Sequence record: MK817115.1
Reading direction: 5' to 3' (one strand)
Origin: Escherichia phage vB_EcoM_phAPEC6
DNA: 64,000 nucleotides
How positions within the stretch are numbered: the stretch's first letter is position 1; every line of letters starts with the position of its first letter. The position numbers and the translations under genes were made by a program. Below the pieces are notes generated by a model that was not told where the DNA came from, did not search any database, and saw nothing but the letters and a program-made list of their open reading frames with translations. This document shows, one piece after another, positions 1 to 64,000 of the stretch.

Positions 1-1583
<1,583 letters not shown>

Positions 1584-2183
1584 ATGAGTCTTAATTCTTT
1601 TAACCGTAACTATGGTATGTCTAGCGTTGCTCGCGAATGGTGGGGTGGTAATAACGGTTTCGTTACCATCGTAATCGATCTACCAACTGATGTTGAACTA
1701 GGTACTACCAAAGTTACTTCTGACGGTTCTGATGTTCAAGCTGAAGCGTATCAAACTGCTCTAAGTAATGCTCAATATAACCTATTCATGGTTACCCAAC
1801 TACTACAACAACGTGCAGTTCTAGTTACTACCTCTCTACTAGCTCTTGATTCAGAAGTTGTTATTCCTGCTGATTTCAAAAATGCTAATCCAAACGTAGT
1901 TGCGTTCGGCACTAGTGGTGCTGATGTAGCAGGTGGTGCTAATTCTGTTGCATTGACTTTCATCTGTGAACGTCAAGACGTATTTAACAAGCAAGAAGTT
2001 CGTCCTGGTTCAGCATGTCCTGCTCCAGTTGATCCAACTGTTGACCTAGCTAAGTCTATCGCTCAAGCTAAAGTTTTCCGTACCAAAACTTTCGTAAGTC
2101 AAGGTACTGATGGTGTTGGTGATGCAGGTGCATCTACTGCTGTAGCAATTAAAGTACGTGCTGCTCTTCCTGTTCAACTATAA
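1584..2183 (+). CDS. Hypothetical abundant protein, paralog A (probable virion protein)
   Basis: AAGGAG RBS; strongly biased codons (cgt, ggt, act, gtt) like the capsid gene; shares QQRAVLVTTS and FICERQDVFNKQEVRPGS blocks with the next ORF. Confidence 0.6.
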   Translation: MSLNSFNRNYGMSSVAREWWGGNNGFVTIVIDLPTDVELGTTKVTSDGSDVQAEAYQTALSNAQYNLFMVTQLLQQRAVLVTTSLLALDSEVVIPADFKNANPNVVAFGTSGADVAGGANSVALTFICERQDVFNKQEVRPGSACPAPVDPTVDLAKSIAQAKVFRTKTFVSQGTDGVGDAGASTAVAIKVRAALPVQL

Positions 2184-2197
2184 TAGGAGGATAGATT

Positions 2198-2887
2198 ATG
2201 TCATATACTAATACTTCTTTTGAACGTATCAATGGTTATTCCTTTGAACGTATTCTAGGTTACTTTTGTGGCACTAACGCCCTAGCATCCATTGCTATCA
2301 GTAAGCTAGGAGACGTAAACGTTCTAGTTACTGGTGCAGTTTCTTCTTATGCTGGTCTACAACGTTTTCTAAACACTGATATTCCAGAAGAAATTCTAGC
2401 ATATCTAAATGATAAAGGTATCAAACGTATTGATGGAACTGCATTTGTTCTTGGCACACTAGAAGCTGATTACAATGCATCTTATGCAGCACAAACTAAC
2501 GTTAAACGTATTGTCGATGTTGTTCAACAACGTGCGGTTATCATCGCTACCTCTAACATCGCAGGTAATGGTCTTGAAGTATTTCCAGTTACTGGTTTCA
2601 CCAACGCACCTGATGGTGTATTGAGTGCAGGTTCAGTTAGTATTGCTGATGCTTCTGTTGTTACCTTCCTAGTTGAACGTGCGGGTGTCTTTAACAAAGA
2701 TCTTAAATCACCACAAGGTGTACCAAGTACTGAATCCGAAGAAGGCCGTCTACTAATTGATGATCTAACTGGTGTTCCACTACTTGCTAAAGATGGTGTT
2801 ACCGAAGTTTACCTACGTTCCCAATCTGCTGATGCAGCAGGTGATTTCGGTGTTAAACTTTTCCAATACATCCCAGCATTGGTTTAA
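2198..2887 (+). CDS. Hypothetical abundant protein, paralog B
   Basis: GGAGGA RBS; QQRAVIIATS and FLVERAGVFNKDLKSPQG align with paralog A; same codon bias. Confidence 0.6.
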   Translation: MSYTNTSFERINGYSFERILGYFCGTNALASIAISKLGDVNVLVTGAVSSYAGLQRFLNTDIPEEILAYLNDKGIKRIDGTAFVLGTLEADYNASYAAQTNVKRIVDVVQQRAVIIATSNIAGNGLEVFPVTGFTNAPDGVLSAGSVSIADASVVTFLVERAGVFNKDLKSPQGVPSTESEEGRLLIDDLTGVPLLAKDGVTEVYLRSQSADAAGDFGVKLFQYIPALV

Positions 2888-2900
2888 TATTTTTCAAAAG

Positions 2901-2929
2901 AAAAGGAGAGCATTTGCTCTCCTTTTTTT
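2901..2929. terminator. Bidirectional intrinsic terminator (ggagagca-tt-tgctctcc flanked by A-run and T-run)
   Basis: Perfect 8-bp stem, 2-nt loop, T-run 2923-2929 and A-run upstream; sits between convergent genes. Confidence 0.7.
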
Positions 2930-2934
2930 ATATG

Positions 2935-3672
2935 TTATCTATATGAACGAAATCCTTCAGGCAAACCAGGTAGCTTGTCTAATCCTTCGTTCGCACTCAC
3001 CAGCTTTGTGTCGTAATCATCACTGAAATCATCCGTAGCAAGTTTACGCCCCAAGTCTCTCACAAAGTTATCGATAATTTCTTCTTCATCATTTCCTGGA
3101 TGACCTTCAGCTTTCAACTTTTTCCAGAAATATTCATTATAGTCAAATACAAACTCAACTTCATTAGTTTCAGGATCAAGAACAACATCCAAATCAATCC
3201 AAGGTTCTTTACGAAGTGTGTATATTTCCTTAGAATATTCACTTTGTGTGATTTCATCGTAACGATATGCAAATTCAATAGCCTTAAGCCTTTTTTCATC
3301 ACCTTCTGGCATTAACTCAATGATTTCCATATCATATTCTTTTTCTGTAATAACTCCAATACTTAGTTTTGCATCAAGAACTTTAACATCATACTGTTCA
3401 CGAGTAATTTTAGAATATTTTAGTTCAACATCAAGTGCAGCAATTAGATATTCCAAATCTCCAATTACGCTATATTTCTTTTTAATATCCAATTGGGCCA
3501 CTTCAACTTCATATGGAGTTAGATATGTCAATTCAGCAACTTTCATATCAGCTTCATAATCATCATTGTAGTAGTATGCTTTAGCTATCTCTTTTGCCTT
3601 TCCAGAAAGTCCCCAGTGAGCAGGGACCATCCAAAATGGAATAAATTTCTTTTTAGCCATTTTTCTTACCAA
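2935..3672 (-). CDS. Hypothetical protein
   Basis: Complete ORF downstream of GroES-like gene in same operon; start uncertain (ATG 3672 or 3660). Confidence 0.45.
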   Translation of the reverse strand: MVRKMAKKKFIPFWMVPAHWGLSGKAKEIAKAYYYNDDYEADMKVAELTYLTPYEVEVAQLDIKKKYSVIGDLEYLIAALDVELKYSKITREQYDVKVLDAKLSIGVITEKEYDMEIIELMPEGDEKRLKAIEFAYRYDEITQSEYSKEIYTLRKEPWIDLDVVLDPETNEVEFVFDYNEYFWKKLKAEGHPGNDEEEIIDNFVRDLGRKLATDDFSDDYDTKLVSANEGLDKLPGLPEGFRSYR

Positions 3673-3952
3673 AAATCTCTTCGATTTTCATTACATAATA
3701 TGTATCTTCACCGCCACCAAGATCTTCAGTCAGTGGTGTGTTCAAAGATGAACGACCAAACACAACCATATCACCTTCTTTAATATTATGTTCTGCAAGT
3801 TGTCCGTTCGGAAGAATTTTACCTGGACCAACGGAAATTACCATCCCAATACATGGTGGTTCAACATTACCTAGAATAATACCACCAGTACTTTTATTCT
3901 GTGCTTCAATTTGTCGAACAAGAACGTAATCATTAATCATTTTAATTTTCAT
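3653..3952 (-). CDS. GroES/Cpn10-like co-chaperonin
   Basis: NDYVLVRQIEAQNKSTGGIIL and GMVISVGPGKILPNGQ...KEGDMVVF align with E. coli GroES as recalled; ~99 aa; start MKIKMINDY at 3950-3952, coupled to upstream stop (TGA-T-ATG). Confidence 0.7.
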   Translation of the reverse strand: MKIKMINDYVLVRQIEAQNKSTGGIILGNVEPPCIGMVISVGPGKILPNGQLAEHNIKEGDMVVFGRSSLNTPLTEDLGGGEDTYYVMKIEEIFGKKNG

Positions 3953-3953
3953 A

Positions 3954-4160
3954 TCAGTAACCTCCAGTATTTGCAAACCATTTTCCACGGAAATAAAGAT
4001 TAGCACCCTTATCACCTGGAGTGAACACTTCCAACTTCATAGTTTTTTCACCATTACATTTAGGACAATCATGAGGTTCATCACGATTTGCAATTTTAAC
4101 AATTTTTTCCATGCTATGTTTGCATTCTTCTTTTTCACAACGATATGTATATAATGGCAT
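3954..4160 (-). CDS. Small zinc-ribbon protein (FmdB-like CxxxxC...CxxC)
   Basis: MPLYTYRCEKEECKH...HDCPKCNGEK; two Cys pairs. Confidence 0.5.
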   Translation of the reverse strand: MPLYTYRCEKEECKHSMEKIVKIANRDEPHDCPKCNGEKTMKLEVFTPGDKGANLYFRGKWFANTGGY

Positions 4161-4216
4161 TTTGTATTCCTTTACTTTTTAAATCAAACTAATTTGGGGA
4201 ACATAGTGTTCCCCGT

Positions 4217-4224
4217 TATTTATA
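4217..4224 (-). promoter_or_regulatory. T4-type late promoter box TATAAATA (minus strand)
   Basis: Exact tatttata on plus strand, ~57 nt upstream of the zinc-ribbon ATG; would drive zinc-ribbon, GroES-like and 245-aa genes. Confidence 0.4.
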
Positions 4225-4956
4225 TTAGCAGCCTGTTACGTAAAATTTGTATACTGCAATTCCAGTATCTAGTGTTACATTTAGCATACCAGTTTTAGTA
4301 ATACCAAGTGATACTGATTCGGCATTAGATACGCGAGATAATGCTTGAAGTACGCGATCAATATTATAACCAAAACCAAGACCTAATTCACCTTCAGTTT
4401 TAGAAAAAGCTAGAGAACCAACGTGGTTACTTTTGTTTTTCTCACCAACGTGAAAGTATAGGGTGTCGCCTTCAGTATACGGAGTTACAAGAGAACTAAA
4501 AGATTTAAATACACCAGAAAAACTCTTTAGTTCCTGAACTTTTGCTGCACTAGGAATAACCTGTACGTCATATGGTTGTTCATGAAAACGTGGTTGAACT
4601 GGAATAAGTTTTTCAGCTTGTACCATAAATGTAGTGCTTGCATCTTCAGATTTAAATGCCAGACTTTTAACTGAACCATCTTTAACATTTGATGTGATTG
4701 TGGTTCCTTCGGTACTGTATGTTTTTAGAGACATTAGACCCTGAAGAAGACCTAGATTACCTAAGCCAAAACGACCCTGAACTTCAGGAACATCTTCTTT
4801 AGTATATGCTCGCATTACAAGAGTTCGGTCATCTGTGTACGCTTCTAGATATACACGTTGTCCTTCACCACGGTCTTCACTGCTTACTGCAATACAAGAG
4901 AAGTCAATACCACTGGTTGTGTTTACGAGGTCACGTAGTACGTTGCGTAGATCCAT
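4225..4956 (-). CDS. Hypothetical protein (243 aa; possible replication accessory protein, unproven)
   Basis: ATG 4954-4956 with GGAGAA RBS; no diagnostic motif recognised; sliding-clamp idea rests on size and neighbourhood only. Confidence 0.4.
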   Translation of the reverse strand: MDLRNVLRDLVNTTSGIDFSCIAVSSEDRGEGQRVYLEAYTDDRTLVMRAYTKEDVPEVQGRFGLGNLGLLQGLMSLKTYSTEGTTITSNVKDGSVKSLAFKSEDASTTFMVQAEKLIPVQPRFHEQPYDVQVIPSAAKVQELKSFSGVFKSFSSLVTPYTEGDTLYFHVGEKNKSNHVGSLAFSKTEGELGLGFGYNIDRVLQALSRVSNAESVSLGITKTGMLNVTLDTGIAVYKFYVTGC

Positions 4957-5057
4957 TATATAATTCTCCGTTTTATTTGTTAATCAAAAAATGTTTTTAT
5001 GTAAGATTACTACAAGCACCATTATATCTCAAAAATGATGCTTGTCTCAATTTTTTA

Positions 5058-5357
5058 TCAGTATTTTGTATTCCAACGTTGAAGATAAGGCTTATCAATT
5101 GTAGAACTCATGCCAATTTTATCTCGTAATTTTTTCAAGTCTTTTAATGTATGTACATCATCGACAAAAACAACTTTACGCTTTTTCACAAGAGTGTAAA
5201 CATCAGCAATCTCTCCGTCAACTTCCACTGAACCAGTGCGAGTAAAACCCGCACCAATTAGAACTACTTCTTCATCATTATCATATGCTAGTACAGAATT
5301 AATGATACCATTACCTTCTAATACTTCACCAATACGCTTATATATATTACTCATCAT
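5058..5357 (-). CDS. Hypothetical protein (99 aa)
   Basis: Start ATGATG overlaps stop of the upstream small ORF. Confidence 0.45.
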   Translation of the reverse strand: MMSNIYKRIGEVLEGNGIINSVLAYDNDEEVVLIGAGFTRTGSVEVDGEIADVYTLVKKRKVVFVDDVHTLKDLKKLRDKIGMSSTIDKPYLQRWNTKY

Positions 5358-5496
5358 TTTTACCTTGTAATGAAGTCCATTCTACATATTTTTCCCATGC
5401 CTCATTTACACTTTCTTCAGTAAGATTCAACATCTCATTAGTGAAAGTATCGTTTACTTCGTCATAGTTTAGTTCAATTTCATTTACAATAACCAT
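5347..5496 (-). CDS. Small hypothetical protein (49 aa), not in ORF track
   Basis: ATG 5494-5496 with AAGGAG RBS 8 nt upstream; reads MVIVNEIELNYDEVNDTFTNEMLNLTEESVNEAWEKYVEWTSLQGKNDE; stop overlaps next gene start. Confidence 0.45.
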   Translation of the reverse strand: MVIVNEIELNYDEVNDTFTNEMLNLTEESVNEAWEKYVEWTSLQGKNDE

Positions 5497-5507
5497 ATTA
5501 TTACTCC

Positions 5508-8500
5508 TTACCAAGTGAAGAATCCATTGTTTACTGACGCAGTACTTTTTTCATGAATACCAATATCCATATCCAAAATACCAAAAATATTCTCTAATTT
5601 TTTAGTTAGAACAATCTCTTCCATTTTTTCAGTATCAAATGGTAGTTCCAAGAACCATTCTGGAAGATACTCAACACAGTCAATTGGATAACCAACAGCT
5701 TTAATTCCCATAGGATTATCTTTTAAGTTACAGACAATTACTTTTGTTCCATCCGTTACTTCTGGTACAGATTTATCATCATAAACTTCACGTAGACGGT
5801 TCCATTGGATACCAGCAAGAACGTGACCAACTTTACACTTACCAGTTAGCTGATATTCAGCCTCTAAATTAGTGTAGTTTTTTACAGTTTTTGGTGAACC
5901 TTTTTCATGTACAGGCATATCCTTAAATACGTCCTTAAACTCACGTACACGCTGTTTTAGCTGTTGTTCACTCTCACCTACCAGTAATGCGATTAGAGTC
6001 TCTTCTAGGAAGTTCTGGATGTATTTTGGCGTGTCTGAGCGTTTAATTTCAAGACCCATCGCTTTGATTTCACCTGGTTTACCATCAATATCTTTACGGA
6101 ACCCATCTTCCCAGTACTTCAGAATTGCATAACGTTTTTTCTTCAAGAATAGGCCACGCGAACCAACCATCTCAAGGTCTGCACCAACAATCTTACCTTT
6201 TTCAATACCAGTGTTGAACATCTCATGCATAAATGATGGGAAAGATTCACCAACTTCTTCACCAATTTTAATATACATATCAACAATCTCTTCTTTAGAT
6301 AGATTATATGGAATACCTTGTTCTTTCAGATAATGAGTTACACTAAAGTAAACTGAGTCAGTATCACCATAAATTACTGAACCACCTTGGTGGTTATATA
6401 CACCAGTAGTAATTTCATTGATACGACTTGCCATATGTTTGGTCATAGAACGTCCAGTTAATGTTACGGATTGACCTAAACGTTTGTCAAAAAAACGAGA
6501 ACCTTTGTTCAATAGTGCACCATATAGACTGTTTAGAAGAATCTTACGAATCTGTTGGTTCTGTTTCCAGAAAGCACTACGTTGTTTGAAGTAATCTTTT
6601 TCTTCTTTAGGACAGAAAATACGACCATCTTTTAGTACTAATCCGTTTTCTACAATCAACTTAGCAACTTCATCCCACTGTCCTTTACCAATTTCTTTAC
6701 GAAGTAAGTATACAGGATCATTATCATGAATATTAGTTCTAAACATTGTACCAGGGGTATAGTTTGATAGTAGTGGTTCAACTTTTTCATAGCCATTAAA
6801 CTCCCAACCATCAGTATACATATGTTTGTAGTCAATGACCATTTTTTGCTGTGCTTTACGTTCAGAATACCATTGAGTTAGAATGTCAGGAATTACACCA
6901 GACTTAGACTTATCAAAAAGTGTTCCGTTTGCACTAAGTACAATAGTACTATCTTCTGCAAAAATAATATCATATAGCTCTTTGCCCGTTGCTTTAAAAG
7001 AACTCCCATCTTCTAAATCAACAATCAATGTTTCTTCTGACTTTTCATGAACCATTGTAAATTCAACAGCAGCAAATAAACCATGCCATGCCGCAGTCCA
7101 ATCTGGTTCAAATGATTTAGATTTAGATTTGTTCTTCTGTTCTTGGATTTTAGCTGCAAGATACGCATCGGTGTAATCTTGACGTAATTGACCAAGAATA
7201 CATTCAGTACTCATACCCAAAGTACGTAGAACAGTAGGGTAAAGAGAGTTAAAGTCAGTACACCCAAGGTCACTTACAAGTCCTAGTACTGGATCTTGTA
7301 CCCATGCACCTGCTGCTTTTGCACTAATTTTCTCATCTTCATCTTCACCATCTTCACCATAATATTCCATTTCTGGATCAAACTCAAGATCATCTTTCGG
7401 TGCTTTGTTGAAAACAACTTCACCACGAGTATGTGCTAAGTTGATAATAGCAGTGTCGATTAGTGCTACTGAACCCATTGTTGTACTGATAAGTACACAT
7501 TCTTTGTGTGCAAGTCGATTGTGTAGGTTGATATAGTCACATTTAGCATCAATCTTTTTAAGAAGAATACTATCCTGTTTAGAATAACGCAAGAAAGTAA
7601 TGTAATCCTCTCTGTAAAGTTTATCCAATGAACCTTCATAGGATACTTTATTTTCTTTAGTTACTTTTTCAGCAATATAATCTAGTTTATAAGATTGTTC
7701 AACTTGACCAGCATGTTTCTTATACAAAGCCAAATAATCAAGATGGACGCGACCTACCAGATCATATGTTTGAACAGTTTTACCAAAGTTGTCTGCTTCA
7801 CGTGAATTTGGTTTTTTATTCCATAAACACCAACGAGCAGTTGTTGCTTCATTGAAGATTTTTTTAGTTCGATTGATCATATATGGAATATCAAAGAATT
7901 CACTATTCCATCCTGAAATAACATCAGAATCATCAATTAAACTAAAGAATTCCATAAACATTTCCTTTTCGTCTGTATATAAAATTACAGTACTGTTAGG
8001 ATCGTTTGTTTCTTCATTTAGTTGGCGAACAATATCTTGTGCTTCATAAATTTCCATATCAGCAGGTGGTAAAGTAAGTACATAATCCTTTCCAGTCCAT
8101 GATTGATATAGAGAAATAGCGGTTACTCGGTTAAACGGGTCTGATGGTGGAGCATAACCAAATTTCTTATGGAAATCAGTCTCGATATCGAAGAACACGA
8201 TGTTCAAATCGGGTGAACCTTTTCCCATATATTCTTTAGCTAATGTTTTAAATGTAATGTTACAGTCACTTTCAAAAATACGTAGACCTTCACTTTTGTG
8301 TTGCTCTACACTTTTATTCATTTGAGCTTGAGTTTGAAACTCAAAATGTTTAGCCATTGTACCATAAACAGTTTTATGTGTTCCTTGTGGGGATTCAACA
8401 TAATATTCATATACTGGATCTAATTCGCGTAGAATACGTTTACCATTCTTACGTTCAACTACATGAAGAATATCACCAGTACGTTTACGTTCCATATAAG

Positions 8501-8513
8501 CATCGATATACAT
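5508..8513 (-). CDS. Family B DNA polymerase with 3'-5' exonuclease domain
   Basis: FFDIETD (exo I), DFNSLYPT (motif A), YGDTDS (motif C); 1001 aa; AAGGGA RBS. Confidence 0.9.
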   Translation of the reverse strand: MYIDAYMERKRTGDILHVVERKNGKRILRELDPVYEYYVESPQGTHKTVYGTMAKHFEFQTQAQMNKSVEQHKSEGLRIFESDCNITFKTLAKEYMGKGSPDLNIVFFDIETDFHKKFGYAPPSDPFNRVTAISLYQSWTGKDYVLTLPPADMEIYEAQDIVRQLNEETNDPNSTVILYTDEKEMFMEFFSLIDDSDVISGWNSEFFDIPYMINRTKKIFNEATTARWCLWNKKPNSREADNFGKTVQTYDLVGRVHLDYLALYKKHAGQVEQSYKLDYIAEKVTKENKVSYEGSLDKLYREDYITFLRYSKQDSILLKKIDAKCDYINLHNRLAHKECVLISTTMGSVALIDTAIINLAHTRGEVVFNKAPKDDLEFDPEMEYYGEDGEDEDEKISAKAAGAWVQDPVLGLVSDLGCTDFNSLYPTVLRTLGMSTECILGQLRQDYTDAYLAAKIQEQKNKSKSKSFEPDWTAAWHGLFAAVEFTMVHEKSEETLIVDLEDGSSFKATGKELYDIIFAEDSTIVLSANGTLFDKSKSGVIPDILTQWYSERKAQQKMVIDYKHMYTDGWEFNGYEKVEPLLSNYTPGTMFRTNIHDNDPVYLLRKEIGKGQWDEVAKLIVENGLVLKDGRIFCPKEEKDYFKQRSAFWKQNQQIRKILLNSLYGALLNKGSRFFDKRLGQSVTLTGRSMTKHMASRINEITTGVYNHQGGSVIYGDTDSVYFSVTHYLKEQGIPYNLSKEEIVDMYIKIGEEVGESFPSFMHEMFNTGIEKGKIVGADLEMVGSRGLFLKKKRYAILKYWEDGFRKDIDGKPGEIKAMGLEIKRSDTPKYIQNFLEETLIALLVGESEQQLKQRVREFKDVFKDMPVHEKGSPKTVKNYTNLEAEYQLTGKCKVGHVLAGIQWNRLREVYDDKSVPEVTDGTKVIVCNLKDNPMGIKAVGYPIDCVEYLPEWFLELPFDTEKMEEIVLTKKLENIFGILDMDIGIHEKSTASVNNGFFTW

Positions 8514-8542
8514 CGTTTGTATTCCCTTACGTTTATTAAGTT

Positions 8543-8570
8543 AAAAAGAAAGCCTCCGTCATTGGAGGCT
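8543..8570 (-). terminator. Intrinsic terminator (agcctcc-gtcatt-ggaggct then T-run on minus strand)
   Basis: 7-bp stem; minus-strand T-run is the complement of aaaaagaa; lies downstream of the 109-aa ORF. Confidence 0.5.
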
Positions 8571-8592
8571 ATTTAATATATTTTAGTACTAA

Positions 8593-8895
8593 TTAGTAAT
8601 CATCTGCTTGTGGAAGATTATTAGTAACACTAAGAATAGTTTCGATATTATCGAGTTTATTTTGTTTGTCAAAGTAATCACCTTTGTACATACGTTGTGC
8701 AGCTTGTTTGATATCAGATGCATCGATACCAAGTTCATCAGAAACACTAGAAACAAAATCAGATAAGGATGCTTTGGTATCATCAATGAAAGTTAGTTGT
8801 ACAACAATGTTGTTAAGTGCGTCACCGAGACGTTTACGTTGTTCATCGTTTAGATCACGAATTTCAACTTTAACTTCTTTTTTAGATTTAGCCAT
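8593..8895 (-). CDS. Hypothetical protein
   Basis: ORF track 8593..8922; preferred start ATG 8893-8895 (MAKSKKEV) with GGAGAA RBS. Confidence 0.4.
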   Translation of the reverse strand: MAKSKKEVKVEIRDLNDEQRKRLGDALNNIVVQLTFIDDTKASLSDFVSSVSDELGIDASDIKQAAQRMYKGDYFDKQNKLDNIETILSVTNNLPQADDY

Positions 8896-8984
8896 TTTGT
8901 ATTTCTCCATGTGTGTTTTCAAAAAATGTCACCTCACCACAATCGGTGAGATGACTTAATTGTATCACGTCTTTACGTGTTGTC

Positions 8985-9500
8985 TCATTTTTTTTCCGGT
9001 TTAACTGGAAATGAAAATGTTTTCTTGATCATGTCTGCTGGTTTGATTGAATTCAATTGCGTTACATAATCTTTCAATTTTACAAACAATACAGCTTCTT
9101 CATCAGTTGCTAACTCAAGATCCATAGCAGTTTTTAAGTGTCCAAGTTCTTGAATTGCAATGTATTTCAAATTAGATAATTCATTTTTTAGGCGTTCAAT
9201 TTTTTCTTCTTTAGTTTCAATATAGTCATGAATAGTATTTCCATCGTAAACCATACCATAAAGTTTGTTAATATCACCATCATATTCAATTTCAGAAACA
9301 CTAAAACCTAAAGGTACTAGATCATAAATGTTATATGATGCTGAAACAATTAAACCGTTAATATCATACATAAATTTTGCTTTATTAATGTCAAACAATT
9401 CACGAGATTCATACCAATCCATACCTTCATCGGACATCATATACAAAGAATTAGGATTACCACCTTCTTTTTCATACATCTTAAAATTTGTTAGTTGCAT
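8985..9500 (-). CDS. Possible tail-fibre assembly/chaperone protein
   Basis: Directly downstream of a tail-fibre gene; start ATG 9498-9500 with AGGAA RBS that overlaps the fibre stop. Call is positional only. Confidence 0.3.
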   Translation of the reverse strand: MQLTNFKMYEKEGGNPNSLYMMSDEGMDWYESRELFDINKAKFMYDINGLIVSASYNIYDLVPLGFSVSEIEYDGDINKLYGMVYDGNTIHDYIETKEEKIERLKNELSNLKYIAIQELGHLKTAMDLELATDEEAVLFVKLKDYVTQLNSIKPADMIKKTFSFPVKPEKK

Positions 9501-9510
9501 TACACATTCC

Positions 9511-11121
9511 TTATTGTTGACGTACTGTTTCCCAGTTACCATTTATTTGCATTTGAACATAGCGATAACTAATTCGTTCTAAGTGAGTGCCTGAACTACC
9601 ATTAACAGAAATCCATACGCCATCCATAAATGCACCTTCTGGTGTATATGTCCATGAAGAATCAGGTATTTTACTTGTTTCAATACGTGCACTCAAACGA
9701 ATACTTTGTACGTTATTAGTACTAATTTGCAAAGTAACGTTGCCACTAGCATCAGCAGCAGTACCGTTAATTGAACGAACAATATTTTTACCACCAACAG
9801 TAGCTGAGTTGTTAGAAACAGTTAATGATGGAGCAGCTAAAGTACCAGAAGAGTTTACAGTAACTTCTGCTCCACCGGAACGTAATCTCAATGTATTATT
9901 TGAAGAGTTATGATACACTGCCGCACGCTCACCACCGCTTGCGTTACGGAAATATAGAACTAATGATGTATCATTTGACTTAATTGACGCACTGTTTGCA
10001 ATAGTCAATGAACCAGTCATTGTATCACCAGTTTTTAGTACATAACGAGTGTTTGCAACTTTTTCACTCAATGCGACGTTAGATTCAGCAATGTTATATA
10101 GATATGCAACGTTAAAGTGTTCCACATCAATGTTACTAATACCATGATAGTGTGGTTGGTTTCCACCAAGTGTGTTAGTGTTTCCACTAAATGAGTGAAT
10201 GTGGTCTGGTGCTTCGTTAATGTTATTGATTACAGTTGGTATACCGTTATCATTACTTGAAGTTAACGCATTTAGACCACTACGGTCCATACCTTTTAGT
10301 GCTTGACTATGACCATGACGACCAGCAGCCCCTGTGGTCCCACTAAAACTAAATGAGTGTGATGGTAATTGGGCAACACTTAATACTGTGCCGCTAATAT
10401 TACCGCTACTACCAATAACACTATCAGTTTTAGTTACACCTGATGTGGATATCCCTTTTAAGTACGCGTTTTGGTTAAGGTTTGGTACTTGTTTGGTAAT
10501 TGTACCATTTTCCCCCTCCCATTGCCACCACATACCATCAGCAAAACACCAACCGTCAGACGTTTTCCACGGAGCACCTTGTGAACCGTTTCTCCCACTT
10601 TGTCCATTCGATTGTCCTGACATTTGTTCACGTATACTAGCAACAGATTGACCAGAAGTCAATGAATATTGTGTAATAGCACCTGGTTTAAGTGAAGTGT
10701 AAAGACCAGTTGGACCAGAACCACCACTAGAAGCAGTAGGGAATACAATGTTTAAGTTTGTTCCACTAATACTTGCACTAGGAACAGTACTACTACTGTA
10801 TGTTACACTTTCTACTTTTAAATTTAATTTTCTGTTTACTTCATCTAATGAAATTCTAATTGGTTCCAAAATAGTATCAGTATCGTATACTGCAATCCAA
10901 CTTGTACCGTTATGATACTTCAAAACTAATTCGTTTCGATCAAAAACCATTGCACCTTGTTCACCAGTAGGTAACGTTTGTACTGGTATAATAACTGATG
11001 ACGAATTAAAACGAATAGGTCTTGGGTTAGTTGGTGTACCACCAAGCACTATTAGTTCTAAAGATCCATTAGCACCAGTACTGGTCATTGTATCCAATGG
11101 GTTATTAAAACTTATGCTCAT
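9511..11121 (-). CDS. Tail fibre protein
   Basis: Ser/Thr/Asn/Gly-rich; KTGDTMTGSLTI motif, recalled as typical of phage fibres; AAAGGGA RBS. Confidence 0.55.
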   Translation of the reverse strand: MSISFNNPLDTMTSTGANGSLELIVLGGTPTNPRPIRFNSSSVIIPVQTLPTGEQGAMVFDRNELVLKYHNGTSWIAVYDTDTILEPIRISLDEVNRKLNLKVESVTYSSSTVPSASISGTNLNIVFPTASSGGSGPTGLYTSLKPGAITQYSLTSGQSVASIREQMSGQSNGQSGRNGSQGAPWKTSDGWCFADGMWWQWEGENGTITKQVPNLNQNAYLKGISTSGVTKTDSVIGSSGNISGTVLSVAQLPSHSFSFSGTTGAAGRHGHSQALKGMDRSGLNALTSSNDNGIPTVINNINEAPDHIHSFSGNTNTLGGNQPHYHGISNIDVEHFNVAYLYNIAESNVALSEKVANTRYVLKTGDTMTGSLTIANSASIKSNDTSLVLYFRNASGGERAAVYHNSSNNTLRLRSGGAEVTVNSSGTLAAPSLTVSNNSATVGGKNIVRSINGTAADASGNVTLQISTNNVQSIRLSARIETSKIPDSSWTYTPEGAFMDGVWISVNGSSGTHLERISYRYVQMQINGNWETVRQQ

Positions 11122-11161
11122 GTATAAATCCCTTTATGATTAATATATACTATATTTATTC

Positions 11162-11488
11162 CTATAGCAAGTCGTTATCCATATCATCCCACACAGAATC
11201 AATGATGTTTGCTGCTATCTTTTTAGACATTTTAAACCACTCCGTGTTTGGTTGTCTAGTTGCATTCATTTGTTTAAGCCTTTTATGTATCTCTTTTTCA
11301 GCTAAACGTGCGTCTTCAAAGTGAACTTCATGATAAACTTCAAAATCACGAAACGGGGTAGCTGTCTGATACGTTCTCAAACGCTCTGTCATTTCAGATT
11401 TAGAAGTGAAACCAATCTTAACATAGTCAGGCCATGCAGAGTTTATTATAACATAACATATCTGTGACATAGATTCAATCTCCATCAT
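11162..11488 (-). CDS. T5orf172-domain (GIY-YIG superfamily) protein, free-standing
   Basis: CYVIINSAWPDYVKIGFTSK ... ERLRTYQ ... EVYHE matches the T5orf172 pattern as recalled; start uncertain (11488 or 11470). Confidence 0.5.
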   Translation of the reverse strand: MMEIESMSQICYVIINSAWPDYVKIGFTSKSEMTERLRTYQTATPFRDFEVYHEVHFEDARLAEKEIHKRLKQMNATRQPNTEWFKMSKKIAANIIDSVWDDMDNDLL

Positions 11489-11509
11489 TAATATGGAGAT
11501 ATTTATCTA

Positions 11510-11860
11510 TCAACTAATAGTGAATTTTAAACCAATATCAATTAAACGTTGAAAAGGATTATGTGGCTGAAATTCCGATGGTTCTTGTGCAATGTTTAGC
11601 ACAGGAGCATCAGAATGCAGCACCGACATACGTTCTCTATAATGATCGATGTATTCTTCATACAACATATCTTCAGTATGTGTATTAAGTATATCTTCTA
11701 TGAAAGAATCTAAACTATAATCCAATCTATCATCATTATAATACAATGTTTCAGTGGCTTCATCATATCCAACTAACGTACCATAAGGAACATTTATTTC
11801 TATATTTGAGTACTGACTCTTTAAGTACTCTTCTCTATTAAATTTGTATACAGTTAACAT
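11510..11860 (-). CDS. Hypothetical protein
   Basis: ORF-track start at 11869 is TTG; ATG 11858-11860 has AAGGAG RBS 10 nt upstream. Confidence 0.4.
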   Translation of the reverse strand: MLTVYKFNREEYLKSQYSNIEINVPYGTLVGYDEATETLYYNDDRLDYSLDSFIEDILNTHTEDMLYEEYIDHYRERMSVLHSDAPVLNIAQEPSEFQPHNPFQRLIDIGLKFTIS

Positions 11861-11883
11861 CCGTGTCAACTCCTTTAGATTGT

Positions 11884-12981
11884 TTACTTAAAGTTATTTA
11901 CAATTTTCAGTACAGATTTTAGATACTTTTCATCAAACGTTTCAGTAAATCCTGACGGCAACTCTTCAGTACTTACTACTCCACTTTCAATGTATTTCTT
12001 TATGAACTTTTCCAACAATAATGGTTGATTGCCATCCTCAAAGTAACGTTCTACCAGTACTTCATGCTCGAACTCAGAATTGCGGCTTTGTTCATTGACA
12101 CGGCGTTTCATATCACCTGTAATTCCATATTTGTACACCGTCTTATCATTATTAGTTAATTTTTGAACATAGAAATATCCAGGTTTTGATGGTTGATATC
12201 CATATTCCCCACATGATGGACATCCTTTACCAGCCATATGTGCTTTTGGTTGTTGGGAGAAGACACCATGAGTCGGACATACAATATCAATATAATTCTC
12301 GCTTAAAGTATATTCAACCAAGCTATAATCATACTTATGGTTATGGATAGGCGACACAAGTTCAATGAAACGTTCAGTGCTTCTTCCACCTTTACCAGAA
12401 CATGTACCGCAGCCAGTTTTACCCTTCAATAAAGTTTGGGCTGAAACAGTCCATTCGTGTTTACCGCGTGTACAGTATACGGTAACTTCCGTCTTATTGT
12501 TAACATATTTGGTATTTGGAAATTCAAACGCATTGCCATAGTTTTCTTTTACTTTTGCGATGAATGATTCAGTACTGTATGCTTCATTTTTATTACATAC
12601 AGGACAGCCCTTACCAGAAAGAAATTTGTTTGGTGTAATTTCAAAGTAATCGTTATGTTCTTCATCAGTGCAGAATAGTGTTACTTTTGATATAGCGTTA
12701 GTGTAATTTAGTTTATCAAATTTGAATTTATCTTTACCAAATTTAGTTTCTACAGTACTGATGAATGTGTCGTTGTTTGAACGCTGTGACATGTTTGAAT
12801 AACATGATGCACATGTACATGCAATGTGACGAAGTGCAGGTTTGGTGTTTTCTTTCCCACACTTGTTACATTTTACTGTTGTTTTACTTGCCTTGAATAC
12901 TAAAGTACTGAAGTCAAATTCTCCATACTTAGCAGTCATTTGGTTGATAAACTCGTCTTTGTTGATACTTACGTTTGGCAT
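11884..12981 (-). CDS. Four tandem Cys/His zinc-binding repeats plus C-terminal GIY-YIG-like module (putative homing-endonuclease-like)
   Basis: Four ~50-aa repeats each opening F-I and ending G-C-x-x-C (GCPVCN, GCGTCSG, GCPSCG) with a C...H...CxxC pattern; C-terminus GYFYVQ...YKYGITGD...RR resembles GIY-(x10)-YIG-R. Confidence 0.45.
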   Translation of the reverse strand: MPNVSINKDEFINQMTAKYGEFDFSTLVFKASKTTVKCNKCGKENTKPALRHIACTCASCYSNMSQRSNNDTFISTVETKFGKDKFKFDKLNYTNAISKVTLFCTDEEHNDYFEITPNKFLSGKGCPVCNKNEAYSTESFIAKVKENYGNAFEFPNTKYVNNKTEVTVYCTRGKHEWTVSAQTLLKGKTGCGTCSGKGGRSTERFIELVSPIHNHKYDYSLVEYTLSENYIDIVCPTHGVFSQQPKAHMAGKGCPSCGEYGYQPSKPGYFYVQKLTNNDKTVYKYGITGDMKRRVNEQSRNSEFEHEVLVERYFEDGNQPLLLEKFIKKYIESGVVSTEELPSGFTETFDEKYLKSVLKIVNNFK

Positions 12982-13051
12982 AATTCTGTCTCTATGTTTG
13001 TGTGTATGTGCGTATTATACATAACCAAAAACATCATGTCAATGTTTTTAA

Positions 13052-13086
13052 TAAAAAAAGGGACTCCGAAGAGTCCCTATTGTTTT
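13052..13086. terminator. Intrinsic terminator (gggactc-cgaa-gagtccc with T-runs on both strands)
   Basis: 7-bp stem, 4-nt loop; immediately downstream of the capsid gene on the minus strand. Confidence 0.65.
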
Positions 13087-13121
13087 TAATTTCTTGATTA
13101 AATCTTTTAAATCGATTACAA

Positions 13122-14297
13122 TTACATGAAAGTAACGTTTTTGATAGCGATTTTGCTGTAGTAGTCAGCAGCGTTACCAAGAGATGAAGTACTGTCGGTC
13201 AACTGTACATAGCCATATCTGGTTAGAAAAGTTGTAACGAGTTCCCCAGTGTTAGGGTCCATTACAGTACCAGAAGCCATTAGTGGGATGTATGGGCAAT
13301 AGAATACACCAGCATCAGTTTCCGCATTACCTTTATAACCAATTAGAATATCTTCTGCATCACTAGCATAGGTATCAACGAAAATACGCATAGTGCTGTT
13401 TAGAGTACCTACAAACTTAACGTTAGTTGGTGCTTCGAAAGTACCTTCAGTGGTACGTGCAAAGCTAGAAGTAGTAGCAGATTGTAGAATGGTTAGTGCA
13501 GTTGGGGAAACAACAGCCCAGTTTGCAGCACCACGCTTAGTACGACGAGCAACTTCGTTTGCTTGACGGTTAATTAGAGTTGCTAGAGCAGCGTGCTCAT
13601 CACCAACGAAGGTTGCAACACCAGTAACTTTAGATTGGTCATAAGTTACAGCAGCAGCACCAGGTAGTGCACGTAGACGGCTTAGTAGCTCTTGGTCGAT
13701 TTCTACAGTAACTTCTTGAGCGATTGCAGCCATTAGTTCTGCTTCAACGTCAACACCATGTTGGGATTGAGCATCTTGTGCAGATTCAACAGTCCAACGT
13801 GCAGATAGACGACGAGATTTCGCTTCAACAGTTTCACGTAGAATACGGATGTTAACGCGACGACCCATAGTACCTTCTAGTTGGCTAGTAGGAGCAGCTT
13901 GTGGGTTGCTATTATCCGCATTTAGATCACCAGAGTAAGATTTAGCGATTTTGTATGGAGAAAGCATTTCTTCACCAGCGATTACACCAGGTGCGTTATC
14001 AGCATATTGTACACGTAGGGTGTGGATCTGACCAACTGGACCAGTCATAGGTTGAACACCGATGATTTCGTTAGCAATAACGGTTGGCATTACACGACGC
14101 ATAATTGGTAGAATCACTTTGTTTAGAGTAGCGATGTTACCAGCGGTAGTTGCACCAGAAGTTGCGGATTCAGTTAGCATAACTTTACGATGGTTATCAA
14201 GAACAGTTTCCATTACAGACTTACGAGTACCCTGTAGACCTTCAACTAGTTTCTCTTTTACTGCTACCCATTTGGATTCATTTAGTAGTTGTGACAT
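13122..14297 (-). CDS. Major capsid protein
   Basis: T4 head-gene order (portal, gp67-like, gp68-like, protease, scaffold, this gene); exact TATAAATA box and AAGGAG RBS; strongest codon bias in window; own terminator. Confidence 0.7.
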   Translation of the reverse strand: MSQLLNESKWVAVKEKLVEGLQGTRKSVMETVLDNHRKVMLTESATSGATTAGNIATLNKVILPIMRRVMPTVIANEIIGVQPMTGPVGQIHTLRVQYADNAPGVIAGEEMLSPYKIAKSYSGDLNADNSNPQAAPTSQLEGTMGRRVNIRILRETVEAKSRRLSARWTVESAQDAQSQHGVDVEAELMAAIAQEVTVEIDQELLSRLRALPGAAAVTYDQSKVTGVATFVGDEHAALATLINRQANEVARRTKRGAANWAVVSPTALTILQSATTSSFARTTEGTFEAPTNVKFVGTLNSTMRIFVDTYASDAEDILIGYKGNAETDAGVFYCPYIPLMASGTVMDPNTGELVTTFLTRYGYVQLTDSTSSLGNAADYYSKIAIKNVTFM

Positions 14298-14342
14298 TAT
14301 ATATCTCCTTAAAGATGTTATATTCGTTTTTCAGTATGATAT

Positions 14343-14350
14343 TATTTATA
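14343..14350 (-). promoter_or_regulatory. T4-type late promoter TATAAATA for capsid gene
   Basis: Exact box ~45 nt upstream of ATG; the 16-mer AGTATGATATTATTTA around it recurs at 17110-17125. Confidence 0.6.
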
Positions 14351-14388
14351 GAACTGAAAAATTTGATTATTAAAATGCTTTAAAATGT

Positions 14389-15504
14389 TTATTTTTTATT
14401 GATACCTGAAAGAACATCGAGTTCTTTTAGGAATGCCATATCGTCAGCGGTCATTTCTTCGCTTTCAACAATAGCCTGACGGTTGCCAGTGATTACTTTA
14501 CCTTCTGCAAGAGTTTTCTTAGCGGAAGACTGAACTGCTTGACGAGTGGTAGCAGATTCATTTACTTTAGTACCGTTAAGTACTGACTTATGGTACTTGC
14601 TGAAATCTTCTTTAAGCTTTTCAGTAGGTGAAGTAGCTAGAAGGGATTCCATAATTTGTTTTTGCTGTGCCGTTAGTGGTTTTACTAGTTCAGACATAAT
14701 CGCATTACGTGCTTGTGCATCTTCCATAATACGTAGTTTGGTTTTAGCAGCTTTAACGGCATTAGCAGTTTCATGTAGTTCTTGCTTAACTTGAGCAATT
14801 TCATCTTCTTTAGATTTAATTGATTCAGTTAGGGAACGTAGCAATGAGTTTTCATTAAATTGTTTGACATTAAACTCTTGAGCAAATGCTTCAAAGATTT
14901 TACGACCAAACATATTTTGTTTTGCTTCCACTAGATCTTGTTTCAACGCATATAGATTCTTCTGAGTGGTTTCTGCAATATATTTAGCAGCACTTTCAGA
15001 TGTACGTTTGATGAAGTTATTACGAGCTTCAGCAATTTGACGTGAACCTTCAGCAAGTAGTTTAACGCGAGTTTCTACTAGTTGGCGTTTTTCAGTGTGG
15101 AATTCTTTTAGCTCTTCTGCTAGGATACCGTTAGAAAAATTAACGAATTTACCCATGCATTCATGAAGATGCTTACGTTCTTTACGCATTTGTTTAACTT
15201 CTTCAGCCAAAACAGAGTTTGAAAACGCAGAGAAATTGCTTAGTGTTTTACGTAGAGTTACACGATCTTCAACGAGACGTTTTTTCTCTTCATATACAGC
15301 ACCCATTTCTTCAGCAATGACTTGAGTAACCATAGTGTTCAAACCTTCGGTTAGTTCAGCCAAATCTTGCTGATAACGGCCTTTCATTTCTTCACGCATC
15401 TCTGCGGCTAGTGTATTCTTTTCTTCATTCCATGCTTCCTGAATTAGCTGTTTTGCCTCATCAGAAAGAGATGATTCTTTTAGAAGCTTTTCTAATTTAG
15501 ACAT
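14389..15504 (-). CDS. Prohead scaffolding protein
   Basis: Ala/Glu/Lys/Gln-rich, coiled-coil-like; between protease and capsid genes; AAAGGAGAG RBS. Confidence 0.6.
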   Translation of the reverse strand: MSKLEKLLKESSLSDEAKQLIQEAWNEEKNTLAAEMREEMKGRYQQDLAELTEGLNTMVTQVIAEEMGAVYEEKKRLVEDRVTLRKTLSNFSAFSNSVLAEEVKQMRKERKHLHECMGKFVNFSNGILAEELKEFHTEKRQLVETRVKLLAEGSRQIAEARNNFIKRTSESAAKYIAETTQKNLYALKQDLVEAKQNMFGRKIFEAFAQEFNVKQFNENSLLRSLTESIKSKEDEIAQVKQELHETANAVKAAKTKLRIMEDAQARNAIMSELVKPLTAQQKQIMESLLATSPTEKLKEDFSKYHKSVLNGTKVNESATTRQAVQSSAKKTLAEGKVITGNRQAIVESEEMTADDMAFLKELDVLSGINKK

Positions 15505-15551
15505 TCGTTCTCTCCTTTAAGTACTGAAATATCTGTACTTCAACATACAGA

Positions 15552-15559
15552 TATTTATA
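15552..15559 (-). promoter_or_regulatory. T4-type late promoter TATAAATA for scaffold gene, overlapping a 9-bp inverted repeat
   Basis: Exact box; inverted repeat atatctgta / tacagatat at 15529-15554. Confidence 0.5.
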
Positions 15560-15570
15560 TTTTTAAAATG

Positions 15571-16194
15571 TTAACCTTTTAATTTCTTGAAAAAATCGTA
15601 TATTTCAGAATCTAAATTATTTACTTTTTTAGATTCAGTGATTTTTTTAGAACTATTACAAGGTGATCCGTACTTACTCATCAGAGATTCAAATACCGCT
15701 GTTGGGTATGCTTCTGGAGCACTAGGTTGAGCAACAATATCAATAGTGATAATTTCAAAATCAGAAACTATTCCATTATAATCAACGTTACCGGAACCGC
15801 GAGAACTTACACCAAGTTTTACACCAGCCTCTAGCATTTTACGGATATTCTGACCATGTGCAGTATCAAGTAGTTTGATTTCTGCCATACCATTAGCACC
15901 TTCCATCCAAACCTTAGTAATCATTGCTGCTACACGGTCTAGGTTAATAGTTAGTGTTTCTGGATGGTCACATTCAACAAGAATGCTTTCACCTTTAGCT
16001 AAACGCTGGTTCATGTTATTTACTGCCCTTGTAATTTCAGATAAAGGGTAAATTCTCTCGTTCAAATTTCGTTGGTCGGCTTGAATAGCAATACCACGAA
16101 GATAGCAGTCACGCCCACCAAATCCATTATCACGATGTTCCAAAACAACTTTAGAATCATTGAATGAAGACCATTCACGAATCATACTACTCAT
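15571..16194 (-). CDS. Prohead protease (gp21-like by position)
   Basis: Sits between acidic core protein and scaffold as in T4; AAGGAG RBS; no catalytic motif confirmed. Confidence 0.5.
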   Translation of the reverse strand: MSSMIREWSSFNDSKVVLEHRDNGFGGRDCYLRGIAIQADQRNLNERIYPLSEITRAVNNMNQRLAKGESILVECDHPETLTINLDRVAAMITKVWMEGANGMAEIKLLDTAHGQNIRKMLEAGVKLGVSSRGSGNVDYNGIVSDFEIITIDIVAQPSAPEAYPTAVFESLMSKYGSPCNSSKKITESKKVNNLDSEIYDFFKKLKG

Positions 16195-16214
16195 AATGAT
16201 CTCCTTTCAGATAT

Positions 16215-17063
16215 TTATTTTAGTTTAGGTTGTGCTTTGCTTAGTGGTGATTTAGAATTAGATGCAGTAGTTTTTGGTGCTTTAACATCTTTCATTTCAC
16301 CGCGAGCATTTTTACCAAGATCTAGGCTATCTTTTGGTAGAACAGATTTATCATCTAGGTCTAGTAGTGGTGCTTGGTCAGTTTTCTTAGCGAATTTAAC
16401 TGGCTCTGCTCCTGCTACTGGAGATTTAGCTTCTGGTGCTACTGGAGATTTGGAATGAGTGCCAGCTTTTTCTTTCTTATCAACTGGAGCAACTTTTTCT
16501 AGTTTGAAGGATTCACCGAATTTTTCATCGCCGAATTCAACATCAGCAAATTCGTCGTCACCGTCAACACCAACTTCTTCTTCGCTATCTTCTACTTCTT
16601 CTTCAGAATCTAGATCAACTTCACCGTCACCGATTTCATCAAACATTTGTTGTAGGCCACGGAAAGCATCTTGGATTGATTCCCATTGGTCTTCGGAAGG
16701 AACATCAGCATCAGCTTTCACTTCAACGTCAACATCGTCTTCACCGTCACCATCTGCATCAGCAGAGAATTCAACTTCTTCTTCTGCACTTTCATCTTCT
16801 TCACCAAGGGTGTATTCGATTTCAGCATTTAGACCTTCGTCTGGTTGTACATCAAAATCTTCGTCAAGCTTTTCTTCATCTTTGACTTTAACTTCGACTT
16901 CACAATCTTCATCGTCGTCTTCATCTTCCATGCTTTCTTCTAGTTGTTTGTTAATTTCTTGAGCTTGCTCAACGAAATACTTACGCATTTTTTTATCAGC
17001 AATATCTTGTTCGCCATTTGCAAACGCCGCAATTGCTTCTTGTAGTAGTTTTAAATTCGCCAT
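16215..17063 (-). CDS. Acidic prohead core protein (gp68-like)
   Basis: Very Asp/Glu-rich; start ATG 17061-17063 with GGAGGA RBS (ORF track 17075); upstream 16-mer shared with capsid promoter. Confidence 0.45.
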   Translation of the reverse strand: MANLKLLQEAIAAFANGEQDIADKKMRKYFVEQAQEINKQLEESMEDEDDDEDCEVEVKVKDEEKLDEDFDVQPDEGLNAEIEYTLGEEDESAEEEVEFSADADGDGEDDVDVEVKADADVPSEDQWESIQDAFRGLQQMFDEIGDGEVDLDSEEEVEDSEEEVGVDGDDEFADVEFGDEKFGESFKLEKVAPVDKKEKAGTHSKSPVAPEAKSPVAGAEPVKFAKKTDQAPLLDLDDKSVLPKDSLDLGKNARGEMKDVKAPKTTASNSKSPLSKAQPKLK

Positions 17064-17164
17064 TATATCCTCCATAGATATATTACATTCGTATAAAGTA
17101 TGATATTATTTAGTACTGAATAAAATCGCCTTTTTTAAAAGCTTTAAAAAGTGCGATTTTCGAT

Positions 17165-17392
17165 TTACATTAACCCAGAACCGTCACCAGTTGGTGCAGC
17201 GGCATAAACAACTGCAACCACATTTTTGCGGCGTTGTTCTTCATGTGCTTTAAATTCACGGTACTTTCTTAAGTTGTTTAATACTTGTAATGTTAGTTTC
17301 GGTTTTCTGGAATCAGTAATTTTATATACGTTCTGATCATCTTCAGGGTCGTACATTGAATCACTGCTAGATTCAAAGATGTCCTTTAACAT
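17165..17392 (-). CDS. Small prohead core protein (gp67-like by position)
   Basis: 75 aa immediately downstream of portal; AAGGAG RBS. Confidence 0.35.
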   Translation of the reverse strand: MLKDIFESSSDSMYDPEDDQNVYKITDSRKPKLTLQVLNNLRKYREFKAHEEQRRKNVVAVVYAAAPTGDGSGLM

Positions 17393-17465
17393 TTGATCTC
17401 CTTGAAATATGCATTATAAATGAGGGTAAAAATAAACCCTCATTCTTATACACTGTTATTTATGT

Positions 17466-19205
17466 TTAAAAAGAATTGCCTAAATTATTAGGGTCGAAAC
17501 CACCACTTCCACTCTGTTGCTCTTGGTATTCGGCATCAGCACTTTCCAAATTACCTTCTCCATCAATACCAAGATCCATTCCAGGATCATTTGGAGCATC
17601 AATACCAACAGACTGCAATCCTGCGGAATCTTCTTCACCACCAGAAGGTTGGGAACCATCTTGTGGATTCTCTTGTAACCACATTTGTTCATTCTTAACA
17701 ATATCAGCTTTAGAAAAGCCCATTTTTTCAAGAATTGTTTGTTTCGCCATATAAGGCAAGTCATTAAGAGGAAGATATGTATTAATTAGTTTAGCATCTA
17801 GTTCAGCTTTACGATAAGAAGCTAAGTTAATAGGTGGATTCATAATAACTTCAAAAGATGAAGTACTAATGTTATATCCATTTTTAACCATAAATCTTTT
17901 GAATTCAGCATCAAAATGTTTTGCAACTAAACGTTGATAACGCATACATTGATTATTGAATCGCAATTCACTTGCCATAGCTTGTGTAGCACCATCACCA
18001 AATAATGAAACACCACCATCATCTGGACCTTGTGGTAGATATGAAGCTGGTATTTGAAGACCACGAATCAATTTATTATTGAAATAACGTAAGTCATCAA
18101 TTTGTCCTAAGTTATCACCGCCTGGTAATGTTTGAACATCTGAACCACGACCTTCAGAAGTTTGTGGGAAAAAGTAGTCTTCTAAAATGCTTAATGGATT
18201 ATACGCTGCATCCATTAGTGAAGTACTTCCACCTTTGTTTGAAGGTATTCTACGCTGGTGGATTTCATTTTTAAATCTTTCAACATAAGCCATCGCTTGG
18301 TGTGCTTGCATATCACCAACATCAATTTTAAATACACGACGCTCAGGTGCACGTTGTACACGATAAATTATGATACTATCTTCCAGAAGTTCTTTTTGCT
18401 TATAGACTTTAAATACGTCCTCAAGTATACTAGTACCAAAAGGCCATACCCCATCTTGTCCTGTATTTAGCGTTAGATGAATTACGTGTTCTGCACCAAC
18501 AGGAATAACGTCTAATTGACCGTTAGTACTGAATGGATCAGCAGTATTTCCTTGACTTGTAAAACCAGATGCACCACCCGCAGCTACTGAACCACCACCA
18601 CCCATTGTTGTCGGAATAGCTCCTGGATAAGCGGTTTTATCAAATCCTACTTGAAGGTTACTAAAAACTTTATCTTTCAAATTTAATGATACGTCACGTA
18701 TATAATAAATTACTGGTGTTTTACCAGTGGCTTCGTTAACAAATACTTGCTCAACATTTTTGGGACTTACCCAATACCAATCGAATGTTTCTGGATCTCG
18801 AATGAAAAATTGATCACCATATTTCAGAAGACCACGCACAATTTCATACATTCGTGTTTTAAAATCATTTTGTTCAGTCCATGCATCTAAACGATCTTCA
18901 ATAGTAGTTACTTCAGTATCACCAATATCATCTTTATATTTGATTTTATATGGTAAACCAAAATCTTCAGTACTTTGGGTACAAAAGTCAGCAATTATAT
19001 TCAATGCAGTTCTAATTTCAGGATCTTGGTCCATTTGCTCATACTGACTATAACGCTCAGTACGGTTTGCCAATCCATTATATACAACAGGAAGATAGGA
19101 AGCGAAATTTGTTTTCGTTCCTGTTGATTTATTGCTATTACTGGACTGATTCGGGATGGTCGATAGTTTAGACCTTCCCACTGTCATATGTCGTTTCCAA
19201 CTCAT
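17466..19205 (-). CDS. Portal protein (gp20-like by position)
   Basis: 579 aa at head of the T4-ordered head module; AAGGACG RBS; assignment is by synteny and size. Confidence 0.55.
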   Translation of the reverse strand: MSWKRHMTVGRSKLSTIPNQSSNSNKSTGTKTNFASYLPVVYNGLANRTERYSQYEQMDQDPEIRTALNIIADFCTQSTEDFGLPYKIKYKDDIGDTEVTTIEDRLDAWTEQNDFKTRMYEIVRGLLKYGDQFFIRDPETFDWYWVSPKNVEQVFVNEATGKTPVIYYIRDVSLNLKDKVFSNLQVGFDKTAYPGAIPTTMGGGGSVAAGGASGFTSQGNTADPFSTNGQLDVIPVGAEHVIHLTLNTGQDGVWPFGTSILEDVFKVYKQKELLEDSIIIYRVQRAPERRVFKIDVGDMQAHQAMAYVERFKNEIHQRRIPSNKGGSTSLMDAAYNPLSILEDYFFPQTSEGRGSDVQTLPGGDNLGQIDDLRYFNNKLIRGLQIPASYLPQGPDDGGVSLFGDGATQAMASELRFNNQCMRYQRLVAKHFDAEFKRFMVKNGYNISTSSFEVIMNPPINLASYRKAELDAKLINTYLPLNDLPYMAKQTILEKMGFSKADIVKNEQMWLQENPQDGSQPSGGEEDSAGLQSVGIDAPNDPGMDLGIDGEGNLESADAEYQEQQSGSGGFDPNNLGNSF

Positions 19206-19216
19206 TATTTTCGTCC

Positions 19217-21421
19217 TTAACTGTTTCTCTCACCTTGAGTGTTTTCAGAGATAGTTCTTAGATAGTTATTTGTCTGTTGCACGGCAGATAGAGATTGCTC
19301 ATTAACATCAGCAAGTTTTTTAAGTAACTCTTTCATGTCTTCTGATATTGTGGCATTATTATTAGCATTTGCCATACTACTACCACTATTTATCATCGCT
19401 TTCATGGCCTCATAATCGTCCGGTTCAGCTTGAATTGGTGGTTCATTTGGACCCCATGCTGATTTATCAAAAGTTTTTGGAGTTATGGTAACATATGGTG
19501 CAACATGTTCAGATTTTTCGATTCTCGCAGTTGCTCTTGGCTTATTTTCAAGACCACTACTAATAAGTTTTTCAGCAACTGATTCATCAAGGGGTTTTGG
19601 TTGTTTAAAGTTTCTACTTGAATTCCATTTTAAAAAACCATCAAATGAACTAGAAATATAATCACCAAATGAATTCATTTTTTCTTCAAAATAATTATTA
19701 ACTTTTTCTGCACCATCGGTAACAGAATTGTTTTCTACTTTTACTTTGTCGTCTGATCCACCAAACCAACCTTTAACAGAATCCCAAAGTTTACCAGGAA
19801 GATCCATTAGGTTATTCATAAAGCTATCAAATGCTTCTGAAACTTTATTATATCCACTACCAAAAATTTCAGTACCTAACCCTTCTAACCACTGCTCAAA
19901 CTCACCACCAATCCTATCCAAATACGCAACTGCATCTTTCGCAATAGGAACCAAACCAAAACCATCAAGTGCTAACTCTCCGATAAATTCCCATGCACCA
20001 TCAGTACGGTCTGCAATATCAGTAAGGTAATCCGCAATAGAATTTTGTGTATCTGCATACATTTTATTAAATGGTTCAGTAAATTCTTTACTAATCCATC
20101 TATTGAATCTATCAGTGAATTGTGTTAGTTTATCTGCTGGTTGACTCTTAGGATCATTAATCGCAGCTTCCATATCAAGTAGTTGTTGGTTGAAGGTTGC
20201 TGCCGTAGTGTTTCCTAATTGTATCTGATTTAATAAATCTTGCTTTATTAGTTCTTTGTTCTTTTTAACAAATTCCAATTGTTGACGGCGAATTTCTTGT
20301 GAATCAGTAACACCACTACGTACCAAGTTCTCACCTAAATCAGCAAATTGGTTCAGTACTGGAGTCAATAAATCATCTGGTACTCCACCAATAGTTAAAC
20401 GATGTGAAATTAAACGTAGAAAATCTGCACCAGCATCACCCATACTGGCAGCAGCTTCGTTAAATGCTTTTGATGTTGCAACTGCTGCTTTACTAGATAA
20501 TCCAGAATAGTTTTGTAATGCGATTTGCATTGAACGTGTGTCTAATGATTTATCTAAGTTTTGTGTTTTATTTAATAGTGCATCAACTGACTCACCCATA
20601 CTTTTACTGAACTTAGTCATACTCATGATAAACTGTTCAGTACTTTTTGCTTGATCCATACTACGTAACATTTCTCTTCCACCAAATTGCTTTTGGAATT
20701 TAATATTACGTGCAGTTAAATCAGTTAATGTTTTTTGAGAAACACCATATAAACCTAATTGATTTTGTGCTTGTTGCACAGTACCCAATAATTTACCAAA
20801 TGTAGAAACACCATCACCATATGCACCATCTAATTGTGCAACAACGGCACTATGAGTTTGTAATGCTTCACCAAATGCATCAATACTCATCATTGATGCA
20901 CCAGCACCTTTTAATATGGAGCCGTAACCTTCAGATAGAGCGACACCAGCACTGTTTATTCTATTATAAACTTCAAGCTGTGCATTTAACACATTATAAA
21001 CTGCTAAACCAGCGTCAGCGACCAATTTGAATGCAGATGCTGCTGCACCAACTGGACCTGGGATCATTGCTAATGAACCAGCAAATGAAGATGCACTCAT
21101 TCCTAGTGAGTTTACAACATTGCTAACGTTTGCAGACGTACTCATCATAGTTTTGCCGACATTCGATACTTCAGATGATAATGATTTGAATATTTTTCCA
21201 AATTCTTTACCATCATCAGCTTTGTTATTTGTTCGAGAGCCACGGTTTCCAGTACTTGATGAATTACTTCCATTACGTTTTCCACTTTTAGAACCGGATT
21301 TCTTTCTATCATTTTTTATATTTTCAGCCAATAACTCACGAATAGCACTCAAACTATCGTTGTTATCTTTAGTTTGATTAACCAACTGCTGGAGTAGGTA
21401 ATCACTTGTATTTCCAGCCAT
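19217..21421 (-). CDS. Large hypothetical virion protein (734 aa; tape-measure-like or internal/ejection protein)
   Basis: Gly/Ala/Ser-rich hydrophobic stretches and long helical regions; co-transcribed upstream of portal; AAGGGA RBS. Confidence 0.35.
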   Translation of the reverse strand: MAGNTSDYLLQQLVNQTKDNNDSLSAIRELLAENIKNDRKKSGSKSGKRNGSNSSSTGNRGSRTNNKADDGKEFGKIFKSLSSEVSNVGKTMMSTSANVSNVVNSLGMSASSFAGSLAMIPGPVGAAASAFKLVADAGLAVYNVLNAQLEVYNRINSAGVALSEGYGSILKGAGASMMSIDAFGEALQTHSAVVAQLDGAYGDGVSTFGKLLGTVQQAQNQLGLYGVSQKTLTDLTARNIKFQKQFGGREMLRSMDQAKSTEQFIMSMTKFSKSMGESVDALLNKTQNLDKSLDTRSMQIALQNYSGLSSKAAVATSKAFNEAAASMGDAGADFLRLISHRLTIGGVPDDLLTPVLNQFADLGENLVRSGVTDSQEIRRQQLEFVKKNKELIKQDLLNQIQLGNTTAATFNQQLLDMEAAINDPKSQPADKLTQFTDRFNRWISKEFTEPFNKMYADTQNSIADYLTDIADRTDGAWEFIGELALDGFGLVPIAKDAVAYLDRIGGEFEQWLEGLGTEIFGSGYNKVSEAFDSFMNNLMDLPGKLWDSVKGWFGGSDDKVKVENNSVTDGAEKVNNYFEEKMNSFGDYISSSFDGFLKWNSSRNFKQPKPLDESVAEKLISSGLENKPRATARIEKSEHVAPYVTITPKTFDKSAWGPNEPPIQAEPDDYEAMKAMINSGSSMANANNNATISEDMKELLKKLADVNEQSLSAVQQTNNYLRTISENTQGERNS

Positions 21422-21509
21422 AACATTCCCTTTTAATAGATGTATTATAGAAATATTTATGAAACTATAGAGAATATAAAAATTAGTTTAATTTAATCTT
21501 TTTTAGTCT

Positions 21510-21517
21510 TATAAATA
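21510..21517 (+). promoter_or_regulatory. T4-type late promoter TATAAATA for the 21552 gene
   Basis: Exact box ~35 nt upstream of ATG, in a divergent intergenic region. Confidence 0.5.
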
Positions 21518-21551
21518 CTAAAACACATTTATTACATGGAGATTTAATAAA

Positions 21552-22388
21552 ATGGCTATGAATCCACTTGCTAAGTACACTAAAATTGAAGAGATCAGTA
21601 CTAAGTTAGTTACAAACGGCGTTATTCCTTATAAAGAAGGAGTTCTAGGTCCAAAAGGTGTCAAATGTGGAGTTTGTGCACGTAGTGCACGTGATGAAAT
21701 GACACTTAATACCCCCGATATGTTACTAAACGGAGATGCAGTATCCCGTGTTATTGAAAACTGTGTTCCTAATGTAATTGACGCTGATGAGTTGTATGTA
21801 AATGACGTTGAAATGCTTCTTATTGCTATTAAAGTTGCTTCTAAAGAAGAAACATATGATATTAACGTTGTATGTCCTGAATGTGAAAAAGAAGGTCGAT
21901 TTGAACGTAATCTATCATATCTTCTTGAAACTGCACAAGCATTTGAAGAAATCCCATCAATTGATTTAGATAATGGACTACGTTTAGAATTTAGACCACT
22001 GACATGGAAAGAATATTCATCGTTTGCTGAACGCATGTTCAGTGAGCAGCAGAAGACTAAGTTTCTTGAAACTGCTGATATTGATAAAGATGAAAAAGTA
22101 AAAATATTTTCTGAAGTATTTGAAAACATGGCTCAACTTAACTTCGATATGATTGGTGGAGTTATTGCAAAAATTATAACACCAGATGGTGATGAAGTAG
22201 TTGAAAAAGAATTTATTAATGAATGGCTTGGACAACAATCGAAGGGAGTACTTAAACTAATTCGTGAAAAAATGGATGAAGTACTTGAAATTGGTGTATC
22301 TCATAGTATGGAAGTAGAATGTGATGGATGTAATCATCAATGGGAAATTGATGGACTAAAATATGATCCTAGTCATTTTTTCGAGTAA
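21552..22388 (+). CDS. Hypothetical late protein with three Cys pairs (putative zinc-binding)
   Basis: CGVC, CPEC and CDGC pairs; GGAG RBS; late promoter. Confidence 0.45.
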   Translation: MAMNPLAKYTKIEEISTKLVTNGVIPYKEGVLGPKGVKCGVCARSARDEMTLNTPDMLLNGDAVSRVIENCVPNVIDADELYVNDVEMLLIAIKVASKEETYDINVVCPECEKEGRFERNLSYLLETAQAFEEIPSIDLDNGLRLEFRPLTWKEYSSFAERMFSEQQKTKFLETADIDKDEKVKIFSEVFENMAQLNFDMIGGVIAKIITPDGDEVVEKEFINEWLGQQSKGVLKLIREKMDEVLEIGVSHSMEVECDGCNHQWEIDGLKYDPSHFFE

Positions 22389-22597
22389 TGCTTCTCCAGT
22401 CATCTCCTGAAGAAATACAAGAAGTACTGAAGGAGATAGAACTGAATAAGTCAGAAATCAAAAATGCACTAATGGAATGTTCTGTATATATGGATAACAT
22501 TGACTATGGAACACTCCTTAATATGCCATTAATAGATAGAGACTTATTAGTTAAGTCTTTTAATAAAAAAATTAAAAAACAAAACGAGAAGCACTAA
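22388..22597 (+). CDS. Small hypothetical protein (69 aa)
   Basis: TAATG overlap with upstream gene; followed by a terminator. Confidence 0.4.
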   Translation: MLLQSSPEEIQEVLKEIELNKSEIKNALMECSVYMDNIDYGTLLNMPLIDRDLLVKSFNKKIKKQNEKH

Positions 22598-22606
22598 TTT
22601 TCATAT

Positions 22607-22634
22607 AGCCAGCACATTGTTGCTGGTTTTTTTT
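22607..22634 (+). terminator. Intrinsic terminator (ccagca-cattgt-tgctgg plus T8)
   Basis: 6-bp stem followed by eight T. Confidence 0.7.
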
Positions 22635-23178
22635 GGTTTTAAACTACAGAATTATTTGAATTGAATTATGAAAGGATTAATTTTAATATTATTGGATTCA
22701 TCTAACTCATTTCATTCGTTAGCTGAAGAATATTCGTTACTACGTAACTCATATTCATTTAATTAAATTAATTATAAAGAACTTTAAAAGATTTAATACT
22801 TGACGGGATTTGTTGAGGACATTTTCATCCCCCCGCAGGGGAATGAAGACAATAAAAAAGAGACAATGAAGTCTCTATTTCTTGACGCTGATGGTTTCAG
22901 CATTTATTGTATTGCGAATTTCTTAAAAATATATTAAGAACGAAAGCGGGTTGCTCTGTTTCTCTCTATCGCAGTCATGTGCAACGGTCGTCAGTCTTAA
23001 TCATCCTGACACTCACCTGAAAGTCTATACAATCAAACTTCAGGCTGTTTATTAAAATCACTTAATAAACTCCCTTAGCAAATCTGGTAAGGTGCGATCC
23101 TTATATGTCTATCTAGGAACTCTCTGTATGCTTATCGGAGTTCTTTATTGAGCCGCATTGCCGTGAGGGGTTCAAACT

Positions 23179-23265
23179 ATGCCCACATCTAACGGGTTTC
23201 TTTTGCTCATCGCACTGTTGAACTGCTCATCTGCCATCTACATTTTCGATAGGATCAGGTTCTAA
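23179..23265 (+). CDS. Candidate micro-ORF, 28-aa hydrophobic peptide (speculative)
   Basis: GAGGGG 8 nt before ATG; reads MPTSNGFLLLIALLNCSSAIYIFDRIRF; uses rare codons (agg, ccc, ggg), so may not be coding. Confidence 0.15.
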   Translation: MPTSNGFLLLIALLNCSSAIYIFDRIRF

Positions 23266-23395
23266 TTTATATGCATTTCTGCATTCAACAGGATTGTCAT
23301 TACTACAACAAACATTATAGCACAAACTTTAAAGTTGTCTCACTATTTTTATAAAAATATTCATTAAGTACTTAAAATATTGCAAATAACTAATC

Positions 23396-23403
23396 TATAA
23401 ATA
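23396..23403 (+). promoter_or_regulatory. T4-type late promoter TATAAATA for endonuclease VII gene
   Basis: Exact box ~30 nt upstream of ATG 23434. Confidence 0.5.
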
Positions 23404-23433
23404 TTTTGATAACAAATAGTTTGGTGAGGAATT

Positions 23434-23925
23434 ATGAAAAAAAGATTAAAAGATAGTAAGGATGCTGCAAACTATCGAAACGAATTGCTAAAGAAACAAA
23501 ATGGAATAGATCCTATAATTAAAGAACCAATAACTAAACCAGTACTGGATCACTACCACTATGGTAACCAACATTGTAGACAAGTTCTTCAAAATGAAGT
23601 CAATGCTTGGGAAGGAAAGGTACAAAACAGCTTCAATCGATATATGAAGCACTTAACTGATAAACCATTATATGAGGTACTCAGAAATCTTGCTGATTAC
23701 TTAGAGCGTAATAACAGCATTCCTGACGATGAACAAGTTATACATCACACTGCACTAACTGTGGATGTTAATAAGTTTAAAAGGCTTCCAGCAACACAGC
23801 AAAACGCGATTCTGGAAGGGTTAGGAGTTGTCCCTGGTAGTAACACTACTGCTCGTGTAAAGCAAGCTAGAAAGCTGATTAAGGACGGTAAATTAAATAT
23901 GGTTGATATAAAAAAAGGGAGCTAA
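23434..23925 (+). CDS. Endonuclease VII-like Holliday junction resolvase (gp49-like)
   Basis: LDHYHYGNQHCRQVLQNEVNAWEG resembles the T4 endo VII core as recalled; GGTGAGGA RBS. Confidence 0.6.
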   Translation: MKKRLKDSKDAANYRNELLKKQNGIDPIIKEPITKPVLDHYHYGNQHCRQVLQNEVNAWEGKVQNSFNRYMKHLTDKPLYEVLRNLADYLERNNSIPDDEQVIHHTALTVDVNKFKRLPATQQNAILEGLGVVPGSNTTARVKQARKLIKDGKLNMVDIKKGS

Positions 23926-23940
23926 GGCTCCCTTTATCTT
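23911..23940. terminator. Bidirectional terminator (gggagc-taag-gctccc) between convergent genes
   Basis: A-run upstream, T-rich downstream; stop codon of the 23434 gene lies in the loop. Confidence 0.6.
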
Positions 23941-23943
23941 TAA

Positions 23944-26091
23944 TTAGAAAACATCGTCAAGGGTTGCATATTCAACAGTACTGAAACCGTCCTCTTTAAC
24001 AACTTTGAGGATTTTTTCAGTCTTAGATAGTAACTCTTCTCTGTGGGAAATAGCATAAACGTTCTTACCACGTACAGCAGCCATATCTTGGAAGATAGAC
24101 CACACACGTAGAACACCACTTGAGTCAAGACCTTGGTCAATCATCTCATCAATGATAAGAATATTAATACTTTGGTATAATGACTCATATGTATCACGGA
24201 AAGCACAAGATAATGCGATGTTTACCCTTGTACGCTCACCTCTACTAAGCTGTTTATAGTCAAAGTACTGTCCACTCTTCTCAATTTCAACACTCAAATC
24301 ATTCAAAAACACAACATTATGCTCAGAACCGCACATATCGATATAGTACTGAAGTCGTGTATTCAAATATGAGATATTTTGCTCAATAATACGTTTACGG
24401 ACATAAGAATCCTTGTTTAAAAGTAATTTAACCAAGAAATCTTGGTGATTTGACATTTTATCAAGATTATTATAGTCGCTATAATCGATTGGTACTAAAG
24501 AATCAGTCTTCAGGGTATTAATTTGGCTAATAAATGTGTTAGTAGTCTTCAATTCACGATCTAATTGCTGTGATAATGAATTTACAGTCATTTCTAACTC
24601 TTTAACTTCATATTTGTTTAATGTATCTGGAACTTCCATTAGTTCATATGAGTTAAGTTCATCATATGATGACATAAGTTCATTTGCATAGATGTTTATT
24701 TGTTCTTCTTCACTCTTTCTGACCAATTCTTGAAGCTTATGTTCATGCATTTGTGCTTCTGAAAGTGTATTATAATATGTCACGGGCTTAGGTGGCATAT
24801 CAAAAATCTCAATACTATCAATTTCTTGAAGTAATGTTTCAATTTCAGAAGAAGAACTATCAATTTTAGCTTGAAGATCATTAATAGTACTTTGGATTTT
24901 GTCTTTAATTGAAGAAGTATGTTCGTTATGTTCTAATTCAGACATACAAAGTGGACATTTGCTGTTTTCAACTGTTGATAATTTGTCAATTTCAGCATTA
25001 ATTGAACATTCATATCCTTTTAAAGCTATTTTTAGTGAGTTTAGTTTTTGTTCTTTGAAACGTTTTTGGTTATTATTCTCTTTTAGAATACCCTCTAACT
25101 GTTTCCATATCTCCAACTCATTATGATTTTCCAATTCTGCACTAATATCAATAGTTTTTAGCTTATCAATGCTTAGATTTAATGCTCTTTTAGATCTTTC
25201 AAGTTCACGGTCATATGCATCAAATTTTAAAGCCAACTCTTGTACACGGCGTTCGATTTCCCCACGCTTTGCGTTATGAATAAGAGCTTTCTCTTTTATA
25301 TCAGCAGCTTCATAGAGGTCATTAAAGTCTAAAGTTTTATATATATTCAACTCTTCATTTAACTTAGATACTCTATTATTTTTATCAATTTCAAACTGGT
25401 TTGCCTGTTCTTGTAGTGTCTCAATACTTTTTTGAATACGTTCATTACTTGCAGCTACAGTTTCATTTTTGAACTTTTCTTGTTCGGCTAAACGTTTAGT
25501 ATCCTTATACATCTCCTTTAGCATTTCAGCTTTTTCCGTCAACTGTGTTATTCCAAGAAGTTCTTCTATCATATCACGTTGTTTTTGTGTGGATAAAGCT
25601 AAGAAAGGTTCAACGTTAGCATTCAGTACTACAATATGTTCAAATAATAATTGAGATATACCAAGAATTTCATTCAAATCTTCTTGTGTGTCTTTCTTTT
25701 CTCCCCTTGATTCATCTTCAATTTTATTATCTTTCCCTAAAGTAACAAAATTGAAATACGTGGGACTTCTCCCACGTTCAACCAGATATTGTACACCATC
25801 TTTTTCAAACTCTACAACTACTTCACAATTTTTGCCATTAGTTTTATTGACTAGGTTCGGAATTTTAATATCATTACCAATACTTTTACCAAATAATCCA
25901 AAAACTAATCCTTGAATAATAGCACTTTTCCCTACACCATTTCGACGTCCGGTACTGTCACCACCTTCAATAACTGCATCATTATTTTGACCCAGTACTA
26001 ATGAAATGTCAGAACCATTCAATTCAATTGATTGTGGTGCATTACCAAATGAAAAGAAGTTCCTCATAGATATACGTGTAATGTTTAGCAT
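23944..26091 (-). CDS. SbcC/Rad50-like recombination ATPase (gp46-like)
   Basis: Walker A GRRNGVGKS near N-terminus, long coiled-coil middle, Walker B ILIIDE near C-terminus; N-terminus resembles T4 gp46. Confidence 0.8.
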   Translation of the reverse strand: MLNITRISMRNFFSFGNAPQSIELNGSDISLVLGQNNDAVIEGGDSTGRRNGVGKSAIIQGLVFGLFGKSIGNDIKIPNLVNKTNGKNCEVVVEFEKDGVQYLVERGRSPTYFNFVTLGKDNKIEDESRGEKKDTQEDLNEILGISQLLFEHIVVLNANVEPFLALSTQKQRDMIEELLGITQLTEKAEMLKEMYKDTKRLAEQEKFKNETVAASNERIQKSIETLQEQANQFEIDKNNRVSKLNEELNIYKTLDFNDLYEAADIKEKALIHNAKRGEIERRVQELALKFDAYDRELERSKRALNLSIDKLKTIDISAELENHNELEIWKQLEGILKENNNQKRFKEQKLNSLKIALKGYECSINAEIDKLSTVENSKCPLCMSELEHNEHTSSIKDKIQSTINDLQAKIDSSSSEIETLLQEIDSIEIFDMPPKPVTYYNTLSEAQMHEHKLQELVRKSEEEQINIYANELMSSYDELNSYELMEVPDTLNKYEVKELEMTVNSLSQQLDRELKTTNTFISQINTLKTDSLVPIDYSDYNNLDKMSNHQDFLVKLLLNKDSYVRKRIIEQNISYLNTRLQYYIDMCGSEHNVVFLNDLSVEIEKSGQYFDYKQLSRGERTRVNIALSCAFRDTYESLYQSINILIIDEMIDQGLDSSGVLRVWSIFQDMAAVRGKNVYAISHREELLSKTEKILKVVKEDGFSTVEYATLDDVF

Positions 26092-26099
26092 ATAGTCCC

Positions 26100-27131
26100 T
26101 TATAACGATCTGTAAATTTGGATTAGAAGATTTTTATCAAACATGGGTGAGTCAATTTCCATAATTTGCTGCAACACAATCTCATCAACTGATTCAGTAC
26201 TTTCAAAACTAACACCATCTTCAATTAATTCTGCGATACTTTGCTTGCTCGTTACAACATTAAACTCTCTAATGTTGTAAAGTTTAGTAAATGTATCACG
26301 AATAAAACTAATCTCATCTGTTGTTATTGATATATCAACTTGAACTTTTGATATTGTATTATCTTGAAGATAATAACCAGGATCAGTTAACAATTCTGAA
26401 AGTGTAAATGTTCTATATTTTGGTGCATGTTCCCATGATTTGAAAATAGGTTCTTTACCATGTTCAAGGATCATTACACCTCTTGCATCATCCCATGTAT
26501 CGGAAAAATTATGTGGAAAACAATTACCAGTATAAACTACACGAGTTCCTTTTGAAGTTGTTTTTGACTGCCTTTTATGAAAATGTCCACTAAAAACATA
26601 CTCACAACCACCAAAAGAACCTTCTGTTTCTTTTCCATGATCAGGCATTTCTACCATCTTGTTAAGCAAGTAACCTGGTAACTCTAAGTGACCAAAAACA
26701 TACTTACTTTTTAGTTGAGGTAACAACTTATATTCATCTTCAATCATAAATGGAATGAAAGTACAATCATCAAATGTTGTAATTTCATTAATGAATTCTA
26801 TATTTTCATAAACTTGAGCCATATTGATACTTGTTATATCACGTTTGTTTTTATGATACATATCATGGTTGCCTACTAAAAAATATACTTTTTCAAAATT
26901 ATCATTTAATAATTGAAGAATTTGTAAACCATAGTTTAGTGTTTGGATATTGATATTACTTCTATTATGAAAATAATCTCCCATAAAAACACAAACTTTG
27001 ATATTATTTTTTTTAGCTACCTCAATCATGAATTTAATGAAGTTTAAACAATCTTCATTGTGTTGCTTGCTGTTATTCTTTAAACCTAAATGAATATCAG
27101 TGAATGTAATTGCTTTATCAAACAGAGCCAT
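26100..27131 (-). CDS. SbcD/Mre11-like nuclease (gp47-like)
   Basis: Phosphoesterase motifs DIHLG, GDYFH, GNHD, GHLE, SGHFH; ORF-track start 27149 is TTG; ATG 27129-27131 has AAAGGA RBS. Confidence 0.8.
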   Translation of the reverse strand: MALFDKAITFTDIHLGLKNNSKQHNEDCLNFIKFMIEVAKKNNIKVCVFMGDYFHNRSNINIQTLNYGLQILQLLNDNFEKVYFLVGNHDMYHKNKRDITSINMAQVYENIEFINEITTFDDCTFIPFMIEDEYKLLPQLKSKYVFGHLELPGYLLNKMVEMPDHGKETEGSFGGCEYVFSGHFHKRQSKTTSKGTRVVYTGNCFPHNFSDTWDDARGVMILEHGKEPIFKSWEHAPKYRTFTLSELLTDPGYYLQDNTISKVQVDISITTDEISFIRDTFTKLYNIREFNVVTSKQSIAELIEDGVSFESTESVDEIVLQQIMEIDSPMFDKNLLIQIYRSL

Positions 27132-27957
27132 CTTCATTTTTCCTTTCAATCATGTTCAATTCAATTTCAATTTGACGTGTATGTGATGGCGTAAAGCCAT
27201 GCATTTCAAGTAAATCATCACGTATATTTCGAACATTTTTCTCACTATTCAATATAGAACGAAAACTATTGTTTACGAATGATGTATAGTAAGAGAAAGG
27301 ATTTAGCTGAACTGCTGGTTTATCTTTTTTATAAAGAATGCTCTCTTTAAAGAGAAGTGCGTTTTTAACTAATTGTATTCTTGCATCACCCATCATTTCA
27401 TCTAAGTATGTATAGTTTCTGTAATTAGATTTGTGTGAGATTTCCTCTGCAAGTTTAATGAACATCTTCCCAAGTTCATTTGTAATTTTACCATGAACAG
27501 TACTGAATTCACCAGTTTCAAGGTCGCCTTTCCAGTGAGAACGACAAACTTCATAGAGAATACCTTCATTATCTACAATATAATGCTTGAATGGTTCAAA
27601 GTTAACTCTAGTATCTGGTGGAATATGTTCATCTGTAATAACACGAATAACAACTTCATCAATTGGAACGTCAGTGATAACTAAATTGTGTTCATCTGCA
27701 TATTCTTTAGCTTTTTTAGCACTCATATTTTCCTTTTCACGAATACTATCAAGCATTTCATTGTTCAGTCGTTTAATTCGTGCTGCCTTAGCTTTTTCTA
27801 GTAACTCAGCAGTAATTTCTGACTCATGAAAAACAATATAATCATACATACTATATGATTTGTCTAATAACCAGCAATATGAAATTTTACTTTTTTGTAT
27901 TTCACGAAGTAAATCAGCATTATTGAGATACTTTTTACGCTTTGGTCTATTTGTCAT
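27118..27957 (-). CDS. Possible late sigma factor (gp55-like)
   Basis: N-terminus KKYLNNADLLREIQ resembles T4 gp55 KYNYVNNKELLQAI as recalled; gene order 55-47-46 as in T4; exact TATAAATA late promoters are present elsewhere. Confidence 0.45.
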   Translation of the reverse strand: MTNRPKRKKYLNNADLLREIQKSKISYCWLLDKSYSMYDYIVFHESEITAELLEKAKAARIKRLNNEMLDSIREKENMSAKKAKEYADEHNLVITDVPIDEVVIRVITDEHIPPDTRVNFEPFKHYIVDNEGILYEVCRSHWKGDLETGEFSTVHGKITNELGKMFIKLAEEISHKSNYRNYTYLDEMMGDARIQLVKNALLFKESILYKKDKPAVQLNPFSYYTSFVNNSFRSILNSEKNVRNIRDDLLEMHGFTPSHTRQIEIELNMIERKNEDGSV

Positions 27958-28045
27958 TGTATTTTACTCTCCATGTTTAAATCCAATAGGTACAATCCTT
28001 GTACCATCAATGTTATTATAGCACCAAAAAGCAGTTTGTCCCACG

Positions 28046-28053
28046 TATAAATA
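28046..28053 (+). promoter_or_regulatory. T4-type late promoter TATAAATA for baseplate operon
   Basis: Exact box 35 nt upstream of ATG 28089, with GGAG RBS between. Confidence 0.5.
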
Positions 28054-28088
28054 CATCAAATGTTCCCTTATTATGGAGAATCAAAAAG

Positions 28089-28820
28089 ATGATTGATCGT
28101 AGAATTCGATTACGACCTAAAGCCGCAGGTGCTAACTATGTATATGGTGATTTTGGAGATAGCTCCGAACCAACTCTACTTTCGTTTCTGCGTCCAACTA
28201 ATGGGTTGGTTTGGACTGTAACACCAACAATTACTGAACAAAGGTCAATTCAGTATGAAACACAGTCCCCTATACATACTAACAGTAACTATAACAACTA
28301 TAAGAACACTACTAATACAGTTTTCACGATTCAGGGTGAATTTTATGCGAATACAGCAGCAGAAGCTATGTATGCGTTGGCATGTGTTCATTTTATACGT
28401 TCTGTTTCGTTGATGGATTTTGGTAGACAAGCTGCTTCGGCTAATAACCCCGAACTCGCAATTGCAGGTGCACCACCACCAATCTTACTTCTAAGTGGAT
28501 ATGGTCGTTATACATATAATGATATTCCTGTTATTTTAAAATCTTATAATTTTACTTACCCAAATGATGTTTCTTATATTCAAGTTCCGTTGAATAGTAG
28601 CGATAGTACTTTTAATTTATCCGACATGGATAGTAGAAAATTCTTCGAACAACTTAGAAGTACTGGATATATGAACCCACAAGATGAAGTTTGGGTTCCA
28701 CAAAAAATCTCAGTTATGTTACAACTTGAAGAACAACCAACATCGGATTATATGACTAAAACGTTCAACCTCAATGCATTCAAACGTGGTGAACTATTAC
28801 GTAAAGGAGGATTCATTTAA
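28089..28820 (+). CDS. Hypothetical baseplate/tail protein
   Basis: ORF track 27999..28820; start re-picked at ATG 28089 downstream of promoter and RBS; first gene of baseplate operon. Confidence 0.45.
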   Translation: MIDRRIRLRPKAAGANYVYGDFGDSSEPTLLSFLRPTNGLVWTVTPTITEQRSIQYETQSPIHTNSNYNNYKNTTNTVFTIQGEFYANTAAEAMYALACVHFIRSVSLMDFGRQAASANNPELAIAGAPPPILLLSGYGRYTYNDIPVILKSYNFTYPNDVSYIQVPLNSSDSTFNLSDMDSRKFFEQLRSTGYMNPQDEVWVPQKISVMLQLEEQPTSDYMTKTFNLNAFKRGELLRKGGFI

Positions 28821-29134
28821 TGTCCAACTATAGTCAATACTCACCTTACGCTAAGGTGAAACAAACATGGTATCTTGGGTATACTTTACCACGTGATATT
28901 GTTCCGGCTGATACTGATGATTTTTATGAGATCCCATTGAAATATGAATATCAACCTTGGCGTTTAGCATACGAAATGTATGGTAATGAACGCTTATATT
29001 ATATTTTCGCATTGTTAAATCCAGACATACTAGGAGAAGATCCTATATATAATTTTAAAAGTGGAGTAACAATTAGAATACCAGCAAATCAAAGAGTACA
29101 GAATTATCTTAATGGTACTCGAAACATAGGCTAA
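28820..29134 (+). CDS. Small baseplate-associated protein, possibly LysM-like fold
   Basis: TAATG coupling; C-terminal YNFKSGVTIRIP resembles LysM/gpX-type peptides; weak. Confidence 0.3.
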   Translation: MSNYSQYSPYAKVKQTWYLGYTLPRDIVPADTDDFYEIPLKYEYQPWRLAYEMYGNERLYYIFALLNPDILGEDPIYNFKSGVTIRIPANQRVQNYLNGTRNIG

Positions 29135-29145
29135 TGGAGTAACGT

Positions 29146-31395
29146 ATGGCAGATTTACGAAGTACAGTTGATAATTTTCAAAATGATATTACAAGTATTA
29201 CTGGTAAGGCTAAAACCACCACATCTAATGCACTTGATAGTTTGAAAGCTACAGCAAATACATTACAAAATGATGTAAAAACTATTACAAAAAATAATTA
29301 CAAAGCAAATGTAAGTAATGTAGTATCATTACCAAAACAAAGTGCTAGTGTTGATCAAGTTTATGAAGATCTCGATTTAAGTCAGTTTGTAATACCGTAT
29401 GACAATAAATTATTGAAATATGATAACCCAACTTGGCACTTTTGTTTATTTGCCTTAGATAAAGATGATTTTAAAAACTTTTGGCTTTACCCAGATGCAG
29501 AAGTGCAACGACATGTGATATCAGAAAGTGGTGTTACTGGCAAATATAATATCACTAGTGTACAAATGACACAAGCTGGACCTTCAACACCAGGAATGAC
29601 AACAAACTATTGTTTTAATACAGCAGTACTTAATATGTCTGAAAATAATAGTATGAGTCTATATGATGAATTAATTTCGTTAAGTAACAAACTTAGATAT
29701 CATAAATTTATGGACTTGCCATTGATCTTGGAATTAAAGTTTATTGGCTTTAATAAAAATGGAATACCTGAAATTATCCCAGAAACAACAAGACGCTGGT
29801 CAGTTAAAATTAATAGTGTTACTGCAAGTGCTTCACAAAGTGGTAGTACTATGATGTATACTATGAACTTAGTTCATAATAGAGCAGCTTTAGTTGATAA
29901 CATTGAATGGACCTTAAAAGAACCATTCAATTGTACTGCTGAAAACTTTGGTGACTTCTGTTTTGATTTAGAAGATAAATTAAATCAGATGGCTGACCAA
30001 CAATATGGTTATCTTAGATATAAATTTGGTGAATTATCCGAAGGTAAATTTTTCGAATTTAAAGTAGCACCAGATTTGCAAGATTTGTTTATAAACTATG
30101 ATTCTAAACAAATGGCAGAGGCCGGAACAACTAAAAGTGGTGCACAAGGTTCTAAAAACTTTTCATGGAACCCAAGTACTCCTATATCTCGAATTATTGA
30201 TGACGTTATTGATACATGTACTGTACAAGCCGATGATAGTACTAGTGTGCGTCAATTTGTAAACATTATACCAGTTAAACAATACGTTGGTTTTGATAAT
30301 TATCGTAATACTTCTGTTTATAAAGTAATTTTTTATATTGTTAGATTTAAAATAGGTGATATTGTTCATGAATCGGATTTACAACCTGAAAATTTCACAT
30401 TTGAGTACTTTTTTGAGAACGCAGAAAAATACGTAGATCCTAATGATCAAAAACCAAAAATAAACATGAAAACTTATAATTATCAATTTAGTGGACTTAA
30501 TAGTGAGATACTTGATTTGGATTTGAAATTTGATCAGCAATTTTTCGTAGCCACTACACGTAACCCTGGTCCGATACAAGATGTAGCGAACCATGCAGGT
30601 ACACATACATCCCAAGAACTCAATATTCAAGGTGTACAATACAATAGTATACCAGACGCATGGGCAAAAACAAGTGATTTACGTGTAACTCGTGATTTAG
30701 GAGGGATGTTAACACAAGCCCAACAACAATTGTTAACTGAAGTTGAAACTTTAGCAAAAAATCAAATGCAGGTTGGTAACGCAGAAGAACAAGACCGTTA
30801 TAATAACTATCAAGTCAATGTTTTACCTCAATATATTGAAGATTATGTAACCACTTATGAAGAAAACGATGGTGGCACTGATGGTGTTGGTCACCGTTAT
30901 GGTGAAGTGTTCACAATGCCAACCGAAGCAACTAACAATGAAACAACTTTATCCGCTTCGTTAAACGATAACAGCAGCACATATGAAATGGATAGACGTA
31001 AAATACGTGACAACTATTACAATAGACCTTTTTTGTGTAAACTCGATATGCGTGTAGTAGGCGACCCGTACTGGTTAGGGTGGAGTGATTACTCTTACTT
31101 ACAATATCTAGAACAAGTAATTAATGGTGAAGATATGGAAATTAACCCAGATGATTATCATGTAGCAAATTATATAACATCTGAAGCGTATCTATTACTA
31201 AAATTACAACCAGTAATATCAATAAATGATAACACTGGTGTTTTGGATATTAATACACCAACCACATTTAACCAAACAATTTATCGTGTTAATAAAATTG
31301 TTCATGATTTTGGTGCAGGTGGTTCTTTTACACAACAAATTCAAGCTGCAATTGTAATTCGTGCACTCAAACGTCACGATAGTATAGTTGATTAA
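29146..31395 (+). CDS. Hypothetical baseplate hub-associated protein (749 aa)
   Basis: Directly upstream of the spike gene in same operon; GGAG RBS; no motif recognised. Confidence 0.4.
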   Translation: MADLRSTVDNFQNDITSITGKAKTTTSNALDSLKATANTLQNDVKTITKNNYKANVSNVVSLPKQSASVDQVYEDLDLSQFVIPYDNKLLKYDNPTWHFCLFALDKDDFKNFWLYPDAEVQRHVISESGVTGKYNITSVQMTQAGPSTPGMTTNYCFNTAVLNMSENNSMSLYDELISLSNKLRYHKFMDLPLILELKFIGFNKNGIPEIIPETTRRWSVKINSVTASASQSGSTMMYTMNLVHNRAALVDNIEWTLKEPFNCTAENFGDFCFDLEDKLNQMADQQYGYLRYKFGELSEGKFFEFKVAPDLQDLFINYDSKQMAEAGTTKSGAQGSKNFSWNPSTPISRIIDDVIDTCTVQADDSTSVRQFVNIIPVKQYVGFDNYRNTSVYKVIFYIVRFKIGDIVHESDLQPENFTFEYFFENAEKYVDPNDQKPKINMKTYNYQFSGLNSEILDLDLKFDQQFFVATTRNPGPIQDVANHAGTHTSQELNIQGVQYNSIPDAWAKTSDLRVTRDLGGMLTQAQQQLLTEVETLAKNQMQVGNAEEQDRYNNYQVNVLPQYIEDYVTTYEENDGGTDGVGHRYGEVFTMPTEATNNETTLSASLNDNSSTYEMDRRKIRDNYYNRPFLCKLDMRVVGDPYWLGWSDYSYLQYLEQVINGEDMEINPDDYHVANYITSEAYLLLKLQPVISINDNTGVLDINTPTTFNQTIYRVNKIVHDFGAGGSFTQQIQAAIVIRALKRHDSIVD

Positions 31396-31408
31396 GGAAT
31401 AAAATATT

Positions 31409-34072
31409 ATGGCAGATACAAGTAAAAAGTATGCACAACAGCAGTTGGGTCGTTTTGACCCATCTTATCCGCAGTTAGCAACTGTTATGGATAACAGAGA
31501 TCCAACTAAATCAGGAAAACTGAAAGTTTGGATACAAGGTTCTCAAAGTGATAAAAACTCAAAAGAATCATGGATAGAAGCATCTTACATGTCTCCTTTT
31601 GCTGGTAAAACACCAGGTATTCCAAGTGCTGATGCATATGGTCAATATCCAAAAGGATACGGTTTTTGGGCAGTACCACCAGACGTAGGGTGTACAGTTG
31701 TTGTAATTTTTGCACAAGCCCGTACATTCCAAGCATATTGGATTGGTTGTGTATATGACCAGCGTATGAATACTATGGTTCCAGGTATGGCAACTGAAGT
31801 AAGTAATTATGGTGGAACTGATATGCCACTTCCTGTTACTGACTATGATCGTAACACTATCACTACCGATATGCAAGACAAATATGCTAACGTTCCAATT
31901 ATCGCAGGTCTTAAAAAGCAAAACCTTTTATATGACGAAGAAGCTGGGTTGGCGAATCGTAGTAGTACTCGACAAACCACCAGTACTGTATATGGTATGT
32001 CTTCGCCACGTGGTAATAGTTTTATTATTGATGATGGATATACTGAAGAGGAATTAACAGCACCAACGTGGGATCAAGACCCAGATGGATATCAAGATAC
32101 ACAATTTAATAACCCAGTAAACGATACACGTGTTGGTTCTCGTAAAAATGAAGGTGTCGTAATAAAAACACGTAGTGGTGCACAACTTCTTTTATCAGAA
32201 GCTACTGGTGATGTTCTTTTAATTAACCGTGATGGCACTGCACGTATAAAATTCACTGGTGAAGGTGATATTGACATGCACTGTGATAAGAATATTAATA
32301 TTCGTGCTGGTCAAGATATTAATATTACTGCTGGACGTTCATATAATATTGAAACCGGACAAGATTTCAATGCACGAGTTGGTGCAAATACTAAATTAGA
32401 TCTAATTGGTGCTCTTGATGCAAAAGTTGGTGGACAAGTTGTTGTTAATTCTGGGGCAGACCTTCGTTTAGTTACGGCTGCATCATTACGTATGCAAAGT
32501 GGTAGCAGTACTGATATTACGGCTGGTTCAAATGCTTCTATTTCTGCCGCAACATCTGCAAACCTAATTGGATCATCATCAGCAATTATTAGTGGTGGTG
32601 GTCAAACATTAACAGTTAATAGTGGTGGTAATAGCGGTACTGCTGAATTTACTGCACCAAACTTTAGAACACCATCTGCTGGTCTTAATGAACACATTCA
32701 TGATATCGCTGCATGGGTTAACGCTGAAAATCATGGTAGTTATGTTGAACCACCAAGACAAGGTGGTGGAAGTGGTTCTAGTGAATCACCAGTACAACCA
32801 CAACCAGCAAATGATGTATCACCAGAATTACCCGTAGCACAAGACACTGAAGCTGTTCAGTTTGTTAACTATACATCAGAAACTGAACAAGTTCAATCAC
32901 AAGATTTGATGACATCTGATCCTGGGATGACTGGATATAGTATTACATATGAAGGTTTACATATGTTAATGCCATGTAGCGGTACTATTCGACAATATGG
33001 TTACTGGGGGAAAGGTGTTCCAACACAAAGTGGAGGAAAGGCAGACCGTTCAGGTTGGGAAATACAATGTAAAGGTGATGTAGTTGCACCAGATGGTGGT
33101 GTGGTAGTAATTACTAATGGTGCTCTTTTAATACAACATAAGTCTGGATATAAATCTATTTTTTATAATATTCAATCTGATTTATTAAACAAAGATGTTG
33201 TTCAAAAAGGTCAAGTTGTTGGAAAAGCAAATGGTGTCATACAGTTTGAAATTCGTGTTACATCAGCAAATGTTCTTGGATTCAGTGGTTCTGTTGACCC
33301 AGGATTATTTTATGCTTCACAAACAGGAACAGGGTCTGATGCGGCGAATAAAACATTAATTGGTGGTCAAGCAACTAATCAATCTGCTCCAAAAGCAGTT
33401 GTACAACCTTCAGTTGATAGTGATGAATTGGTAGTTACAACAAAAATCAAAACGATAGGTACTGGATATTCTCAACGTGGTTCTCGTCATGTGCCTCGTA
33501 GGAGAAGAACACAGAGAAGTGGAGCTTCAACAACTCCGGTGGAGCAACCTACCTATAATATTGGAAATGTTGATAAAACTGCAATCGATTGGAAAGTTGT
33601 TCCAGGTGATGCACAATTTATTTCTGAATTAAAAGAATATGAAGGTACATTACAATACCAACAAGCAAAAGGATATTATCGTAATGGTAAATTCTGGCGT
33701 TATTTGGATAGTCGTGGGTATCCAACTATTGGTTATGGTCACTTAATTATTAGTGGTGAAAACTTTTCAGATGGAATAACTGAACAGCAAGCCAACGATA
33801 TGTTAGTTCGTGATAGTAGTAAAGCTATATATGATGCTAAATCAATTTATGCTTCATACAACATGAAAACACCTTATTTGGCTCAACAAGTACTATGCCA
33901 AATGGTATTCCAGATGGGTAAAGGTGGGGTACTTAAATTTAAAACTATGTTGTCTGAATTAGCTAAAGGTAATTATAAACAAGCTGCTGCTCAAATACGT
34001 AATTCAGCTTGGTATCGCCAAACTACTCGCCGTGCTGAGTTAATGGCTCGTCGTTTAGAGGCATGTCAATAA
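31409..34072 (+). CDS. Baseplate central spike (gp5/gpV-like) with beta-helix and C-terminal GH24 lysozyme domain
   Basis: N-terminal gpV-like segment VMDNRDPTKSGKLKVWIQG; repeated x-G-x-x-x-N beta-helix region; C-terminus aligns with T4 lysozyme (EYEG...D...TIGYGH, MVFQMGKGGV, WYRQTTRRAE). Confidence 0.7.
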   Translation: MADTSKKYAQQQLGRFDPSYPQLATVMDNRDPTKSGKLKVWIQGSQSDKNSKESWIEASYMSPFAGKTPGIPSADAYGQYPKGYGFWAVPPDVGCTVVVIFAQARTFQAYWIGCVYDQRMNTMVPGMATEVSNYGGTDMPLPVTDYDRNTITTDMQDKYANVPIIAGLKKQNLLYDEEAGLANRSSTRQTTSTVYGMSSPRGNSFIIDDGYTEEELTAPTWDQDPDGYQDTQFNNPVNDTRVGSRKNEGVVIKTRSGAQLLLSEATGDVLLINRDGTARIKFTGEGDIDMHCDKNINIRAGQDINITAGRSYNIETGQDFNARVGANTKLDLIGALDAKVGGQVVVNSGADLRLVTAASLRMQSGSSTDITAGSNASISAATSANLIGSSSAIISGGGQTLTVNSGGNSGTAEFTAPNFRTPSAGLNEHIHDIAAWVNAENHGSYVEPPRQGGGSGSSESPVQPQPANDVSPELPVAQDTEAVQFVNYTSETEQVQSQDLMTSDPGMTGYSITYEGLHMLMPCSGTIRQYGYWGKGVPTQSGGKADRSGWEIQCKGDVVAPDGGVVVITNGALLIQHKSGYKSIFYNIQSDLLNKDVVQKGQVVGKANGVIQFEIRVTSANVLGFSGSVDPGLFYASQTGTGSDAANKTLIGGQATNQSAPKAVVQPSVDSDELVVTTKIKTIGTGYSQRGSRHVPRRRRTQRSGASTTPVEQPTYNIGNVDKTAIDWKVVPGDAQFISELKEYEGTLQYQQAKGYYRNGKFWRYLDSRGYPTIGYGHLIISGENFSDGITEQQANDMLVRDSSKAIYDAKSIYASYNMKTPYLAQQVLCQMVFQMGKGGVLKFKTMLSELAKGNYKQAAAQIRNSAWYRQTTRRAELMARRLEACQ

Positions 34073-34084
34073 ATATTTTAGTAC

Positions 34085-34092
34085 TATAAATA
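34085..34092 (+). promoter_or_regulatory. T4-type late promoter TATAAATA for free lysozyme gene
   Basis: Exact box 17 nt upstream of ATG 34109. Confidence 0.45.
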
Positions 34093-34108
34093 AAACGAGG
34101 ATATCTTT

Positions 34109-34597
34109 ATGAGTAAATGGGAAATTAAAAATACAGATGAGCAATTTTTTAAGGAAATTAAAGAATTTGAAGGAACTATTGCTTATCAGAAAAAACTTGG
34201 TTATTTTAAAAATGATAAGTTTTGGGTATATAAAGACAGCTTAGGTCTTGATACTATTGGCTATGGTCACCTAGTTTTACCTGGTGAAAATTTCAAGAAT
34301 GGTTTAACAGAAGCACAAGCTGACCAACTTCTTCTTAAAGATGCTCAAACTGCGTACAATGATGCAAAATCAATTTATGAACAATTTGGTATGACCGCAC
34401 CTGTACAGGTTCAACGTGTATTATGGTTAATGGTATTCCAAATGGGAAAAACCAAAGTTTTGAAATTTAAAAAAGCAATGACCGCATTAGGTAAAGCTGA
34501 TTACAAAACTGCTGGTAAAGAATTGCGTGATAGTACATGGTATAAACAAACCACTTCACGAGCGGAAAAGATGGCACGTATCGTTGAATCCGTATAA
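34109..34597 (+). CDS. T4-type lysozyme (GH24), probable endolysin
   Basis: EFEG / D / TIGYGH triad positions, LWLMVFQMGKTKV, WYKQTTSRAEKMA align with T4 lysozyme as recalled; 162 aa. Confidence 0.85.
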   Translation: MSKWEIKNTDEQFFKEIKEFEGTIAYQKKLGYFKNDKFWVYKDSLGLDTIGYGHLVLPGENFKNGLTEAQADQLLLKDAQTAYNDAKSIYEQFGMTAPVQVQRVLWLMVFQMGKTKVLKFKKAMTALGKADYKTAGKELRDSTWYKQTTSRAEKMARIVESV

Positions 34598-34612
34598 TAA
34601 AGGAAATAGACA

Positions 34613-35008
34613 ATGGCAGTTGTTTTTAAAGGGTTTTCTACCCCTGTAGTTGGTAGAACTGAAACATTGTATGATAGTGAATTGGTTCGCCAAGATTTAA
34701 TGAATCATTTCAATACAAAAAAAGGTGAACGAGCATTTGATGCTGACTATGGGTTTATTGCATGGGATTTGCTATTTGAATTGGAAGGTTATAATACTAT
34801 CAACCTTTTAGAAGCAGATGCCCGTAGAATAATTAGCTTAGACCCACGTTTAAATCTTAAAAAATTACAAATTTCAAGAATAGAATATGGATACCAAATG
34901 AATATTGTATTACAGTACGTAGTATTGGACGCATTAGAAGAACTTACTATAGTATTTGATGCAAGAAGTAATAATCGAATGGCAACATATTCAGTTTCGT
35001 CTTTATAA
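34613..35008 (+). CDS. Baseplate wedge protein (gp25/gpW-like)
   Basis: GERAFDADYGFIAWDLLFE aligns with T4 gp25 GSRPFDPEFGCDLSDQLFE as recalled; 131 aa. Confidence 0.65.
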   Translation: MAVVFKGFSTPVVGRTETLYDSELVRQDLMNHFNTKKGERAFDADYGFIAWDLLFELEGYNTINLLEADARRIISLDPRLNLKKLQISRIEYGYQMNIVLQYVVLDALEELTIVFDARSNNRMATYSVSSL

Positions 35009-35013
35009 TTATA

Positions 35014-35044
35014 AAAGCACTCTTCGGAGTGCTTTTCTTTTTGA
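35014..35044 (+). terminator. Intrinsic terminator with UUCG tetraloop (agcactc-ttcg-gagtgct plus T-run)
   Basis: 7-bp stem, ttcg loop, T-rich tail. Confidence 0.6.
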
Positions 35045-35109
35045 ATAAATATTTCTATATATAATTCCCAGTACTGATCTAGTACTTTACTGATTTAAAG
35101 GAATAAATT

Positions 35110-38100
35110 ATGTCACAACAAAAAAGACAGTCTAATTTATATAGTGGTGAGGATTGGACTCAAGTATATGAAAGTTTTTATAAAATCAATCTAACAGCTT
35201 ATGATTTCGATACTATCCGTCAGAGTATGATTGATTATCTACGTGCAACTTACCCAGACTCATTCAACGACTGGATCGAAAACGACCAGTTTATTTTTAT
35301 TTTAGATACGATTTCTATGCTAGGTCAGAACTTGGCATTTCGTATGGATTTGAACACACGTGAAAACTTTTTAGATACTGCAACTCGTCGTGCATCAGTA
35401 CTAAAACTAGCTAAAATGATTTCTTACTCACCACGCCGCTCATATCCAGGTCGTGCAGTTGCTAAATTAACCGAAATTAAAACAAACCAAGATGTTCGTA
35501 ATAGTTTTAATGAATCATTAAAAGATAAAATCATTCGTTGGAATGACCCGATGGATGCTAACTGGTATGAAAACTTTATTCTAGTAATGAACAGTTCATT
35601 TGTCAGTACTAACCAATTTGGTAATCCAGTCAAGCGTATTGATGTTAATGGTGTCTCCCGCCAACTATATCGAATGAACACCATCCCAATGACAGCACCC
35701 AGTATTCCATTTGTTGCAACTGTCAATGGTGAATCTATGACATTTGAAGTAGTGAATCCTGATATTACGTCTGTTGGTGTTGAAGAACGACATCCAGAAC
35801 CACAAGAGCAAAAATATATTGTTTATCAAAATGATGGTAATGGATTTAGCTCACCAAATACTGGGTTTTTTGTATATTTCGTACAAGGTACATTGACATA
35901 TCAAGATTATCAATATGCTATCCGTGAAGAGAACCGTATACAAGATATTAACGTTGATAATATCAACGAAACTGATGTATGGGTTCAAGAAATAAATGAA
36001 GATGGTATTGTTCGTACCAAATGGACAAAAGTTCCATCAATGGAAAGTATTGCATATAACACTGTTAATCGTCAATTAAAAACAATTTTTGCTGTTACTA
36101 CTCGTGATAAAGATCAAATAACAATTAAGTATCCAGACTCAAGAAGTGGTGTTGTTCCCCGTGGGACGTTCCGTGTATGGTATCGTGTTAGTAATGGTAA
36201 AACATATAACATTAAAACTTCTGAAATTCAAAATAAAAGCGTAAAATATACATATCGTACAAAAACACAGTCAAGTTATGAATCTAGTACATTGGATATA
36301 CGTTTTTCATTACAATATGAGTCCGACCGTGCACAAAGTGCAGAGACTATTGAGCAGATTAAAGCACGTGCACCACAAATGTACTATACACAAAACCGTT
36401 TTGTCAATGGTGAAGATTATAATATTGCACCACTTAGTTTAGGCAATACTGTACTTAAATCTAAAGCTATTAATAGAATTTATAGTGGACAATCAAGATT
36501 TATTGATATTAATGATCCTACTGGTAAGTATCAAAATACCGATGTTTTTAGTGATGATGGTGCATTATATCAAGAAAACACACAATTTAATAGGTCATTA
36601 TTACTACCAACTACAAAAACAAATGCTAGTATTGTTATTGACAATATTCAACCATTGATTGGTGAAAATGCGGTAATACAACGTTACCAAGCGTTTCCAT
36701 CAAATACAATTGGTATTGAAATACAACAAGCATGGACTCCGGTATACAATTCAAATTATACAACTAACACATATGGTAGAATTTTGGGTTCATCTGGTAC
36801 AGTTTATGGTTCATATCAGGTTGGTACTCTAATTAAATTTTCTAATTCTGGAACTACTATATGGGCTAGTGTAGTTAGTGTATTGGATAATGGATTTTAT
36901 GTACTGAGTACATCGGTTCCAAGTGGAATGCAAGCCATAGAGTACATTTTACCATATAGAACTAGATTTAACTCGGTTGAAGTTCAAGCAATTTCTGCTA
37001 TGCTAGATAAAAAAACTGATTTTGTTATTGTACATGACAAAGAAACGACATCATGGGTTCCTATTGAAGTAAGTACCAATGATGATACTATTGTATATAA
37101 TGGCAATGAAGTTTTAATTATAATTAATGTAAAATATACAGCAGAAACTTGGGAATTTGATGCTAACGGTATTGAATATATTTTTGTGGGTGGAGAAAAA
37201 GTAAGATTTTACTTTGTATCATCTAAAAAAATTACTGATATTAGTACTGGTACAGTTCAAAGTGATAAGATTGAAATTTTATCATCTAACACTACTAGTA
37301 GTAGTAATTCAGGATTGACAAGTAATATAGATTTTCAAATTTATGACACAATTCAACAAGAGAATGGCTATCTAGATGGTTCTCGTGTTATTGTTACATC
37401 TAGGAAAGTAGATAGTAATGGTATACCATTGGAACCAAACCAATTTAAAGAAATTGTTCCTACTTGGACTGGAACCGATGCATTAAAATATGGTGGTATT
37501 TTGGTATTTCAGGAAAATAGTGATTTCACTATATCAGTACTGTCGTTACCAAATGATACCTTCACACTTCTTGATTCATCGTGGTCTTATACAATGGAAC
37601 AAGCCTTGGCAGAGCCGAATGCATATAAAAGAACTGAATTTGTTAGAAATAACGCAATTCGTTCAACCACATTGAGTGGATTATATAGTAAAGGTTCTGG
37701 ATTTTTAGTTGGTTTTAACTATGATGGTAAATATTATTTTATTGAACAAACAGTTGGTAATAACAATGATCGTTTAGGACAGCTAATTAGTAATTTAACT
37801 TATTCCGATGATACTGGCACTGTTAGTCCTGAATTGGCTTTTTATCGTGCAATTAATAACATGGGAACTAATGCTGACGAGAATCAGAAGCTAGATTATT
37901 ATGGATACAAAGATGTTACTTCACAGTACACTGTTAAAACTAATGCACGTACTAGTATAGACTTCCATTGGAAACACTATGCACCTGACGACAATCGCAT
38001 TGATCCTAGTAGAACAAACTTAATTGATATGTATGTATTAACCAATTCATATAAAACTGAAGTTGACGTTTGGTTGAAAAATAATGCTGTTGGTAGTATT

Positions 38101-38571
38101 CCTAAACCACCTACATCGGTTGAATTGAAAGATATGTTCAAAGATGTTGAACAAAAAATAGTCATTAGTGATAGTATTATTTGGCATAGTGCTGAGTACT
38201 TACCTTTATTTGGCAACAGTGCTGCTGAAGATTACAAAGCTGATTTTAAAGTAGTGAAATTACCAAACAGCACAATGAGTGACGATGAAATTCGTCAAAA
38301 TGTTATAGCATTAACTAATGAATACTTCAATGTTGACAACTGGGATTTCGGTGAAAGTTTCTATTATACTGATTTGTGTACTTACATACACTCACAGTTA
38401 GGTAGACATATTAGTACCATTGTTATAGTTGCACAAAATCCAAATTCAAAATTTGGCTCTCTATTTGAAATCCCTTCACGTTCAGACCAAATATTTTTGA
38501 GTACTGCATCTGTTGAAAATGTTCAAATTGTTAACTCACTAGCTAAAAGTAATATTAATATCGGTTCTTAA
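35110..38571 (+). CDS. Large baseplate wedge protein (gp6/baseplate-J-like by position)
   Basis: 1153 aa directly after gp25-like gene (conserved W-J order); AAAGGAA RBS; no motif confirmed. Confidence 0.45.
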   Translation: MSQQKRQSNLYSGEDWTQVYESFYKINLTAYDFDTIRQSMIDYLRATYPDSFNDWIENDQFIFILDTISMLGQNLAFRMDLNTRENFLDTATRRASVLKLAKMISYSPRRSYPGRAVAKLTEIKTNQDVRNSFNESLKDKIIRWNDPMDANWYENFILVMNSSFVSTNQFGNPVKRIDVNGVSRQLYRMNTIPMTAPSIPFVATVNGESMTFEVVNPDITSVGVEERHPEPQEQKYIVYQNDGNGFSSPNTGFFVYFVQGTLTYQDYQYAIREENRIQDINVDNINETDVWVQEINEDGIVRTKWTKVPSMESIAYNTVNRQLKTIFAVTTRDKDQITIKYPDSRSGVVPRGTFRVWYRVSNGKTYNIKTSEIQNKSVKYTYRTKTQSSYESSTLDIRFSLQYESDRAQSAETIEQIKARAPQMYYTQNRFVNGEDYNIAPLSLGNTVLKSKAINRIYSGQSRFIDINDPTGKYQNTDVFSDDGALYQENTQFNRSLLLPTTKTNASIVIDNIQPLIGENAVIQRYQAFPSNTIGIEIQQAWTPVYNSNYTTNTYGRILGSSGTVYGSYQVGTLIKFSNSGTTIWASVVSVLDNGFYVLSTSVPSGMQAIEYILPYRTRFNSVEVQAISAMLDKKTDFVIVHDKETTSWVPIEVSTNDDTIVYNGNEVLIIINVKYTAETWEFDANGIEYIFVGGEKVRFYFVSSKKITDISTGTVQSDKIEILSSNTTSSSNSGLTSNIDFQIYDTIQQENGYLDGSRVIVTSRKVDSNGIPLEPNQFKEIVPTWTGTDALKYGGILVFQENSDFTISVLSLPNDTFTLLDSSWSYTMEQALAEPNAYKRTEFVRNNAIRSTTLSGLYSKGSGFLVGFNYDGKYYFIEQTVGNNNDRLGQLISNLTYSDDTGTVSPELAFYRAINNMGTNADENQKLDYYGYKDVTSQYTVKTNARTSIDFHWKHYAPDDNRIDPSRTNLIDMYVLTNSYKTEVDVWLKNNAVGSIPKPPTSVELKDMFKDVEQKIVISDSIIWHSAEYLPLFGNSAAEDYKADFKVVKLPNSTMSDDEIRQNVIALTNEYFNVDNWDFGESFYYTDLCTYIHSQLGRHISTIVIVAQNPNSKFGSLFEIPSRSDQIFLSTASVENVQIVNSLAKSNINIGS

Positions 38572-38575
38572 TATA

Positions 38576-38602
38576 ACGGGCGTTCTTCGGAACGCCTTTT
38601 TT
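38576..38602 (+). terminator. Intrinsic terminator with UUCG tetraloop (gggcgttc-ttcg-gaacgcc plus T6)
   Basis: Stem-loop and T-run read directly. Confidence 0.6.
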
Positions 38603-38650
38603 ATATCATAAATAAATCAAATGAATGAACGAATTATATGGAGTCCAAAA

Positions 38651-41600
38651 ATGACTAATAATTTTAAGTTTCAACCTACACAGATGGCTGAAGCAGTACA
38701 GAAGAAGCTTTTTATTAAAAGATTGCCTGAGTGGATGCAAGGCTTAGAAGATATTCAAAAAGTCAGTGATGATGTTATTCAACAATGGTTTAATCCGGCT
38801 GAAAACGAATTAGTTGACGGCTATATTGGTGATATGGGTTCTCCTGCCGCTGCTGGTAATATCTTCTTACATGAAAGTACTGTAGCACGTCAACTTTATC
38901 AGTTGTCCACTGCTTACGTCTCAAAAAATGATGATTCGACAATTCGTTCAATTCAATTTTATGATGATCTAGTTGGATACATGAATCATTATGGAGCACT
39001 AACCGATAATGAAAGCCGTTTGTTCAACGGTAAGTTTTATGCATGGACTCCAGCTATTAACCCAAATAAAATGAACAATTTTAGCTCATATCTTTGGGAT
39101 ACTAAAAACTCTTATAATATTACTTCACCTGATTACATTGTAATGGAACGTGGAGCACTTAATGGTAATACATGGTCACTACAAAACTTTTGGTATACTT
39201 TAGGTGAAACATTAGAAGATGGCTCAATATTAACTGAAGAATTAATGCAAGATTCACGTTTTATTCGTGCACGTGCACCAATTATTGAATATAATAAAAA
39301 TATTGAGCTAATTAACTACGGTACAAAATTCCGTGGAACTGTTGATCTGTTCTCTGATATTATTAAACCTGAAGATATCGTTCAAAAAGATATTAATAGT
39401 GGTATACGTATTGATGGTATTATTCCGCAAGATGGAATGCGTATTCTATTCACCAGTATTGGTAACAATGGTGAAAACAATAGAATTTATAATGTATATG
39501 TGAAAAAAATGCAAGATGGTACTCGTGTTTATGGTTTAGCACTAGATCCAGAAGAAGAAACCGAATCACGCCCAAGTGGTGAACCTCAAGATGGTGATGT
39601 TGTTCTAATCACTAAAGGTAATGAGTATGGTAATAGTTCTATGTACTGGAATGGATCTTTGTGGGTTCGTGCACAATCAAAAACTAGTGTTAACGTATTC
39701 CCTAAATTCCAACTTTATGATCGTAATGGTATCAAACTTGACAACAGTACTACATATCCATCAAGTAACTTTAAAGGTTCAGAGTTGTTTGGTTTTAAAA
39801 TAAATTACAACTATGCAACTGATAGTGTATATGGATATAACATTGAACTTGGTGATTATAATTATTACATTTATGAAAACTTTTTACAATCCCAACGTTA
39901 TACCTATGACCATCTTGGAAAAGAAGTTGAAATTGATGGTTTATACTATTATAACATTATTGATGAAAATAATGAAATGAATCTTCAAACCGATTGGGTT
40001 CGTTCAGAAGAGTACTCTAAACAATTTGTAAAACAAACTCCACAAGTCCAACGTACTGATATGTATCGTGTATTCAGTACTGTTTATGATATGGAAGTTT
40101 TTAAAGAACCAGTTGATGGTATGTATGCATATGTTATTGAAGTTGATAGAACATATCAGTACTATAAAGCTGACCGTGAAACTTATCTAGATTGGCATCC
40201 AATTACTGGTGATGGTGTTCAGATTGTAAAATATGACCATACATTCGAATTGGCACAAAAAGTTTTAGATAATGATTCTGATATTATTGAAGTTGTGGTT
40301 GATGGTGTTGATGTGTCCAAATATACCAAAAATGTTTCAAAAGGTCAAGTACAAAGCATCACTCTAGATAGTACTGTAGAATTGGATGAAGATTCTGTTA
40401 TTCAAATTAGAACTTATAGCAGTACTGTAACTCCTAATAAAGAATTAGGTGCATATGAAGTTCCAATCAACCTACAAAATAACCCATATAATTCTAATAT
40501 TATATACATTAACCAAGGTGACTACACTTTACATTTTCAGGATATTATTCAAAAGAACATTACACGTGGTTCTTCTGATGATTTCAATGACTATGAAGAA
40601 CGTTTGGCTAAAGGATTGGTTAATAATGGCGTAGGTACTAAAATTATCCAAAATGAAGCATCTATGCTTCCATTGATGGCACATACTGCAAATGAAGATA
40701 TTGATTTGTTTGAAGCAACTATGTTTATGCAATCTGAATATTTTAGATTCATTAATAAATTTAATACACAAATGCTTCGTATGTATGATGAAAATCCATC
40801 AGACTTTTTACAAAATAGTGCTGCAAACATTGTTGATGCAATTTTAACTACTATTAATATGGGACGTGATAGTTCATTCCCATTCTATTATGATAATGTT
40901 GGAAGTACTTCTGGATTCATTCGTGCATTTATACCACCAACACCACAGTTCTTAGGTATTCTTCAAGCATATGTACCAGAAAAAGCGACATTCCTCACTG
41001 CTGGTAGTAAACCAAGCTGTTATAACATCAGTCATACTGGTATTATTTCCAAAGCATACCGTGTTATCAATGGTGTTGATAAAATGGATGATGTTGTATA
41101 TGAATTAGAAAATAGAATTTTTAATAGTATTGATAATAAATTCAAAGATGTTGATTACGTACCAGTATTGAATAGTGATGACCTTTTCCCTACACCATAT
41201 TTCACTAAAACTGAATATAGTGCTGAAGAGAAACAAACATTATTACTACGTGGATACATTAACTTCACCGCAACTAATGGTATCAGTAATAGTACACATG
41301 ATTATGATCCTAACAATTGGAGAACTTGGAACTATACTGGCACTTATTATGTAGTTAATGGTCAAAGTACTGAAATTCCTGCACGTGGTTCATGGCGTGC
41401 CATTTACACTGACCAATATGGTACATATCGCCCAGCTACCCATCCGTGGGAAATGTTTGGCTTTACACAACGTCCAACTTGGTGGAACCAAGAATACGAA
41501 CCAACGGCTGTTCAAGTTGGTGAACGTGATAGTGATGTTGTATATGTATATGAAGCACTTGTTATGAATGAGCAAGGTGATTTAGTTCCTAGTGGTCTTT

Positions 41601-44600
41601 GGGATATTGACGGAACTATTGGAGATAGCAGTACTGGAACTATTTTATTTGGTGATCGTCGTGGTCAATATGACAAATATAAAAGATTTGGTGTACAGCC
41701 ATTCAAAATTACAAAAACTGGAAATAAAACATCTTCTGGTATTGATATTTGTGTGGTTGAATATATTGCACCTGAAATTTTAGGTTTAGTGTCTGGATCT
41801 TTAAATCATAGAGCAGAACCTTGGACATATGGTGATATGGGTGACATGGAATTTACATACATGAACACTACATTGTTTGCATATGACCAAATGATGCTTT
41901 TGTATAAAGCTAAACCAGCACAATTTGCTAACTATTTCTGGGATACCCGCAACGATAACTTAAAAGAAGTATTCACTGATGGTTCACAATTCCTTTATGG
42001 TGATACACGTAAGCGTATTAATTTTGATAAAAATACAGTAGTTCATGGTGAAAATAGCACAAGAACAATTGGTTATCAAATGTTTGTAAGTGACCATTTG
42101 ATGTATCAAAATAAAAATATTACCACCAAGTATGGGGATGTAGTTCGTTCTTCTTATATAAATGTTGGTCATAAAATTGGAGGATTTACTAAAGCAGATC
42201 AGCTAACATTCAATGCTAAATCTTTCGGTCTTATTTCACAAGAAAACCAAACCATTGGTCTTGTTCGTTCTAATAATATCCGTGATGAGCAAATGAGTGC
42301 GATCAAAATTACTTGGAATGGTAGTGCATATCAGATTGATGGATATGATCTAGTTGGTGCTAAATTTAAATATAAACTTCCAGTAAAAAATGGTAGAAAA
42401 GTAACTCTTAAATTGGAAAACCGTAATGTTGTTCATTATAATGAATGGAAGTCTGAAGCTTCAATTGAATATGGTAAAGTTTTCAATAGTTACCAAGAAG
42501 TTTATACTTTTATTTGTGGATATGGTGAATATCTTAAAGAACATGGTTGGATTTTTGAAGATGTAAATGATAGTGGTGCTCAACAAGATTGGAACACTAT
42601 TGCTAAAGATTTCGTGATCTGGAGTCAGAATTCTCTAGTAACTGGTGAATTTATTTCTTGTACCCCAAGTGCTGCAAACGCTAAATTTGGGGCAGACTTT
42701 GGTTCAGTACAATCTATTACGCAAAATAATGGTGGTGTATGGTCATTACTTGATGATAATAACCAAGGTATTCGCCAATATGAAATTGAAACTTCTCGTA
42801 TTGGAAATATCTTCACTGTTAGAACTTTAGAATCTAATAAACGCATTGCATTGATTCGTTTAAGTTTGTGTTCATATGAACATGCTGTTATTTTTGATGA
42901 TAAAACTATTTTTGGTGATTACATTTATCAGCCAACATATGGTTCTATTCAAGAACTAATTAAAATGTATGGATATATTACTGGTTCATGGACTGGTCGC
43001 CTACAAGCTCCTGGATTTATTATCTTGGAAGCTGGAACACTACCATCATTTGAAAAATTAGTGTCGGATTTCCAACATTATTATGATAGTGAAACTCCAG
43101 TAAGTGATGTACAATTACAAGAGTTGTCAAACCATTTGATTGGTTATCAATCTCGTGATTATCTACAGCGTATGATTAGTAGTGATGTTAGTCGTGTTGA
43201 TTTCTATAAAGGATTCATTCACGATAAAGGTACTAACCAAGTTTTAGAACGTGTACTTCGTGTTTCTAAATCATATGACACTGATGAATATAAAGCATTA
43301 CAAGAATGGGCATTTAAAATTGGTACATATGGTAATATTGATGGTAAGAAAAACCTTCAATTTAAACTAATCAATGACCAATTTAAACAACAACCTCAAA
43401 TGGTTTCTTTTGATGTAAATGCAACTTCAAATGGTAATGGTAATCATATTGTATACTTCGGTGAGCAAGGTAAAGATCCTCGTTGGATTACACGTCCAAA
43501 TGGTAAGTTCTCATTCCCAATGCGTAGTGGAAGAAGTGAAAACATCCAACTTCCAGATATTGGTCCAGTAACATTGGATGAAGTATCGTACACAACAAAA
43601 GATTTCAGTACTGCATATAATGACCGCATAACTTATACTAATGGTAAAGGTGAAAATCCTGAATCTGTGTGGATGTTTAAAGACGGTAATGGTTTGTGGA
43701 ACATTTTTGAATTGGTTGATACTAATGTACAAATGGTTTCTATAACACCTATTGAAAATACCGATGTGTATGCTGAACAATTTTGTAAAGTAACTTTAAC
43801 TGATAATGTACCACTTGAAGATGGTGATTATTATTATTTTGTTGATGAAACTAACTTTATGCCAGATACTTTAACAGTAGAAAGTCAATATTATACTGCT
43901 GGTTCTGATCCTAAAGTTATGGTAGTTCCATTTGACACTTCTATTGATATTGAATTTACTGATCCAGATACACGTCCACGTTTGTATCGTTATGTATCAC
44001 GTTTTGCCAGTACTGATGAACGTCAAGCTTACATTGACAAGAAATATAGTTTTAAAGCACCACAAAGTACTTTATTTGATCGTCCAACGACATATGATGA
44101 ACGTACTAACATTACTGAGCTATATCTAAACGTTTATGACCCAATTAATGGTGTTATTCCAGGTGCGGCTATGCAAAACGTAACATATACTTCACCAGTT
44201 GATCCTGCACAGTATAATAGTAATGGAGAGTTAATCCAGGCTTGGGGTGCTGATAAAGTTGGTCAAGTATGGTGGAACACTAGCACTGCATTTTATTTGG
44301 ATTATACTCGTGCAATTTATGACGCAGACGGTAATGTTGATATTGATGCAACCAATGAATACAAACGTTACAACTGGGGCCGTTTGTTACCACATAGTAC
44401 CATTGATGTGTTAGAGTGGGTTTGTTCACCAGTTGAGCCATATAACTGGGACAAATACTGTAAAGATGTTGCTAAGAAAAACAAAAATAATACTATGTAT
44501 CTACCAAGTGGAACTGCACTTGAAGATAATTATAGTACATTTTTGGAATATGATAGTTCAACTGATAGTTATGTAACAAAATACTATTTCTGGGTACGTG

Positions 44601-47600
44601 ATACAATTTATGTACCACCACTACATACCAGAACGAAATCATGTACTGACATTGCTCGTATTATTAAAGATCCAACACAGCTAAACATTCCTTGGTTCGC
44701 TCCAATAAATGAAAACTCGTTTATTCTTAGTAATATGCAATTTAAAGTGAATGATGATACCAGTATTTTAACTGTTTCTTATTACATGGATAGTACTGAA
44801 GTTGTTAAACATGACCAGTATCAACTATGTAAAGAAGGTGACAGCTATAACTTTAACCCACTAATTTGGGATTCAATGTGGAACTCACTAATTGGTCAAG
44901 AAACAACTGAATCAGGTTCTGTGATTAATTTATTATATCCAGATGTTGATAACGGTTTAGGATCAAACAAAACTTGGTTCCAAAATGTTATAGAAGCTCG
45001 TAGAAACTTTGTAGAAAGTGCTAATAATTATTATAGGTCACAAAACATAACCACTAATAGTGTTGTTATGGAAGATGTGTTTAATGTTAAAACCACTGAA
45101 GTTAACCCTAATGAAGTTTCTTTCCGTGTATTGTCTTACAATAATGAATTAGTTATTGCAGTTGAAAGTGATAAATTTAAAGAAAATGACGCTGTTATTT
45201 TAAGTACTAGTGGATATCTACCAAATCCATTAACTTCTAGTGCTGTTTATTTTATTCACTTCGACGAAAATGGATATATTCAGTTAATGAATAGTCCAGC
45301 AAACGCGGGTAGTGTTGTTACTATAACGTTAGAGAACAAAGGTGAGGGACAACATAAAATGATTAAACAATCTGATTATGTTGAATCACTAGGAACTTCA
45401 TTAGACATGACTCAGTACTGGTCATATGCTGATTGGTATGATGTTGGATATGATAGTAACACGACTTATACTCAAGAGTCAAGCTTAGAAGATGCTAATA
45501 CTAAAAACTACCAAGTTGGCGATATTATCAGAGTTACCGATAGTGAAAACATTTGGACATTGTATATTAAATCACAATCACGCGATTCAATTTATTGGAA
45601 AGCGATTGGTCGTGAAAACAGTACAGTTGAACTCAATGATATGCTTTACGCAGATTATAGTGTTCATAATGATAATGGTTCACTAAGCAATCGTGAAATC
45701 AACGTTCGTAAAGCACTAGCTTTACTCAAAAATTCTTTCGATTTACATCAAAGCGAAATTGTTTTTGATATGGTCAAATATGTACATGTTGAACAAAGTG
45801 TTGTGGATTGGGTATTTAAAACATCATATATCTATATTGTTGGTTTGGAACAATCATTAGTTCAAAACTATTCAAACGATAATTTGATTAATCAAATTGT
45901 TGAATATTTTGAAGAAGTTAAACCTTATAGAACTAAAATTCGTTCACAAATAGAGCAAAAGACATCTGATGATGATTTAATAAAAGGTCTATGTAATGAT
46001 TTAGATCCTAATGGATATATTTTCGTTGATGGTTCTTGGATCAAAACTGAAAAAGATATTTGGGATTATGAGTACGCTCAATTTAATGAAATTACCCAAA
46101 AATGGGAACAGGTAGGTTCACTACCAAGTGATTTCGTTACACCAAATAGAAGATTCCAAGAAATTGATATTATTATGCATTATGATAATATTCAGTGTAA
46201 ACCAAATGAAGATTTGGCAAGCATAAATGAATTAGTAAGTGTTAATAACAAATATCAATCCAATGAAAAGGATGCTGTTAGTAACTATGAATTACAACGT
46301 TATATATATTCTTTCCCAGAATATAGTGAAGAAACTTTCGATCTTCTTATTGCTTATCAAATGCAAATCTACTATCCAGAATTGGATGTAACACTAGGAA
46401 CAGCATATGGCGTTAACCAGTGGTATAAAGACCATGCGGAAGATTTAGAAGCAACTGATGAATTCACTGCTACATTGGAACGTGTTTATAAAGAATCAAC
46501 GCATAACGATATGTTTACTGACCTTAGACAATATGTTCAGTATAACACATTGGCAAACCGTTTGAAACTTTATAAAGATATAAGTGATGAGAAAATTCAC
46601 GATGAAGTTGGATGTGGATTTAGTGGACTTACTTATAATGACAATCCTAGTACTAGACTTCCATTAGGCTTTTCTTCTAGTAATGATTATAACTATGGAT
46701 ATTTTGAAATAAGCAGTGAATTGTATCAAAAATACATTTCATTAATTAAAGATAAAAATCCTGACGCATCAGACTATGAAGTAAAAGTTAAACTTGAAGT
46801 TGAGTATGGTGTATATGTTTATCGTTATGATGAAGTAGGTGGTGATACCCGTTTCTATACTGATGCTATTCACGTATTAGCAGGTATGAGAGGGTTATTC
46901 GACAAAGACGCTACTGATAAGTACGAAAAAGCTGAAGAGATTCTTAGTAAGACCCCAATTGATATCTATGCAATTACAATGATTCCACGAAAATATGTTT
47001 ACTTAAATGTTAACGGTGTATATCAAAGTATACCTGATGAACAAAGTATTGATGATTTCATGGAAGATTATTTTATCACAAATGGTGAAATGGTTGAACT
47101 AGCTGAAATAAATCTTGATGATTTACCACTAGATCAAAATAATCCAATGTATTCTGATTATCAATATATACTTGATAGTATTACTGAAGCTAAGTACTTC
47201 AATGATATGAATGCATTTGATAACCTAGCATTGGAATCTCAAACTTCTTCAATAAAATGGGAAGTTAAAGATGATGAAGTTGATCCTTATATTGTGGATA
47301 TATCTGACATAAACCCTTCTGGGCGTGATGTAGGTCAAATTAGATTTACAGTTGATGGATATGGGTTTGACAATGTATCTCTTGTACAATTACGTGATAA
47401 CAGCAGATATCAAACTGAAGGTATGGCAATTATCAATCCATATAAACATACAGAAGCAATTGTAAGTATTCCTTCATATGCTAAGATTGAAAATGATATT
47501 AATAAAACAACATCGAAGTTTGATGAAAAATATTTCTATCGTGTGAGATCTATTAATAGCTTAACTGAAGCAGAAATAGTTGACAATGACCTATCTGATG

Positions 47601-48622
47601 GTGATAAGGTGATGATTTTCACTCCTGATGGTGAAGATTTTGTGAGATATCAAAATCACACATGGGAAACAATCTTGCGTGTATCTAACATCAAAAACAA
47701 TACAACTCCGATCCTATTCACTGTAAGAAATACAGGTAAGGAAACGATTGAATTGATTGATGAGAGTACTGGTGCAGTTCTCCGTTATGATAACATCACT
47801 CTTGCACAACAAAATGAGCCAGTACAGCCTCTAGCATTGAACATTGTTCGTGTTAGAACATTTGCTGACCCTGAATTTGTCAAGAATGGTATTAAATTGT
47901 ATGAACAAAATAGAAATTACACCATTGATGTAATTAATTATGATGTTTTCTACGATACTACTTTAAATGGTGGTAAGTACAATGACGGAATAACACCAGA
48001 TGACGTTGACGTTTGGATAATCTCCAATGAAATATTTGATGTTGATGGAATTACTATCGATAACGGTTATAACTTACCAATTACGGGTGCGGGAGTTCTT
48101 AGTGAATTGGCAAGAACTAAAATGACTGATAGTTTAGAAATCAACGTTATCGAATATGATTCAAGTGTTATTCAACCGTTTAGAAATAATGAAGGGATAT
48201 GGGTTTATGGATTCCCAATGGTTGACGGTATGTATATCGGTGTTGTTGGTGGTACTGTTACTAACATCACAACCATTAGTGAAGAAAATACAACCTATGT
48301 TTCTCAACCTAAATCAATAAGTCCTTATAGTATTAGAAATAATGTTTTATCCGGTTCAGCCGCGAACATGAATGATATTATATCGATTGGATATGAAAAA
48401 GTTGAAGTTAGAAATGCAAATAATTTACTCCGTGGTGTAATGTATAGTGCAGAACATGATTTTAAACTTAATACCACATATTCTTTCAATGGAATTAATT
48501 TAGGTAATTATGATATGTTAAAACGTTACACACAAAATAGTTACACTATAGATCTTTCAGTATACACTGATAGTCTACAAGTTAGTGGTAATGATATTAA
48601 AAATATATTATTAGTTAAGTAA
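38651..48622 (+). CDS. Giant structural protein (~3323-3333 aa), probable baseplate/tail component
   Basis: Uninterrupted ~10 kb frame; GGAG RBS before ATG 38651 (ORF track starts at 38621); follows gp25/gp6-like genes; Asn/Tyr/Thr/Gly-rich with no obvious long internal repeats. Confidence 0.55.
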   Translation: MTNNFKFQPTQMAEAVQKKLFIKRLPEWMQGLEDIQKVSDDVIQQWFNPAENELVDGYIGDMGSPAAAGNIFLHESTVARQLYQLSTAYVSKNDDSTIRSIQFYDDLVGYMNHYGALTDNESRLFNGKFYAWTPAINPNKMNNFSSYLWDTKNSYNITSPDYIVMERGALNGNTWSLQNFWYTLGETLEDGSILTEELMQDSRFIRARAPIIEYNKNIELINYGTKFRGTVDLFSDIIKPEDIVQKDINSGIRIDGIIPQDGMRILFTSIGNNGENNRIYNVYVKKMQDGTRVYGLALDPEEETESRPSGEPQDGDVVLITKGNEYGNSSMYWNGSLWVRAQSKTSVNVFPKFQLYDRNGIKLDNSTTYPSSNFKGSELFGFKINYNYATDSVYGYNIELGDYNYYIYENFLQSQRYTYDHLGKEVEIDGLYYYNIIDENNEMNLQTDWVRSEEYSKQFVKQTPQVQRTDMYRVFSTVYDMEVFKEPVDGMYAYVIEVDRTYQYYKADRETYLDWHPITGDGVQIVKYDHTFELAQKVLDNDSDIIEVVVDGVDVSKYTKNVSKGQVQSITLDSTVELDEDSVIQIRTYSSTVTPNKELGAYEVPINLQNNPYNSNIIYINQGDYTLHFQDIIQKNITRGSSDDFNDYEERLAKGLVNNGVGTKIIQNEASMLPLMAHTANEDIDLFEATMFMQSEYFRFINKFNTQMLRMYDENPSDFLQNSAANIVDAILTTINMGRDSSFPFYYDNVGSTSGFIRAFIPPTPQFLGILQAYVPEKATFLTAGSKPSCYNISHTGIISKAYRVINGVDKMDDVVYELENRIFNSIDNKFKDVDYVPVLNSDDLFPTPYFTKTEYSAEEKQTLLLRGYINFTATNGISNSTHDYDPNNWRTWNYTGTYYVVNGQSTEIPARGSWRAIYTDQYGTYRPATHPWEMFGFTQRPTWWNQEYEPTAVQVGERDSDVVYVYEALVMNEQGDLVPSGLWDIDGTIGDSSTGTILFGDRRGQYDKYKRFGVQPFKITKTGNKTSSGIDICVVEYIAPEILGLVSGSLNHRAEPWTYGDMGDMEFTYMNTTLFAYDQMMLLYKAKPAQFANYFWDTRNDNLKEVFTDGSQFLYGDTRKRINFDKNTVVHGENSTRTIGYQMFVSDHLMYQNKNITTKYGDVVRSSYINVGHKIGGFTKADQLTFNAKSFGLISQENQTIGLVRSNNIRDEQMSAIKITWNGSAYQIDGYDLVGAKFKYKLPVKNGRKVTLKLENRNVVHYNEWKSEASIEYGKVFNSYQEVYTFICGYGEYLKEHGWIFEDVNDSGAQQDWNTIAKDFVIWSQNSLVTGEFISCTPSAANAKFGADFGSVQSITQNNGGVWSLLDDNNQGIRQYEIETSRIGNIFTVRTLESNKRIALIRLSLCSYEHAVIFDDKTIFGDYIYQPTYGSIQELIKMYGYITGSWTGRLQAPGFIILEAGTLPSFEKLVSDFQHYYDSETPVSDVQLQELSNHLIGYQSRDYLQRMISSDVSRVDFYKGFIHDKGTNQVLERVLRVSKSYDTDEYKALQEWAFKIGTYGNIDGKKNLQFKLINDQFKQQPQMVSFDVNATSNGNGNHIVYFGEQGKDPRWITRPNGKFSFPMRSGRSENIQLPDIGPVTLDEVSYTTKDFSTAYNDRITYTNGKGENPESVWMFKDGNGLWNIFELVDTNVQMVSITPIENTDVYAEQFCKVTLTDNVPLEDGDYYYFVDETNFMPDTLTVESQYYTAGSDPKVMVVPFDTSIDIEFTDPDTRPRLYRYVSRFASTDERQAYIDKKYSFKAPQSTLFDRPTTYDERTNITELYLNVYDPINGVIPGAAMQNVTYTSPVDPAQYNSNGELIQAWGADKVGQVWWNTSTAFYLDYTRAIYDADGNVDIDATNEYKRYNWGRLLPHSTIDVLEWVCSPVEPYNWDKYCKDVAKKNKNNTMYLPSGTALEDNYSTFLEYDSSTDSYVTKYYFWVRDTIYVPPLHTRTKSCTDIARIIKDPTQLNIPWFAPINENSFILSNMQFKVNDDTSILTVSYYMDSTEVVKHDQYQLCKEGDSYNFNPLIWDSMWNSLIGQETTESGSVINLLYPDVDNGLGSNKTWFQNVIEARRNFVESANNYYRSQNITTNSVVMEDVFNVKTTEVNPNEVSFRVLSYNNELVIAVESDKFKENDAVILSTSGYLPNPLTSSAVYFIHFDENGYIQLMNSPANAGSVVTITLENKGEGQHKMIKQSDYVESLGTSLDMTQYWSYADWYDVGYDSNTTYTQESSLEDANTKNYQVGDIIRVTDSENIWTLYIKSQSRDSIYWKAIGRENSTVELNDMLYADYSVHNDNGSLSNREINVRKALALLKNSFDLHQSEIVFDMVKYVHVEQSVVDWVFKTSYIYIVGLEQSLVQNYSNDNLINQIVEYFEEVKPYRTKIRSQIEQKTSDDDLIKGLCNDLDPNGYIFVDGSWIKTEKDIWDYEYAQFNEITQKWEQVGSLPSDFVTPNRRFQEIDIIMHYDNIQCKPNEDLASINELVSVNNKYQSNEKDAVSNYELQRYIYSFPEYSEETFDLLIAYQMQIYYPELDVTLGTAYGVNQWYKDHAEDLEATDEFTATLERVYKESTHNDMFTDLRQYVQYNTLANRLKLYKDISDEKIHDEVGCGFSGLTYNDNPSTRLPLGFSSSNDYNYGYFEISSELYQKYISLIKDKNPDASDYEVKVKLEVEYGVYVYRYDEVGGDTRFYTDAIHVLAGMRGLFDKDATDKYEKAEEILSKTPIDIYAITMIPRKYVYLNVNGVYQSIPDEQSIDDFMEDYFITNGEMVELAEINLDDLPLDQNNPMYSDYQYILDSITEAKYFNDMNAFDNLALESQTSSIKWEVKDDEVDPYIVDISDINPSGRDVGQIRFTVDGYGFDNVSLVQLRDNSRYQTEGMAIINPYKHTEAIVSIPSYAKIENDINKTTSKFDEKYFYRVRSINSLTEAEIVDNDLSDGDKVMIFTPDGEDFVRYQNHTWETILRVSNIKNNTTPILFTVRNTGKETIELIDESTGAVLRYDNITLAQQNEPVQPLALNIVRVRTFADPEFVKNGIKLYEQNRNYTIDVINYDVFYDTTLNGGKYNDGITPDDVDVWIISNEIFDVDGITIDNGYNLPITGAGVLSELARTKMTDSLEINVIEYDSSVIQPFRNNEGIWVYGFPMVDGMYIGVVGGTVTNITTISEENTTYVSQPKSISPYSIRNNVLSGSAANMNDIISIGYEKVEVRNANNLLRGVMYSAEHDFKLNTTYSFNGINLGNYDMLKRYTQNSYTIDLSVYTDSLQVSGNDIKNILLVK

Positions 48623-48624
48623 TA

Positions 48625-48660
48625 AAAAAGGAGAGCATAATGCTCTCCTTTTCTTTTTTT
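48625..48660. terminator. Bidirectional terminator (ggagagca-taa-tgctctcc), same stem as at 2905
   Basis: A-run upstream, long T-run downstream; between convergent giant gene and ClpA-like gene. Confidence 0.7.
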
Positions 48661-50947
48661 ATACTAGTGCTTTATCTACAGCTTTGGTACGTTTCGGCTT
48701 AATACCGATTTTACCATCAATAACATCAAATGTAATGTTACCACCATTCACAAGTGAACCACACAACATTTCTTTAGCTAGTGGTACACGAATGTTTTGT
48801 TCAATGGTACGTTTCATTGGACGTGCACCCATACCAACTTTTACCCCATTTTTCGCAAGCCATTCACGTGCAGCTTTTGTCAATGTAACTTTAACATTAC
48901 GGTCTTTGACTTGTTCATTCAAACCACCCATGAACTTATCAATGATGCTGTCAATAGCTTCACTGCTTAGGTCTTTAAACGTAACGATACTATCAATACG
49001 GTTAATAAACTCTGGTGGCAAGAATGCTTTAATTGCCTTGTCCTGTGCAGTGTCACTACCGCTCATACCAATGCTACGCTTTGTTGAATCAGCCGCACCA
49101 AGGTTTGTAGTCATAATAACAGTTACGTTATTAAAATATACAGTTTTACCTTGAGAACCAGTCAGACGACCTTCATCCAAAACCTGTAGGAAGGTTAGTA
49201 GTACTTTACGATCTGCTTTTTCAATTTCATCAAGTAACAGTACTGCATTAGGGAACTGCTCAATTTTATCCAACAGTAAACCGTTACCAGAATCATGACC
49301 AACATAACCTGGAGGTGAACCAATTAGTTTAGAAACAGTATGTTCTTGAGAAAATTCTGACATATCAAAGCGAATGAGTTCCGCACCAGTTGCGTCTGCT
49401 AATGCTTTGGTAATTTCTGTTTTACCAGTACCAGATGGTCCAACAAACATAAATGCACCCTGAACACTAGATTTGTCACGCAGTCCTGCACGAGCTACCA
49501 TCACGTTATCAACTAATTTTTGAATAGCTTCCTCTTGACCGTATACACGTGAGCGTAGTGCATCTGGTAGATTACGCATACGATCACTTTCAGTACATGC
49601 AACCACGTTGATATCCAAATTGGCAATACCAGCAACAACTTCTTGAATCAAATTGGCAGTAATAAGCTTACTATTGTTGTCACGTGAACGAACTTTAGCC
49701 GCAGCAGCATCCATTAGATCAATTGCTTTATCTGGGAAGTGCTTATTCTTCAGGAATTTATCACTGAGAGAAATTACAGCATCCATTGCATCAGATGTGA
49801 ACTCAACATTATGGAATTTTTCATACGTTGGTTTCAAACCATTAACAATTGCACGAGTTTCATCAATTGTCGGCTCAACTACGTCAATTTTCATAAAACG
49901 ACGAGTTAATGCACTATCTTTCTCGATATTTTTACGATATTCATCATATGTTGTTGCACCAATTACACGAATCTCACCACGTGAAAGTGCTGGCTTAAGC
50001 ATATTGCTCATGTCCATAGAACCATTACTTGCGGAACCAGCCCCAACCATAATATGAATTTCATCAATGAAAACAATAGTATTTTCACGTTTCTTTAGTT
50101 CTTTTAGCAAATTGTCGATGCGTTCTTCAAATTCACCACGATACTTAGTACCAGCAGTCAATGCACCAACATTTAGTGAAAGAATTTCAACGTCTTTTAG
50201 GTGTTCAGGTACGTTACCATCAGCAATAGCTTGTGCAAGCCCGTCGATGATTTGTGTTTTACCTACACCAGCTTCACCAGTGAGAATAGCATTCTTTTTG
50301 GTTTTGCGAGCAAGAGTCTCAATCAATGCAGACAATTCTTTCTGGCGACCAATCATAGGATCTAGTTTGCCTTCTTTTGCAAGAGCAGTTAGATTCGTTG
50401 TATAGTCTTCCAAACCTTTTTGTTTAGATGATTGCTGCTGTTGGGCCACTTTTTTATCTCCAATCGGTTCGTCATTAATACTTTGTAAGTTGATACCCTT
50501 ATCAAGTGACTCAACGTGTTTCTGTAATGCACGTGCAGCTTCAGTACAGCTAACACCTTCTTCTTTTAACGCAGCTTCTAGTGCTGTGTTAGGGAAAGAC
50601 AGACATTCGAATAGAACAAAATATGCATCAATCGAAAAATCATCACTTTTTAGTTGTTCAATAACTGATTTTTTAGAAAGCTCATGTACAACGCGATTCA
50701 CTAGAAGTGAAGTTCGATTCGCGTCTTCATCTTTAACACTTTTTGGTGCATGTGGAACTGTTGTATTTTTAAGATAGTTCATCAGGCGGTTGTGCAGTTT
50801 GTCTGCATCAATGTTCATATCTTCAAATACGTTCTTGATGCTATCAATAGTCAGTACTGTGGCACTTACGTGGTCAATAGTCAAGAATGTATGACCTAGA
50901 GATGTTGCCAGTTCGTCGCTTTTTTTGAACAATTGAGTAAGATTCAT
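48659..50947 (-). CDS. ClpA-like Hsp100 AAA+ unfoldase with two nucleotide-binding domains
   Basis: D1 Walker [10 protein letters not shown] and Walker B VFIDEIH; D2 Walker [10 protein letters not shown] and Walker [10 protein letters not shown]; KRSIGMSG parallels the ClpA IGL ClpP-docking loop as recalled; ORF-track start is GTG, ATG 50945-50947 has AGGAGA RBS. Confidence 0.8.
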
Positions 50948-51057
50948 GTATTCTCCTATGTGATTCACGTCACTCTAATTAATAAACATTATATCACATT
51001 CTTACGGTTTGTCTACAAGGTAAATAAAGATATACCCGATTTATTTTGGAGACAATC

Positions 51058-52551
51058 ATGACATATAGAATGTGGAAAAAAGGTAGAACCAATGATTACA
51101 AGTTCATTGATTCTGCCATTGCTGAACAATACAACATTGGTGGAGTTGACATGTGGCTTTATGCATATGTCGGTCCAAAACAAGTTGCTGACAACACTGA
51201 CTTATCCTATGGAGGTGATTATACATCTTCAGGATCAGTTGTGTCAAGTATTGGCGATTTAATTTTTGGTGACACACCAAACAGAAACTACAACCTTGAA
51301 GCTATCACACTTAGTTGTGTCTATCAAGTTCAAGAAGCAACTCCAGACTTGAAAATCCCAGGATTGTTCTTTAATTTCAACACTATGGACATCACAATCC
51401 ATTATAATACAATGATGCAGCGTTTAGGTAGAAAAATCATGCCAGGGGATGTGATAGAACTACCAAATTTACGTGATTTTGATGTATTGGGTAAAGATAC
51501 AGGTCTAAACCGCTTCTATGTCGTCCAAGATGCATTTCGTACATCTGAGGGATACTCGGTTACGTGGCAACATCACATTTATAAACTTAGAGTTAAACCG
51601 CTAACCGACTCACCTGAGTACTCCGATTTACTCGGTAACAATAATTATCCTGATAATCCAGATGACCCTAATAATGGTAATGGAAATACCGATGATGGTT
51701 CGTCGGAAAACAGTAACTATGGCAATGAAATGGATATCATGAACCGTATCATCATGCAAGCTGATGATGAAGTACCCTATATTCATTATACAAATGAACA
51801 TTTGTATGATGATCGACCTGATACAGTAGATTTATCAAAATATATGCTTAACGGTTATGATTTTCCAGAAGAACCTGCCGATGGAATGTATTTTTTGAAA
51901 AAAACATACCCAGTACTCAAAGAGTTTGTTAATGATACATGGATTTCTGTGGAAGTCAAGCGTGGAACCATCTTTCCCAGAAAACCAATGGATGGTGACT
52001 TCTTCTTTAAAGAAAATGACGCAGATGTGACAGGTTATACGTTGTATCAATATGATAAAAGTGCTAAAAAATGGTTAAATTGTGATGTAGAATATACTAC
52101 CAGTGATGTTCCACCAGAAGATGTGGAAGATTTTTGTATTTTTTATAAAGAACCACACATTTATCAGTATAATGATGACAAGTGGGGGGAACCAAAGGTA
52201 ACTTATGTCAATGAACCATTCACGTCCAATTGTGTATATGGTAATATTGATTCGCAACAAGATTATCGTCCTAAAATTCCACCAGCACGAGGTACAGTCC
52301 CTGAAGGAAATATGTTCCCAACTGATGCAGTAGATGGTGACTATTTCTATCGCACCGATTATACTCCAGTTACGTTATGGGAATTCAATGCAACTAAGAA
52401 TTCATGGGTTATTTTTGATTATGGTGGAAGAAAACCGTGGGAAGGTGCAGACTTAGCACTTACACAGTTTGTAAATAGTGATAACAAAGTTCCATTACAT
52501 GACGCAGTTAAACCTAATACTGTTTATCGCATACATAAGGACACAGAATGA
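51058..52551 (+). CDS. Hypothetical virion protein
   Basis: ORF-track start 51046 is TTG; ATG 51058 has GGAG RBS. Confidence 0.45.
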   Translation: MTYRMWKKGRTNDYKFIDSAIAEQYNIGGVDMWLYAYVGPKQVADNTDLSYGGDYTSSGSVVSSIGDLIFGDTPNRNYNLEAITLSCVYQVQEATPDLKIPGLFFNFNTMDITIHYNTMMQRLGRKIMPGDVIELPNLRDFDVLGKDTGLNRFYVVQDAFRTSEGYSVTWQHHIYKLRVKPLTDSPEYSDLLGNNNYPDNPDDPNNGNGNTDDGSSENSNYGNEMDIMNRIIMQADDEVPYIHYTNEHLYDDRPDTVDLSKYMLNGYDFPEEPADGMYFLKKTYPVLKEFVNDTWISVEVKRGTIFPRKPMDGDFFFKENDADVTGYTLYQYDKSAKKWLNCDVEYTTSDVPPEDVEDFCIFYKEPHIYQYNDDKWGEPKVTYVNEPFTSNCVYGNIDSQQDYRPKIPPARGTVPEGNMFPTDAVDGDYFYRTDYTPVTLWEFNATKNSWVIFDYGGRKPWEGADLALTQFVNSDNKVPLHDAVKPNTVYRIHKDTE

Positions 52552-53891
52552 AAATAGATTATTATTATGACGGTCAATTTCGCAGAGTACTGAAACATCT
52601 TATCAGAGTTTTTGGTGAATTTCAAGTACAAAATGGTATTGATGCTAATGGAAACCCAAAATACAAAAAGGTTCCATGTCGCTATGCCGATATTTCAAGA
52701 ATGGCAGCAGCAATTATAAATGGGAATAGTGAAAATGTTCTCCCATCAGCACCTATAATGACCATAAGTGTTAATCAACTAAAGTTGGATCGTAAAAATA
52801 TTCGTTCTAATGCCAACGAAACTATAGTAATGGGGTCTAACAAGTCCCCTGCTATTAATGAGTACACAAAAGATCTTGACACACAATACAAAATTGTAAG
52901 ACATAACCCAGTACCTTGGACTTTTACGTTTGATTTGAATATTTGGGTAACTCAAACTCAAACTAAAATGGAATTATTCGAACAAATCTCAACTTTGTTT
53001 GCACCTAGTATACAACTTCAATTATCTGATAACCCGTTAGATTGGACATCGCTTAGTGATGTTGAACTAATAGATTGTCAGTTTTCTACTCGTGGTTTTC
53101 CACAAGGAACTGACCCAGATTTGGATATAATGGTTTTAACATTTGAAACGACAATATGGTTTTCTTTACCAGCTATTGTTGAAAAACCAAAATTAATCCA
53201 ACAGATTACTACAAATATTAAAGGTGCTCGTGACGAATTTGATTTTGAAATGGGAAATTATTCAGATATAATAACAGATGTTTTTACACCCAAGAATTTA
53301 TGCATTAAAGTTGAAGAAATTACTAATTCCAAGTATAATTTACCTGATACATACCAACTTACCTTGGTTAGCCAATCGCTATCTGCGGTTTCTCCCAACG
53401 GTGGAATATATTCATGGGAAAAATATCTTAAATATCTAGAACCAAATTTTGATGACAAAAAAGTAGGGATTAAATTTCAACAATCTATTGAAGAAGACAA
53501 CCCACTAAAAGGTCATATAGCGTCGTATGGTGAAAATGAAGATGCCAACAAAATTATAGTACAGCTTGATAATACCAATTATACTGTTGATTACACTATA
53601 CATGGGTTTGTGCAGAAAGATTCAGTACTTTCAAGTGCATTACCTGAACAATATTATGTAAATAACAGTATACATAACATCATTTATAAAGAAACCGAAA
53701 TCCCATCAAATTATTTGTTTAAAATTACAAATGATGGTGCACAATTAATTGATCCATCTACTGTACGAAATTACATTTATAATAAAGAAGACAATGGTTA
53801 TTATAGATATAATGACAAATTTAAATGGCATAAAAGTATCATGCCTGTGTATCGTCAGGGATATTGGAAAATAACTTTCACTGACAAATAA
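52548..53891 (+). CDS. Hypothetical virion protein
   Basis: ATGA overlap with upstream gene; AAGGA RBS. Confidence 0.45.
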   Translation: MKIDYYYDGQFRRVLKHLIRVFGEFQVQNGIDANGNPKYKKVPCRYADISRMAAAIINGNSENVLPSAPIMTISVNQLKLDRKNIRSNANETIVMGSNKSPAINEYTKDLDTQYKIVRHNPVPWTFTFDLNIWVTQTQTKMELFEQISTLFAPSIQLQLSDNPLDWTSLSDVELIDCQFSTRGFPQGTDPDLDIMVLTFETTIWFSLPAIVEKPKLIQQITTNIKGARDEFDFEMGNYSDIITDVFTPKNLCIKVEEITNSKYNLPDTYQLTLVSQSLSAVSPNGGIYSWEKYLKYLEPNFDDKKVGIKFQQSIEEDNPLKGHIASYGENEDANKIIVQLDNTNYTVDYTIHGFVQKDSVLSSALPEQYYVNNSIHNIIYKETEIPSNYLFKITNDGAQLIDPSTVRNYIYNKEDNGYYRYNDKFKWHKSIMPVYRQGYWKITFTDK

Positions 53892-53904
53892 AGGAGGTGT
53901 TGTT

Positions 53905-54369
53905 ATGAATGAAGCGGTTGGTGCTATATTTTTATCAAAAAGTACTGGACATATGATGTTAAACTTGCGTTCTGAAAGAAGTACCTATTCTAACAACTGG
54001 GCATTTGTTGGTGGAAAGCTTGAACATAACGAAACACCACTACAAGGTCTGATGAGAGAAATTAAAGAAGAGTTGGGCAACTCAATACCTAACATTATTG
54101 ATATTATACCGTTTGATGTATTTTGTACAAAAAATGGTAAATTTAAATATTATTCATTTGTTATTGTAGTTGAGAATGAATTTGTACCAACTTTAAATCA
54201 TGAAAGCTCTGGTTATGCTTGGGTTAGAATTGGTTCTTGGCCTAAACCATTACACCCTGGTGCTAAAAATACTTTACTTAACACAAACTTAATGAAAGAT
54301 TTTTACTCACTATGGGAAAGTATACGTGAAGGTACACAGTTTGTCAACAGTTTACCATATAGATATTAA
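53905..54369 (+). CDS. Nudix hydrolase
   Basis: Nudix box GGKLEHNETPLQGLMREIKEELG; AAAGGAGG RBS. Confidence 0.75.
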   Translation: MNEAVGAIFLSKSTGHMMLNLRSERSTYSNNWAFVGGKLEHNETPLQGLMREIKEELGNSIPNIIDIIPFDVFCTKNGKFKYYSFVIVVENEFVPTLNHESSGYAWVRIGSWPKPLHPGAKNTLLNTNLMKDFYSLWESIREGTQFVNSLPYRY

Positions 54370-54372
54370 AAC

Positions 54373-54402
54373 AAAAAGGAGCCGTGTGGCTCCTTTTTTT
54401 AT
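54373..54402. terminator. Bidirectional terminator (ggagcc-gtgt-ggctcc)
   Basis: A-run upstream, T7 downstream; between convergent genes. Confidence 0.65.
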
Positions 54403-55499
54403 ACTCCAATAATCGGAATACCTGTAATATTTAACAACACGGATGCTTGTAGTTTAACGGATTCACCAGCAGTTAGATTACTAATGCTACCATCAACTCG
54501 AAAACCTAAATTTTTATTTGAGTTTAGAGAATTGATAACCCAATTTTCATAATCAGCTTTAGATGTTCCATTAGGATTTGGGATAGATGGATCTACACCA
54601 TTAATAACAATATTTACGTCCCAGTTTGGGCGACTACTGGTAATAACATCTTTTATGGATTCTAATTGTGTAATCCTACGTGGGTCTGGCATTTGACTTG
54701 CCCCCACCGAACCAGGAACAAAAGTTCCTTGATTATCTACATAAAATTGCCCTTTTATAAAAAAGGTTTTTGAATTGTATGGAAGAGAAACTATCTCACC
54801 AGAAGAATCATTTACTTCTCTAATCATAATTTTTAATTCATAGAAATAGTTGCTACCAAATTCAAAGACACCAGTACCATTAGTTAATGTTGTCCAGTTA
54901 TTTGTATCTACTTGTGAAGTACCACCTAAGTTAAAATACGCAATTGGTTTAGTACTATTACTTTGTGTGAACTCTATATATTTTTTACCATTATCATAGT
55001 TAATATCTAATAATGATGAATACTCTTTGTTTTCTGGTCTAGATGTTTGAATTTCACGCCATTCTTTGTTTTTCATTAACACACGAAGAGAATCACCGTT
55101 ACTAGTTAATACCATACGACCCATAACACTATTTTCACCATCAGGCACTGTGTTAAAAACAGTAATCATAGGGATAGACGCCCACTCAGCTTCACTTACC
55201 ATATCAGCAGGTTGTCTAGCATTATCAACTAATGATATCAATAACTCACCAGTACTACCAGTGTTTCTATACCAAAGTTGACCATTGACGTTGCCACGTG
55301 GTGCAGATGCTGAACTGAAATTTTCAACTAAATGTAAAAAGTTTTCATTCCATGCTTGACCGTAACTTACTTTATTTCTACCAACTAAATTTAACGGAAC
55401 TGGGTTACTTCCGGGCTGGTTTGGTCCTAAAATAACATTATTTGGAATGGTAGCATAAACACTACCATTACTTCTATAAATTGTATAATTAACACTCAT
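54399..55499 (-). CDS. Hypothetical tail/baseplate-associated protein (366 aa)
   Basis: Last gene of a three-gene minus-strand operon inside the fibre region; GGGGA RBS. Confidence 0.4.
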   Translation of the reverse strand: MSVNYTIYRSNGSVYATIPNNVILGPNQPGSNPVPLNLVGRNKVSYGQAWNENFLHLVENFSSASAPRGNVNGQLWYRNTGSTGELLISLVDNARQPADMVSEAEWASIPMITVFNTVPDGENSVMGRMVLTSNGDSLRVLMKNKEWREIQTSRPENKEYSSLLDINYDNGKKYIEFTQSNSTKPIAYFNLGGTSQVDTNNWTTLTNGTGVFEFGSNYFYELKIMIREVNDSSGEIVSLPYNSKTFFIKGQFYVDNQGTFVPGSVGASQMPDPRRITQLESIKDVITSSRPNWDVNIVINGVDPSIPNPNGTSKADYENWVINSLNSNKNLGFRVDGSISNLTAGESVKLQASVLLNITGIPIIGV

Positions 55500-55511
55500 T
55501 ATATGTCCCCA

Positions 55512-56120
55512 TTATTGTAATTGTACACGAACTGTGTATTTAATTTGTAAGACACGGTTTGCACTTTTCTCAACTGGGTGAAAAATGATATGGGTTAAAG
55601 GAATACCACTATCGCCATCCGTGTATAATCCCAATTCATCAAACACATAAGTTCCATCCATGCTTGTCCCTGAGCTTACACCTTGGTCGGATGGTTCACC
55701 TAACCCTAGAGTACAAATACATACAATATCAGTATAGGACTGTCCTGGTATATGTACAGTTGTAATATTATTGTATTGTGAATCAATACCTGCCGTAATT
55801 CGTGGGTTGATTTTTTTCAAATATGTTTGTGAATACAAACCACCAAATGATGTAACACGTGGTTTTTTATAAGTAACACGACCAGTACTTAAAACTACTG
55901 TACCACCATTACCAAAACGCATCTCGCTAATAGAACCAATAGGAATACCAGTACTGTCTTGATTATATGCTAACGCATTAGCAATGGCAGTACTCATATT
56001 TTCAGGGTGAATAGCGTTAGATTTATCTAAAACGATTTTTTGATTTGATGGATCAGTAACGTCAGTAATTAGGACATGACCTTTAACAAATAGTTTTGGT
56101 TGTTCTGTTTCTAATTTCAT
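55512..56120 (-). CDS. Hypothetical protein (202 aa)
   Basis: AAGGA RBS; middle gene of the operon. Confidence 0.4.
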   Translation of the reverse strand: MKLETEQPKLFVKGHVLITDVTDPSNQKIVLDKSNAIHPENMSTAIANALAYNQDSTGIPIGSISEMRFGNGGTVVLSTGRVTYKKPRVTSFGGLYSQTYLKKINPRITAGIDSQYNNITTVHIPGQSYTDIVCICTLGLGEPSDQGVSSGTSMDGTYVFDELGLYTDGDSGIPLTHIIFHPVEKSANRVLQIKYTVRVQLQ

Positions 56121-56129
56121 TTCTAATCC

Positions 56130-56627
56130 TTAGTAGTTAATTAAAATTTGTTCTAACTTCCCAGCTAAACTTTTTTGGACATCTGATGGATACTTACTAA
56201 TATAATCACGGTCTATACCAACTTTAAGGTAAGTAAAATTACCAGTTACTGTTTCAGCAAATGTTCCGGTAGTTCCTTGTTGTCTAATTAAATCCCCACC
56301 ATTTGGATTTAAAATAACCATATCAGTAAATTCAAGATAATAATTACAACTTTCAGTGAATTTAATTGGAAACCAATCATCATCAGTAGGATTACTAGCT
56401 AATGTAGCTAATACATAAATTCTACCAATAAAATTACGTAGTGTAAATGAAATAGTATGTAAACCTGTAGTACATCCATAGTAGCCACCACTTGCGAGTG
56501 GTAACGTTTGTTCATTCCAGTGATAATCCAAGTTAGCTGGATACCAGCTATCAGATTCAGGAAAATCTTGCCATGAACCATCTTTTGTTTTTCTTCTGAA
56601 GAGAAAGTCTTTTGATCTTAATGCCAT
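56130..56627 (-). CDS. Hypothetical protein (165 aa)
   Basis: AAAGGG RBS; first gene of the operon, divergent from the plus-strand fibre genes. Confidence 0.4.
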   Translation of the reverse strand: MALRSKDFLFRRKTKDGSWQDFPESDSWYPANLDYHWNEQTLPLASGGYYGCTTGLHTISFTLRNFIGRIYVLATLASNPTDDDWFPIKFTESCNYYLEFTDMVILNPNGGDLIRQQGTTGTFAETVTGNFTYLKVGIDRDYISKYPSDVQKSLAGKLEQILINY

Positions 56628-56737
56628 TGTTTAAGCCCTTTTAGTAGTGAACTTTCATTTATTTATTAATGATAACGAAATGTATTTTGTACTGATAAAT
56701 ATTGGTATATGACATTAACTCATACAAGGGAAATATT

Positions 56738-57865
56738 ATGACAATTTCATTTAACAATGGGTCCAGTGGTTCATGTAATAACTCCGGCATCAAAAGTCTA
56801 GTTATTAATGGTGCTGGGCATTTAATTGTAACCTATGCAGATAACACAATTCAAGATTTAGGTCTTGTTGTAGGACAGAATGGCGAGAATGGTAAAAACT
56901 TTTATCCTAATGAGATTGGTTTTGAAATTCCTTCCGAACAATTTAAAGTTGGTGAACCACTTGGGTGGTGCTACTTAAGCTTGGCTAACAATACCAGTAC
57001 TCTATACTTTAAATCAAATGATGCACAAGATCCGACAAGTACATGGATTAGTGTTGAGTTTGGTAAAGGTGATACGGGTGAAGCGGGTAAGCCGTTCCAC
57101 ATTGATAGTGCTGGAACTACTTTCCCAACAACTGGTCTTTTTGATAACTATACATTTTATAATACTCAAGATGGTAAACTTTATTTCTATCAAAGTGTAA
57201 CTGCTACTTGGAGTGATGGTATACCTTTCCGTGGTGAACAAGGTCCGCGTGGTCGTTTCCATATTGATAGCAGTGGTGATCAATTTCCAAGTATTGAAAA
57301 TCTTCCAGTTGATTATTGTTTTTATAACAACACTGATGGAAAACTATATTATGTTGATGAAGTAACTACAACTACCCCTCCTTCAAAAGAGTGGAGTGAG
57401 GGTATTCTATTCCGTGGTAAAGAAGGTCAGCAAGGTATTCAAGGTATACAAGGCGAACCAGGTGCACCAGGTAAAGATACAATTTCTATTAGAAATACAA
57501 TAGATAGCTCATGGACTAACGCACTATTAGTTATTGGTACGTGTCCTGCTGGATATGTAGTTTCTAATATTGATGTAAACGTTATACAACCTTATTCTCT
57601 TCCTGTAACTGATATGTTTGTACGTTTTGGTGGTGAAGCACAAGAAGATATTGGTGGGACTGTAATTGCACCAACTTCCTACTTTGATATCAATCGTCAG
57701 ATGCGTTTTATTGTTAATGAAACTAATCATGCAGCATCCGATGTTGATGAAATTATTTCATGTGTATTCAACGATTCTGTTAACAACAGTCCTTATGGAA
57801 AAATGGAAATTATTTGTACTCTTTCATGGCAAGCTCCTATCCAACCGATTCAAGATAATATTTAA
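56738..57865 (+). CDS. Tail fibre-like protein with collagen-like Gly-X-Y run and internal duplication
   Basis: GKEGQQGIQGIQGEPGAPGKD; duplicated FHIDSxG...DGKLY...W(S)xGIxFRG blocks; ORF-track start 56702 is TTG, ATG 56738 has AAGGGA RBS. Confidence 0.5.
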   Translation: MTISFNNGSSGSCNNSGIKSLVINGAGHLIVTYADNTIQDLGLVVGQNGENGKNFYPNEIGFEIPSEQFKVGEPLGWCYLSLANNTSTLYFKSNDAQDPTSTWISVEFGKGDTGEAGKPFHIDSAGTTFPTTGLFDNYTFYNTQDGKLYFYQSVTATWSDGIPFRGEQGPRGRFHIDSSGDQFPSIENLPVDYCFYNNTDGKLYYVDEVTTTTPPSKEWSEGILFRGKEGQQGIQGIQGEPGAPGKDTISIRNTIDSSWTNALLVIGTCPAGYVVSNIDVNVIQPYSLPVTDMFVRFGGEAQEDIGGTVIAPTSYFDINRQMRFIVNETNHAASDVDEIISCVFNDSVNNSPYGKMEIICTLSWQAPIQPIQDNI

Positions 57866-57879
57866 GGGAGGATGTCATA

Positions 57880-60021
57880 ATGGCAGTATTTTCTAATTTT
57901 GAAGGAACTATGCAGCCCAAATTCATATTGGGGAAAAAAGGTGCTTCAATAAATTTTATCAATGATTCAGTTTCTATAAAAGATTATCTAGGAGAACAGT
58001 TCCTACCACTGAAGGTAGGAACTTCATCTGACCCTAATTCAGCAGTTAACGTAAAATATCTTGAAGATAACCCTAATGCATTATTTGGTGTTGTACCCCC
58101 TACCGATGATGTAGGAAAGAACAATAATACGTATTTTCAAATTGATGAAGATGGTATTGTTGATATTTTTGCAAAAAGTAATGGTACATGGGTAAAATCA
58201 TTATACATTAATAAAAAAGTTCTATCCAGTAAAAATGGTGGCGATTTCATCGGACTTATTACTGGAGGTACAGTTCAACAGGCCCAGTTTTATATAACAC
58301 CAGAAGAATTTGGTGCTAAAGGTGATGGCGAAACTGATGACACTGCTGCTGTAAATTTATGTGCTGCTTATGCTAAAGAAAATAAAATCCAAATTCAGGC
58401 TGGTGGTAATTACCGTATCAAAACTGCAATATACCTGGAAGATGTAACTTGGTTTGGGGGAACTATTACTGGTAATGGTGGTACTATGGTATCCGTTATT
58501 AATTCCCAAATACAATTTGCAACACTTACTGGATGTTATTTAAAATTCTTCGGTGGCGATGGTAAGTTTTATTTTAATAAATTTATAAACATCACAAGTA
58601 CTGCTGCATTTTTAATGCAAGGTATGACACAACCAGGAACAATAGATTTTTGCTTTAATGAAATGACCCAATGTAAGTATGGTGTTCTTCAACAAGGTAC
58701 TGGTGAGAAAATGAAGGTTGGTAGATATTCATATAACCACATACATGATATATATGGTGATGCAATTGAACTAAACGTAATTAACTCACATTATCCTGAT
58801 GGTTTTGTGATTGAAGGAAACGTAATTGAAAACGTTGATGGTTCTAACGCTCCAATCCCACTTTCAAACTGGGGCATTGGTATTGGCGTTGCTGGTTCTG
58901 GTCCTTATGGTTTAGATGCACCAGATACACAATATGTCAGAAACTTTGTTATTAAAAATAACAGACTATATAATGTTAGACAATGTATCCACGTTGAATT
59001 AGGAATGGACTTTAAAATACTTAATAATGAAGTTTATCCATCATCTTTAGTTTCTGTTGGTACTGGATTAACCACTGCTGGTGTTATAACTTATGGTTCG
59101 AAAGAATTCATTATTGATGGGTTGACTGGTCATTTGCTTAATGATCCTTCTATCACAAATAGAATGGTTTCAATAAACTGGGGTGTAACTTCTGGTCGTT
59201 TTGCTGGACCACCTAGAAACTTTAAAATTTCTAATCTCTATATTCCAGAGTCTTCTATACTTGTTTATACTTCCGGTTCTGATAATTGGTTAAATAATAC
59301 AGAATTGAGCAATATCACCTGTTCTAAAATCCTTTGGCGTGGTTTGCCATCATCATCTAAATTTAGTGATATTAGAACTAAAGAATTAGATGTAATTGGT
59401 CAACACCTCTCTACCGAAGGCGAAGGTGGTGGTATCTATACTCGCTCTAAATATACTTATACTAATTGGACTAACTGTGTTGTTCAAGATGATTGTAATG
59501 TTTCAAAATATAGTTTTTCTAAAATGTATGTAGACAGAATAGACCAATCATCTAATAACTTTAAAGTTACAACTGCAATCGATGGTACAGGACACCGTGG
59601 CCCAGTACTGATACCTGTAGTTGAGCAATATTATATTCCATACGATACTTTTCCTGGGGGACGCTATTTCTCTGAAGGCACGATTATTCATAAACAATCG
59701 GGTGGAAAATATATTGTAACTGTTGGTGGTTCTTTTTTCGGAAAATATGACACAATTAGACAAACGGTAGCAGGACAAACATACATAGAAGCATTGGGTG
59801 TGTCATGGGGTGAAAACCAATATGCAAAAGCTGCTGGTACTGAGATCATTATATCCGGTGCTGGTGAAAATGGTGGTGATTTGAGAACGTATATAACTCG
59901 TGCAGTGTATGTTGTAAACAACGTATATAGAATTGATATTGCAGATCCTATCATAACAGCAACTGCCGCTGGTGCAGCATTAAAAGCTGCCCAACCCGTA
60001 ACTTACATAACCCTACCATAA
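57880..60021 (+). CDS. Tail fibre/tailspike with probable right-handed beta-helix (depolymerase-like) domain
   Basis: N-terminus shared with next gene; Gly/Asn/Thr-rich repeating strands typical of pectin-lyase-like folds; AAGGGAGGA RBS. Confidence 0.5.
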   Translation: MAVFSNFEGTMQPKFILGKKGASINFINDSVSIKDYLGEQFLPLKVGTSSDPNSAVNVKYLEDNPNALFGVVPPTDDVGKNNNTYFQIDEDGIVDIFAKSNGTWVKSLYINKKVLSSKNGGDFIGLITGGTVQQAQFYITPEEFGAKGDGETDDTAAVNLCAAYAKENKIQIQAGGNYRIKTAIYLEDVTWFGGTITGNGGTMVSVINSQIQFATLTGCYLKFFGGDGKFYFNKFINITSTAAFLMQGMTQPGTIDFCFNEMTQCKYGVLQQGTGEKMKVGRYSYNHIHDIYGDAIELNVINSHYPDGFVIEGNVIENVDGSNAPIPLSNWGIGIGVAGSGPYGLDAPDTQYVRNFVIKNNRLYNVRQCIHVELGMDFKILNNEVYPSSLVSVGTGLTTAGVITYGSKEFIIDGLTGHLLNDPSITNRMVSINWGVTSGRFAGPPRNFKISNLYIPESSILVYTSGSDNWLNNTELSNITCSKILWRGLPSSSKFSDIRTKELDVIGQHLSTEGEGGGIYTRSKYTYTNWTNCVVQDDCNVSKYSFSKMYVDRIDQSSNNFKVTTAIDGTGHRGPVLIPVVEQYYIPYDTFPGGRYFSEGTIIHKQSGGKYIVTVGGSFFGKYDTIRQTVAGQTYIEALGVSWGENQYAKAAGTEIIISGAGENGGDLRTYITRAVYVVNNVYRIDIADPIITATAAGAALKAAQPVTYITLP

Positions 60022-60037
60022 AGGAGATTATATTAAA

Positions 60038-60934
60038 ATGGCAGTTTTTTCTAATTTAGAAGGAACCATGAAGAAGTCCTTCATTCTTGGGAAGAATGGT
60101 GCACAGATTACCACAAATGGTAGTGTTGTGCAAATTCAAAACTACTCAGGAACACAACTTCTTCCAATTTCAGCAGGTGAACCAACTGCAAACACACACT
60201 TGGTTACATTAGGATATTTAAACGCACACAGTGGTGGTGGTAGTTCTGGTATCTTACGTGGAACAACAGCACCATCCGATTCGATCGGTCTAGATGGTGA
60301 CGTTTACTTTTTGGTTGATAGTACTAATGTTCTTCAAATTTATATTAAAGATCTTGGTATTTGGAAACCATTTAAAGGTAGCTCACCTGGGACTGATAGC
60401 TCATATGTAACTACTGAAATAGTTCCTGTTTCTGCATTTACATTAGTGCCAGATACTACTGATCATTATACTTACACACTACCAGAATCAGTTCATGGTA
60501 GAGGTTCTGATATTATGATCCAACTACAAGGTGACCCAGGTAATGTTGCATTGGAATCAGTATTCCAAACCACAGTAACAGTTAGTGGTATTGGGGATAT
60601 AACAATTGATGTGATTGGTCAAATCACAGATTATGCAAGTGTTAAAGTAAACATTATAGGAGCAACAACAATGACAGTACCTTATAGTAAATTGGTAAAC
60701 CAAGCAGATTGGGTTTCTAGTGATGGTGATTTTACAATCACTATTCCTGCATCTGAACACAATCAAACACCAGATAATTTGTATATTTCAATTTATGCAA
60801 ATAAAACACCTGGGAGTGTTTCGTCATCTCCATTTGAATTGGTAGTGACTGATACACAAATTAGTAGTACTGGTGATGTAATCTTCACTTCTGATATTTC
60901 TTTCAGTGGTAAGATTGTCATCTCTGGTAAGTAA
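60038..60934 (+). CDS. Tail fibre protein sharing the N-terminal anchor module with the 57880 gene
   Basis: MAVFSNLEGTMKKSFILGKNGAQI vs MAVFSNFEGTMQPKFILGKKGASI; divergent C-terminus; AAGGAG RBS. Confidence 0.5.
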   Translation: MAVFSNLEGTMKKSFILGKNGAQITTNGSVVQIQNYSGTQLLPISAGEPTANTHLVTLGYLNAHSGGGSSGILRGTTAPSDSIGLDGDVYFLVDSTNVLQIYIKDLGIWKPFKGSSPGTDSSYVTTEIVPVSAFTLVPDTTDHYTYTLPESVHGRGSDIMIQLQGDPGNVALESVFQTTVTVSGIGDITIDVIGQITDYASVKVNIIGATTMTVPYSKLVNQADWVSSDGDFTITIPASEHNQTPDNLYISIYANKTPGSVSSSPFELVVTDTQISSTGDVIFTSDISFSGKIVISGK

Positions 60935-60943
60935 AAAAATTAA

Positions 60944-60973
60944 CCAGACTTGTTCTAAATAAGTCTGGTTTTT
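60944..60973 (+). terminator. Intrinsic terminator (ccagactt, 9-nt loop, aagtctgg, T5)
   Basis: 8-bp stem and T-run read directly. Confidence 0.55.
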
Positions 60974-61071
60974 ATTATATTTGCTTTTGTCAAATAACAT
61001 ATTAATTGTTGGATAACAGCATAATAAAACTAAATATATACATATTAACAAGGTTATAATGGAGGGTATAA

Positions 61072-64000
61072 ATGTACTCAATAAAAACTGACTTAGATAT
61101 TACTGGTGCTGGTACGGTTGGTAAGGATCTTTTAGTCAAAGGAAATGCTGTTTTCAACAATAACCTAACTGTAAATGGTACTGTAACTTTTGCAAATGCA
61201 ACTTTTACTGCCATTGAATCATCAACTGCCAACATTACATCTACTTTAGATGTAGGTGGCAAAGCAACACTTTCTGGTGGTCTTGGTGTTGAGGGTAATA
61301 CTACAATCGGTAGTGCAGTTGTTGGGTCTGATACAGCAACAATTAATTCAAACGCTACCTTTAACGGTACTGTATCAGTTGGTTCTGATTTTACACAAAC
61401 TGCTGGTACAACCACTCTACAAGCAACTAAAGTTAAAAACTTAGAAGTTGCTGAAACAACAGCATTTAAAGGTAATATTACTGCTGATGTTGGGACTACT
61501 GCTGCATTTGATAAAATTACTGCTAATACCGCAGAAATTACTAATGTAAGTACAACAGATATTAGTAGTACTGGTACTGCTACATTTAACGATGTGACAA
61601 TTAGTGGTACACTTGGTGGTGAGTTTAATCTATCTGACTTAAATGCAGTAACATTGAACGTTACTGGTGCATCTAACCAACAAGGTGCAGTAACTTTCGG
61701 TGCTAACGTAACTGGTATTAACAGTACTGCTACTTTTAAAGACATTCGTATTGGTTCTAACTCTGAATCACAAACCTTCAGATTAAGCTTCCCTTACACT
61801 GCTCCTGGTAAACGCCCAACTGTTATTCTACAAAACGAAATTCAGTCCGAGCTAATGTCACCTGCAAACTTGACAGTATTGACCTCTGCTTCTTTTGGTA
61901 ATGCGTCATTATCTTCTTATGGTATTACTGGTAATGGTCTAAACAAATTAGATTATCTAACAGTTTCTGGTAACAATACACAATCACCAGACACACCACT
62001 ATTAGAAGTTCAAAAAGGAAAAACTAAAGTTGCTGACTTTGAAGTAACCGGAACTGCAACTATTCCAAATATCGAAAGTACTGGTACTGCTAATTTTAAT
62101 AACATTAATGTTTCTGGTCTTCTTGGTGGAACGTTCCAACTAGACGATATTAATGCAGTATCTTTGAACGTTACTGGTGTAACTTCATTAGTTGGTGGTG
62201 TTACTCTTGGTTCTAATATTACTGGTTATAACAGTACTGCATCCTTTAAAGCTATCAGCTTAGGTCAAAATAGTCAAGATGCGGCAGTGAAACTAGGTTT
62301 TGGATATACTGCACCAGGTCAACGCCCAACAGTTATTCTACCTAACGAAGTTCAATCAGAAGTCGTTTCTCCTTCTACATTGAACGTTCTTAAAACAGCA
62401 ACTTTCGGTAACGCTTCTCTTTCCACTTATGGTATTACTGGTAACGGTCTAAACAAACTAGATTACCTAACTATTACTGGTAACGAAACACAAGCTCCAG
62501 GTACACCATTCCTACAAGTTGGTGGTAAAGCAATTCTTAATGATGTTGAATTTACTGGAACAGTAACTGGACTAACTGTTGATGTTAGTGGGCAGGATCT
62601 AACACCTAATTCTGTTGTCGCGGCAGCAAATATTAAAGGTGCAACACTTGAAAGTACTGGTAACACTACCGTGGGTGCTAAACTAACTGTTACTGGTGAT
62701 ATTGCTGGTACAACTGCAACTCTTTCTGGTGCATTATCCGCTGGTTCAGTAAGTTCTGGTTCTATTACTGGTACAACTTCTGTATCTGCACCAACAATTA
62801 GTGCATCTACTGAAGTAACGGCCCCTACTATCACTGCGAGTGGAACTGTAAGTGGGCAAACAATTAACGGTACTAATATTAGTGCAACAACTCTGACTGC
62901 ACCAACTATTAGTGGTAATACTAACTTTACAGAAAATGTTGATATTACTGGTAGCTTAACTGTTGGTTCTCTAGACTTGAGCACTACCGATATTAATGCT
63001 AAATCAATCACTACTACTGCTGGTGCAACTATTGGTGGTGATTTAGTAGTTCAAGGCTCTTTTGATTTATCAGCAGCCGACCTTAATGTTAAATCATTAA
63101 CTACTTCTGGTATTGTTAAAAGTAATGATCTTGTTAATGCTAACGTACTTCCAGTACTTAATAGTACTACCATAACGGCAACTACTGTTAATGCTGATGA
63201 TATAACTGTTACCGGATCTGCTAATTTGGGTACAATTTACTCAAGCTCATCTGTTCTAGTTGGGTCAACTTTAACTGTAACTGGTGAAACTACAACTGCA
63301 TCGTTGGTTACCCCAACCATTTCAAATGCAAGTGGTGTCACTATTTCCAATAATACAAATGTAACTGGTGACCTAACTGTTACTGGTGCAGTTATTCCAG
63401 GCTCTATCGATCTAGCAACAACTGATGTTAATGCTAAATCCATTACTACTACTGCTGGTGCAACTATTGGTGGTAACCTAACTGTTAATGGTACAGTAGA
63501 TCTTACTACGGCTGATGTTACTGTCAAATCTTTAACTAGTACTGGTGCAATTGTTAGTAATGAATCCACAATTAGTAGTGTTCTACCTAAACTTCAAAGT
63601 ACTGATGCAACTATTGCAACCCTTGGTTCAACAACTGCAAATATTACTAATTTGAATGTTACTGGTGCATCTACCGTAGCTGACGTAACTTCTTCAGGTA
63701 AAGTTAAAGCAGTTTCTGTAGAAACCCCAACAATTAGTAACGTTGATGGTGTATCTATTTCCAATAATACATCTATTACTGGTGACCTAACAGTTTCTGG
63801 TACAGTAACACCAGGTGCAATTGATTTGAGCACAACTGATGTAAGTGCAAAATCCATTACTACTACCGCTGGAGCAAATATTGGTGGAGATCTTGTTGTT
63901 TCTGGTACAGTTGATTTAAGTGGTGCTGATGTATCTGTTAAATCTCTAACAAGTACTGGTATTATTACAGTTAGTAGTGCAGAAGGTATCAACGTTCTAC
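61072..64000 (+). CDS. Repeat-rich tail fibre protein, 3'-truncated by window end
   Basis: ATG 61072 after GGAGGG RBS; frame read by hand with no stop to position 64000; T/G/V/N/S-rich; absent from ORF track because incomplete. Confidence 0.6.
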   Translation, partial: MYSIKTDLDITGAGTVGKDLLVKGNAVFNNNLTVNGTVTFANATFTAIESSTANITSTLDVGGKATLSGGLGVEGNTTIGSAVVGSDTATINSNATFNGTVSVGSDFTQTAGTTTLQATKVKNLEVAETTAFKGNITADVGTTAAFDKITANTAEITNVSTTDISSTGTATFNDVTISGTLGGEFNLSDLNAVTLNVTGASNQQGAVTFGANVTGINSTATFKDIRIGSNSESQTFRLSFPYTAPGKRPTVILQNEIQSELMSPANLTVLTSASFGNASLSSYGITGNGLNKLDYLTVSGNNTQSPDTPLLEVQKGKTKVADFEVTGTATIPNIESTGTANFNNINVSGLLGGTFQLDDINAVSLNVTGVTSLVGGVTLGSNITGYNSTASFKAISLGQNSQDAAVKLGFGYTAPGQRPTVILPNEVQSEVVSPSTLNVLKTATFGNASLSTYGITGNGLNKLDYLTITGNETQAPGTPFLQVGGKAILNDVEFTGTVTGLTVDVSGQDLTPNSVVAAANIKGATLESTGNTTVGAKLTVTGDIAGTTATLSGALSAGSVSSGSITGTTSVSAPTISASTEVTAPTITASGTVSGQTINGTNISATTLTAPTISGNTNFTENVDITGSLTVGSLDLSTTDINAKSITTTAGATIGGDLVVQGSFDLSAADLNVKSLTTSGIVKSNDLVNANVLPVLNSTTITATTVNADDITVTGSANLGTIYSSSSVLVGSTLTVTGETTTASLVTPTISNASGVTISNNTNVTGDLTVTGAVIPGSIDLATTDVNAKSITTTAGATIGGNLTVNGTVDLTTADVTVKSLTSTGAIVSNESTISSVLPKLQSTDATIATLGSTTANITNLNVTGASTVADVTSSGKVKAVSVETPTISNVDGVSISNNTSITGDLTVSGTVTPGAIDLSTTDVSAKSITTTAGANIGGDLVVSGTVDLSGADVSVKSLTSTGIITVSSAEGINVL
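61567..62590 (+). repeat. Tandem duplication of a ~512-bp coding unit inside the fibre gene
   Basis: agtactggtactgct... and ggtattactggtaa(t/c)ggtctaaacaaa(t/c)tagatta(t/c)ctaac recur ~510 nt apart; protein blocks YTAPG(K/Q)RPTVIL and YGITGNGLNKLDYLT repeat. Confidence 0.6.
62981..63980 (+). repeat. Three tandem ~415-440-bp coding repeats (~140 aa each) in the fibre gene
   Basis: a(c/a)tga(t/c)(a/g)t(t/a)a(a/g)tgc(t/a)aaatc(a/c)at(c/t)actactac(t/c)gctgg(t/a)gcaa(c/a)tattggtgg(t/a) recurs at ~62981, ~63421, ~63835. Confidence 0.6.

Follow-up and report, generated by a model that had tools for sequence, protein, structure and literature searches.

Organization of the Locus

The window analyzed here is a 64,000-nt stretch of the genome of Escherichia phage vB_EcoM_phAPEC6 (MK817115.1). 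It is 100% identical to the corresponding DNA of phages SP27 and E9.1 and ∼99.7% identical to that of PBECO4, and the source is an Asteriusvirus, a RaK2-like jumbo coliphage of the PBECO4/121Q/SP27 group. Strictly, the phage is not T4-like. A promoter box of the T4 late type is indeed present. On the minus strand, the window encodes an FmdB-family zinc-ribbon protein (68 aa, 3954–4160), a Cpn10/GroES co-chaperonin (99 aa, 3653–3952), and a 241-aa protein of phrog_13349 (2935–3660), which RefSeq labels "virion structural protein." The three genes are tightly coupled. The GroES ATG at 3952 lies 1 nt past the zinc-ribbon stop, and the next gene starts at ATG 3660, overlapping the GroES stop by 8 nt, an overlap that is invariant in the five genera examined. 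The co-transcription proposed initially stands. The last gene had been described as a 245-aa ORF; the ORF is real, and the protein that it encodes is 241 aa long.

Upstream of the cassette, the T4-late-type octamer TATAAATA occurs as an exact minus-strand match at 4217–4224, as first reported. It begins right after the TAA stop of the preceding gene and lies 57 nt ahead of the zinc-ribbon start codon. This preceding gene (243 aa, 4225–4956, minus strand) is annotated as hypothetical and is predicted to encode a PCNA-like sliding clamp; two sigma70-like promoters, each an 11/12 match, stand ahead of it (5050–5021 and 4983–4955, minus strand). Just past the clamp gene and the promoter box lies a GC-rich hairpin, GGGGAACA-CUA-UGUUCCCC (4196–4214, minus strand; −13.6 kcal/mol, z −2.7). 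At the other end, a strong bidirectional intrinsic terminator (2898–2929; 11-bp stem followed by UUUUCUUUU; −16.6 kcal/mol, z −4.9) separates the cassette from convergent virion-protein genes, and the cassette's neighbors carry virion-protein labels in RefSeq. The wider neighborhood consists of replication genes (DNA polymerase, clamp, RNase H). Farther away, the window encodes a Gp23-family capsid protein (391 aa, 13122–14297) and a gp55-like sigma factor (27118–27957). For all four genes from the clamp through the zinc ribbon and GroES to the 241-aa protein, dN/dS falls between 0.01 and 0.07.

A Divergent Phage GroES

The maximal ORF of the GroES gene spans 120 aa (3653–4015, minus strand); the real gene has 99 codons and starts at ATG 3952, with GGAGG 8 nt upstream of this ATG and the same start position shared by its homologues. 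The RefSeq model for PBECO4 (111 aa) begins 12 codons too early. The protein is a true GroES homologue, as had been claimed: it matches Pfam Cpn10 (PF00166) over positions 1–92 of the 93 in the profile, with E = 6.5e-17 and a score of 61.8 bits (cut-off 21.1). A further match is to phrog_3188, "co-chaperonin GroES," at 8e-28, and the best sequence match in the PDB is Thermus thermophilus GroES (5.7e-12). Identity to Escherichia coli GroES is 39% over 67 aa (E = 2e-14) and 32% over the full length. None of the 13 NCBIfam GroES models, PRK00364 included, reaches its cut-off with the phage protein; the highest score, 54.9 bits, compares with a cut-off of 120, and the cut-offs range from 96 to 136. 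Because these scores are far under the thresholds, the phage protein is not an equivalog of cellular GroES, and by its sequence it is best described as a divergent phage branch of the Cpn10 family.

Like E. coli GroES (PDB ID code 1AON) and T. thermophilus GroES (PDB ID code 1WNR), the phage protein is a single Cpn10 domain of ∼100 aa with conserved Gly and Val positions. Its mobile loop, whose presence had been predicted, occupies approximately residues 15–34 and includes G23-G24-I25-I26-L27. The GroEL-contacting motif of two glycines and three hydrophobic residues is kept in all genera compared; the tripeptide after the glycine reads IIL, LIL, or IIM in five genera, and the phage G24-I25-I26-L27 has its counterpart in G24-I25-V26-L27 of E. 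coli. The mobile-loop region measures 27 residues, compared with 29 in E. coli GroES and 34 in T4 gp31. Between the VG and GD anchors of the roof there are 17 residues, the same number as in E. coli, whereas gp31 has only 10. Judged from alignment and length, the roof hairpin, therefore, appears to be full-length; it is deleted in gp31 and in CocO (PMC5649160). A tblastn search with T4 gp31 found no similarity in the window (E > 1), and the initial view of the protein as GroES-type rather than gp31-type stands. The N- and C-terminal strands used in heptamer contacts are likewise retained. The phage protein differs from bacterial GroES in its loop, which is 2 residues shorter and carries in its distal half a conserved VEPPC segment instead of the flexible Ala/Ser-rich stretch; in a clade-specific 4-residue insertion, DLGGG, near the C terminus; and in its genetic setting, outside any groES-groEL operon in a phage without GroEL.

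The GroES proteins encoded by 121Q, PBECO4, and SP27 are 100% identical to this one. The gene is present in all RaK2-like genera, at 47–74% identity and with the same synteny in the others, and dN/dS relative to ph0011 is 0.02. PBECO4 gp507, 121Q 615, RaK2 ORF104, K64-1 gp135, CBB_268, and GAP32_262 are all the same gene. Some RaK2-like genera have a phosphoesterase gene inserted upstream and encode a second, more host-like GroES elsewhere. A homologue search with the phage protein returned 24 matches, all of them close phage relatives, and E. coli GroES matched 124 phage records. True GroES homologues are common among phages; a co-chaperonin was found in 165 of 2,178 phage genomes (PMC5649160). 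RefSeq already names the gene "co-chaperonin GroES" in Asteriusvirus phages, the jumbo-phage gene has been treated before (PMC5259590, PMC5852040, PMC7824862), and one published proposal has jumbo-phage Hsp10 enlisting the Hsp60 of the host in virion assembly (PMC7824862). The finding is sound but ordinary, and with both the annotation and the idea of an Hsp10 that borrows Hsp60 in print, it matters little as a discovery. Our literature search found no experiment on any RaK2-like GroES. The cassette is of use as a clean candidate for asking what makes a phage retain a lid of the GroES type, and not one of the gp31 type, when its capsid protein is of the Gp23 type. It also allows the GroES start and the operon boundaries to be corrected and the zinc ribbon and GroES pair to be recognized as an insertion into a replication backbone that runs from the clamp to RNase H.

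Promoter Box and Timing of Transcription

The initial annotation suggested late expression of the cassette alongside the capsid genes. In the window, the TATAAATA octamer is not more frequent than chance (7 observed, 10.8 expected), but its placement is clearly nonrandom: all seven copies (7/7) lie upstream of a start codon on the same strand, as do 19 of the 20 ATAAATA heptamers. ATAAATA is also the most frequent intergenic heptamer, with 18 occurrences (intergenic by an ORF-based map) compared with 5.3 ± 2.4 in shuffled sequences, and 0 of 1,000 shuffles reached 18. The box family can be written as (N)ATAAATA(A/T). A copy of TATAAATA precedes the Gp23-type capsid gene by 46 nt, boxes of the same kind are found before the baseplate and EndoVII genes, and another, at 28046–28053, is 35 nt ahead of the gp531 start given in RefSeq. 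The gp55-like sigma factor matches phrog_12791 at 3e-154 and phrog_234 at 8e-18. CBB and GAP32 have been described as having ATAAATA as a late motif along with a sigma factor resembling gp55, and no gp33 was reported for CBB (PMC5259590). Since the cassette shares its kind of box with the capsid, baseplate, and EndoVII genes and since the window encodes a gp55-like sigma, late transcription of the cassette is likely on the strength of these sequence signals. The earlier proposal, thus, holds in part: the same box does precede the capsid gene, but it is absent in sister genera, and the timing is something that we infer. Our literature search turned up no transcriptome for Asteriusvirus or other RaK2-like phages; the PA5oct paper contains RNA-seq and does not mention GroES.

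It is possible, although we favor it less, that the cassette is instead the early or middle tail of a replication-gene transcript running from the clamp through the zinc ribbon and GroES to the 241-aa gene and that TATAAATA is an AT-rich string that occurs there by chance. WPEC5 and 121Q have kept the box, ph0011 has the degraded form TATATATA, and four genera (CBB, Munch, Hallingskeid, and K64-1/RaK2) have no box at the corresponding position. The zinc-ribbon gene of most relatives directly adjoins a phosphoesterase gene, which leaves no room for a promoter; this arrangement, without a spacer, was seen in 16 of 18 RaK2-like contigs. Moreover, the clamp, the 241-aa family, and RNase H form a replication module in other phages, and the replication-gene neighborhood speaks for early or middle expression ancestrally. 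Against a fortuitous string, the remaining TATAAATA boxes (6/6), like nearly all of the ATAAATA heptamers, are promoter-positioned, which makes a chance intergenic copy in the right orientation and so close to a start codon unlikely. The box has also been kept in WPEC5 despite dS of ∼0.6–1.2 in the flanking genes.

The two modes of transcription are not exclusive. The hairpin at 4196–4214 has no U-tract on the minus strand and is, therefore, less likely to be a full terminator than an RNA element with a role at the 5′ end, in stability, or in attenuation. For the same reason, the strong sigma70-like promoters ahead of the clamp could also contribute to transcription of the cassette. Hairpins of different sequence occupy the same position in CBB, K64-1/RaK2, Hallingskeid, Munch, WPEC5, and ph0011, and the one in ph0011 shows a compensatory change (GGGGAAT/ATTCCCC). 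We favor late transcription from the box, probably added to read-through from the clamp's promoters.

Zinc-Ribbon and 241-aa Proteins

The zinc-ribbon protein that had been noted initially is genuine. It matches Pfam Zn_ribbon_8 (PF09723; 41.7 bits, cut-off 34.4), the FmdB family TIGR02605 (44.4 bits, cut-off 31.3), and phrog_13665 (5e-40). Its cysteines, C8-x4-C13...C32-x2-C35, are invariant across five genera, its C-terminal tail is conserved (FTxGDKG...GxW...TGxY), and its dN/dS is 0.04. With the FmdB family (TIGR02605/PF09723), it shares an MP(L/I)Y.Y.C N terminus, two Cys pairs, and a C-terminal tail of the G.W..T..Y type that is present in other viral members too; it differs in its first knuckle, which is CxxxxC rather than CxxC. 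To our knowledge, this very large family is uncharacterized, and the label "regulator" is nominal.

For the 241-aa protein, the predicted structure (pLDDT 83) combines helical hairpin repeats ("ITxxEY") with a small α/β domain at the C terminus and a disordered tail, and a fold search with this model gave no match. A profile search collected 670 cluster representatives of the family, with RNase H nearby in 77 of 79 viral loci. The RefSeq "virion structural protein" label may have GAP32 data as its source. In the passage of the CBB mass-spectrometry table that covers these proteins, CBB_270 and CBB_271 are listed and CBB_269 is not; the main text of the RaK2 paper names gp106 and gp107 only. 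We also considered whether the protein is the "kinesin-like" GroES neighbor of virioplankton (PMC5649160) and rejected this assignment: 0 of 80 family loci in IMG/VR have a Cpn10 gene within 4 kb.

The initial annotation suggested that both of these cassette proteins, the zinc ribbon and the 241-aa protein, could be co-factors. It is unlikely that either one, or the two together, would serve the phage GroES as a dedicated partner, for example as a small GroEL modulator resembling T4 NwgI (gp39.2). The zinc ribbon is found immediately 5′ of GroES in 18 of 18 RaK2-like IMG/VR contigs, 0–5 nt apart and in five genera, and to this constant adjacency can be added the invariant 8-nt overlap on the other side, the strong purifying selection on both genes, and the example of T4, in which a small ORF modulates GroEL (Ang and Georgopoulos 2012, as cited in PMC5649160). 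However, the pairing is confined to the RaK2-like clade, whose whole region is syntenic, so that the linkage may reflect inheritance only. The 55 other viral loci with more distant FmdB-type zinc ribbons have no Cpn10 gene nearby. Conversely, other phage GroES genes (the second copies of CBB and EJP2 and those of BcepSauron and Vibrio D93) have neither a zinc-ribbon nor a 241-aa-family neighbor. For the 241-aa protein, a dedicated co-factor role is not plausible and is unsupported, its family being linked to RNase H in viral loci with no Cpn10 gene inside 4 kb. That the zinc ribbon in particular is a functional partner, such as an NwgI-like modulator steering host GroEL or the phage lid to phage substrates, is speculative and strikes us as distinctly unlikely; if true, it would give a member of the FmdB zinc-ribbon family its first function.

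A Proposed Phage Lid for Host GroEL

E. coli GroEL matched 252 phage records by tblastn, and Escherichia does not appear in the organism tally of these matches, despite more than 30 Asteriusvirus records in the collection; the Klebsiella phages among the matches listed have genomes of ∼253 kb and are not RaK2-like. Within the 64-kb window, there is no GroEL or gp31 signal. We consider it likely that the RaK2-like cassette encodes a complete, divergent Cpn10 lid for host GroEL and that it is probably transcribed late. The protein would most likely form a heptameric lid and, as the phage itself lacks a GroEL, dock on that of the host via the GGIIL mobile loop. The GroES gene is translationally coupled to the upstream zinc-ribbon gene and to the downstream 241-aa gene. 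It is very improbable that this Cpn10-fold protein has drifted to a GroEL-independent role, such as a structural or assembly function: its low full-length identity to E. coli GroES, scores under the NCBIfam cut-offs, unusual VEPPC segment, DLGGG insertion, and virion-labeled neighbors could be read in that way, but the GroEL-contacting motif is exactly what all genera keep, the domain is full-length with its heptamer-contact strands, and the CBB GroES (CBB_268) is not among the proteins listed in the CBB_260 to CBB_270 passage of the mass-spectrometry virion table.

The lid proposed for host GroEL would supply or retune co-chaperonin capacity for phage protein folding. The phage co-chaperonins gp31 and RB49 CocO work with host GroEL and are required for folding of Gp23. 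The present phage resembles those systems in its proposed lid for host GroEL, its Gp23-family capsid protein, and its T4-type late promoters. By analogy with T4 gp23/gp31 and RB49 CocO, the best substrate candidate, offered as a guess, is the major capsid protein of the Gp23 family, whose gene lies 9 kb away in the window; this protein is smaller here than in the T4 system. Since the phage GroES has a shorter loop and a roof hairpin, unlike gp31, an enlarged folding cage is not expected.

Predicted Sliding Clamp Adjoining the Cassette

The 243-aa hypothetical gene upstream of the cassette was identified through its structural model. AF2 gave a confident prediction (pLDDT 92.9, pTM 0.89), and a Foldseek search with it returned 505 matches at E ≤ 1e-3. 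In the PDB, PCNAs were matched over the full length at E ∼1e-10 with TM scores of 0.6–0.73, and the best 50 matches were all PCNA. Sequence-level searches with the same protein gave no match. The model shows a two-domain processivity fold across the whole protein, which is, thus, a predicted sliding clamp. The gene adjoining the cassette would, in that case, be the "missing" sliding clamp of RaK2-like phages, an identity that bears on T4-style, clamp-activated late transcription in this group.

A GroES-Type Co-chaperonin

We found that the 99-aa protein encoded at 3653–3952 (minus strand) matches Cpn10 (Pfam) over profile positions 1–92 of 93 (E = 6.5e-17; 61.8 bits against a cut-off of 21.1), bearing out the initial annotation of a true GroES homologue. 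Identity to E. coli GroES was 39% over residues 1–65 (E = 2e-14) and 32% over the full length. The mobile loop is present with its GroEL-contacting motif intact (S-T-G-G-I-I-L, compared with S-A-G-G-I-V-L in E. coli GroES), and the hydrophobic tripeptide of this motif is kept as IIL, LIL, or IIM across five genera. Between fixed anchors, the loop region spans 27 residues, compared with 29 in E. coli GroES and 34 in T4 gp31 (the sequence used was 100% identical to T4 X17657), and the roof-hairpin region spans 17, as in E. coli GroES but in contrast to 10 in gp31. A published account describes deletion of the roof hairpin in both gp31 and CocO (PMC5649160). Because of these loop and roof lengths, we class the protein, as judged by its sequence, as GroES-type and not gp31-type. 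Its score fell under every NCBIfam GroES cut-off, which points to a divergent phage branch; two features are specific to the clade: the distal half of the loop carries a conserved VEPPC segment, and DLGGG is inserted close to the C terminus. Purifying selection on the gene is strong (dN/dS 0.02), and its product is 100% identical to the 121Q copy at a DNA identity of 97%.

The novelty relative to T4 that had been implied for this gene was not sustained, since it is already annotated and phages often carry true GroES homologues: E. coli GroES matched 124 phage records, and a co-chaperonin is carried by 165 of 2178 phage genomes (PMC5649160). A 2.2-kb query around the cassette was 100% identical to Escherichia phages SP27 and vB_EcoM_E9.1, 99.7% to PBECO4, and 97% to 121Q; the source group is the Asteriusvirus jumbo myophages (∼350 kb), which are RaK2-like, not T4. 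RefSeq PBECO4 labels gp508 “zinc ribbon domain-containing protein,” gp507 “co-chaperonin GroES,” and gp506 “virion structural protein”; the cassette protein is thus the already known GroES of RaK2-like jumbo phages. Several RaK2-like genera have a second, more host-like GroES at another locus (up to 47% identity to E. coli), as at CBB 67407–67688 (L163) and EJP2 73120–73410 (L164). The CBB second copy adjoins tyrosyl-tRNA synthetase, and the roof region of CBB_131 is shortened, which recalls gp31. In PBECO4-type Asteriusviruses, the cassette copy is the sole GroES.

The maximal ORF over GroES (3653–4015, 120 aa) opens with GTG. The real start is ATG 3952, because GGAGG lies 8 nt upstream, the ATG falls 1 nt past the zinc-ribbon TGA, the K64-1/RaK2 and Munch homologues begin at the same residue, and the Cpn10 profile match opens at residue 2. 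The GroES stop overlaps the start (ATG 3660) of the 241-aa gene (2935–3660, minus strand) by 8 nt (ATGGCTAA), identically in 5/5 genera examined, and a strong bidirectional terminator (2898–2929, both strands) lies at the 3′ end of the unit. Two existing GroES models begin too far upstream: PBECO4 gp507 (6854–7189 of locus L001, 111 aa) and that of Hallingskeid (3411–3785 of locus L004, 124 aa). The Hallingskeid record also lacks annotation of the 66-aa zinc-ribbon gene present at L004 3290–3490.

Probable Chaperonin Partner and Client

A tblastn search with E. coli GroEL matched 252 phage records. Escherichia was missing from the organism tally of these matches, in a collection holding >30 Asteriusvirus-type records, and the Klebsiella records among the matches listed were ∼253-kb phages, not RaK2-like. 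The 64-kb window gave no signal of GroEL or gp31. With no phage GroEL found, we infer that the partner must be host GroEL. T4 gp23/gp31 and RB49 CocO are established capsid-folding co-chaperonin precedents. Both are also described in PMC5649160, and Iyer et al. proposed that jumbo-phage Hsp10 uses host GroEL (PMC7824862). By analogy with T4 and RB49, the most likely client of the phage GroES would be the Gp23-type capsid protein. At 391 aa, the capsid protein here is much smaller than T4 gp23, a size that would fit a normal-size GroES cage.

Probable Late Promoter and Possible Read-Through

The exact TATAAATA box first noted upstream of the zinc-ribbon gene is present at 4217–4224 (minus strand). 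Octamers in the window were not above chance in number (7 vs. 10.8 expected); each of the 7 is followed 17–57 nt later by a start codon on the same strand, and a start on the same strand also follows 19 of 20 ATAAATA heptamers. Among intergenic heptamers, ATAAATA is the most frequent, with 18 copies within the 5.7% of the window defined as intergenic by its ORF map, compared with 5.3 ± 2.4 in shuffles (0 of 1000 composition-matched shuffles reached 18). Genes with a box in front encode two abundant virion proteins (1584–2887) and another virion protein of 3333 aa, EndoVII, the prohead protease, proteins of the baseplate hub and wedge, and the Gp23-family capsid protein (Pfam 1.3e-89). The window also encodes a gp55-like late sigma factor (27118–27957, minus strand). 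Both the ATAAATA late motif and a gp55-like sigma were earlier described from CBB, of the same phage group (PMC5259590). Box placement, the genes served, the sigma factor, and the CBB precedent make the 4217–4224 box credible as a late promoter.

The box at this position is, however, limited to the Asteriusvirus lineage (the window, 121Q, and WPEC5): ph0011 has TATATATA there, K64-1/RaK2 has TATAAGTA, and CBB, Munch, and Hallingskeid have nothing comparable. A phosphoesterase gene directly abuts the zinc-ribbon gene in 16/18 RaK2-like contigs. Two 11-of-12 sigma70-like promoters precede the upstream clamp gene, and the GC-rich hairpin that follows it (4196–4214) is without a U-tract in the window. 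Read-through from early/middle transcription thus stays in play, either instead of the late promoter or in addition to it. The initial observation holds, and its core reading, a GroES homologue that is probably late-expressed, is reasonable.

The hairpin is conserved across genera in structure, not sequence, with compensatory changes between lineages. Its loop is inverted between the window (ACTAT) and 121Q (ATAGT), and ph0011 carries a compensatory stem change (GGGGAAT/ATTCCCC). The sigma gene is divergent from a virion protein gene (RefSeq start ∼28089), and an exact TATAAATA lies at 28046–28053 (plus strand), 35 nt upstream of the RefSeq gp531 start; a mechanical ORF start at 27999 would bury it within the coding region. 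Two tandem GATAAATAA boxes ∼64 nt apart (1460–1540, plus strand) lie upstream of the paralogous abundant virion protein genes at 1584–2183 and 2198–2887, whose homologues, RaK2 gp107 and gp106, are proposed tail-tube candidates (PMC3622015). The CBB homologues, CBB_271 and CBB_270, have 56–91% mass-spectrometry coverage. Unlike the box before the GroES cassette, both tandem boxes are kept in 5/5 genera examined.

Neighboring Genes

The clamp gene (4225–4956, minus strand) is a 243-aa ORF directly downstream of the DNA polymerase region, labelled “hypothetical” in every record compared. Its high-confidence AF2 model (pLDDT 92.9, pTM 0.89) aligns from end to end with PCNA sliding clamps (Foldseek E about 1e-10, TM about 0.7), and we assign it as a predicted PCNA-like sliding clamp. 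The RaK2 and CBB (PMC5259590) genome papers state that a gp45 homologue is undetectable, and Iyer et al. refer in general terms to PCNA-superfamily clamps in the group of T4-like jumbo phages that they describe (PMC7824862). The assignment is relevant to T4-style clamp-dependent late transcription.

The 68-aa product of 3954–4160 (minus strand) matches Pfam Zn_ribbon_8 and the NCBIfam FmdB family TIGR02605, confirming it as a zinc-ribbon protein. Four Cys are invariant, and the conserved tail at the C terminus is a variant of a motif shared with other viral FmdB-type proteins. GroES comes immediately after the zinc ribbon in 18/18 RaK2-like IMG/VR contigs. Cpn10 was nearby in 0/55 more distant zinc-ribbon loci, and no zinc ribbon adjoined the phage GroES genes compared from elsewhere (in BcepSauron, in Vibrio D93, and at the second-copy loci of CBB and EJP2); the gene upstream of GroES in Vibrio D93, annotated as a transcriptional regulator, had no zinc-ribbon match. 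The pairing is therefore clade-specific and could reflect inheritance alone; a functional zinc-ribbon/GroES partnership, the least conventional reading of these sequences, seems improbable.

In the 241-aa protein, helical “ITxxEY” hairpin repeats accompany a small C-terminal domain that is conserved and a tail that is disordered; no structural match to the protein was found. Its family (phrog_13349, 670 cluster representatives) extends far beyond the RaK2-like clade. Neither Cpn10 nor a zinc ribbon lay near its members in 80 unrelated viral loci (L081–L160); RNase H followed 1–4 genes after the family member in 77/79 loci, and the same clamp family preceded it in 10/80. The window has the same backbone of clamp, 241-aa gene, and RNase H (379–1416), which suggests that the zinc-ribbon/GroES pair was inserted into a replication-module neighborhood. 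A co-factor role dedicated to the chaperonin is not plausible for the 241-aa gene, and the earlier suggestion that either neighbor serves as one gains no support from the clade-specific pairing or from a 241-aa family without Cpn10 neighbors.

Many family versions are short (∼143 aa), with only the C-terminal “EPW...ELDWN..F...GY.G” domain, and the family’s “virion structural” label is odd beside its conserved replication-module place. Elsewhere in the window, a 365-aa HNH-type endonuclease ORF (11884–12981, minus strand; phrog_681, phrog_559) has no counterpart at that position in PBECO4, where coordinates shift by ∼1.1 kb; the ORF, which lies beside the capsid gene, probably represents insertion of a mobile homing endonuclease.

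Follow-up and report, generated by a model that had tools for sequence, protein, structure and literature searches.

This locus raises the question of whether the genes lying between the tail-fibre genes and the capsid gene form a single island of inserted nucleases, selfish or defence-related, as the first-pass annotation had proposed, or whether only some of them behave as mobile elements. The window analyzed here is the whole 64-kb stretch of DNA (64,000 nucleotides). It belongs to the lineage of the 121Q/PBECO4-like jumbo phages of E. coli (Asteriusvirus, Rak2-like), and its sequence is a 100% match to phage SP27, by whose name it is called below.

Gene layout and the variable cassette

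Three genes were found at the locus, all on the minus strand. The two nuclease-like genes described earlier, a small T5orf172-type gene (ORF A) and a gene for a 365-aa protein (ORF C), are both real and correctly placed, whereas a third gene located between them, ORF B, had been overlooked. The description of both nuclease-like genes as neighbours of the capsid gene holds for ORF C, which alone adjoins it, but not for ORF A, which abuts the tail-fibre gene. The capsid gene, ORF B, ORF A, and the tail-fibre gene follow one another in a fixed order across several genera. ORF A can also be read from a start further upstream (11162-11488, 108 aa), although the start at ATG 11470 is more likely. 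The features of the locus are the following:

11162-11470, minus strand: ORF A, 102 aa from ATG 11470, a stand-alone T5orf172 domain
11510-11860, minus strand: ORF B, 116 aa, acidic, a conserved backbone gene
11861-13049, minus strand: variable cassette of 1,189 bp, made up of a promoter, ORF C, and a ribosome-binding site that replaces the one of ORF B
11884-12981, minus strand: ORF C, 365 aa, a predicted free-standing T5orf172 homing endonuclease gene
13014-13042, minus strand: putative sigma-70 promoter, TTGACA-17-TATAAT, a perfect consensus within the cassette
13059-13078, minus strand: intrinsic terminator hairpin of the capsid gene, the right-hand border of the insertion slot
13125-13400, minus strand: last 92 codons of the capsid gene, with clustered silent differences, a putative co-conversion or exchange tract

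Comparison with related phages by blastn and MAFFT put both junctions of the cassette at precise positions, one being the ORF B start codon (ATG, 11860) and the other the T-run that belongs to the capsid terminator (13050). SP27, 121Q, and vB_Ec-M-J carry the cassette. PBECO4 has 46 bp in its place, the site of fEgEco12 is likewise empty, and a contiguous empty site was observed in 8 records. All relatives keep the terminator hairpin, those with an empty slot as well as those with an occupied one. The earlier suggestion that the 365-aa gene was inserted beside the capsid gene is supported by its absence, with sharp boundaries, from close relatives, and ORF C shows variable presence next to an essential gene.

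The slot, located directly downstream of the capsid gene, holds alternative occupants in other records. T5orf172 genes encoding proteins of 304, 306, 307, 332, 365, and 406 aa with differing finger sets were found in the same slot; the allele of slurp01 has three fingers. In RaK2 it carries a 408-aa zinc-finger 'endonuclease' that gave no T5orf172 match in Pfam and is 34% identical to ORF C over residues 57-361, and in UE-S1 it carries an unrelated 552-aa DUF7487/MTES_1575-like gene. All 365-aa ORF C alleles checked were intact. The annotations of 'split' homing endonuclease genes in WPEC3 and JP4 were traced to tiny over-called ORFs, and the genes themselves are intact.

The putative promoter lies upstream of ORF C, with 32 nt between the end of its -10 hexamer and the ATG, and no other sequence in the 64-kb window matches the sigma-70 consensus perfectly (0.05 perfect matches expected). 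Related promoters also precede the other homing endonuclease alleles of the slot, namely TTTACA-17-TATAAT in 121Q and, in vB_Ec-M-J, a promoter identical to that of SP27.

Domain architecture of ORF C

ORF C combines four tandem Cys/His zinc-finger repeats with a C-terminal nuclease domain. An HMM built from repeat 4 recovered all four repeats, with the iE values given below:

12784-12960, minus strand: zinc-finger repeat 1, residues 8-66, CxxC...CxxC, iE 0.095 (weakest)
12580-12774, minus strand: zinc-finger repeat 2, residues 70-134, C..H...GCxxC, iE 2.3e-13
12385-12576, minus strand: zinc-finger repeat 3, residues 136-199, iE 1e-10
12199-12381, minus strand: zinc-finger repeat 4, residues 201-261, iE 4.6e-32, weak DUF723 match
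11887-12198, minus strand: T5orf172/GIY-YIG-fold nuclease domain, residues 262-365, with conserved Y271, K284, G286, R294, E324, and E347

The number of repeats agrees with the initial description, but their period is 62-66 aa rather than ~50 aa, and the GCxxC ending attributed to all of them is present in three of the four, repeat 1 ending in TCxxC. The predicted zinc ligands of repeats 1 to 4 are C38/C41/C57/C60, C104/H109/C126/C129, C170/H175/C191/C194, and C235/H238/C254/C257, respectively. In Pfam searches, ORF C scored 18.2 bits against DUF723 (cutoff 20.9) and 20.0 bits against DUF4379 (cutoff 24.5), and nearly all of its homologues carry precomputed PF05265 and PF14311 assignments. The CapR family of Pfam gave no match in ORF C; matches to it are present in the slot alleles of Turkey5 and RaK2. 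Elsewhere in the 64-kb window, neither ORF C nor its fingers had a detectable paralogue, and tblastn found one copy of ORF C in the whole SP27 genome.

The C-terminal GYFY...YKYGIT...RR module, noted at the outset for its resemblance to GIY-YIG, is best read as a T5orf172 domain of the GIY-YIG clan. ORF C scored 18.7-19.1 bits (E 0.002) against Pfam T5orf172 (PF10544), just under the curated cutoff of 20; slot alleles of relatives clear this cutoff (26 bits for SHEFM2K). ORF C also matches PHROG 681 'endonuclease' (E 1.9e-76). The search with full-length ORF C yielded 962 homologues, from which 26 diverse domains homologous to that of ORF C were aligned, 20 of them with a T5orf172 match at E<=0.01. 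The residues G286, R294, E324, and E347 occur in all 26 domains, and Y271 and K284 in nearly all of them. Loss of the catalytic Arg or Glu had been named beforehand as grounds for abandoning the nuclease assignment; both residues are conserved, so that this check does not speak against the assignment. The nuclease domain is also the best-conserved part of ORF C, with 2 nonsynonymous differences per 249 sites compared to 121Q.

A Foldseek search of the PDB with the AF2 model of full-length ORF C (pTM 0.35) gave nothing above noise (best E 0.018, TM 0.13), since ORF C is built as a chain of small domains; the C-terminal domain was therefore modelled by itself. This model has the GIY-YIG fold, and E324 is predicted on the helix after strand 3, which by the order of secondary-structure elements would be the position of E75 in I-TevI and of E180 in the origin-directed nuclease Odn. 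Sequence-profile searches of the PDB with whole ORF C and with its C-terminal domain found no relative, no NCBIfam match was obtained for ORF A, ORF B, or ORF C, and the Pfam GIY-YIG family (PF01541) gave no match in ORF C and was reached by only 2 of the 26 related domains.

The state of the nuclease domain bears on the possibility that ORF C is a CapR-like DNA-binding regulator of the capsid operon with a vestigial nuclease domain. Its fingers belong to the CapR/DUF723/DUF4379 class (PMC10448857), and the gene lies directly beside the capsid gene, which speaks for such a role. However, CapR itself has no nuclease domain, whereas that of ORF C is intact, with invariant catalytic residues, and is better conserved than the rest of the protein. 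Moreover, relatives devoid of ORF C express the same capsid gene, and the CapR family was not matched by ORF C in Pfam. We consider a regulatory role of this kind highly improbable.

The T5orf172 homing endonuclease genes (HEGs), including those with a C-terminal nuclease, have been described previously (Barth, Dunham & Seed 2023; PMC10448857). Most of them contain zinc-finger domains, among which are tandem CapR/DUF723/DUF4397 (sic) fingers; 31% are found in capsid-gene neighbourhoods, and they are variably present and located at genetic-exchange boundaries (PMC10448857). According to the same account, homing by the T5orf172 HEGs of ICP1 is without experimental verification. ORF C shares with T5orf172 HEGs the zinc-finger DNA-binding domain at the terminus opposite to the nuclease. 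The domain order, reported earlier as the reverse of the classical one, is indeed reversed with respect to I-TevI; it is not an anomaly, being known in T5orf172 enzymes, and the same C-terminal domain is present in 54 of the best 120 ORF C homologues.

Among the known systems, ORF C resembles the HEGs of the ICP1 gp165/gp174 type in its repeated finger array with T5orf172 at the other terminus, as well as in its capsid-adjacent position, variable presence, finger shuffling between alleles, and location at an exchange boundary. It is 33% identical to an ICP1 'putative homing endonuclease' over residues 212-364. It differs from this type by its host (an E. coli Rak2-like jumbo phage), its four fingers, and its Pfam scores just under the cutoffs, and its single copy per genome contrasts with the HEG expansions in ICP1 and T5-like phages. 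Phages 121Q, PBECO4, SP27, and RaK2 are not among the supplementary-table entries of PMC10448857. With I-TevI and the T4 Seg enzymes ORF C shares a modular 'beads on a string' organization, an own promoter, a free-standing position between conserved phage genes, and co-conversion-like tracts in the flanks. Unlike them, it has a C-terminal nuclease, K-[YI]-G instead of Y-I-G as the second motif, a four-finger array instead of a zinc finger with a helix-turn-helix, and no PF01541 match. Based on these comparisons, we concluded that ORF C is of a type already described, a zinc-finger array joined to a T5orf172/GIY-YIG nuclease, and is a clear but ordinary example of it rather than a new system.

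Recombination at the slot and proposed homing of ORF C

Alleles of ORF C and the surrounding genes have diverged to very different extents. Between SP27 and 121Q, the flanks are 100% identical and the dS of ORF C is 0.42; between SP27 and vB_Ec-M-J, ORF C has a dS of 0.15 and ORF A and ORF B have a dS of 1.0-1.5. The allele tree of ORF C is discordant with the flanking genes. Finger 3 exists in two allelic forms that are swapped between phages, the SP27 form matching that of vB_Ec-M-J, and compared to 121Q it carries 27 nonsynonymous positions per 152 sites, against 2-6 in the other fingers. In the capsid gene, 14 of the 16 synonymous differences between SP27 and 121Q fall within the last 92 codons (binomial P 1e-7), a clustering of silent differences that is similar in comparisons with PBECO4, slurp01, SHEFM2K, and E9.1. 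Capsid nucleotide diversity is 0.08-0.11 in these codons versus 0-0.03 in the rest of the gene.

A mosaic pattern of this kind could be produced by ordinary hot-spot recombination without endonuclease-driven gene conversion. Taken together, however, the own-promoter cassette, its exact absence from some relatives, the varied occupants of the slot, the discordant tree, and the pile-up of silent changes are marks of a free-standing homing endonuclease. From these sequence data, ORF C is very likely a T5orf172-family (GIY-YIG clan) homing endonuclease gene of the free-standing kind, and its slot, bordered by the capsid-gene terminator and ORF B, a hot spot of recombination.

The proposed mechanism of homing is as follows. 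Since the cassette brings its own promoter, expression of ORF C can be independent of the capsid transcript, and the host polymerase would transcribe it from the sigma-70 promoter, presumably with its own timing. The four treble-clef-type zinc fingers of the CapR/DUF723/DUF4379 class, strung like beads, would read a long DNA target, by analogy with CapR and with other members of the family, and the C-terminal T5orf172 domain would cut nearby by means of the conserved Arg294 and Glu324. During a mixed infection, the cut would be made in a genome with an empty or differently filled slot, most likely at the capsid 3' end, the terminator, or the start of ORF B; a search for the cleavage target of ORF C from sequence alone found none. 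Repair from the ORF C-bearing genome would then copy the cassette together with flanking markers. Cutting and repair of this kind are suggested by the pattern of presence and absence, the discordance between alleles and flanks, and the silent tract at the capsid 3' end.

The family also offers a precedent for a nuclease gene that benefits its phage, and ORF C might likewise be domesticated, acting against competing phages or a satellite, rather than purely selfish. In Odn (ICP1 Gp88), the DNA-binding domain is at the N-terminus and the T5orf172 domain at the C-terminus, and its cleavage of DNA in vitro depends on E180 (PMC8263062); among the systems compared here, this is the one biochemical proof of cutting by a T5orf172 domain. 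ORF C has the same order of domains and retains the catalytic Arg and Glu. Its dN/dS of 0.10-0.23, the intactness of all alleles checked, the lack of decayed copies among those sampled, and its own strong promoter are in agreement with a function useful to the phage. However, ORF C is dispensable, being absent from at least 7 close relatives, and nucleases of different kinds substitute for one another in its slot. The RepA_N domain of Odn was copied from a satellite, and Odn serves as an anti-satellite weapon, whereas the fingers of ORF C are a generic HEG array and do not derive from the replication protein of a satellite; ORF C has no known satellite target, and its population signature is that of a homing element. 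In addition, cutting competitors at the same locus would mechanistically amount to homing. We therefore regard domestication of ORF C as unlikely.

As a homing endonuclease gene, ORF C would make this locus a clean natural hot spot beside the capsid gene of jumbo coliphages that are therapeutic candidates, with one slot that is empty in some phages and holds at least six different finger/nuclease combinations in others, a swapped finger cassette, and a co-conversion-like tract reaching into the capsid gene. The view that nuclease genes mark the boundaries of genetic exchange, drawn from ICP1 and T5-like phages, would thereby extend to Rak2-like jumbo phages, and near-identical pairs (SP27 or 121Q versus PBECO4) would be convenient for testing T5orf172 homing.

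ORF A and ORF B

ORF A matches Pfam T5orf172 well above the cutoff (E 3.7e-13, 50.3 bits; cutoff 20) and has no DNA-binding domain. It belongs to the T5orf172 subfamily, in contrast to small stand-alone GIY-YIG proteins such as T4 endonuclease II and the bacterial UPF0213/EF2693 family. Its orthologues across genera are all 100-108 aa long and 63-93% identical, with invariant Y6, K18, G20, R30, E58, E60, and E77. ORF B (PHROG 15724; pI 4.4; no Cys) had no match in Pfam, NCBIfam, or PADLOC; it was found in 70 phage records across Rak2-like genera, and its cluster representatives number only 16 among 1.84 billion proteins. ORF B was also considered as a DNA-binding half that ORF A has lost, an idea that was rejected, as ORF B lacks Cys and is strongly acidic, and RaK2 has ORF B without ORF A.

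In every Asteriusvirus relative examined, with the slot empty or filled, both genes occupy the same place, and they are syntenic in Erwinia Eneladusvirus and Klebsiella phage Kae01 as well. Strong purifying selection acts on them, with a dN/dS of 0.03-0.04 for ORF A and 0.02-0.11 for ORF B. Being conserved in all these relatives and in several genera, ORF A is not of the variable-presence type, and the claim that the small T5orf172 gene is inserted or selfish was not supported. Universal conservation, which had been proposed as evidence against insertion, therefore describes ORF A and ORF B; it does not describe ORF C, which is missing from close relatives. Judged by sequence comparison, the two genes lie outside the mobile element and belong to the ancestral gene set of Rak2-like jumbo phages, in which selection has maintained them.

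The grouping of ORF A, ORF B, and ORF C into one mobile or defence island was suggested by the occurrence of two T5orf172-domain genes within 1.8 kb and by PADLOC matches of ORF A to PDC-S57 (E 2.7e-17) and PD-Lambda-1. These matches are at the domain level, limited to the nuclease portion of proteins that are far longer (positions 3-93 of 212 and 359-438 of 496, respectively), and ORF C gave no full-length match in PADLOC-DB, with only a chance-level hit to Cas12u4 (E 0.0076). The boundaries of the indel enclose ORF C alone, and neither the synteny nor the dN/dS of the other two genes is that of an inserted element. A common island is thus extremely improbable, and of the selfish or defence-related roles initially envisaged, the former appears to apply to ORF C only and the latter was not upheld.

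A T5orf172 domain without a targeting domain next to a HEG hot spot might also represent a decaying, functionless homing-endonuclease remnant that has lost its DNA-binding domain. Decaying HEGs, however, show frameshifts and variable presence (PMC10448857), whereas ORF A has a low dN/dS, invariant predicted catalytic residues, and a uniform length across genera, which makes a remnant distinctly unlikely. From its sequence, ORF A, which has no targeting domain, is probably active as a nuclease. The invariant catalytic set and the fixed position would also suit a core nuclease that Rak2-like jumbo phages have domesticated, a reading that we consider possible but rather doubtful. If it is true, ORF A might degrade host DNA in the manner of T4 EndoII or, alternatively, might be controlled by the acidic ORF B acting as an inhibitor or DNA mimic; an ancient homing-endonuclease module would then have become an essential phage function, next to a slot that still recruits new homing endonucleases.

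Gene order beside the capsid gene

The 6.6 kb around ORF A, ORF B, and ORF C were 100% identical to Escherichia phage SP27 and 96-99% identical to 121Q, PBECO4, slurp01, and further Asteriusvirus jumbo phages, members of the Rak2-like group. Every gene in this neighborhood lies on the minus strand, and the transcription order is prohead protease, scaffold, capsid, ORF C, ORF B, ORF A, tail fiber, and fiber assembly:

13122-14297, minus: gp23-like major capsid gene, after the prohead protease and scaffold genes
11884-12981, minus: ORF C, 365 aa
11510-11860, minus: ORF B, 116 aa
11162-11470/11488, minus: ORF A, 102/108 aa
9511-11121, minus: tail fiber; a tail-fiber assembly protein is next, with DNA polymerase further on

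The first-pass annotation described two genes beside the capsid gene, both of which are real, but did not mention ORF B between them. The fiber module (tail-fiber and assembly genes, 9000-11100) appears from its identity pattern to have been swapped as a block between sub-lineages: vB_Ec-M-J and fEgEco12 are only 53-88% identical there compared to 90-99% in the head genes. Over the same interval, 121Q, PBECO4, and slurp01 are 93-100% identical (mostly 99-100%).

The insertion slot and probable transfer of its occupants

The alignment with PBECO4 is interrupted precisely between the ORF B ATG (11860) on one side and the terminator T-run of the capsid gene (13050) on the other, and PBECO4 has 46 bp in place of the 1,189-bp segment 11861-13049. 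The slot is also empty in fEgEco12 (a contiguous empty site was found in 8 records overall) and in Erwinia Eneladusvirus. Elsewhere it holds varied occupants:

307-aa three-finger allele (slurp01, G17, Sharanji, and others), sharing with SP27 no more than finger 4 and the nuclease domain
332-, 306-, and 406-aa alleles with differing finger types (CapR, DUF723, DUF4379)
304-aa allele (Klebsiella phage Kae01)
408-aa zinc-finger "endonuclease" (RaK2), 34% identical to ORF C residues 57-361; T5orf172 was not found in it by Pfam search
unrelated 552-aa gene (UE-S1, locus L005, 3379-5037), with DUF7487 and a weak match to MTES_1575 (restriction-endonuclease-like)

The UE-S1 gene suggests that the slot is contested by another nuclease type; judged from its coverage pattern, ph0011 also carries a gene of this type. 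The exact empty sites and varied occupants bear out the earlier proposal of an inserted nuclease for ORF C; ORF A and ORF B are not part of the insertion.

The right-hand junction of every occupant lies exactly at the capsid-gene terminator (13059-13078, stem GGGACTC...GAGTCCC), which has equivalent sites across loci L001-L012 of related phages. Conservation extends to Klebsiella phage Kae01 and phage Turkey5, with an insertion in the stem (GGGACTCTTGACGAGTCCC and GGGACTCGCTTGACGAGTCCC).

Between SP27 and 121Q, identity is 100% over 9000 to ~11250 and over ~13400 to 15600, but falls to 77-95% in the stretch between. SP27 and vB_Ec-M-J have an almost identical ORF C (0-4 mismatches per 50 bp across 12050-13150), whereas the flanks are only 62-90% identical. 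The dS values are similarly discordant: between SP27 and 121Q, dS is 0.42 in ORF C against 0.056 in the capsid gene; between SP27 and vB_Ec-M-J, it is 0.15 in ORF C, whereas ORF A and ORF B reach 1.0-1.5. Two forms of finger 3 differ at 26-27 nonsynonymous positions per 152 sites, compared to 0-6 for the remaining fingers, and finger 3 is a swapped cassette, as described for T5orf172 homing endonucleases. Silent differences from 121Q in the capsid gene are concentrated in the last 92 codons, adjoining the slot (14 of 16; binomial P ~1e-7), where nucleotide diversity is 0.08-0.11 versus 0-0.03 over the remaining gene. Together, the identity drop, dS discordance, finger-3 swap, and silent-change cluster point to cassette transfer between genomes. 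Repeated gene conversion centered on the slot would be expected to leave these footprints, but ordinary hot-spot recombination may have produced the same pattern.

ORF C as a putative homing endonuclease

A profile built from repeat 4 of the homologues recovered all four tandem zinc-finger repeats of ORF C (iE 0.095, 2e-13, 1e-10, and 5e-32), which align as F-I-x...(Y/F)G...C-x(2-4)-(C/H)...(G/T)CxxC. The count of four Cys/His repeats given previously therefore stands, but their period is 62-66 rather than ~50 aa and repeat 1 terminates in TCxxC. The GYFY, YKYGIT, and RR motifs, correctly noted as a C-terminal module, all fall within the last 104 residues. The Pfam T5orf172 score of ORF C (18.7-19.1 bits) is slightly below the cutoff of 20, while 20 of 26 homologous C-terminal domains match this family. 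ORF C also matches PHROG 681 "endonuclease" (E 1.9e-76); across finger 4 and the nuclease domain, its identity to an ICP1 "putative homing endonuclease" is 33%. The ORF C family extends to 933 phage records (tblastn), and RefSeq already labels its relatives "endonuclease."

The cassette carries a predicted promoter, TTGACA-17-TATAAT, on the coding strand (13042-13014), 32 nt upstream of the ORF C ATG; this perfect sigma-70 consensus is the sole instance in the 64-kb window (0.05 expected). Other slot alleles are likewise preceded by related promoters, and the cassette provides a replacement Shine-Dalgarno sequence for ORF B. With dN/dS of 0.10-0.23 and all checked 365-aa alleles intact, ORF C is a working rather than decaying gene.

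Among T5orf172 homing endonucleases, 87% have CapR/DUF723/DUF4397 (sic) zinc-finger domains, many with several; nuclease and DNA-binding domains lie at opposite termini, presence varies by isolate, fingers recombine, 31% occur in capsid-gene neighborhoods, and the genes mark the edges of exchanged segments (Barth, Dunham & Seed 2023, PMC10448857). ORF C matches every one of these traits. Its domain order is indeed reversed relative to I-TevI, as first noted, but is not novel: the C-terminal nuclease is a known T5orf172 arrangement, as in Odn, and 54 of the best 120 ORF C homologues have the same C-terminal domain. These comparisons identify ORF C as a probable free-standing T5orf172 homing endonuclease at a capsid-adjacent hot spot, with predicted nuclease activity, target site, and homing. 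This kind of element is already known, and the Asteriusvirus ORF C is a further case, not found in the tables of PMC10448857. For the Rak2-like phage CBB, the homing endonucleases given in the paper on it are HNH-type and intein-associated LAGLIDADG only.

The backbone genes ORF A and ORF B

The genes ORF A and ORF B belong to the backbone; their conservation in relatives, named beforehand as evidence against mobility, removes them from the proposed mobile island. ORF A is of T5orf172 type, as initially recognized (Pfam E 3.7e-13; MUG113 also matched). Its orthologues are all 100-108 aa, with 63-93% identity, dN/dS of 0.03-0.04, and invariant Y6, K18, G20, R30, E58, E60, and E77, including all predicted catalytic residues. 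ORF A is a conserved nuclease-domain gene lacking a targeting domain. Such conservation is unusual, T5orf172 in this analysis coming mainly from mobile endonucleases. The position and length of this domain without a DNA-binding domain are fixed across several Rak2-like jumbo phage genera.

In the PADLOC search, ORF A (11162-11488) matched the T5orf172 portion of candidate defense proteins PDC-S57 (E 2.7e-17) and PD-Lambda-1 (E 6e-5), but the search gave no evidence of a defense system at ORF A/B/C and no support for the defense-related role suggested earlier. The T5orf172 nuclease module serves both sides of the phage-host conflict.

ORF B has homologues in 70 phage records, from jumbo phages of Escherichia, Klebsiella, Salmonella, Erwinia, Yersinia, Serratia, Cronobacter, Pectobacterium, and Xanthomonas; at the examined loci, the gene lies just 3' of the capsid gene or of the endonuclease inserted there. 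The family is tiny (16 representatives among 1.84 billion proteins), with nothing found in Pfam, NCBIfam, or PADLOC. The protein is strongly acidic (pI 4.4, 22 D+E versus 8 K+R) and has no Cys. In the Kae01 annotation, neighboring structural proteins carry a mass spectrometry flag, compared to none of the three ORF A/B/C homologues.

ORF A follows ORF B in Asteriusvirus, Kae01-like phages, and Eneladusvirus, but not in RaK2, where the 244-aa ORF097 (L008, 3923-4657), without a match in the Pfam search, occupies the ORF A position; the ORF B-ORF A pairing is therefore not universal in the wider group. A GGAG 8 nt upstream of ATG 11470 and the 121Q RefSeq annotation favor the 102-aa start of ORF A. 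A 23-nt hairpin (11478-11500, ATCTCCAT...ATGGAGAT) separates ORF B and ORF A; the more upstream ATG codons, those of the 108-aa version, overlap with it.

Follow-up and report, generated by a model that had tools for sequence, protein, structure and literature searches.

Several large structured RNAs of bacteria and phages have proved to have striking architectures. In plasmid and phage replication, the ColE1 RNA II pre-primer is ~555 nt long and the T4 oriF and oriG are R-loop origins; these RNAs form simple stem-loops or have no conserved fold. Phage genomes also carry "morons", autonomous promoter-gene-terminator units inserted between genes. The "large ornate" RNAs of the ROOL, GOLLD, and OLE type are Rfam families and have been the subject of cryo-EM work (PMC12286853). 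The jumbo phage PA5oct, described as related to 121Q/PBECO4, has RNA-seq-defined lncRNAs (ncRNA001-004) that are ORF-free, highly transcribed, and 236-619 nt long, with ncRNA002 (451 nt) co-oriented with most genes (PMC7318152).

The locus considered here is a gap at 22598-23433 of the window, that is, of the whole 64,000-nucleotide stretch of DNA analysed. One flanking gene ends at 22597 and the other starts at 23434. An earlier note on this DNA had described the gap as ORF-free with a GC-richer core, and both descriptions hold: the largest overlapping ORF on either strand is 45 aa, and the GC content is 0.375-0.415 over 22800-23300 vs 0.235-0.25 in the flanks. An ORF-free stretch of 830 bp is not improbable per se because stop codons are frequent at ~33% GC; the non-chance aspect of the gap is its conservation. 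The placement "between late operons" is imprecise: the gap has as its neighbors a baseplate-type operon and endonuclease VII, the latter accompanied by the recombination genes gp46/47. At its left edge, outside the RNA module described below, stands a plus-strand intrinsic terminator (22607-22634; stem AGCCAGCA/TGCTGGTT and then a T run) that serves the upstream plus-strand operon, whose small ORF ends at 22597. Annotations of phages G17 and UE-S1 likewise place a terminator at this site.

PBECO4, an Asteriusvirus and RaK2-like jumbo phage with a ~350-kb genome, contains four co-oriented paralogous modules of ~550 nt each, the window module being one of them. They are 61-73% identical to one another and occupy four of the largest intergenic gaps of that genome (gp056/057, gp149/150, gp355/356, and upstream of endoVII), at ~38, 94, 195, and 305 kb. 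The paralogues of the window module lie outside the window, within which no repeats of it were found. A comparison with related phages, proposed earlier as a check, finds the core kept at 70-77% nucleotide identity in distant genera, in 4-5 places per genome. These 4-5 copies are likewise co-oriented and sit at syntenic positions, as seen in GAP32, Yen9-04, RaK2, XaC1, and one uncultured phage, and across genera the module is better conserved than its flanks. Copies were retrieved by local blastn and nhmmer, the nhmmer profile recovering all of them, and they show the module family to be universal in RaK2-like jumbo phages.

Compensatory substitutions are shown to preserve at least 19 helices and five pseudoknot-type crossings. 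Across 49 distinct copies, a 19-helix, 80-pair structure with these five crossing interactions is 94.8% paired, vs 75.4% in shuffled controls and 35-45% when partners are slid. Both sides have changed in 63 of the 80 pairs, and the covariation score of 0.504 (control, 0.165) was equaled in none of 500 shuffles. In the left half of the core, covariation scans place H1 (22906-12:23027-33), H2 (22913-17:22969-73), H3 (22920-24:22936-40), H14 (22942-46:22962-66), H4 (22950-54:22981-85), H5 (22989-93:23007-11), and H6 (23018-24:23037-43). To the right lie H7 (23105-07:23156-58), H8 (23117-22:23138-43), H9 (23149-53:23205-09), H15 (23161-64:23192-95), H16 (23168-70:23182-84), H10 (23212-14:23224-26), H11 (23215-17:23289-91), H12 (23231-33:23256-58), and H13 (23236-38:23248-50). 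The crossings are those of H1 with the H6 loop, H2 with H4, H14 with H4, H7 with H9, and H10 with H11. The 7 bp of H1 bring a 5′ segment together with a hairpin loop that lies 115 nt away and comprise 334 Watson-Crick cells vs 2 others.

This fold also accounts for some of the smaller features noticed earlier. The direct repeat gctcatc does occur twice, at 23205 and 23225, as part of the 3′ strands of H9 and H10. The two TTGACG hexamers are present as well, at 22800 and 22882 (the earlier note gave 22883 for the second), and both belong to real conserved boxes (yTGACGnnGATnG). TATTGT lies 17 nt after the second hexamer but is not conserved as a promoter element; it is instead the 5′ strand of the covarying long-range helix H1. 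The plus-strand promoter P2 (TTGACG-17-TATTGT) was therefore rejected as the promoter of the RNA, since its "-10" is an H1 strand and the helices begin upstream of its predicted start. The proposed small-RNA locus survives as an RNA locus in kind, though with a large (~455 nt), pseudoknotted RNA whose most likely strand is the minus; what is not supported is a small RNA expressed from the plus-strand hexamers.

Further hairpins lie outside the helices listed above. Hc (22831-22841, minus strand; pairs 22831-34:22838-41; CCCC-GCA-GGGG, read on the minus strand as CCCCUGCGGGG) is nearly invariant and 94.9% paired. In minus-strand reading, its variation consists entirely of C-G to U·G changes (G·U cells, 24 on the minus vs 0 on the plus strand), and the minus-strand fold is the more stable in 25 of 36 distinct sequences. 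At the other end, a variable hairpin that would be 5′-proximal in the RNA (23268-23284 by alignment columns, minus strand; UGCA-GAAA-UGCA) is preserved through compensatory changes. Several independent lineages, the window copy, L021, L040, and L017 among them, have a GNRA-type GAAA loop in this hairpin on the minus strand.

The RNA is most likely made from the minus strand, and we infer both of its ends from a predicted promoter and terminator. A promoter scan finds a minus-strand extended -10 element, TGcTATAAT, at 23314-23322 (10/12 matches, TG present), of which T33, A34, T35, A36, and T38 are invariant in 49/49 copies. Lying 16 nt upstream of it is a -35-like TGAGACA (23336-23342, minus strand; alignment columns 10-16) with the family consensus TGrrAC[A/G], and the whole phage-type promoter, TGrrAC-N16-TGnTATAAT, is conserved. 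In phages CBB and GAP32, a divergent RpoD-like class of promoters with "TGAAACG" has been reported (PMC5259590), and TGAGACA matches it. The phage encodes a sigma factor of its own, gp356. This class is linked to DNA-synthesis genes, both in that work (PMC5259590) and in a pattern scan of PBECO4, where the pattern has 22 minus-strand vs 3 plus-strand occurrences and its sites include all four module loci as well as sites beside replication genes. Some copies carry a T-run hairpin 4-8 nt past the -10 element.

At the other end, a minus-strand intrinsic terminator is predicted at 22853-22876 (AGAGAC-ttcatt-GTCTCT and then UUUUUUAUU); in the window copy, the AGAGAC...GTCTCT stem is followed by TTTTTATT. 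It is weakly terminator-like on the plus strand also. A canonical minus-strand terminator occurs in 30 of the 49 copies, namely those of the A and B types, and is missing from the C and D types. The terminator stem (helix 18) has changed on both sides in 5/5 pairs, and in the L023/L040/L042 lineage it contains a U·G pair readable on the minus strand only. The minus strand thus bears the predicted elements of a sigma-70-type transcription unit (-35, extended -10, and terminator), which would yield a structured ncRNA of ~455 nt (22853-23307) as the primary transcript. Literature searches found no transcript data for any RaK2-like phage.

Wobble pairing and folding energies mostly point to the same strand. 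G·U cells number 174 on the minus vs 59 on the plus strand, though not every helix agrees: minus:plus counts are 38:0 for H5, 39:0 for H14, 14:0 for H2, and 24:0 for Hc, whereas H3 (7:20), H16 (1:14), and the pair 23108:23155 (U·G 32, U-A 4) prefer the plus strand. RNAalifold gives -48.9 kcal/mol for the minus and -34.0 kcal/mol for the plus strand, and the single-sequence MFE z-scores are -3.12 and -2.20, respectively. For individual hairpins, shuffle z-scores were used because per-hairpin MFE comparison is confounded by base composition; by these, H6 and the variable module are better folded on the minus strand, and H8 and H5, by a slight margin, on the plus strand.

Some further elements of the locus are assigned to no strand. 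Box 1 (22798-22812; ACTTGACGGGATTTG, alignment consensus yTGACGnGrTTTG) and the Hc hairpin are among the most conserved stretches of the module. Read on the plus strand, box 1 is a sigma-70 -35 element preceded by AT-rich sequence and followed by a weak -10, which is TTTCAT here and TATCAT in other genera. Besides the four module loci, three other sites in PBECO4 have the box 1 motif: one on the plus strand at 56626, in the gp076/gp077 intergenic region, and two on the minus strand. Box 2 (22881-22901) is a direct repeat of box 1 in which CTTGACG is fused to a small hairpin, GCTGA-tggtt-TCAGC, whose sequence differs between lineages. The AT-rich left block (22640-22795; ~23% GC, TCGTT repeats, and short palindromes) is conserved inside genus groups and is possibly a DNA-level element or the distal portion of read-through transcripts.

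At least six Enterobacteriaceae (E. coli, Citrobacter, Silvania, Buttiauxella, and two others) also have intact copies of the module, in islands that bear an integrase gene, these counts being lower bounds for members found by local blastn and nhmmer. The E. coli strains concerned include LR-29-1 and EEC_W5 (NZ_AP027515, NZ_CM130020). The island copies are placed between convergent CI-type repressor and integrase genes, and that of E. coli has the AT-rich left block too. Relative to the nearest phage copy, they retain 88-92% of pairs and show 4-14 double compensatory changes. The module has thus moved as a unit into Enterobacteriaceae islands and has evolved on there under the same structural constraint. 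The island genes flanking it have no homologues in RaK2-like phages, on which ground they were rejected as shared protein partners.

The module RNA matches no described RNA family in Rfam. Over the whole 64-kb window and on both strands, the 4227 models of Rfam 15 give 0 matches at the gathering threshold. At E<=10, the region 22600-23440 returns weak terminator-type or sRNA chance matches of 5-21 bits, against cut-offs of 40-102. The scans suggested earlier with Rfam, tRNA, and intron models accordingly bring no family match in the gap. ARAGORN detects 0 tRNA or tmRNA genes in the 64-kb window, in agreement with the earlier failure to fold a tRNA, and the sole Rfam match to tmRNA in the gap at E<=10 reaches 5.5 bits against a cut-off of 47. 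No intron model matches the gap at E<=10, the flanking ORFs are complete and unrelated, and the same element stands in four different intergenic contexts, all of which speak against a group I, group II, or other self-splicing intron. The ROOL, GOLLD, OLE, raiA, and HEARO covariance models likewise find no match in the gap, even at E<=10. Literature searches brought up no earlier description of the module RNA.

Protein-coding and mobile-element readings of the gap were rejected too. The 28-aa micro-ORF proposed at 23179-23265 on the plus strand does exist, but its start, frame, and length vary: among the 49 copies, a start codon is present in 37, the length ranges over 3-57 aa, and frames shift. 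A minus-strand ORF at 23061-22975 has a start codon in 10 of 49 copies. Some GenBank records annotate small hypothetical CDSs over the module. A transposable element or MITE is contradicted by positions that are syntenic across genera and by AT-rich low-complexity sequences as the only repeats; no terminal inverted or direct repeats and no target-site duplications were found at the module.

The gap is probably a self-contained gene for a new family of large structured ncRNA that is co-regulated with replication genes. Transcription would start near 23307, ~7 nt downstream of the minus-strand TGAGACA-N16-TGcTATAAT, and that of the window copy would stop at the terminator at 22876-22853, yielding ~455 nt. 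As its promoter class is found before replication genes, the RNA would probably be produced alongside the replisome, in the early-middle phase. It would most likely act in trans as a folded molecule, perhaps by scaffolding proteins, by catalysis, or by binding a ligand, with the conserved junctions and loops as its active surface and the variable hairpins as tolerated decoration or carriers of paralog specificity. Our best guess for the target process is replication/recombination or host takeover. Some observations sit less easily with a minus-strand ncRNA gene. The strand signals are not unanimous, some copies have the T-run hairpin close after the -10, the conserved box 1 and Hc (22798-22848) lie beyond the terminator and are unexplained by a simple promoter-RNA-terminator gene, and dispersed, co-oriented, syntenic placement is equally typical of cis-acting sites.

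The main rival is a cis-acting replication-origin module, an origin region being among the options of the earlier note; we consider it unlikely though worth serious attention. Here, the promoter would fire a structured pre-primer RNA into the G/C hairpin, box 1, and the AT-rich block, and a persistent RNA-DNA hybrid would be processed by RNase H and prime the leading strand as in ColE1 RNA II or T4 oriF/oriG, with four or five such origins serving a 350-kb genome. The phage encodes two RNase H proteins, T4-type replisomes are known to go with R-loop origins, and ColE1 RNA II has a comparable ~555 nt. The promoter class is that at DNA-synthesis genes, one copy adjoins the endoVII and gp46/47 recombination genes, and the copies are dispersed (~38, 94, 195, and 305 kb), all co-oriented, and kept in position across genera. 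Downstream of the RNA, there is conserved DNA that does not look RNA-like, including the direct repeats box 1/box 2, a C6/G6 hairpin, and the 23% GC block with TCGTT repeats. The islands that captured the whole module with its flank have no recognizable replication genes. To our knowledge, however, no R-loop origin needs a five-pseudoknot fold with invariant junctions, and the module has no linked initiator-type gene. The promoter and the AT-rich block are both present, but in 30/49 copies an efficient-looking terminator stands between the RNA and the proposed hybrid site. A good deal less probable still is control in cis of the downstream minus-strand genes by a long structured 5′ leader of riboswitch or attenuator type. 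Copies B, C, and D do have a minus-strand gene next after the module, and the C and D types have no terminator; the A and B copies, however, have one, the window copy (A) and its orthologues have no downstream minus-strand gene and are flanked by convergent plus-strand genes, the island module faces a convergent repressor gene, and the downstream genes are mutually unrelated.

A functional RNA on the plus strand, running rightwards through the core from a box 1 promoter (TTGACG-17-TTTCAT/TATCAT), is improbable; the minus-strand promoter would then serve an antisense transcript or neighboring genes. Box 1 has AT-rich sequence upstream and is a good -35 element, the wobble pairs in H3, H16, and 23108:23155 and the stability of H8 and H5 favor this strand, and an initial scan for covariation that counted invariant terminal G·T pairs leaned the same way. 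Over all helices, G·U cells at 174 to 59 nevertheless favor the minus strand, on which TGnTATAAT is invariant, and a plus-strand reading puts A·C mismatches into the long helices H6, H14, H2, and H5 and into the variable module. Box 1 has a weak -10, plus-strand transcripts would be halted before the core by the box 2 hairpin and the bidirectional terminator, and no plus-strand terminator lies past it. Least credible of all is a non-functional remnant (a decayed gene or old insertion, as the earlier note had also entertained) or a cluster of micro-ORFs, for which the lack of ORFs in the region and the small hypothetical CDSs called over it in some GenBank records could be cited. Decay is refuted by structure-preserving evolution, with double substitutions in 63/80 pairs, by cross-genus synteny and conservation above the flanks, and by the absence of terminal inverted repeats and target duplications. 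The micro-ORFs vary in start codon, frame, and length, and the slid-partner controls (35-45% paired) counter an artefact of covariation.

Returning to the minus-strand ncRNA gene, we lean slightly towards a wider reading in which an undescribed class of large, multiply pseudoknotted RNA is core to RaK2-like phages, as a ribozyme, an RNP scaffold, or a factor in origin licensing. Islands would have taken the module together with its phage-specific promoter, such that an infecting phage switches on the island copy as a decoy, as defence, or as a hijack of the phage. Jumbo phages are under development for therapy, and most of their genome content is unexplained. Large structured RNAs of bacteria and phages are few, and the module RNA would add a class to them; its recognition also corrects the annotation of several GenBank records that put hypothetical CDSs on it. 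Its testable handles, namely, the replication-gene promoter class, the origin-like dispersed layout, and the capture by integrase- and repressor-bearing islands, point to replication initiation or to phage-island conflict.

Among known systems, morons resemble the island module in that the latter is a self-contained unit with its own promoter and, where present, terminator; unlike theirs, however, its cargo is a structured RNA instead of a protein gene, and in jumbo phages it belongs to the ancient core and is not accessory. The PA5oct lncRNAs have no reported structure or paralogy, unlike the module, and in an nhmmer comparison the family profile showed no similarity to the 16 kb of PA5oct sequence in which ncRNA001 and ncRNA002 lie (best E-value, 1.6), a result on which homology was rejected. 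With ColE1 RNA II and T4 oriF/oriG, the module shares a constitutive or middle-class promoter and a predicted ~0.5-kb non-coding transcript directed towards a G/C-rich element and an AT-rich region; the phage encodes RNase H and a T4-like replisome, and, as in T4, there are several sites per genome. The module differs from these origins in its five crossing helices and in the terminator before the AT-rich block, and it has no sequence similarity to them. The module also resembles ROOL, GOLLD, and OLE. The module presents the hallmarks of a large ornate ncRNA, that is, a complex covariation-supported fold of several hundred nt without a conserved ORF, and it shares with these RNAs a length of hundreds of nt, dense covariation-supported structure with pseudoknots, a frequent phage or prophage location, and an independent transcription unit, which for the module is predicted. 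This resemblance is in kind only, in size, pseudoknots, and phage link: unlike ROOL, GOLLD, and OLE, the module has jumbo myophages of Enterobacteriaceae as its host range, four or five dispersed copies per genome, and conserved flanking DNA boxes.

The ORF-free gap at 22598-23433 lies between a small ORF that ends at 22597 and the endonuclease VII gene that starts at 23434. The queried 1.2 kb around it matches Escherichia phage PBECO4 (KC295538/NC_027364) at 100% identity; this 348-kb jumbo myophage is RaK2-like and belongs to Asteriusvirus (window position = PBECO4 record position - 282129). The composition described in the earlier note holds: the longest ORF between 22597 and 23434 is at most 45 aa on both strands, GC content is 0.375-0.415 over 22800-23300 versus 0.235-0.25 on either side, TTGACG hexamers stand at 22800 and 22882 with TATTGT 17 nt past the second, the gctcatc repeat is present, and no tRNA is found in the gap. 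The 28-aa plus-strand ORF pointed out there also exists but is not conserved: 37 of 49 copies have a start codon for it, its length varies over 3-57 aa, and the frame shifts; this ORF is rejected as a gene, as is a minus-strand 28-aa ORF with a start codon in 10 of 49 copies. An 830-bp stretch without an ORF is unremarkable in AT-rich DNA, and what goes beyond chance is conservation. A string comparison of window 1-17871 with NC_027364 282130-300000 is not identical despite the full identity of the 1.2 kb, which may reflect a near-identical other isolate or a small indel.

The core (22900-23330) matches 70 phage records by blastn, every one a RaK2-like jumbo phage (Asteriusvirus, Mimasvirus GAP32, CBB, Eneladusvirus, Munch/7t3-like, Xanthomonas XaC1, and Alcyoneusvirus RaK2). 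Alignment with relatives, proposed earlier as a check, reveals a core conserved at 70-77% identity in distant genera, at 4-5 mostly unannotated sites per genome. PBECO4 harbors four copies in one common orientation, with pairwise identities of 61-73%, that fill four of its largest intergenic gaps: A, the window copy, upstream of endonuclease VII; B (~37.95-38.5 kb) between gp056 and gp057; C (~93.65-94.13 kb) between gp149 and gp150, adjoining the dam methylase; and D (~195.1-195.55 kb) between gp355 and the sigma-factor gene gp356. Copies are co-oriented within each genome examined, and their positions are syntenic across RaK2-like phages; an A-type copy lies between a baseplate gene and endoVII-gp46/47 in GAP32, Yen9-04, and the uncultured phage L019, and a C-type copy adjoins dam in RaK2 and XaC1. 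An IMG/VR pattern scan combined with a profile search yielded 63 matches, 55 of them full length and 49 distinct. Outside the window, two large unannotated PBECO4 gaps in a small-ORF “early” region, 151710-153706 (~2.0 kb; 1710-3706 of the collected sequence L006) and 156817-157841 (~1.0 kb; L006 6817-7841), contain no tRNA by ARAGORN and no match to the RNA-family profile.

Alignments of the copies alternate between conserved blocks and variable hairpins bearing clear compensatory changes, and column-pair scans find the same helices in three independent alignments. The curated model comprises 19 helices and 80 base pairs. Scored on the 49-sequence alignment A1, it has standard pairs in 94.8% of cells and a covariation score of 0.504, compared with 75.4% and 0.165 for shuffled partners (0 of 500 shuffles as high, a control that carries a related-sequence caveat) and 35-45% and 0.055-0.096 for partners slid by 1-3 columns. 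Both-sided changes occur in 63 of the 80 pairs (718 cells in A1). In helix H1 (22906-12 : 23027-33), a 5′ segment pairs with the loop of the H6 hairpin in 334 Watson-Crick cells versus 2 others. Because they cross other interactions, five contacts (H1/H6 loop, H2/H4, H14/H4, H7/H9, and H10/H11) count as pseudoknots. Both the slid-partner control and the large number of independent pair types speak for a real structure, and thus for selection on a nucleic-acid fold of the module.

The RNA is, with good confidence, encoded on the minus strand. To the right of the core lies a minus-strand promoter, TG[A/G][A/G]AC[A/G] followed after ~16 nt by TGnTATAAT, whose -10 positions do not vary among the 49 copies and which scores 10/12 matches plus the TG extension in a promoter scan of the window copy. 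At the far end, 30 of the 49 copies carry a canonical minus-strand terminator (22876-22853 in the window copy; AGAGAC...GTCTCT then U6), all stem pairs of which covary. G·U cells on the model columns number 174 for a minus-strand RNA versus 59 for a plus-strand RNA, with one-sided minus:plus counts in H5 (38:0), H14 (39:0), H2 (14:0), the Hc hairpin at 22831-22841 (24:0), and H6 (11:0), and, read as plus strand, the long H6 stem and variable module contain A·C mismatches in many lineages. Minus-strand folds are also the more stable by shuffle-normalised z (H6 stem, -3.75 vs -2.34; variable module, -3.90 vs -2.39), RNAalifold energy (-48.9 vs -34.0 kcal/mol), and single-sequence z-score (-3.12 vs -2.20), and the 5′ hairpin bears GAAA tetraloops on this strand in several lineages. 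From promoter and terminator, the predicted RNA would extend from ~23307 to ~22853, roughly 455 nt.

A second, “divergent RpoD-like” promoter class with a TGAAACG -35 element has been described in the CBB genome, is also present in GAP32, and is concentrated at DNA-synthesis genes (PMC5259590). The module's minus-strand promoter conforms to this type. TGrrAyr-N15-17-TATAmT has 22 minus-strand and 3 plus-strand matches in PBECO4, at sites that include all four modules and the flanks of the clamp-loader, polymerase, primase, and SSB genes. Because its promoter belongs to this replication-gene class, the RNA would be co-expressed with replication genes. Across the whole PBECO4 genome there are 86 extended -10 promoters (TGnTATAAT) on the minus strand versus 21 on the plus strand. 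In C-type, cluster-3, and L033 copies (A1 columns 40-80; e.g., L004, L016, L025, and L033), the -10 element is followed at 4-8 nt by a strong hairpin that has a T run and holds the predicted start site in its 5′ arm; this resembles a terminator for transcription arriving from upstream, with the RNA's promoter overlapping it. Upstream of endonuclease VII, a T4-late-like motif, TATAAAAATA (23336-23360; cf. the “ATAAATA” late promoters proposed for CBB/GAP32), overlaps the -35-like element of the RNA promoter, placing two divergent promoters in one spacer, and a GGTGAGG ribosome-binding site (23424-23430) directly precedes the ATG.

Copies also occur in bacteria. A full-length module (box 1, Hc, terminator, box 2, core, and TGaTATAAT promoter) is present in two complete E. 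coli chromosomes, within a ~10-kb island between ybaA and ffs that encodes a tyrosine integrase split by an IS3 element, a resolvase, a DUF2188 protein, and a DuOB-DUF488-mSLOG/DUF4326 operon; RaK2-like phages lack homologues of its flanking genes. In the E. coli LR-29-1 island (L161), the DuOB operon of three genes (7649-9380; dual OB and NADAR-like proteins) is of a kind typical of nucleotide/ADP-ribose conflict systems, and tandem AACGATCGATAAT / CCGATCGTTATAA repeats (11350-11400), iteron- or operator-like, lie in the 700-bp spacer from the RNA module to the next minus-strand gene. A GTDB genome scan and local searches, whose counts are lower bounds, add at least five copies, in Citrobacter amalonaticus, Silvania hatchlandensis, a Buttiauxella MAG, strain RIT714, and an Enterobacteriaceae MAG. 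In these mutually related islands the module has an integrase gene, of the tyrosine or large serine type, on one side and a convergent CI-type S24 repressor on the other; a Ner-like wHTH gene and a gene for a membrane protein follow past the repressor. No terminal repeats of a mobile element were found at the module, and a transposon identity is rejected on that ground. Island copies keep 88-92% of base pairs, differ from the nearest phage copy by 4-14 double compensatory changes, and retain the phage-type TGAAAC -35 element; four of six are nearest to the A-type copy of L019. The non-coding module alone has moved between phage and island, probably from phage to island, and its pairing pattern indicates that island copies stayed under structural selection.

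What the data show is a module that is conserved, autonomous, and present in several copies, and that encodes a complex fold. The earlier note had proposed a promoter or origin region, a small-RNA locus, or a decayed insertion, and an RNA locus, large rather than small, is favored with moderate confidence: a putative minus-strand ncRNA of ~455 nt that would be transcribed together with replication genes and act in trans as a folded scaffold, RNP, or catalyst. Typical of RNA genes are the module's five crossing helices and their invariant junctions, its discrete promoter and terminator, and its moron-like island placement. The main rival to the RNA-gene reading, a module that acts in cis as an origin or pre-primer, comparable to ColE1 RNA II or the T4 R-loop origins, is unlikely but would suit the dispersed, co-oriented, syntenic layout, the replication-type promoter, and the conserved DNA past the terminator; box 1 (22798-22812), box 2 (22881-22901), the C6/G6 hairpin, and the AT-rich TCGTT block there are not accounted for by a simple gene model. 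A functional plus-strand RNA is less probable still; G·U counts in H3 (7:20, minus:plus) and H16 (1:14) and the pair 23108:23155 favor that strand, on which H8 and H5 are slightly more stable, contrary to the overall G·U excess and fold energies. A cis leader seems very improbable, and a remnant scarcely credible.

GenBank annotation of the element is uneven: UE-S1 has a “repeat_region” over part of it, and SHEFM2K, E9.1, JP4, SD-15_S21, and others fill the stretch corresponding to 22900-23330 with two or three “hypothetical protein” CDSs, calls on a structured RNA core that are probably false. Neither full-text searches nor a set of jumbo-phage papers contained an earlier description. Rfam 15, a check also suggested earlier, returns nothing at gathering thresholds in the window and, at E<=10 in the gap, only weak sRNA/terminator-type chance matches. 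The lncRNAs ncRNA001 and ncRNA002, from RNA-seq of the related phage PA5oct, show no detectable homology to the module. The element is accordingly rated a candidate new class outside all described families, and its resemblance to ROOL and GOLLD is one of kind only.

Follow-up and report, generated by a model that had tools for sequence, protein, structure and literature searches.

Why should the baseplate spike of a phage carry a lysozyme at its C-terminus behind a peptidase-like domain that lacks the peptidase ligands, and how old is the second lysozyme gene that immediately follows it? Here, we analyzed this locus in a 64,000-nt stretch of phage DNA (hereafter the window, 99.7% identical to PBECO4 at the nucleotide level). 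The locus lies in the middle of the baseplate module in a PBECO4/121Q-type jumbo myovirus (Asteriusvirus, RaK2-like). Two open reading frames were recovered, exactly at positions 31409-34072 (887 aa) and 34109-34597 (162 aa); these and all other features described below are on the plus strand. The explanation that we consider quite likely as a whole is that the first gene encodes a central spike with a degenerate LytM domain (dLytM) and a tethered GH24 lysozyme, and that the second encodes an ancient free paralogue of this lysozyme.

Architecture and setting of the spike

The spike gene (31409..34072; calculated mass of the product 95.9 kDa) has orthologues in PBECO4 (annotated as 'virion protein and lysozyme murein'), 121Q (gp587), RaK2 (gp078), CBB (CBB_240), GAP32 (GAP32_234) and phAPEC6 (gp241). 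Orthologues have been found by virion mass spectrometry (PMC7247149, PMC5259590), including phAPEC6 gp241, whose mass equals that calculated for the window spike (PMC7247149). The flanks are of baseplate type, with gp53-, gp25- and gp6-like genes. Upstream are a gp53-like wedge gene (28820..29134; Pfam Phage_gp53, 22.3 bits) and, directly before the spike gene, a gene for a 749-aa virion structural protein (29146..31395); this pair (28820..31395) matches phrog_7145 and phrog_11190, and the corresponding phAPEC6 proteins gp239 and gp240 were detected in virions (PMC7247149). A gp25-like wedge gene (34613..35008; Pfam GPW_gp25, 34.6 bits; phrog_43) is located directly downstream of the two lysozyme-encoding genes.

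The 887-aa protein is a gp5/VgrG-type central spike of the baseplate, composed from N- to C-terminus of an OB fold, a beta-helix, an LxxHxH motif, linker 1, a LytM-fold domain, the disordered linker 2 and a GH24 lysozyme. The gp5/VgrG-type OB fold (residues 23-116; 31475..31756) was recognized by Pfam PF04717 (Phage_base_V; 29.8 bits, cut-off 23.8) and aligned with the OB domain of the T6SS VgrG 9jg8. It is followed by a triple-stranded, VgrG/gp5C-like beta-helix (residues ~251-425; 32159..32683), within which residues 278-329 matched DUF2345 (Pfam, 34.7 bits, cut-off 30.7). Comparison of the family profile of this helix with the PDB identified VgrG1 (4uhv, E 4.6e-7) and further VgrGs, and the phage central spikes 9f4a and 8kea_D matched weakly. 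At the end of the helix we found an L-x-x-H-x-H motif (L426-N-E-H429-I-H431; 32684..32701), a candidate metal-binding apex whose H-x-H is shared by every aligned relative, seven distant metagenomic/Vibrio-phage ones among them. It may resemble the iron-binding HxH at the spike apex of P2 gpV and phi92 gp138, neither of which was among the PDB matches of the beta-helix profile, where only helices of the VgrG type were recovered. A match between HHHH in 4uhv and the HxH motif was discarded as a His-tag artefact. By homology, the spike should form a trimeric membrane-piercing needle.

Beyond the helix, the domains are separated by two linkers. Linker 1 (residues ~447-517; 32747..32959) is rich in Gly, Ser, Pro and Gln, carries a conserved PANDV motif and has pLDDT <50 over its first 14-19 modelled residues. 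Linker 2 (residues ~636-727; 33314..33589), which lies behind the LytM-fold domain, is predicted to be disordered (pLDDT <50 in both models; residues 636-717 in the two-domain model) and carries the invariant motif S670-x-E-L-V ... I683 ... G691-S ... P696 and, behind it, a basic RHVPRRRRTQR stretch. Docking of this motif onto dLytM or GH24 was considered and rejected, as the linker stayed disordered in the two-domain model, which resembled beads on a string (pTM 0.46).

The spike ends in a T4-type GH24 lysozyme domain (residues 728-887; 33590..34072; pLDDT 75-93). A preliminary description of this DNA had placed the lysozyme C-terminally, in contrast to the internal lysozyme of T4 gp5, and the domain does lie after both the helix and dLytM. 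Phage_lysozyme (PF00959) matched residues 765-882 (45.2 bits, cut-off 22.3), and gp5 lysozyme domains and T4 lysozyme (T4L) were retrieved from the PDB with E-values of 4e-11 to 1e-8. E745, D767 and T773 align with E11, D20 and T26 of T4L, and muramidase function is predicted from this intact triad. Among the fused copies of relatives, the Thr position is occupied by Ser (XaC1) or Asp (7t3 and Hallingskeid).

In the mechanism that we propose, sheath contraction would drive the needle through the outer membrane. The cell-wall module is positioned after the helix, in the order linker 1, LytM fold, disordered linker 2 and GH24 muramidase, and the three tethered GH24 domains would then cut glycan strands locally, which may permit passage of the tube.

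The free lysozyme and its possible roles

The free GH24 lysozyme gene (34109..34597) encodes a protein of 162 aa (18.7 kDa, pI 9.3) with orthologues in 121Q (gp586), RaK2 (gp073), CBB (CBB_239) and UE-S1 (LysUE1). PF00959 matched its residues 40-147 (37 bits, cut-off 22.3). E21, D43 and T49 align with the same T4L residues as above, so that the catalytic Glu/Asp/Thr, which had been singled out for checking, is conserved in both lysozymes of the window. The protein has neither a hydrophobic segment nor an export signal. Purified LysUE1, also of 162 aa, lysed EDTA-treated E. coli, and the primer used for its cloning is identical to the first 21 nt of the gene described here (2025; PMC12805682). 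A tblastn search inside the window found no third lysozyme; the membrane-anchored endolysin of this group is encoded elsewhere in the genome.

A TATAAATA box (34085..34092), similar to T4 late promoters, is located 16 nt upstream of the ATG of this gene, and a GAGGA Shine-Dalgarno sequence occupies 34097-34101. As the number of TATAAATA sites in the window was not above chance (7 vs 10.8 expected), only their placement is informative: five of the seven are intergenic and at most 60 nt upstream of a co-oriented start, compared with 6% of composition-matched octamers (P ~1e-5). Upstream of the free lysozyme, the box is kept in Asteriusvirus and RaK2, degenerate in 7t3 and Hallingskeid, and absent in GAP32, CBB, Yen9-04, BF and XaC1. 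An ATAAATA motif and a gp55-like sigma factor have been reported for CBB and GAP32 (PMC5259590). The short distance to the ATG counts against a promoter, because transcription initiated at the distance usual in T4 would begin within or next to the Shine-Dalgarno sequence. It is plausible that the TATAAATA box is a late-type promoter, and the free lysozyme is probably expressed late, via read-through and/or from such a promoter of its own.

With regard to function, the free protein is most likely a cytoplasmic lysis-phase or auxiliary lysozyme. It is rather unlikely that it is instead a structural or ejected baseplate-associated protein, acting for example with the spike or gp25, even though its position between the spike and gp25-like genes is strictly conserved in the baseplate module, its promoter context is of late type and the group possesses a separate predicted endolysin with a membrane anchor, the SAR-type CBB_187 (PMC5259590). 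The protein is a bare GH24 fold with no recognizable docking domain, and the Vibrio relative does without it. In addition, it was not detected in the virion proteomes of RaK2, CBB and phAPEC6 (PMC3622015, PMC5259590, PMC7247149), which is weak evidence since the phAPEC6 proteome did not contain the gp25-like protein either (PMC7247149).

A LytM fold without catalytic residues

Residues ~518-635 of the spike (32960..33313) were assigned to a degenerate, non-catalytic domain of the LytM/M23 fold. The peptides from which an M23-like domain with replaced HxxxD and HxH ligands had previously been suspected are all present (GWEIQ 549-553, LIQHKSGY 574-581 and GVIQFEIR 609-616), and this suspicion agrees with our alignments: His and Asp of HxxxD are replaced by R547 and E551, HxH by V610-I-Q612, and the catalytic His by N587. 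Zinc ligands and catalytic His are lost in 14 of 14 phage orthologues and in 7 of 7 distant relatives, and the residues found at these positions vary (R/H/N; E/I/T; N/D/G; V/I/L; Q/E/K/L). Since HxxxD, HxH and the catalytic His are absent from every relative, the domain is not an M23 peptidase and fits the definition of dLytM.

The assignment is based on profiles, relatives and a structure model built from an alignment of only 8 sequences. As a single sequence, window residues 502-727 had no match in Pfam or the PDB (none to PF01551 at E<=10), and two word-indexed searches of 5.8 billion proteins with the middle region, one with the single sequence and one with an alignment, gave essentially no matches. 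An exhaustive HMMER scan yielded only 8 representatives, namely seven spikes of ~870-985 aa and one 84-aa fragment. The family profile matched DipM (8e-8) and SpoIIQ (1e-7) in the PDB, and the ~20 top matches were all M23/LytM proteins; DipM and SpoIIQ, whose LytM domains are catalytically dead, are the best sequence matches. Two relatives, P0008 (33.4 bits) and P0004 (30.1 bits), passed the PF01551 cut-off of 28.7 and four others fell below it; both P0008 and P0004 are tied to the window domain at E-values of 1e-18 to 1e-35. The model from the 8-sequence alignment (mean pLDDT 63 overall, 84-91 in the core) predicts a LytM beta-sandwich fold.

Purifying selection was observed on every spike domain, and dN/dS of the LytM domain (0.03-0.21) is comparable to that of the beta-helix. 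All 72 phage records and the 7 distant representatives possess the domain, and 24 columns of the middle region do not vary even among relatives with as little as 27% identity; within the LytM domain, W550, H577, E614, R616 and D630 are invariant. The loss of every ligand and of the catalytic His in spite of purifying selection points to a non-catalytic dLytM module, whose most probable task is to bind peptidoglycan or to position and regulate the tethered lysozyme.

A more specific proposal is that dLytM is a regulator similar to EnvC, NlpD or DipM, which would switch on the GH24 domain in cis once the needle is periplasmic, or would dock and activate host autolysins (AmiA/B/C amidases or lytic transglycosylases), with the phage thereby recruiting wall hydrolases of the cell where it enters. 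We regard it as improbable; under this proposal, the invariant motif of linker 2 could be an autoinhibitory or docking element. It is very unlikely that the domain is an active peptidoglycan endopeptidase with non-canonical residues, which would give the spike two enzymatic activities, as in phi29 gp13 or the hub of cyanophage A-1(L). Such a possibility is suggested by the LytM fold with its strongly conserved, invariant residues and by phage tail proteins that pair an active M23 domain with a lysozyme (3csq; PMC10966104). However, with all five canonical positions replaced (R547, E551, N587, V610 and Q612), no joint binding of zinc is expected, these positions are variable among relatives, and the nearest sequences are themselves dead LytM domains. 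Even less credible is a decaying, functionless remnant, which would explain the loss of all catalytic residues but not the low dN/dS, the invariant columns or the presence of the domain in every phage record and distant representative.

Thus, we favor a spike with a maintained, non-catalytic dLytM. In addition, a recombination patch was identified, and dLytM and GH24 behave together as one module in recombination.

Age of the lysozyme pair and comparison with known systems

The fused and free lysozymes align without gaps over 158 residues (53% identity, E 3e-57) and have in common an insertion of ~13 residues relative to T4L. The nearest phage lysozymes outside the group do not exceed 44% identity and align only over residues ~40-162, which makes the two copies each other's closest non-orthologous relatives. 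The preliminary description had proposed a free paralogue with its own TATAAATA box next to the spike and had attributed it to a recent duplication; paralogy and box were recovered, and the recent date has to be abandoned. At the nucleotide level the copies are only 60% identical, with dS ~1.5, and no identical stretch is longer than 13 nt. The preliminary description had itself named excessive divergence of the free lysozyme as grounds for refutation, and on this count the recent date fails while paralogy stands. The order spike-lysozyme-gp25 is kept in Asteriusvirus, Alcyoneusvirus, Mimasvirus, Eneladusvirus and unclassified Xanthomonas, Salmonella and Erwinia relatives, and synteny of the pair extends across at least five genera of RaK2-like jumbophages. 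Among 200 bootstrap replicates of the neighbor-joining tree, 151 united the free copies in one clade, 138 did so for the non-Vibrio fused copies, and none paired the two lysozymes of the same genome as sisters. Gene conversion between them is unsupported, given the short identical run and the absence of own-genome sister pairs. A recent tandem duplication, in which the spike C-terminus was lately copied in this phage lineage, would account for two adjacent, co-oriented and clearly paralogous lysozymes with a common insertion, but can practically be dismissed in view of their nucleotide divergence, the synteny and the separate clades. From these comparisons, we conclude that the free lysozyme is an ancient paralogue in a selectively maintained pair, and that it has kept its position since a time before the group's enterobacterial and Xanthomonas genera split.

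Other RaK2-like jumbophages (RaK2, CBB, GAP32, 121Q, PBECO4 and phAPEC6) have the same genes, architecture and synteny, with no substantive difference. Previous studies have described the unusual domain order of RaK2 gp078, its C-terminal lysozyme and three lysozymes in that phage (2013; PMC3622015), as well as a weak central M23 match in CBB_240 and the neighbouring lysozyme (2017; PMC5259590). The accounts of orthologous spikes cited here mention an 'M23 family peptidase domain' and are silent on the loss of catalytic residues and the age of the duplication.

T4 likewise has an OB-fold and beta-helix spike with GH24 (gp5), a separate soluble GH24 paralogue (gene e), and gp25-, gp6- and gp53-like baseplate genes as neighbours. 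However, the order in gp5 is OB-lysozyme-helix instead of OB-helix-dLytM-lysozyme, T4 has no LytM domain, and gene e lies elsewhere in the genome, whereas the free lysozyme adjoins the spike gene. We propose that the free lysozyme is the counterpart of gene e relative to gp5. 'Evolved' T6SS VgrGs, such as Vibrio cholerae VgrG-3 with its C-terminal peptidoglycan-hydrolase domain, also combine an OB fold and a beta-helix with a cell-wall enzyme module on a linker after the helix; the window protein differs in being a phage baseplate protein, in lacking the gp27-like N-terminal half and in having dLytM plus GH24 as its effector module. EnvC and NlpD (E. coli), DipM (Caulobacter) and SpoIIQ (Bacillus) are cellular periplasmic or forespore proteins, in contrast to the fusion to GH24 on a phage spike seen here. 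The peptidase domain of phi29 gp13 is catalytically active. That of the A-1(L) baseplate hub was shown to be active (PMC10966104). Both phi29 gp13 and A-1(L) gp15 have another domain order than the window spike, and A-1(L) gp15 is a gp27-like hub rather than a spike.

The arrangement as such is already published and annotated in dozens of GenBank records and adds little to phage biology; only the degeneracy of the LytM domain, the dating of the duplication and the recombination patch are new. Annotations of these spikes should replace 'M23 peptidase' with a non-catalytic dLytM domain, a correction that matters for enzybiotic mining of jumbophage spikes. If dLytM did activate hydrolases of the host or in cis, this would be a new mechanism of phage entry.

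The spike gene and its baseplate locus

The window was assigned to a PBECO4/121Q-type jumbo coliphage of the genus Asteriusvirus, in the RaK2-like group, and the 3189-base region comprising spike and free lysozyme shares 99.7% identity with phage PBECO4 and 99% or more with 16 GenBank records. The ORFs of the spike (31409-34072, + strand, 887 aa) and of the free lysozyme (34109-34597, + strand, 162 aa) match exactly the coordinates of the preliminary description and lie inside a baseplate module. A gp53-like gene (28820-29134) and the gene for a 749-aa virion protein (29146-31395) are located upstream of the spike, and the free lysozyme is followed by gp25-like (34613-35008) and gp6-like (35110-38571) genes. 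Directly after the latter is a single 3333-aa ORF (38621-48622), whose size corresponds to the 381.9-kDa phAPEC6 virion protein gp245 (PMC7247149). In the window, only 101 nt of intergenic DNA (35009-35109) separate the gp25-like from the gp6-like gene; in phages 121Q and JNE01 this position is occupied by an HNH endonuclease gene (6670-7434 in both loci) that is annotated as associated with a group I intron. Several records misannotate this locus: OQ708376 (CRJP21) lists these genes as "nuclease subunit" and "putative RNA polymerase sigma factor", the free GH24 lysozyme of EJP2 is an "N-acetylmuramoyl-L-alanine amidase", and the SHEFM2K spike is a "GH24 domain amidase".

Pfam placed a gp5/VgrG OB fold at spike residues 23-116 and a VgrG-type beta-helix segment at 278-329. 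The helix ends in an L-x-x-H-x-H motif (residues 426-431), which is kept in all relatives and which may resemble the iron-binding apex of P2 gpV and phi92 gp138. Then follow a low-complexity linker 1 (residues ~447-517), a disputed middle domain (~518-635), linker 2 (~636-727) and, as had been claimed, a C-terminal GH24 domain (728-887; Pfam Phage_lysozyme at 765-882). This domain order separates the spike from T4 gp5; in function the spike is similar to an "evolved" VgrG. PDB searches with the first 480 residues and with a family profile spanning 251-460 matched T6SS VgrG spikes (9jg8, E 1e-5; 4uhv, E 4.6e-7) and, weakly, phage central spikes; the apparent HxH match of this profile in 4uhv is the His-tag of that construct. 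The calculated spike mass, 95.9 kDa, is that of phAPEC6 gp241, which was found in virions (PMC7247149). The distantly related Vibrio phage 2.275.O keeps the entire spike architecture (OB, helix, HxH, middle domain and GH24) and has neither the free lysozyme nor the 749-aa structural gene preceding the spike in enterobacterial phages.

A degenerate LytM domain in the spike

As a single sequence, the middle segment had no matches in Pfam or PDB. In 72 phage records it is conserved as part of the spike gene, and it was present in just 8 of 1.84 billion representative proteins scanned; seven of these 8 are spikes of ~870-985 aa that share the architecture, and one is an 84-aa fragment. When a profile of 12 orthologues was searched against PDB, M23/LytM chains took the top seven positions; with a more diverse profile about 20 top matches were M23/LytM, led by DipM (8e-8), SpoIIQ (1e-7) and LasA (2e-6) and also including TagE/Csd, zoocin A, ShyA and EnvC. 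Pfam Peptidase_M23 was matched directly by six distant relatives, of which two exceeded the gathering score. An AlphaFold2 model from an 8-sequence alignment reached pLDDT 84-91 in the beta-sandwich core, and the 50 Foldseek matches listed from PDB were all LytM/M23 domains, the best among them being EnvC (TM 0.66). Profiles, relatives, model and Foldseek together make the predicted LytM/M23 fold a sound assignment.

In HMMER alignments the M23 HxxxD falls on R547..E551, the catalytic His on N587 and the HxH on V610-I-Q612, which bears out the proposal of an M23 fold with these motifs replaced. Canonical M23 residues were absent in all 14 phage orthologues and all seven distant relatives, and by its ligands the domain does not qualify as an M23 peptidase. 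The ligand columns differ between lineages, and W550, H577, F613, E614, R616 and D630 are invariant. The loss of canonical residues, these invariant columns and a dN/dS of 0.03-0.21 indicate a conserved, functional, non-catalytic LytM domain (dLytM). Domains of this kind in EnvC, NlpD, DipM and SpoIIQ bind or activate partner proteins. A lysozyme is likewise paired with an M23-fold domain in phi29 gp13 and the A-1(L) hub protein gp15; unlike in the spike, the peptidase of phi29 gp13 is active. The same difference from the spike applies to the active peptidase of A-1(L) gp15 (PMC10966104).

Linker 2 contains an invariant motif, S-x-E-L-V ... I ... G-S ... P (residues 670-696, window 33416-33496), followed by a basic run, RHVPRRRRTQR. 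The motif lies within AlphaFold-predicted disorder, yet is conserved down to 27% identity, and may serve for docking, for cleavage or in regulation; no docking on dLytM or GH24 was seen in the AlphaFold two-domain model.

Origin and age of the lysozyme pair

Both lysozymes match PF00959, and alignment with T4 lysozyme confirmed that each keeps the catalytic Glu/Asp/Thr (E11/D20/T26 in T4; E745/D767/T773 in the spike; E21/D43/T49 in the free protein). Common to both is a ~13-residue insertion relative to T4 lysozyme between the catalytic Glu and Asp. An ungapped alignment of 158 residues gives 53% identity between the copies. They are true paralogues from a within-lineage duplication, because the nearest phage lysozymes beyond the RaK2-like group show no more than 44% identity, covering residues ~40-162 only. 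At the Thr26 position, fused copies have Asp in 7t3 and Hallingskeid and Ser in XaC1, whose fused copy also misses part of the family-specific insertion; Thr is retained in every free copy. Constraint is weaker on the fused domains (mean pairwise identity 60% vs 66% for free ones).

The preliminary description considered this duplication recent, which is contradicted by several observations that indicate an old event. The codon-aligned copies share 60% nucleotide identity (52% at third positions), with an NG86 dS of 1.5 and a longest identical run of 13 nt. The order spike, 162-aa lysozyme and gp25-like gene is kept across genera, in RaK2, GAP32, CBB, Yen9-04, BF, XaC1, 7t3, Hallingskeid, EJP2, JNE01, 121Q and Ecwhy_1. 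RaK2 has four small hypothetical ORFs between spike and free lysozyme (5665-7448 of its locus), two of them on the opposite strand. In a neighbour-joining tree rooted with T4 lysozyme (200 bootstraps), free copies were monophyletic in 151 replicates and non-Vibrio fused copies in 138, and the two copies of one genome were never sisters. The fused copy of Vibrio phage 2.275.O branches below the free/fused split, consistent with either duplication after its divergence or loss of the free copy there.

Compared with 121Q, window ~32900-34108 is only 84-93% identical over precisely the stretch of the spike gene that encodes dLytM, linker and GH24, whereas the flanks on both sides are 99-100% identical. 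Nearly all differences in this patch are synonymous (dS 0.5-1.3, vs 0.01-0.09 in the N-terminal 517 codons). Asteriusvirus lineages appear to have exchanged this C-terminal enzymatic module by recombination.

Expression and proposed roles of the two lysozymes

The free lysozyme had been credited with its own TATAAATA box, and one is indeed present (34085-34092), albeit only 16 nt before the ATG and conserved only in Asteriusvirus and RaK2, being degenerate or absent elsewhere. The six other boxes (4217, 14343 and 15552 on the - strand; 21510, 23396 and 28046 on the + strand) all closely precede genes and are on the coding strand, at a distance of 30-47 nt wherever a start is called; the box of the RaK2 free lysozyme is 38 nt upstream. 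The 16-nt spacing would put a T4-like start site at the Shine-Dalgarno. In the window, TATAAATA occurs less often than in shuffled sequence (7 vs 10.8 expected). Of the seven sites, five lie between genes and have a co-oriented start no more than 60 nt downstream, and using the annotated start in place of the TTG-called one at 27999 would add a sixth; only 6% of composition-matched A5T3 octamers (605 sites) are so placed (binomial P ~1e-5). This placement would suit a T4-like late promoter class in phAPEC6 and agrees with the ATAAATA late-type motif and gp55-like sigma factor reported for CBB and GAP32 (PMC5259590).

The free protein has a pI of 9.3 and is devoid of hydrophobic segments (Kyte-Doolittle maximum over 19 residues, 0.89). 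Its 162-aa UE-S1 orthologue LysUE1, whose cloning primer equals the first 21 nt of the window's gene, lysed EDTA-permeabilised E. coli when purified (PMC12805682). By analogy, the free paralogue is most likely a soluble late lysozyme, as T4 gene e is to gp5. That it is baseplate-associated instead seems improbable: its gene adjoins the spike in the baseplate module, but the protein was not detected in the virion proteomes of RaK2, CBB and phAPEC6 (PMC3622015, PMC5259590, PMC7247149).

By homology, the spike would form a trimeric baseplate needle, with the cell-wall module dangling from the distal helix end via flexible tethers. The AlphaFold model of the two domains shows dLytM and GH24 well folded and unconnected (pTM 0.46; pLDDT <50 for residues 636-717). 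Upon contraction the needle would pass through the outer membrane and three GH24 domains would cleave glycan strands, with dLytM probably anchoring or positioning the module on peptidoglycan, or regulating the lysozyme.

The closest known proteins are the spike's own orthologues, and this arrangement has already been described: for CBB_240 and its homologues, a central M23 domain was reported as possible (pfam01551, E 6.5e-4), with CBB_239 as the adjacent T4-type lysozyme (PMC5259590). New here are the recognition that the LytM domain is degenerate, an age for the duplication and the apparent recombination patch.
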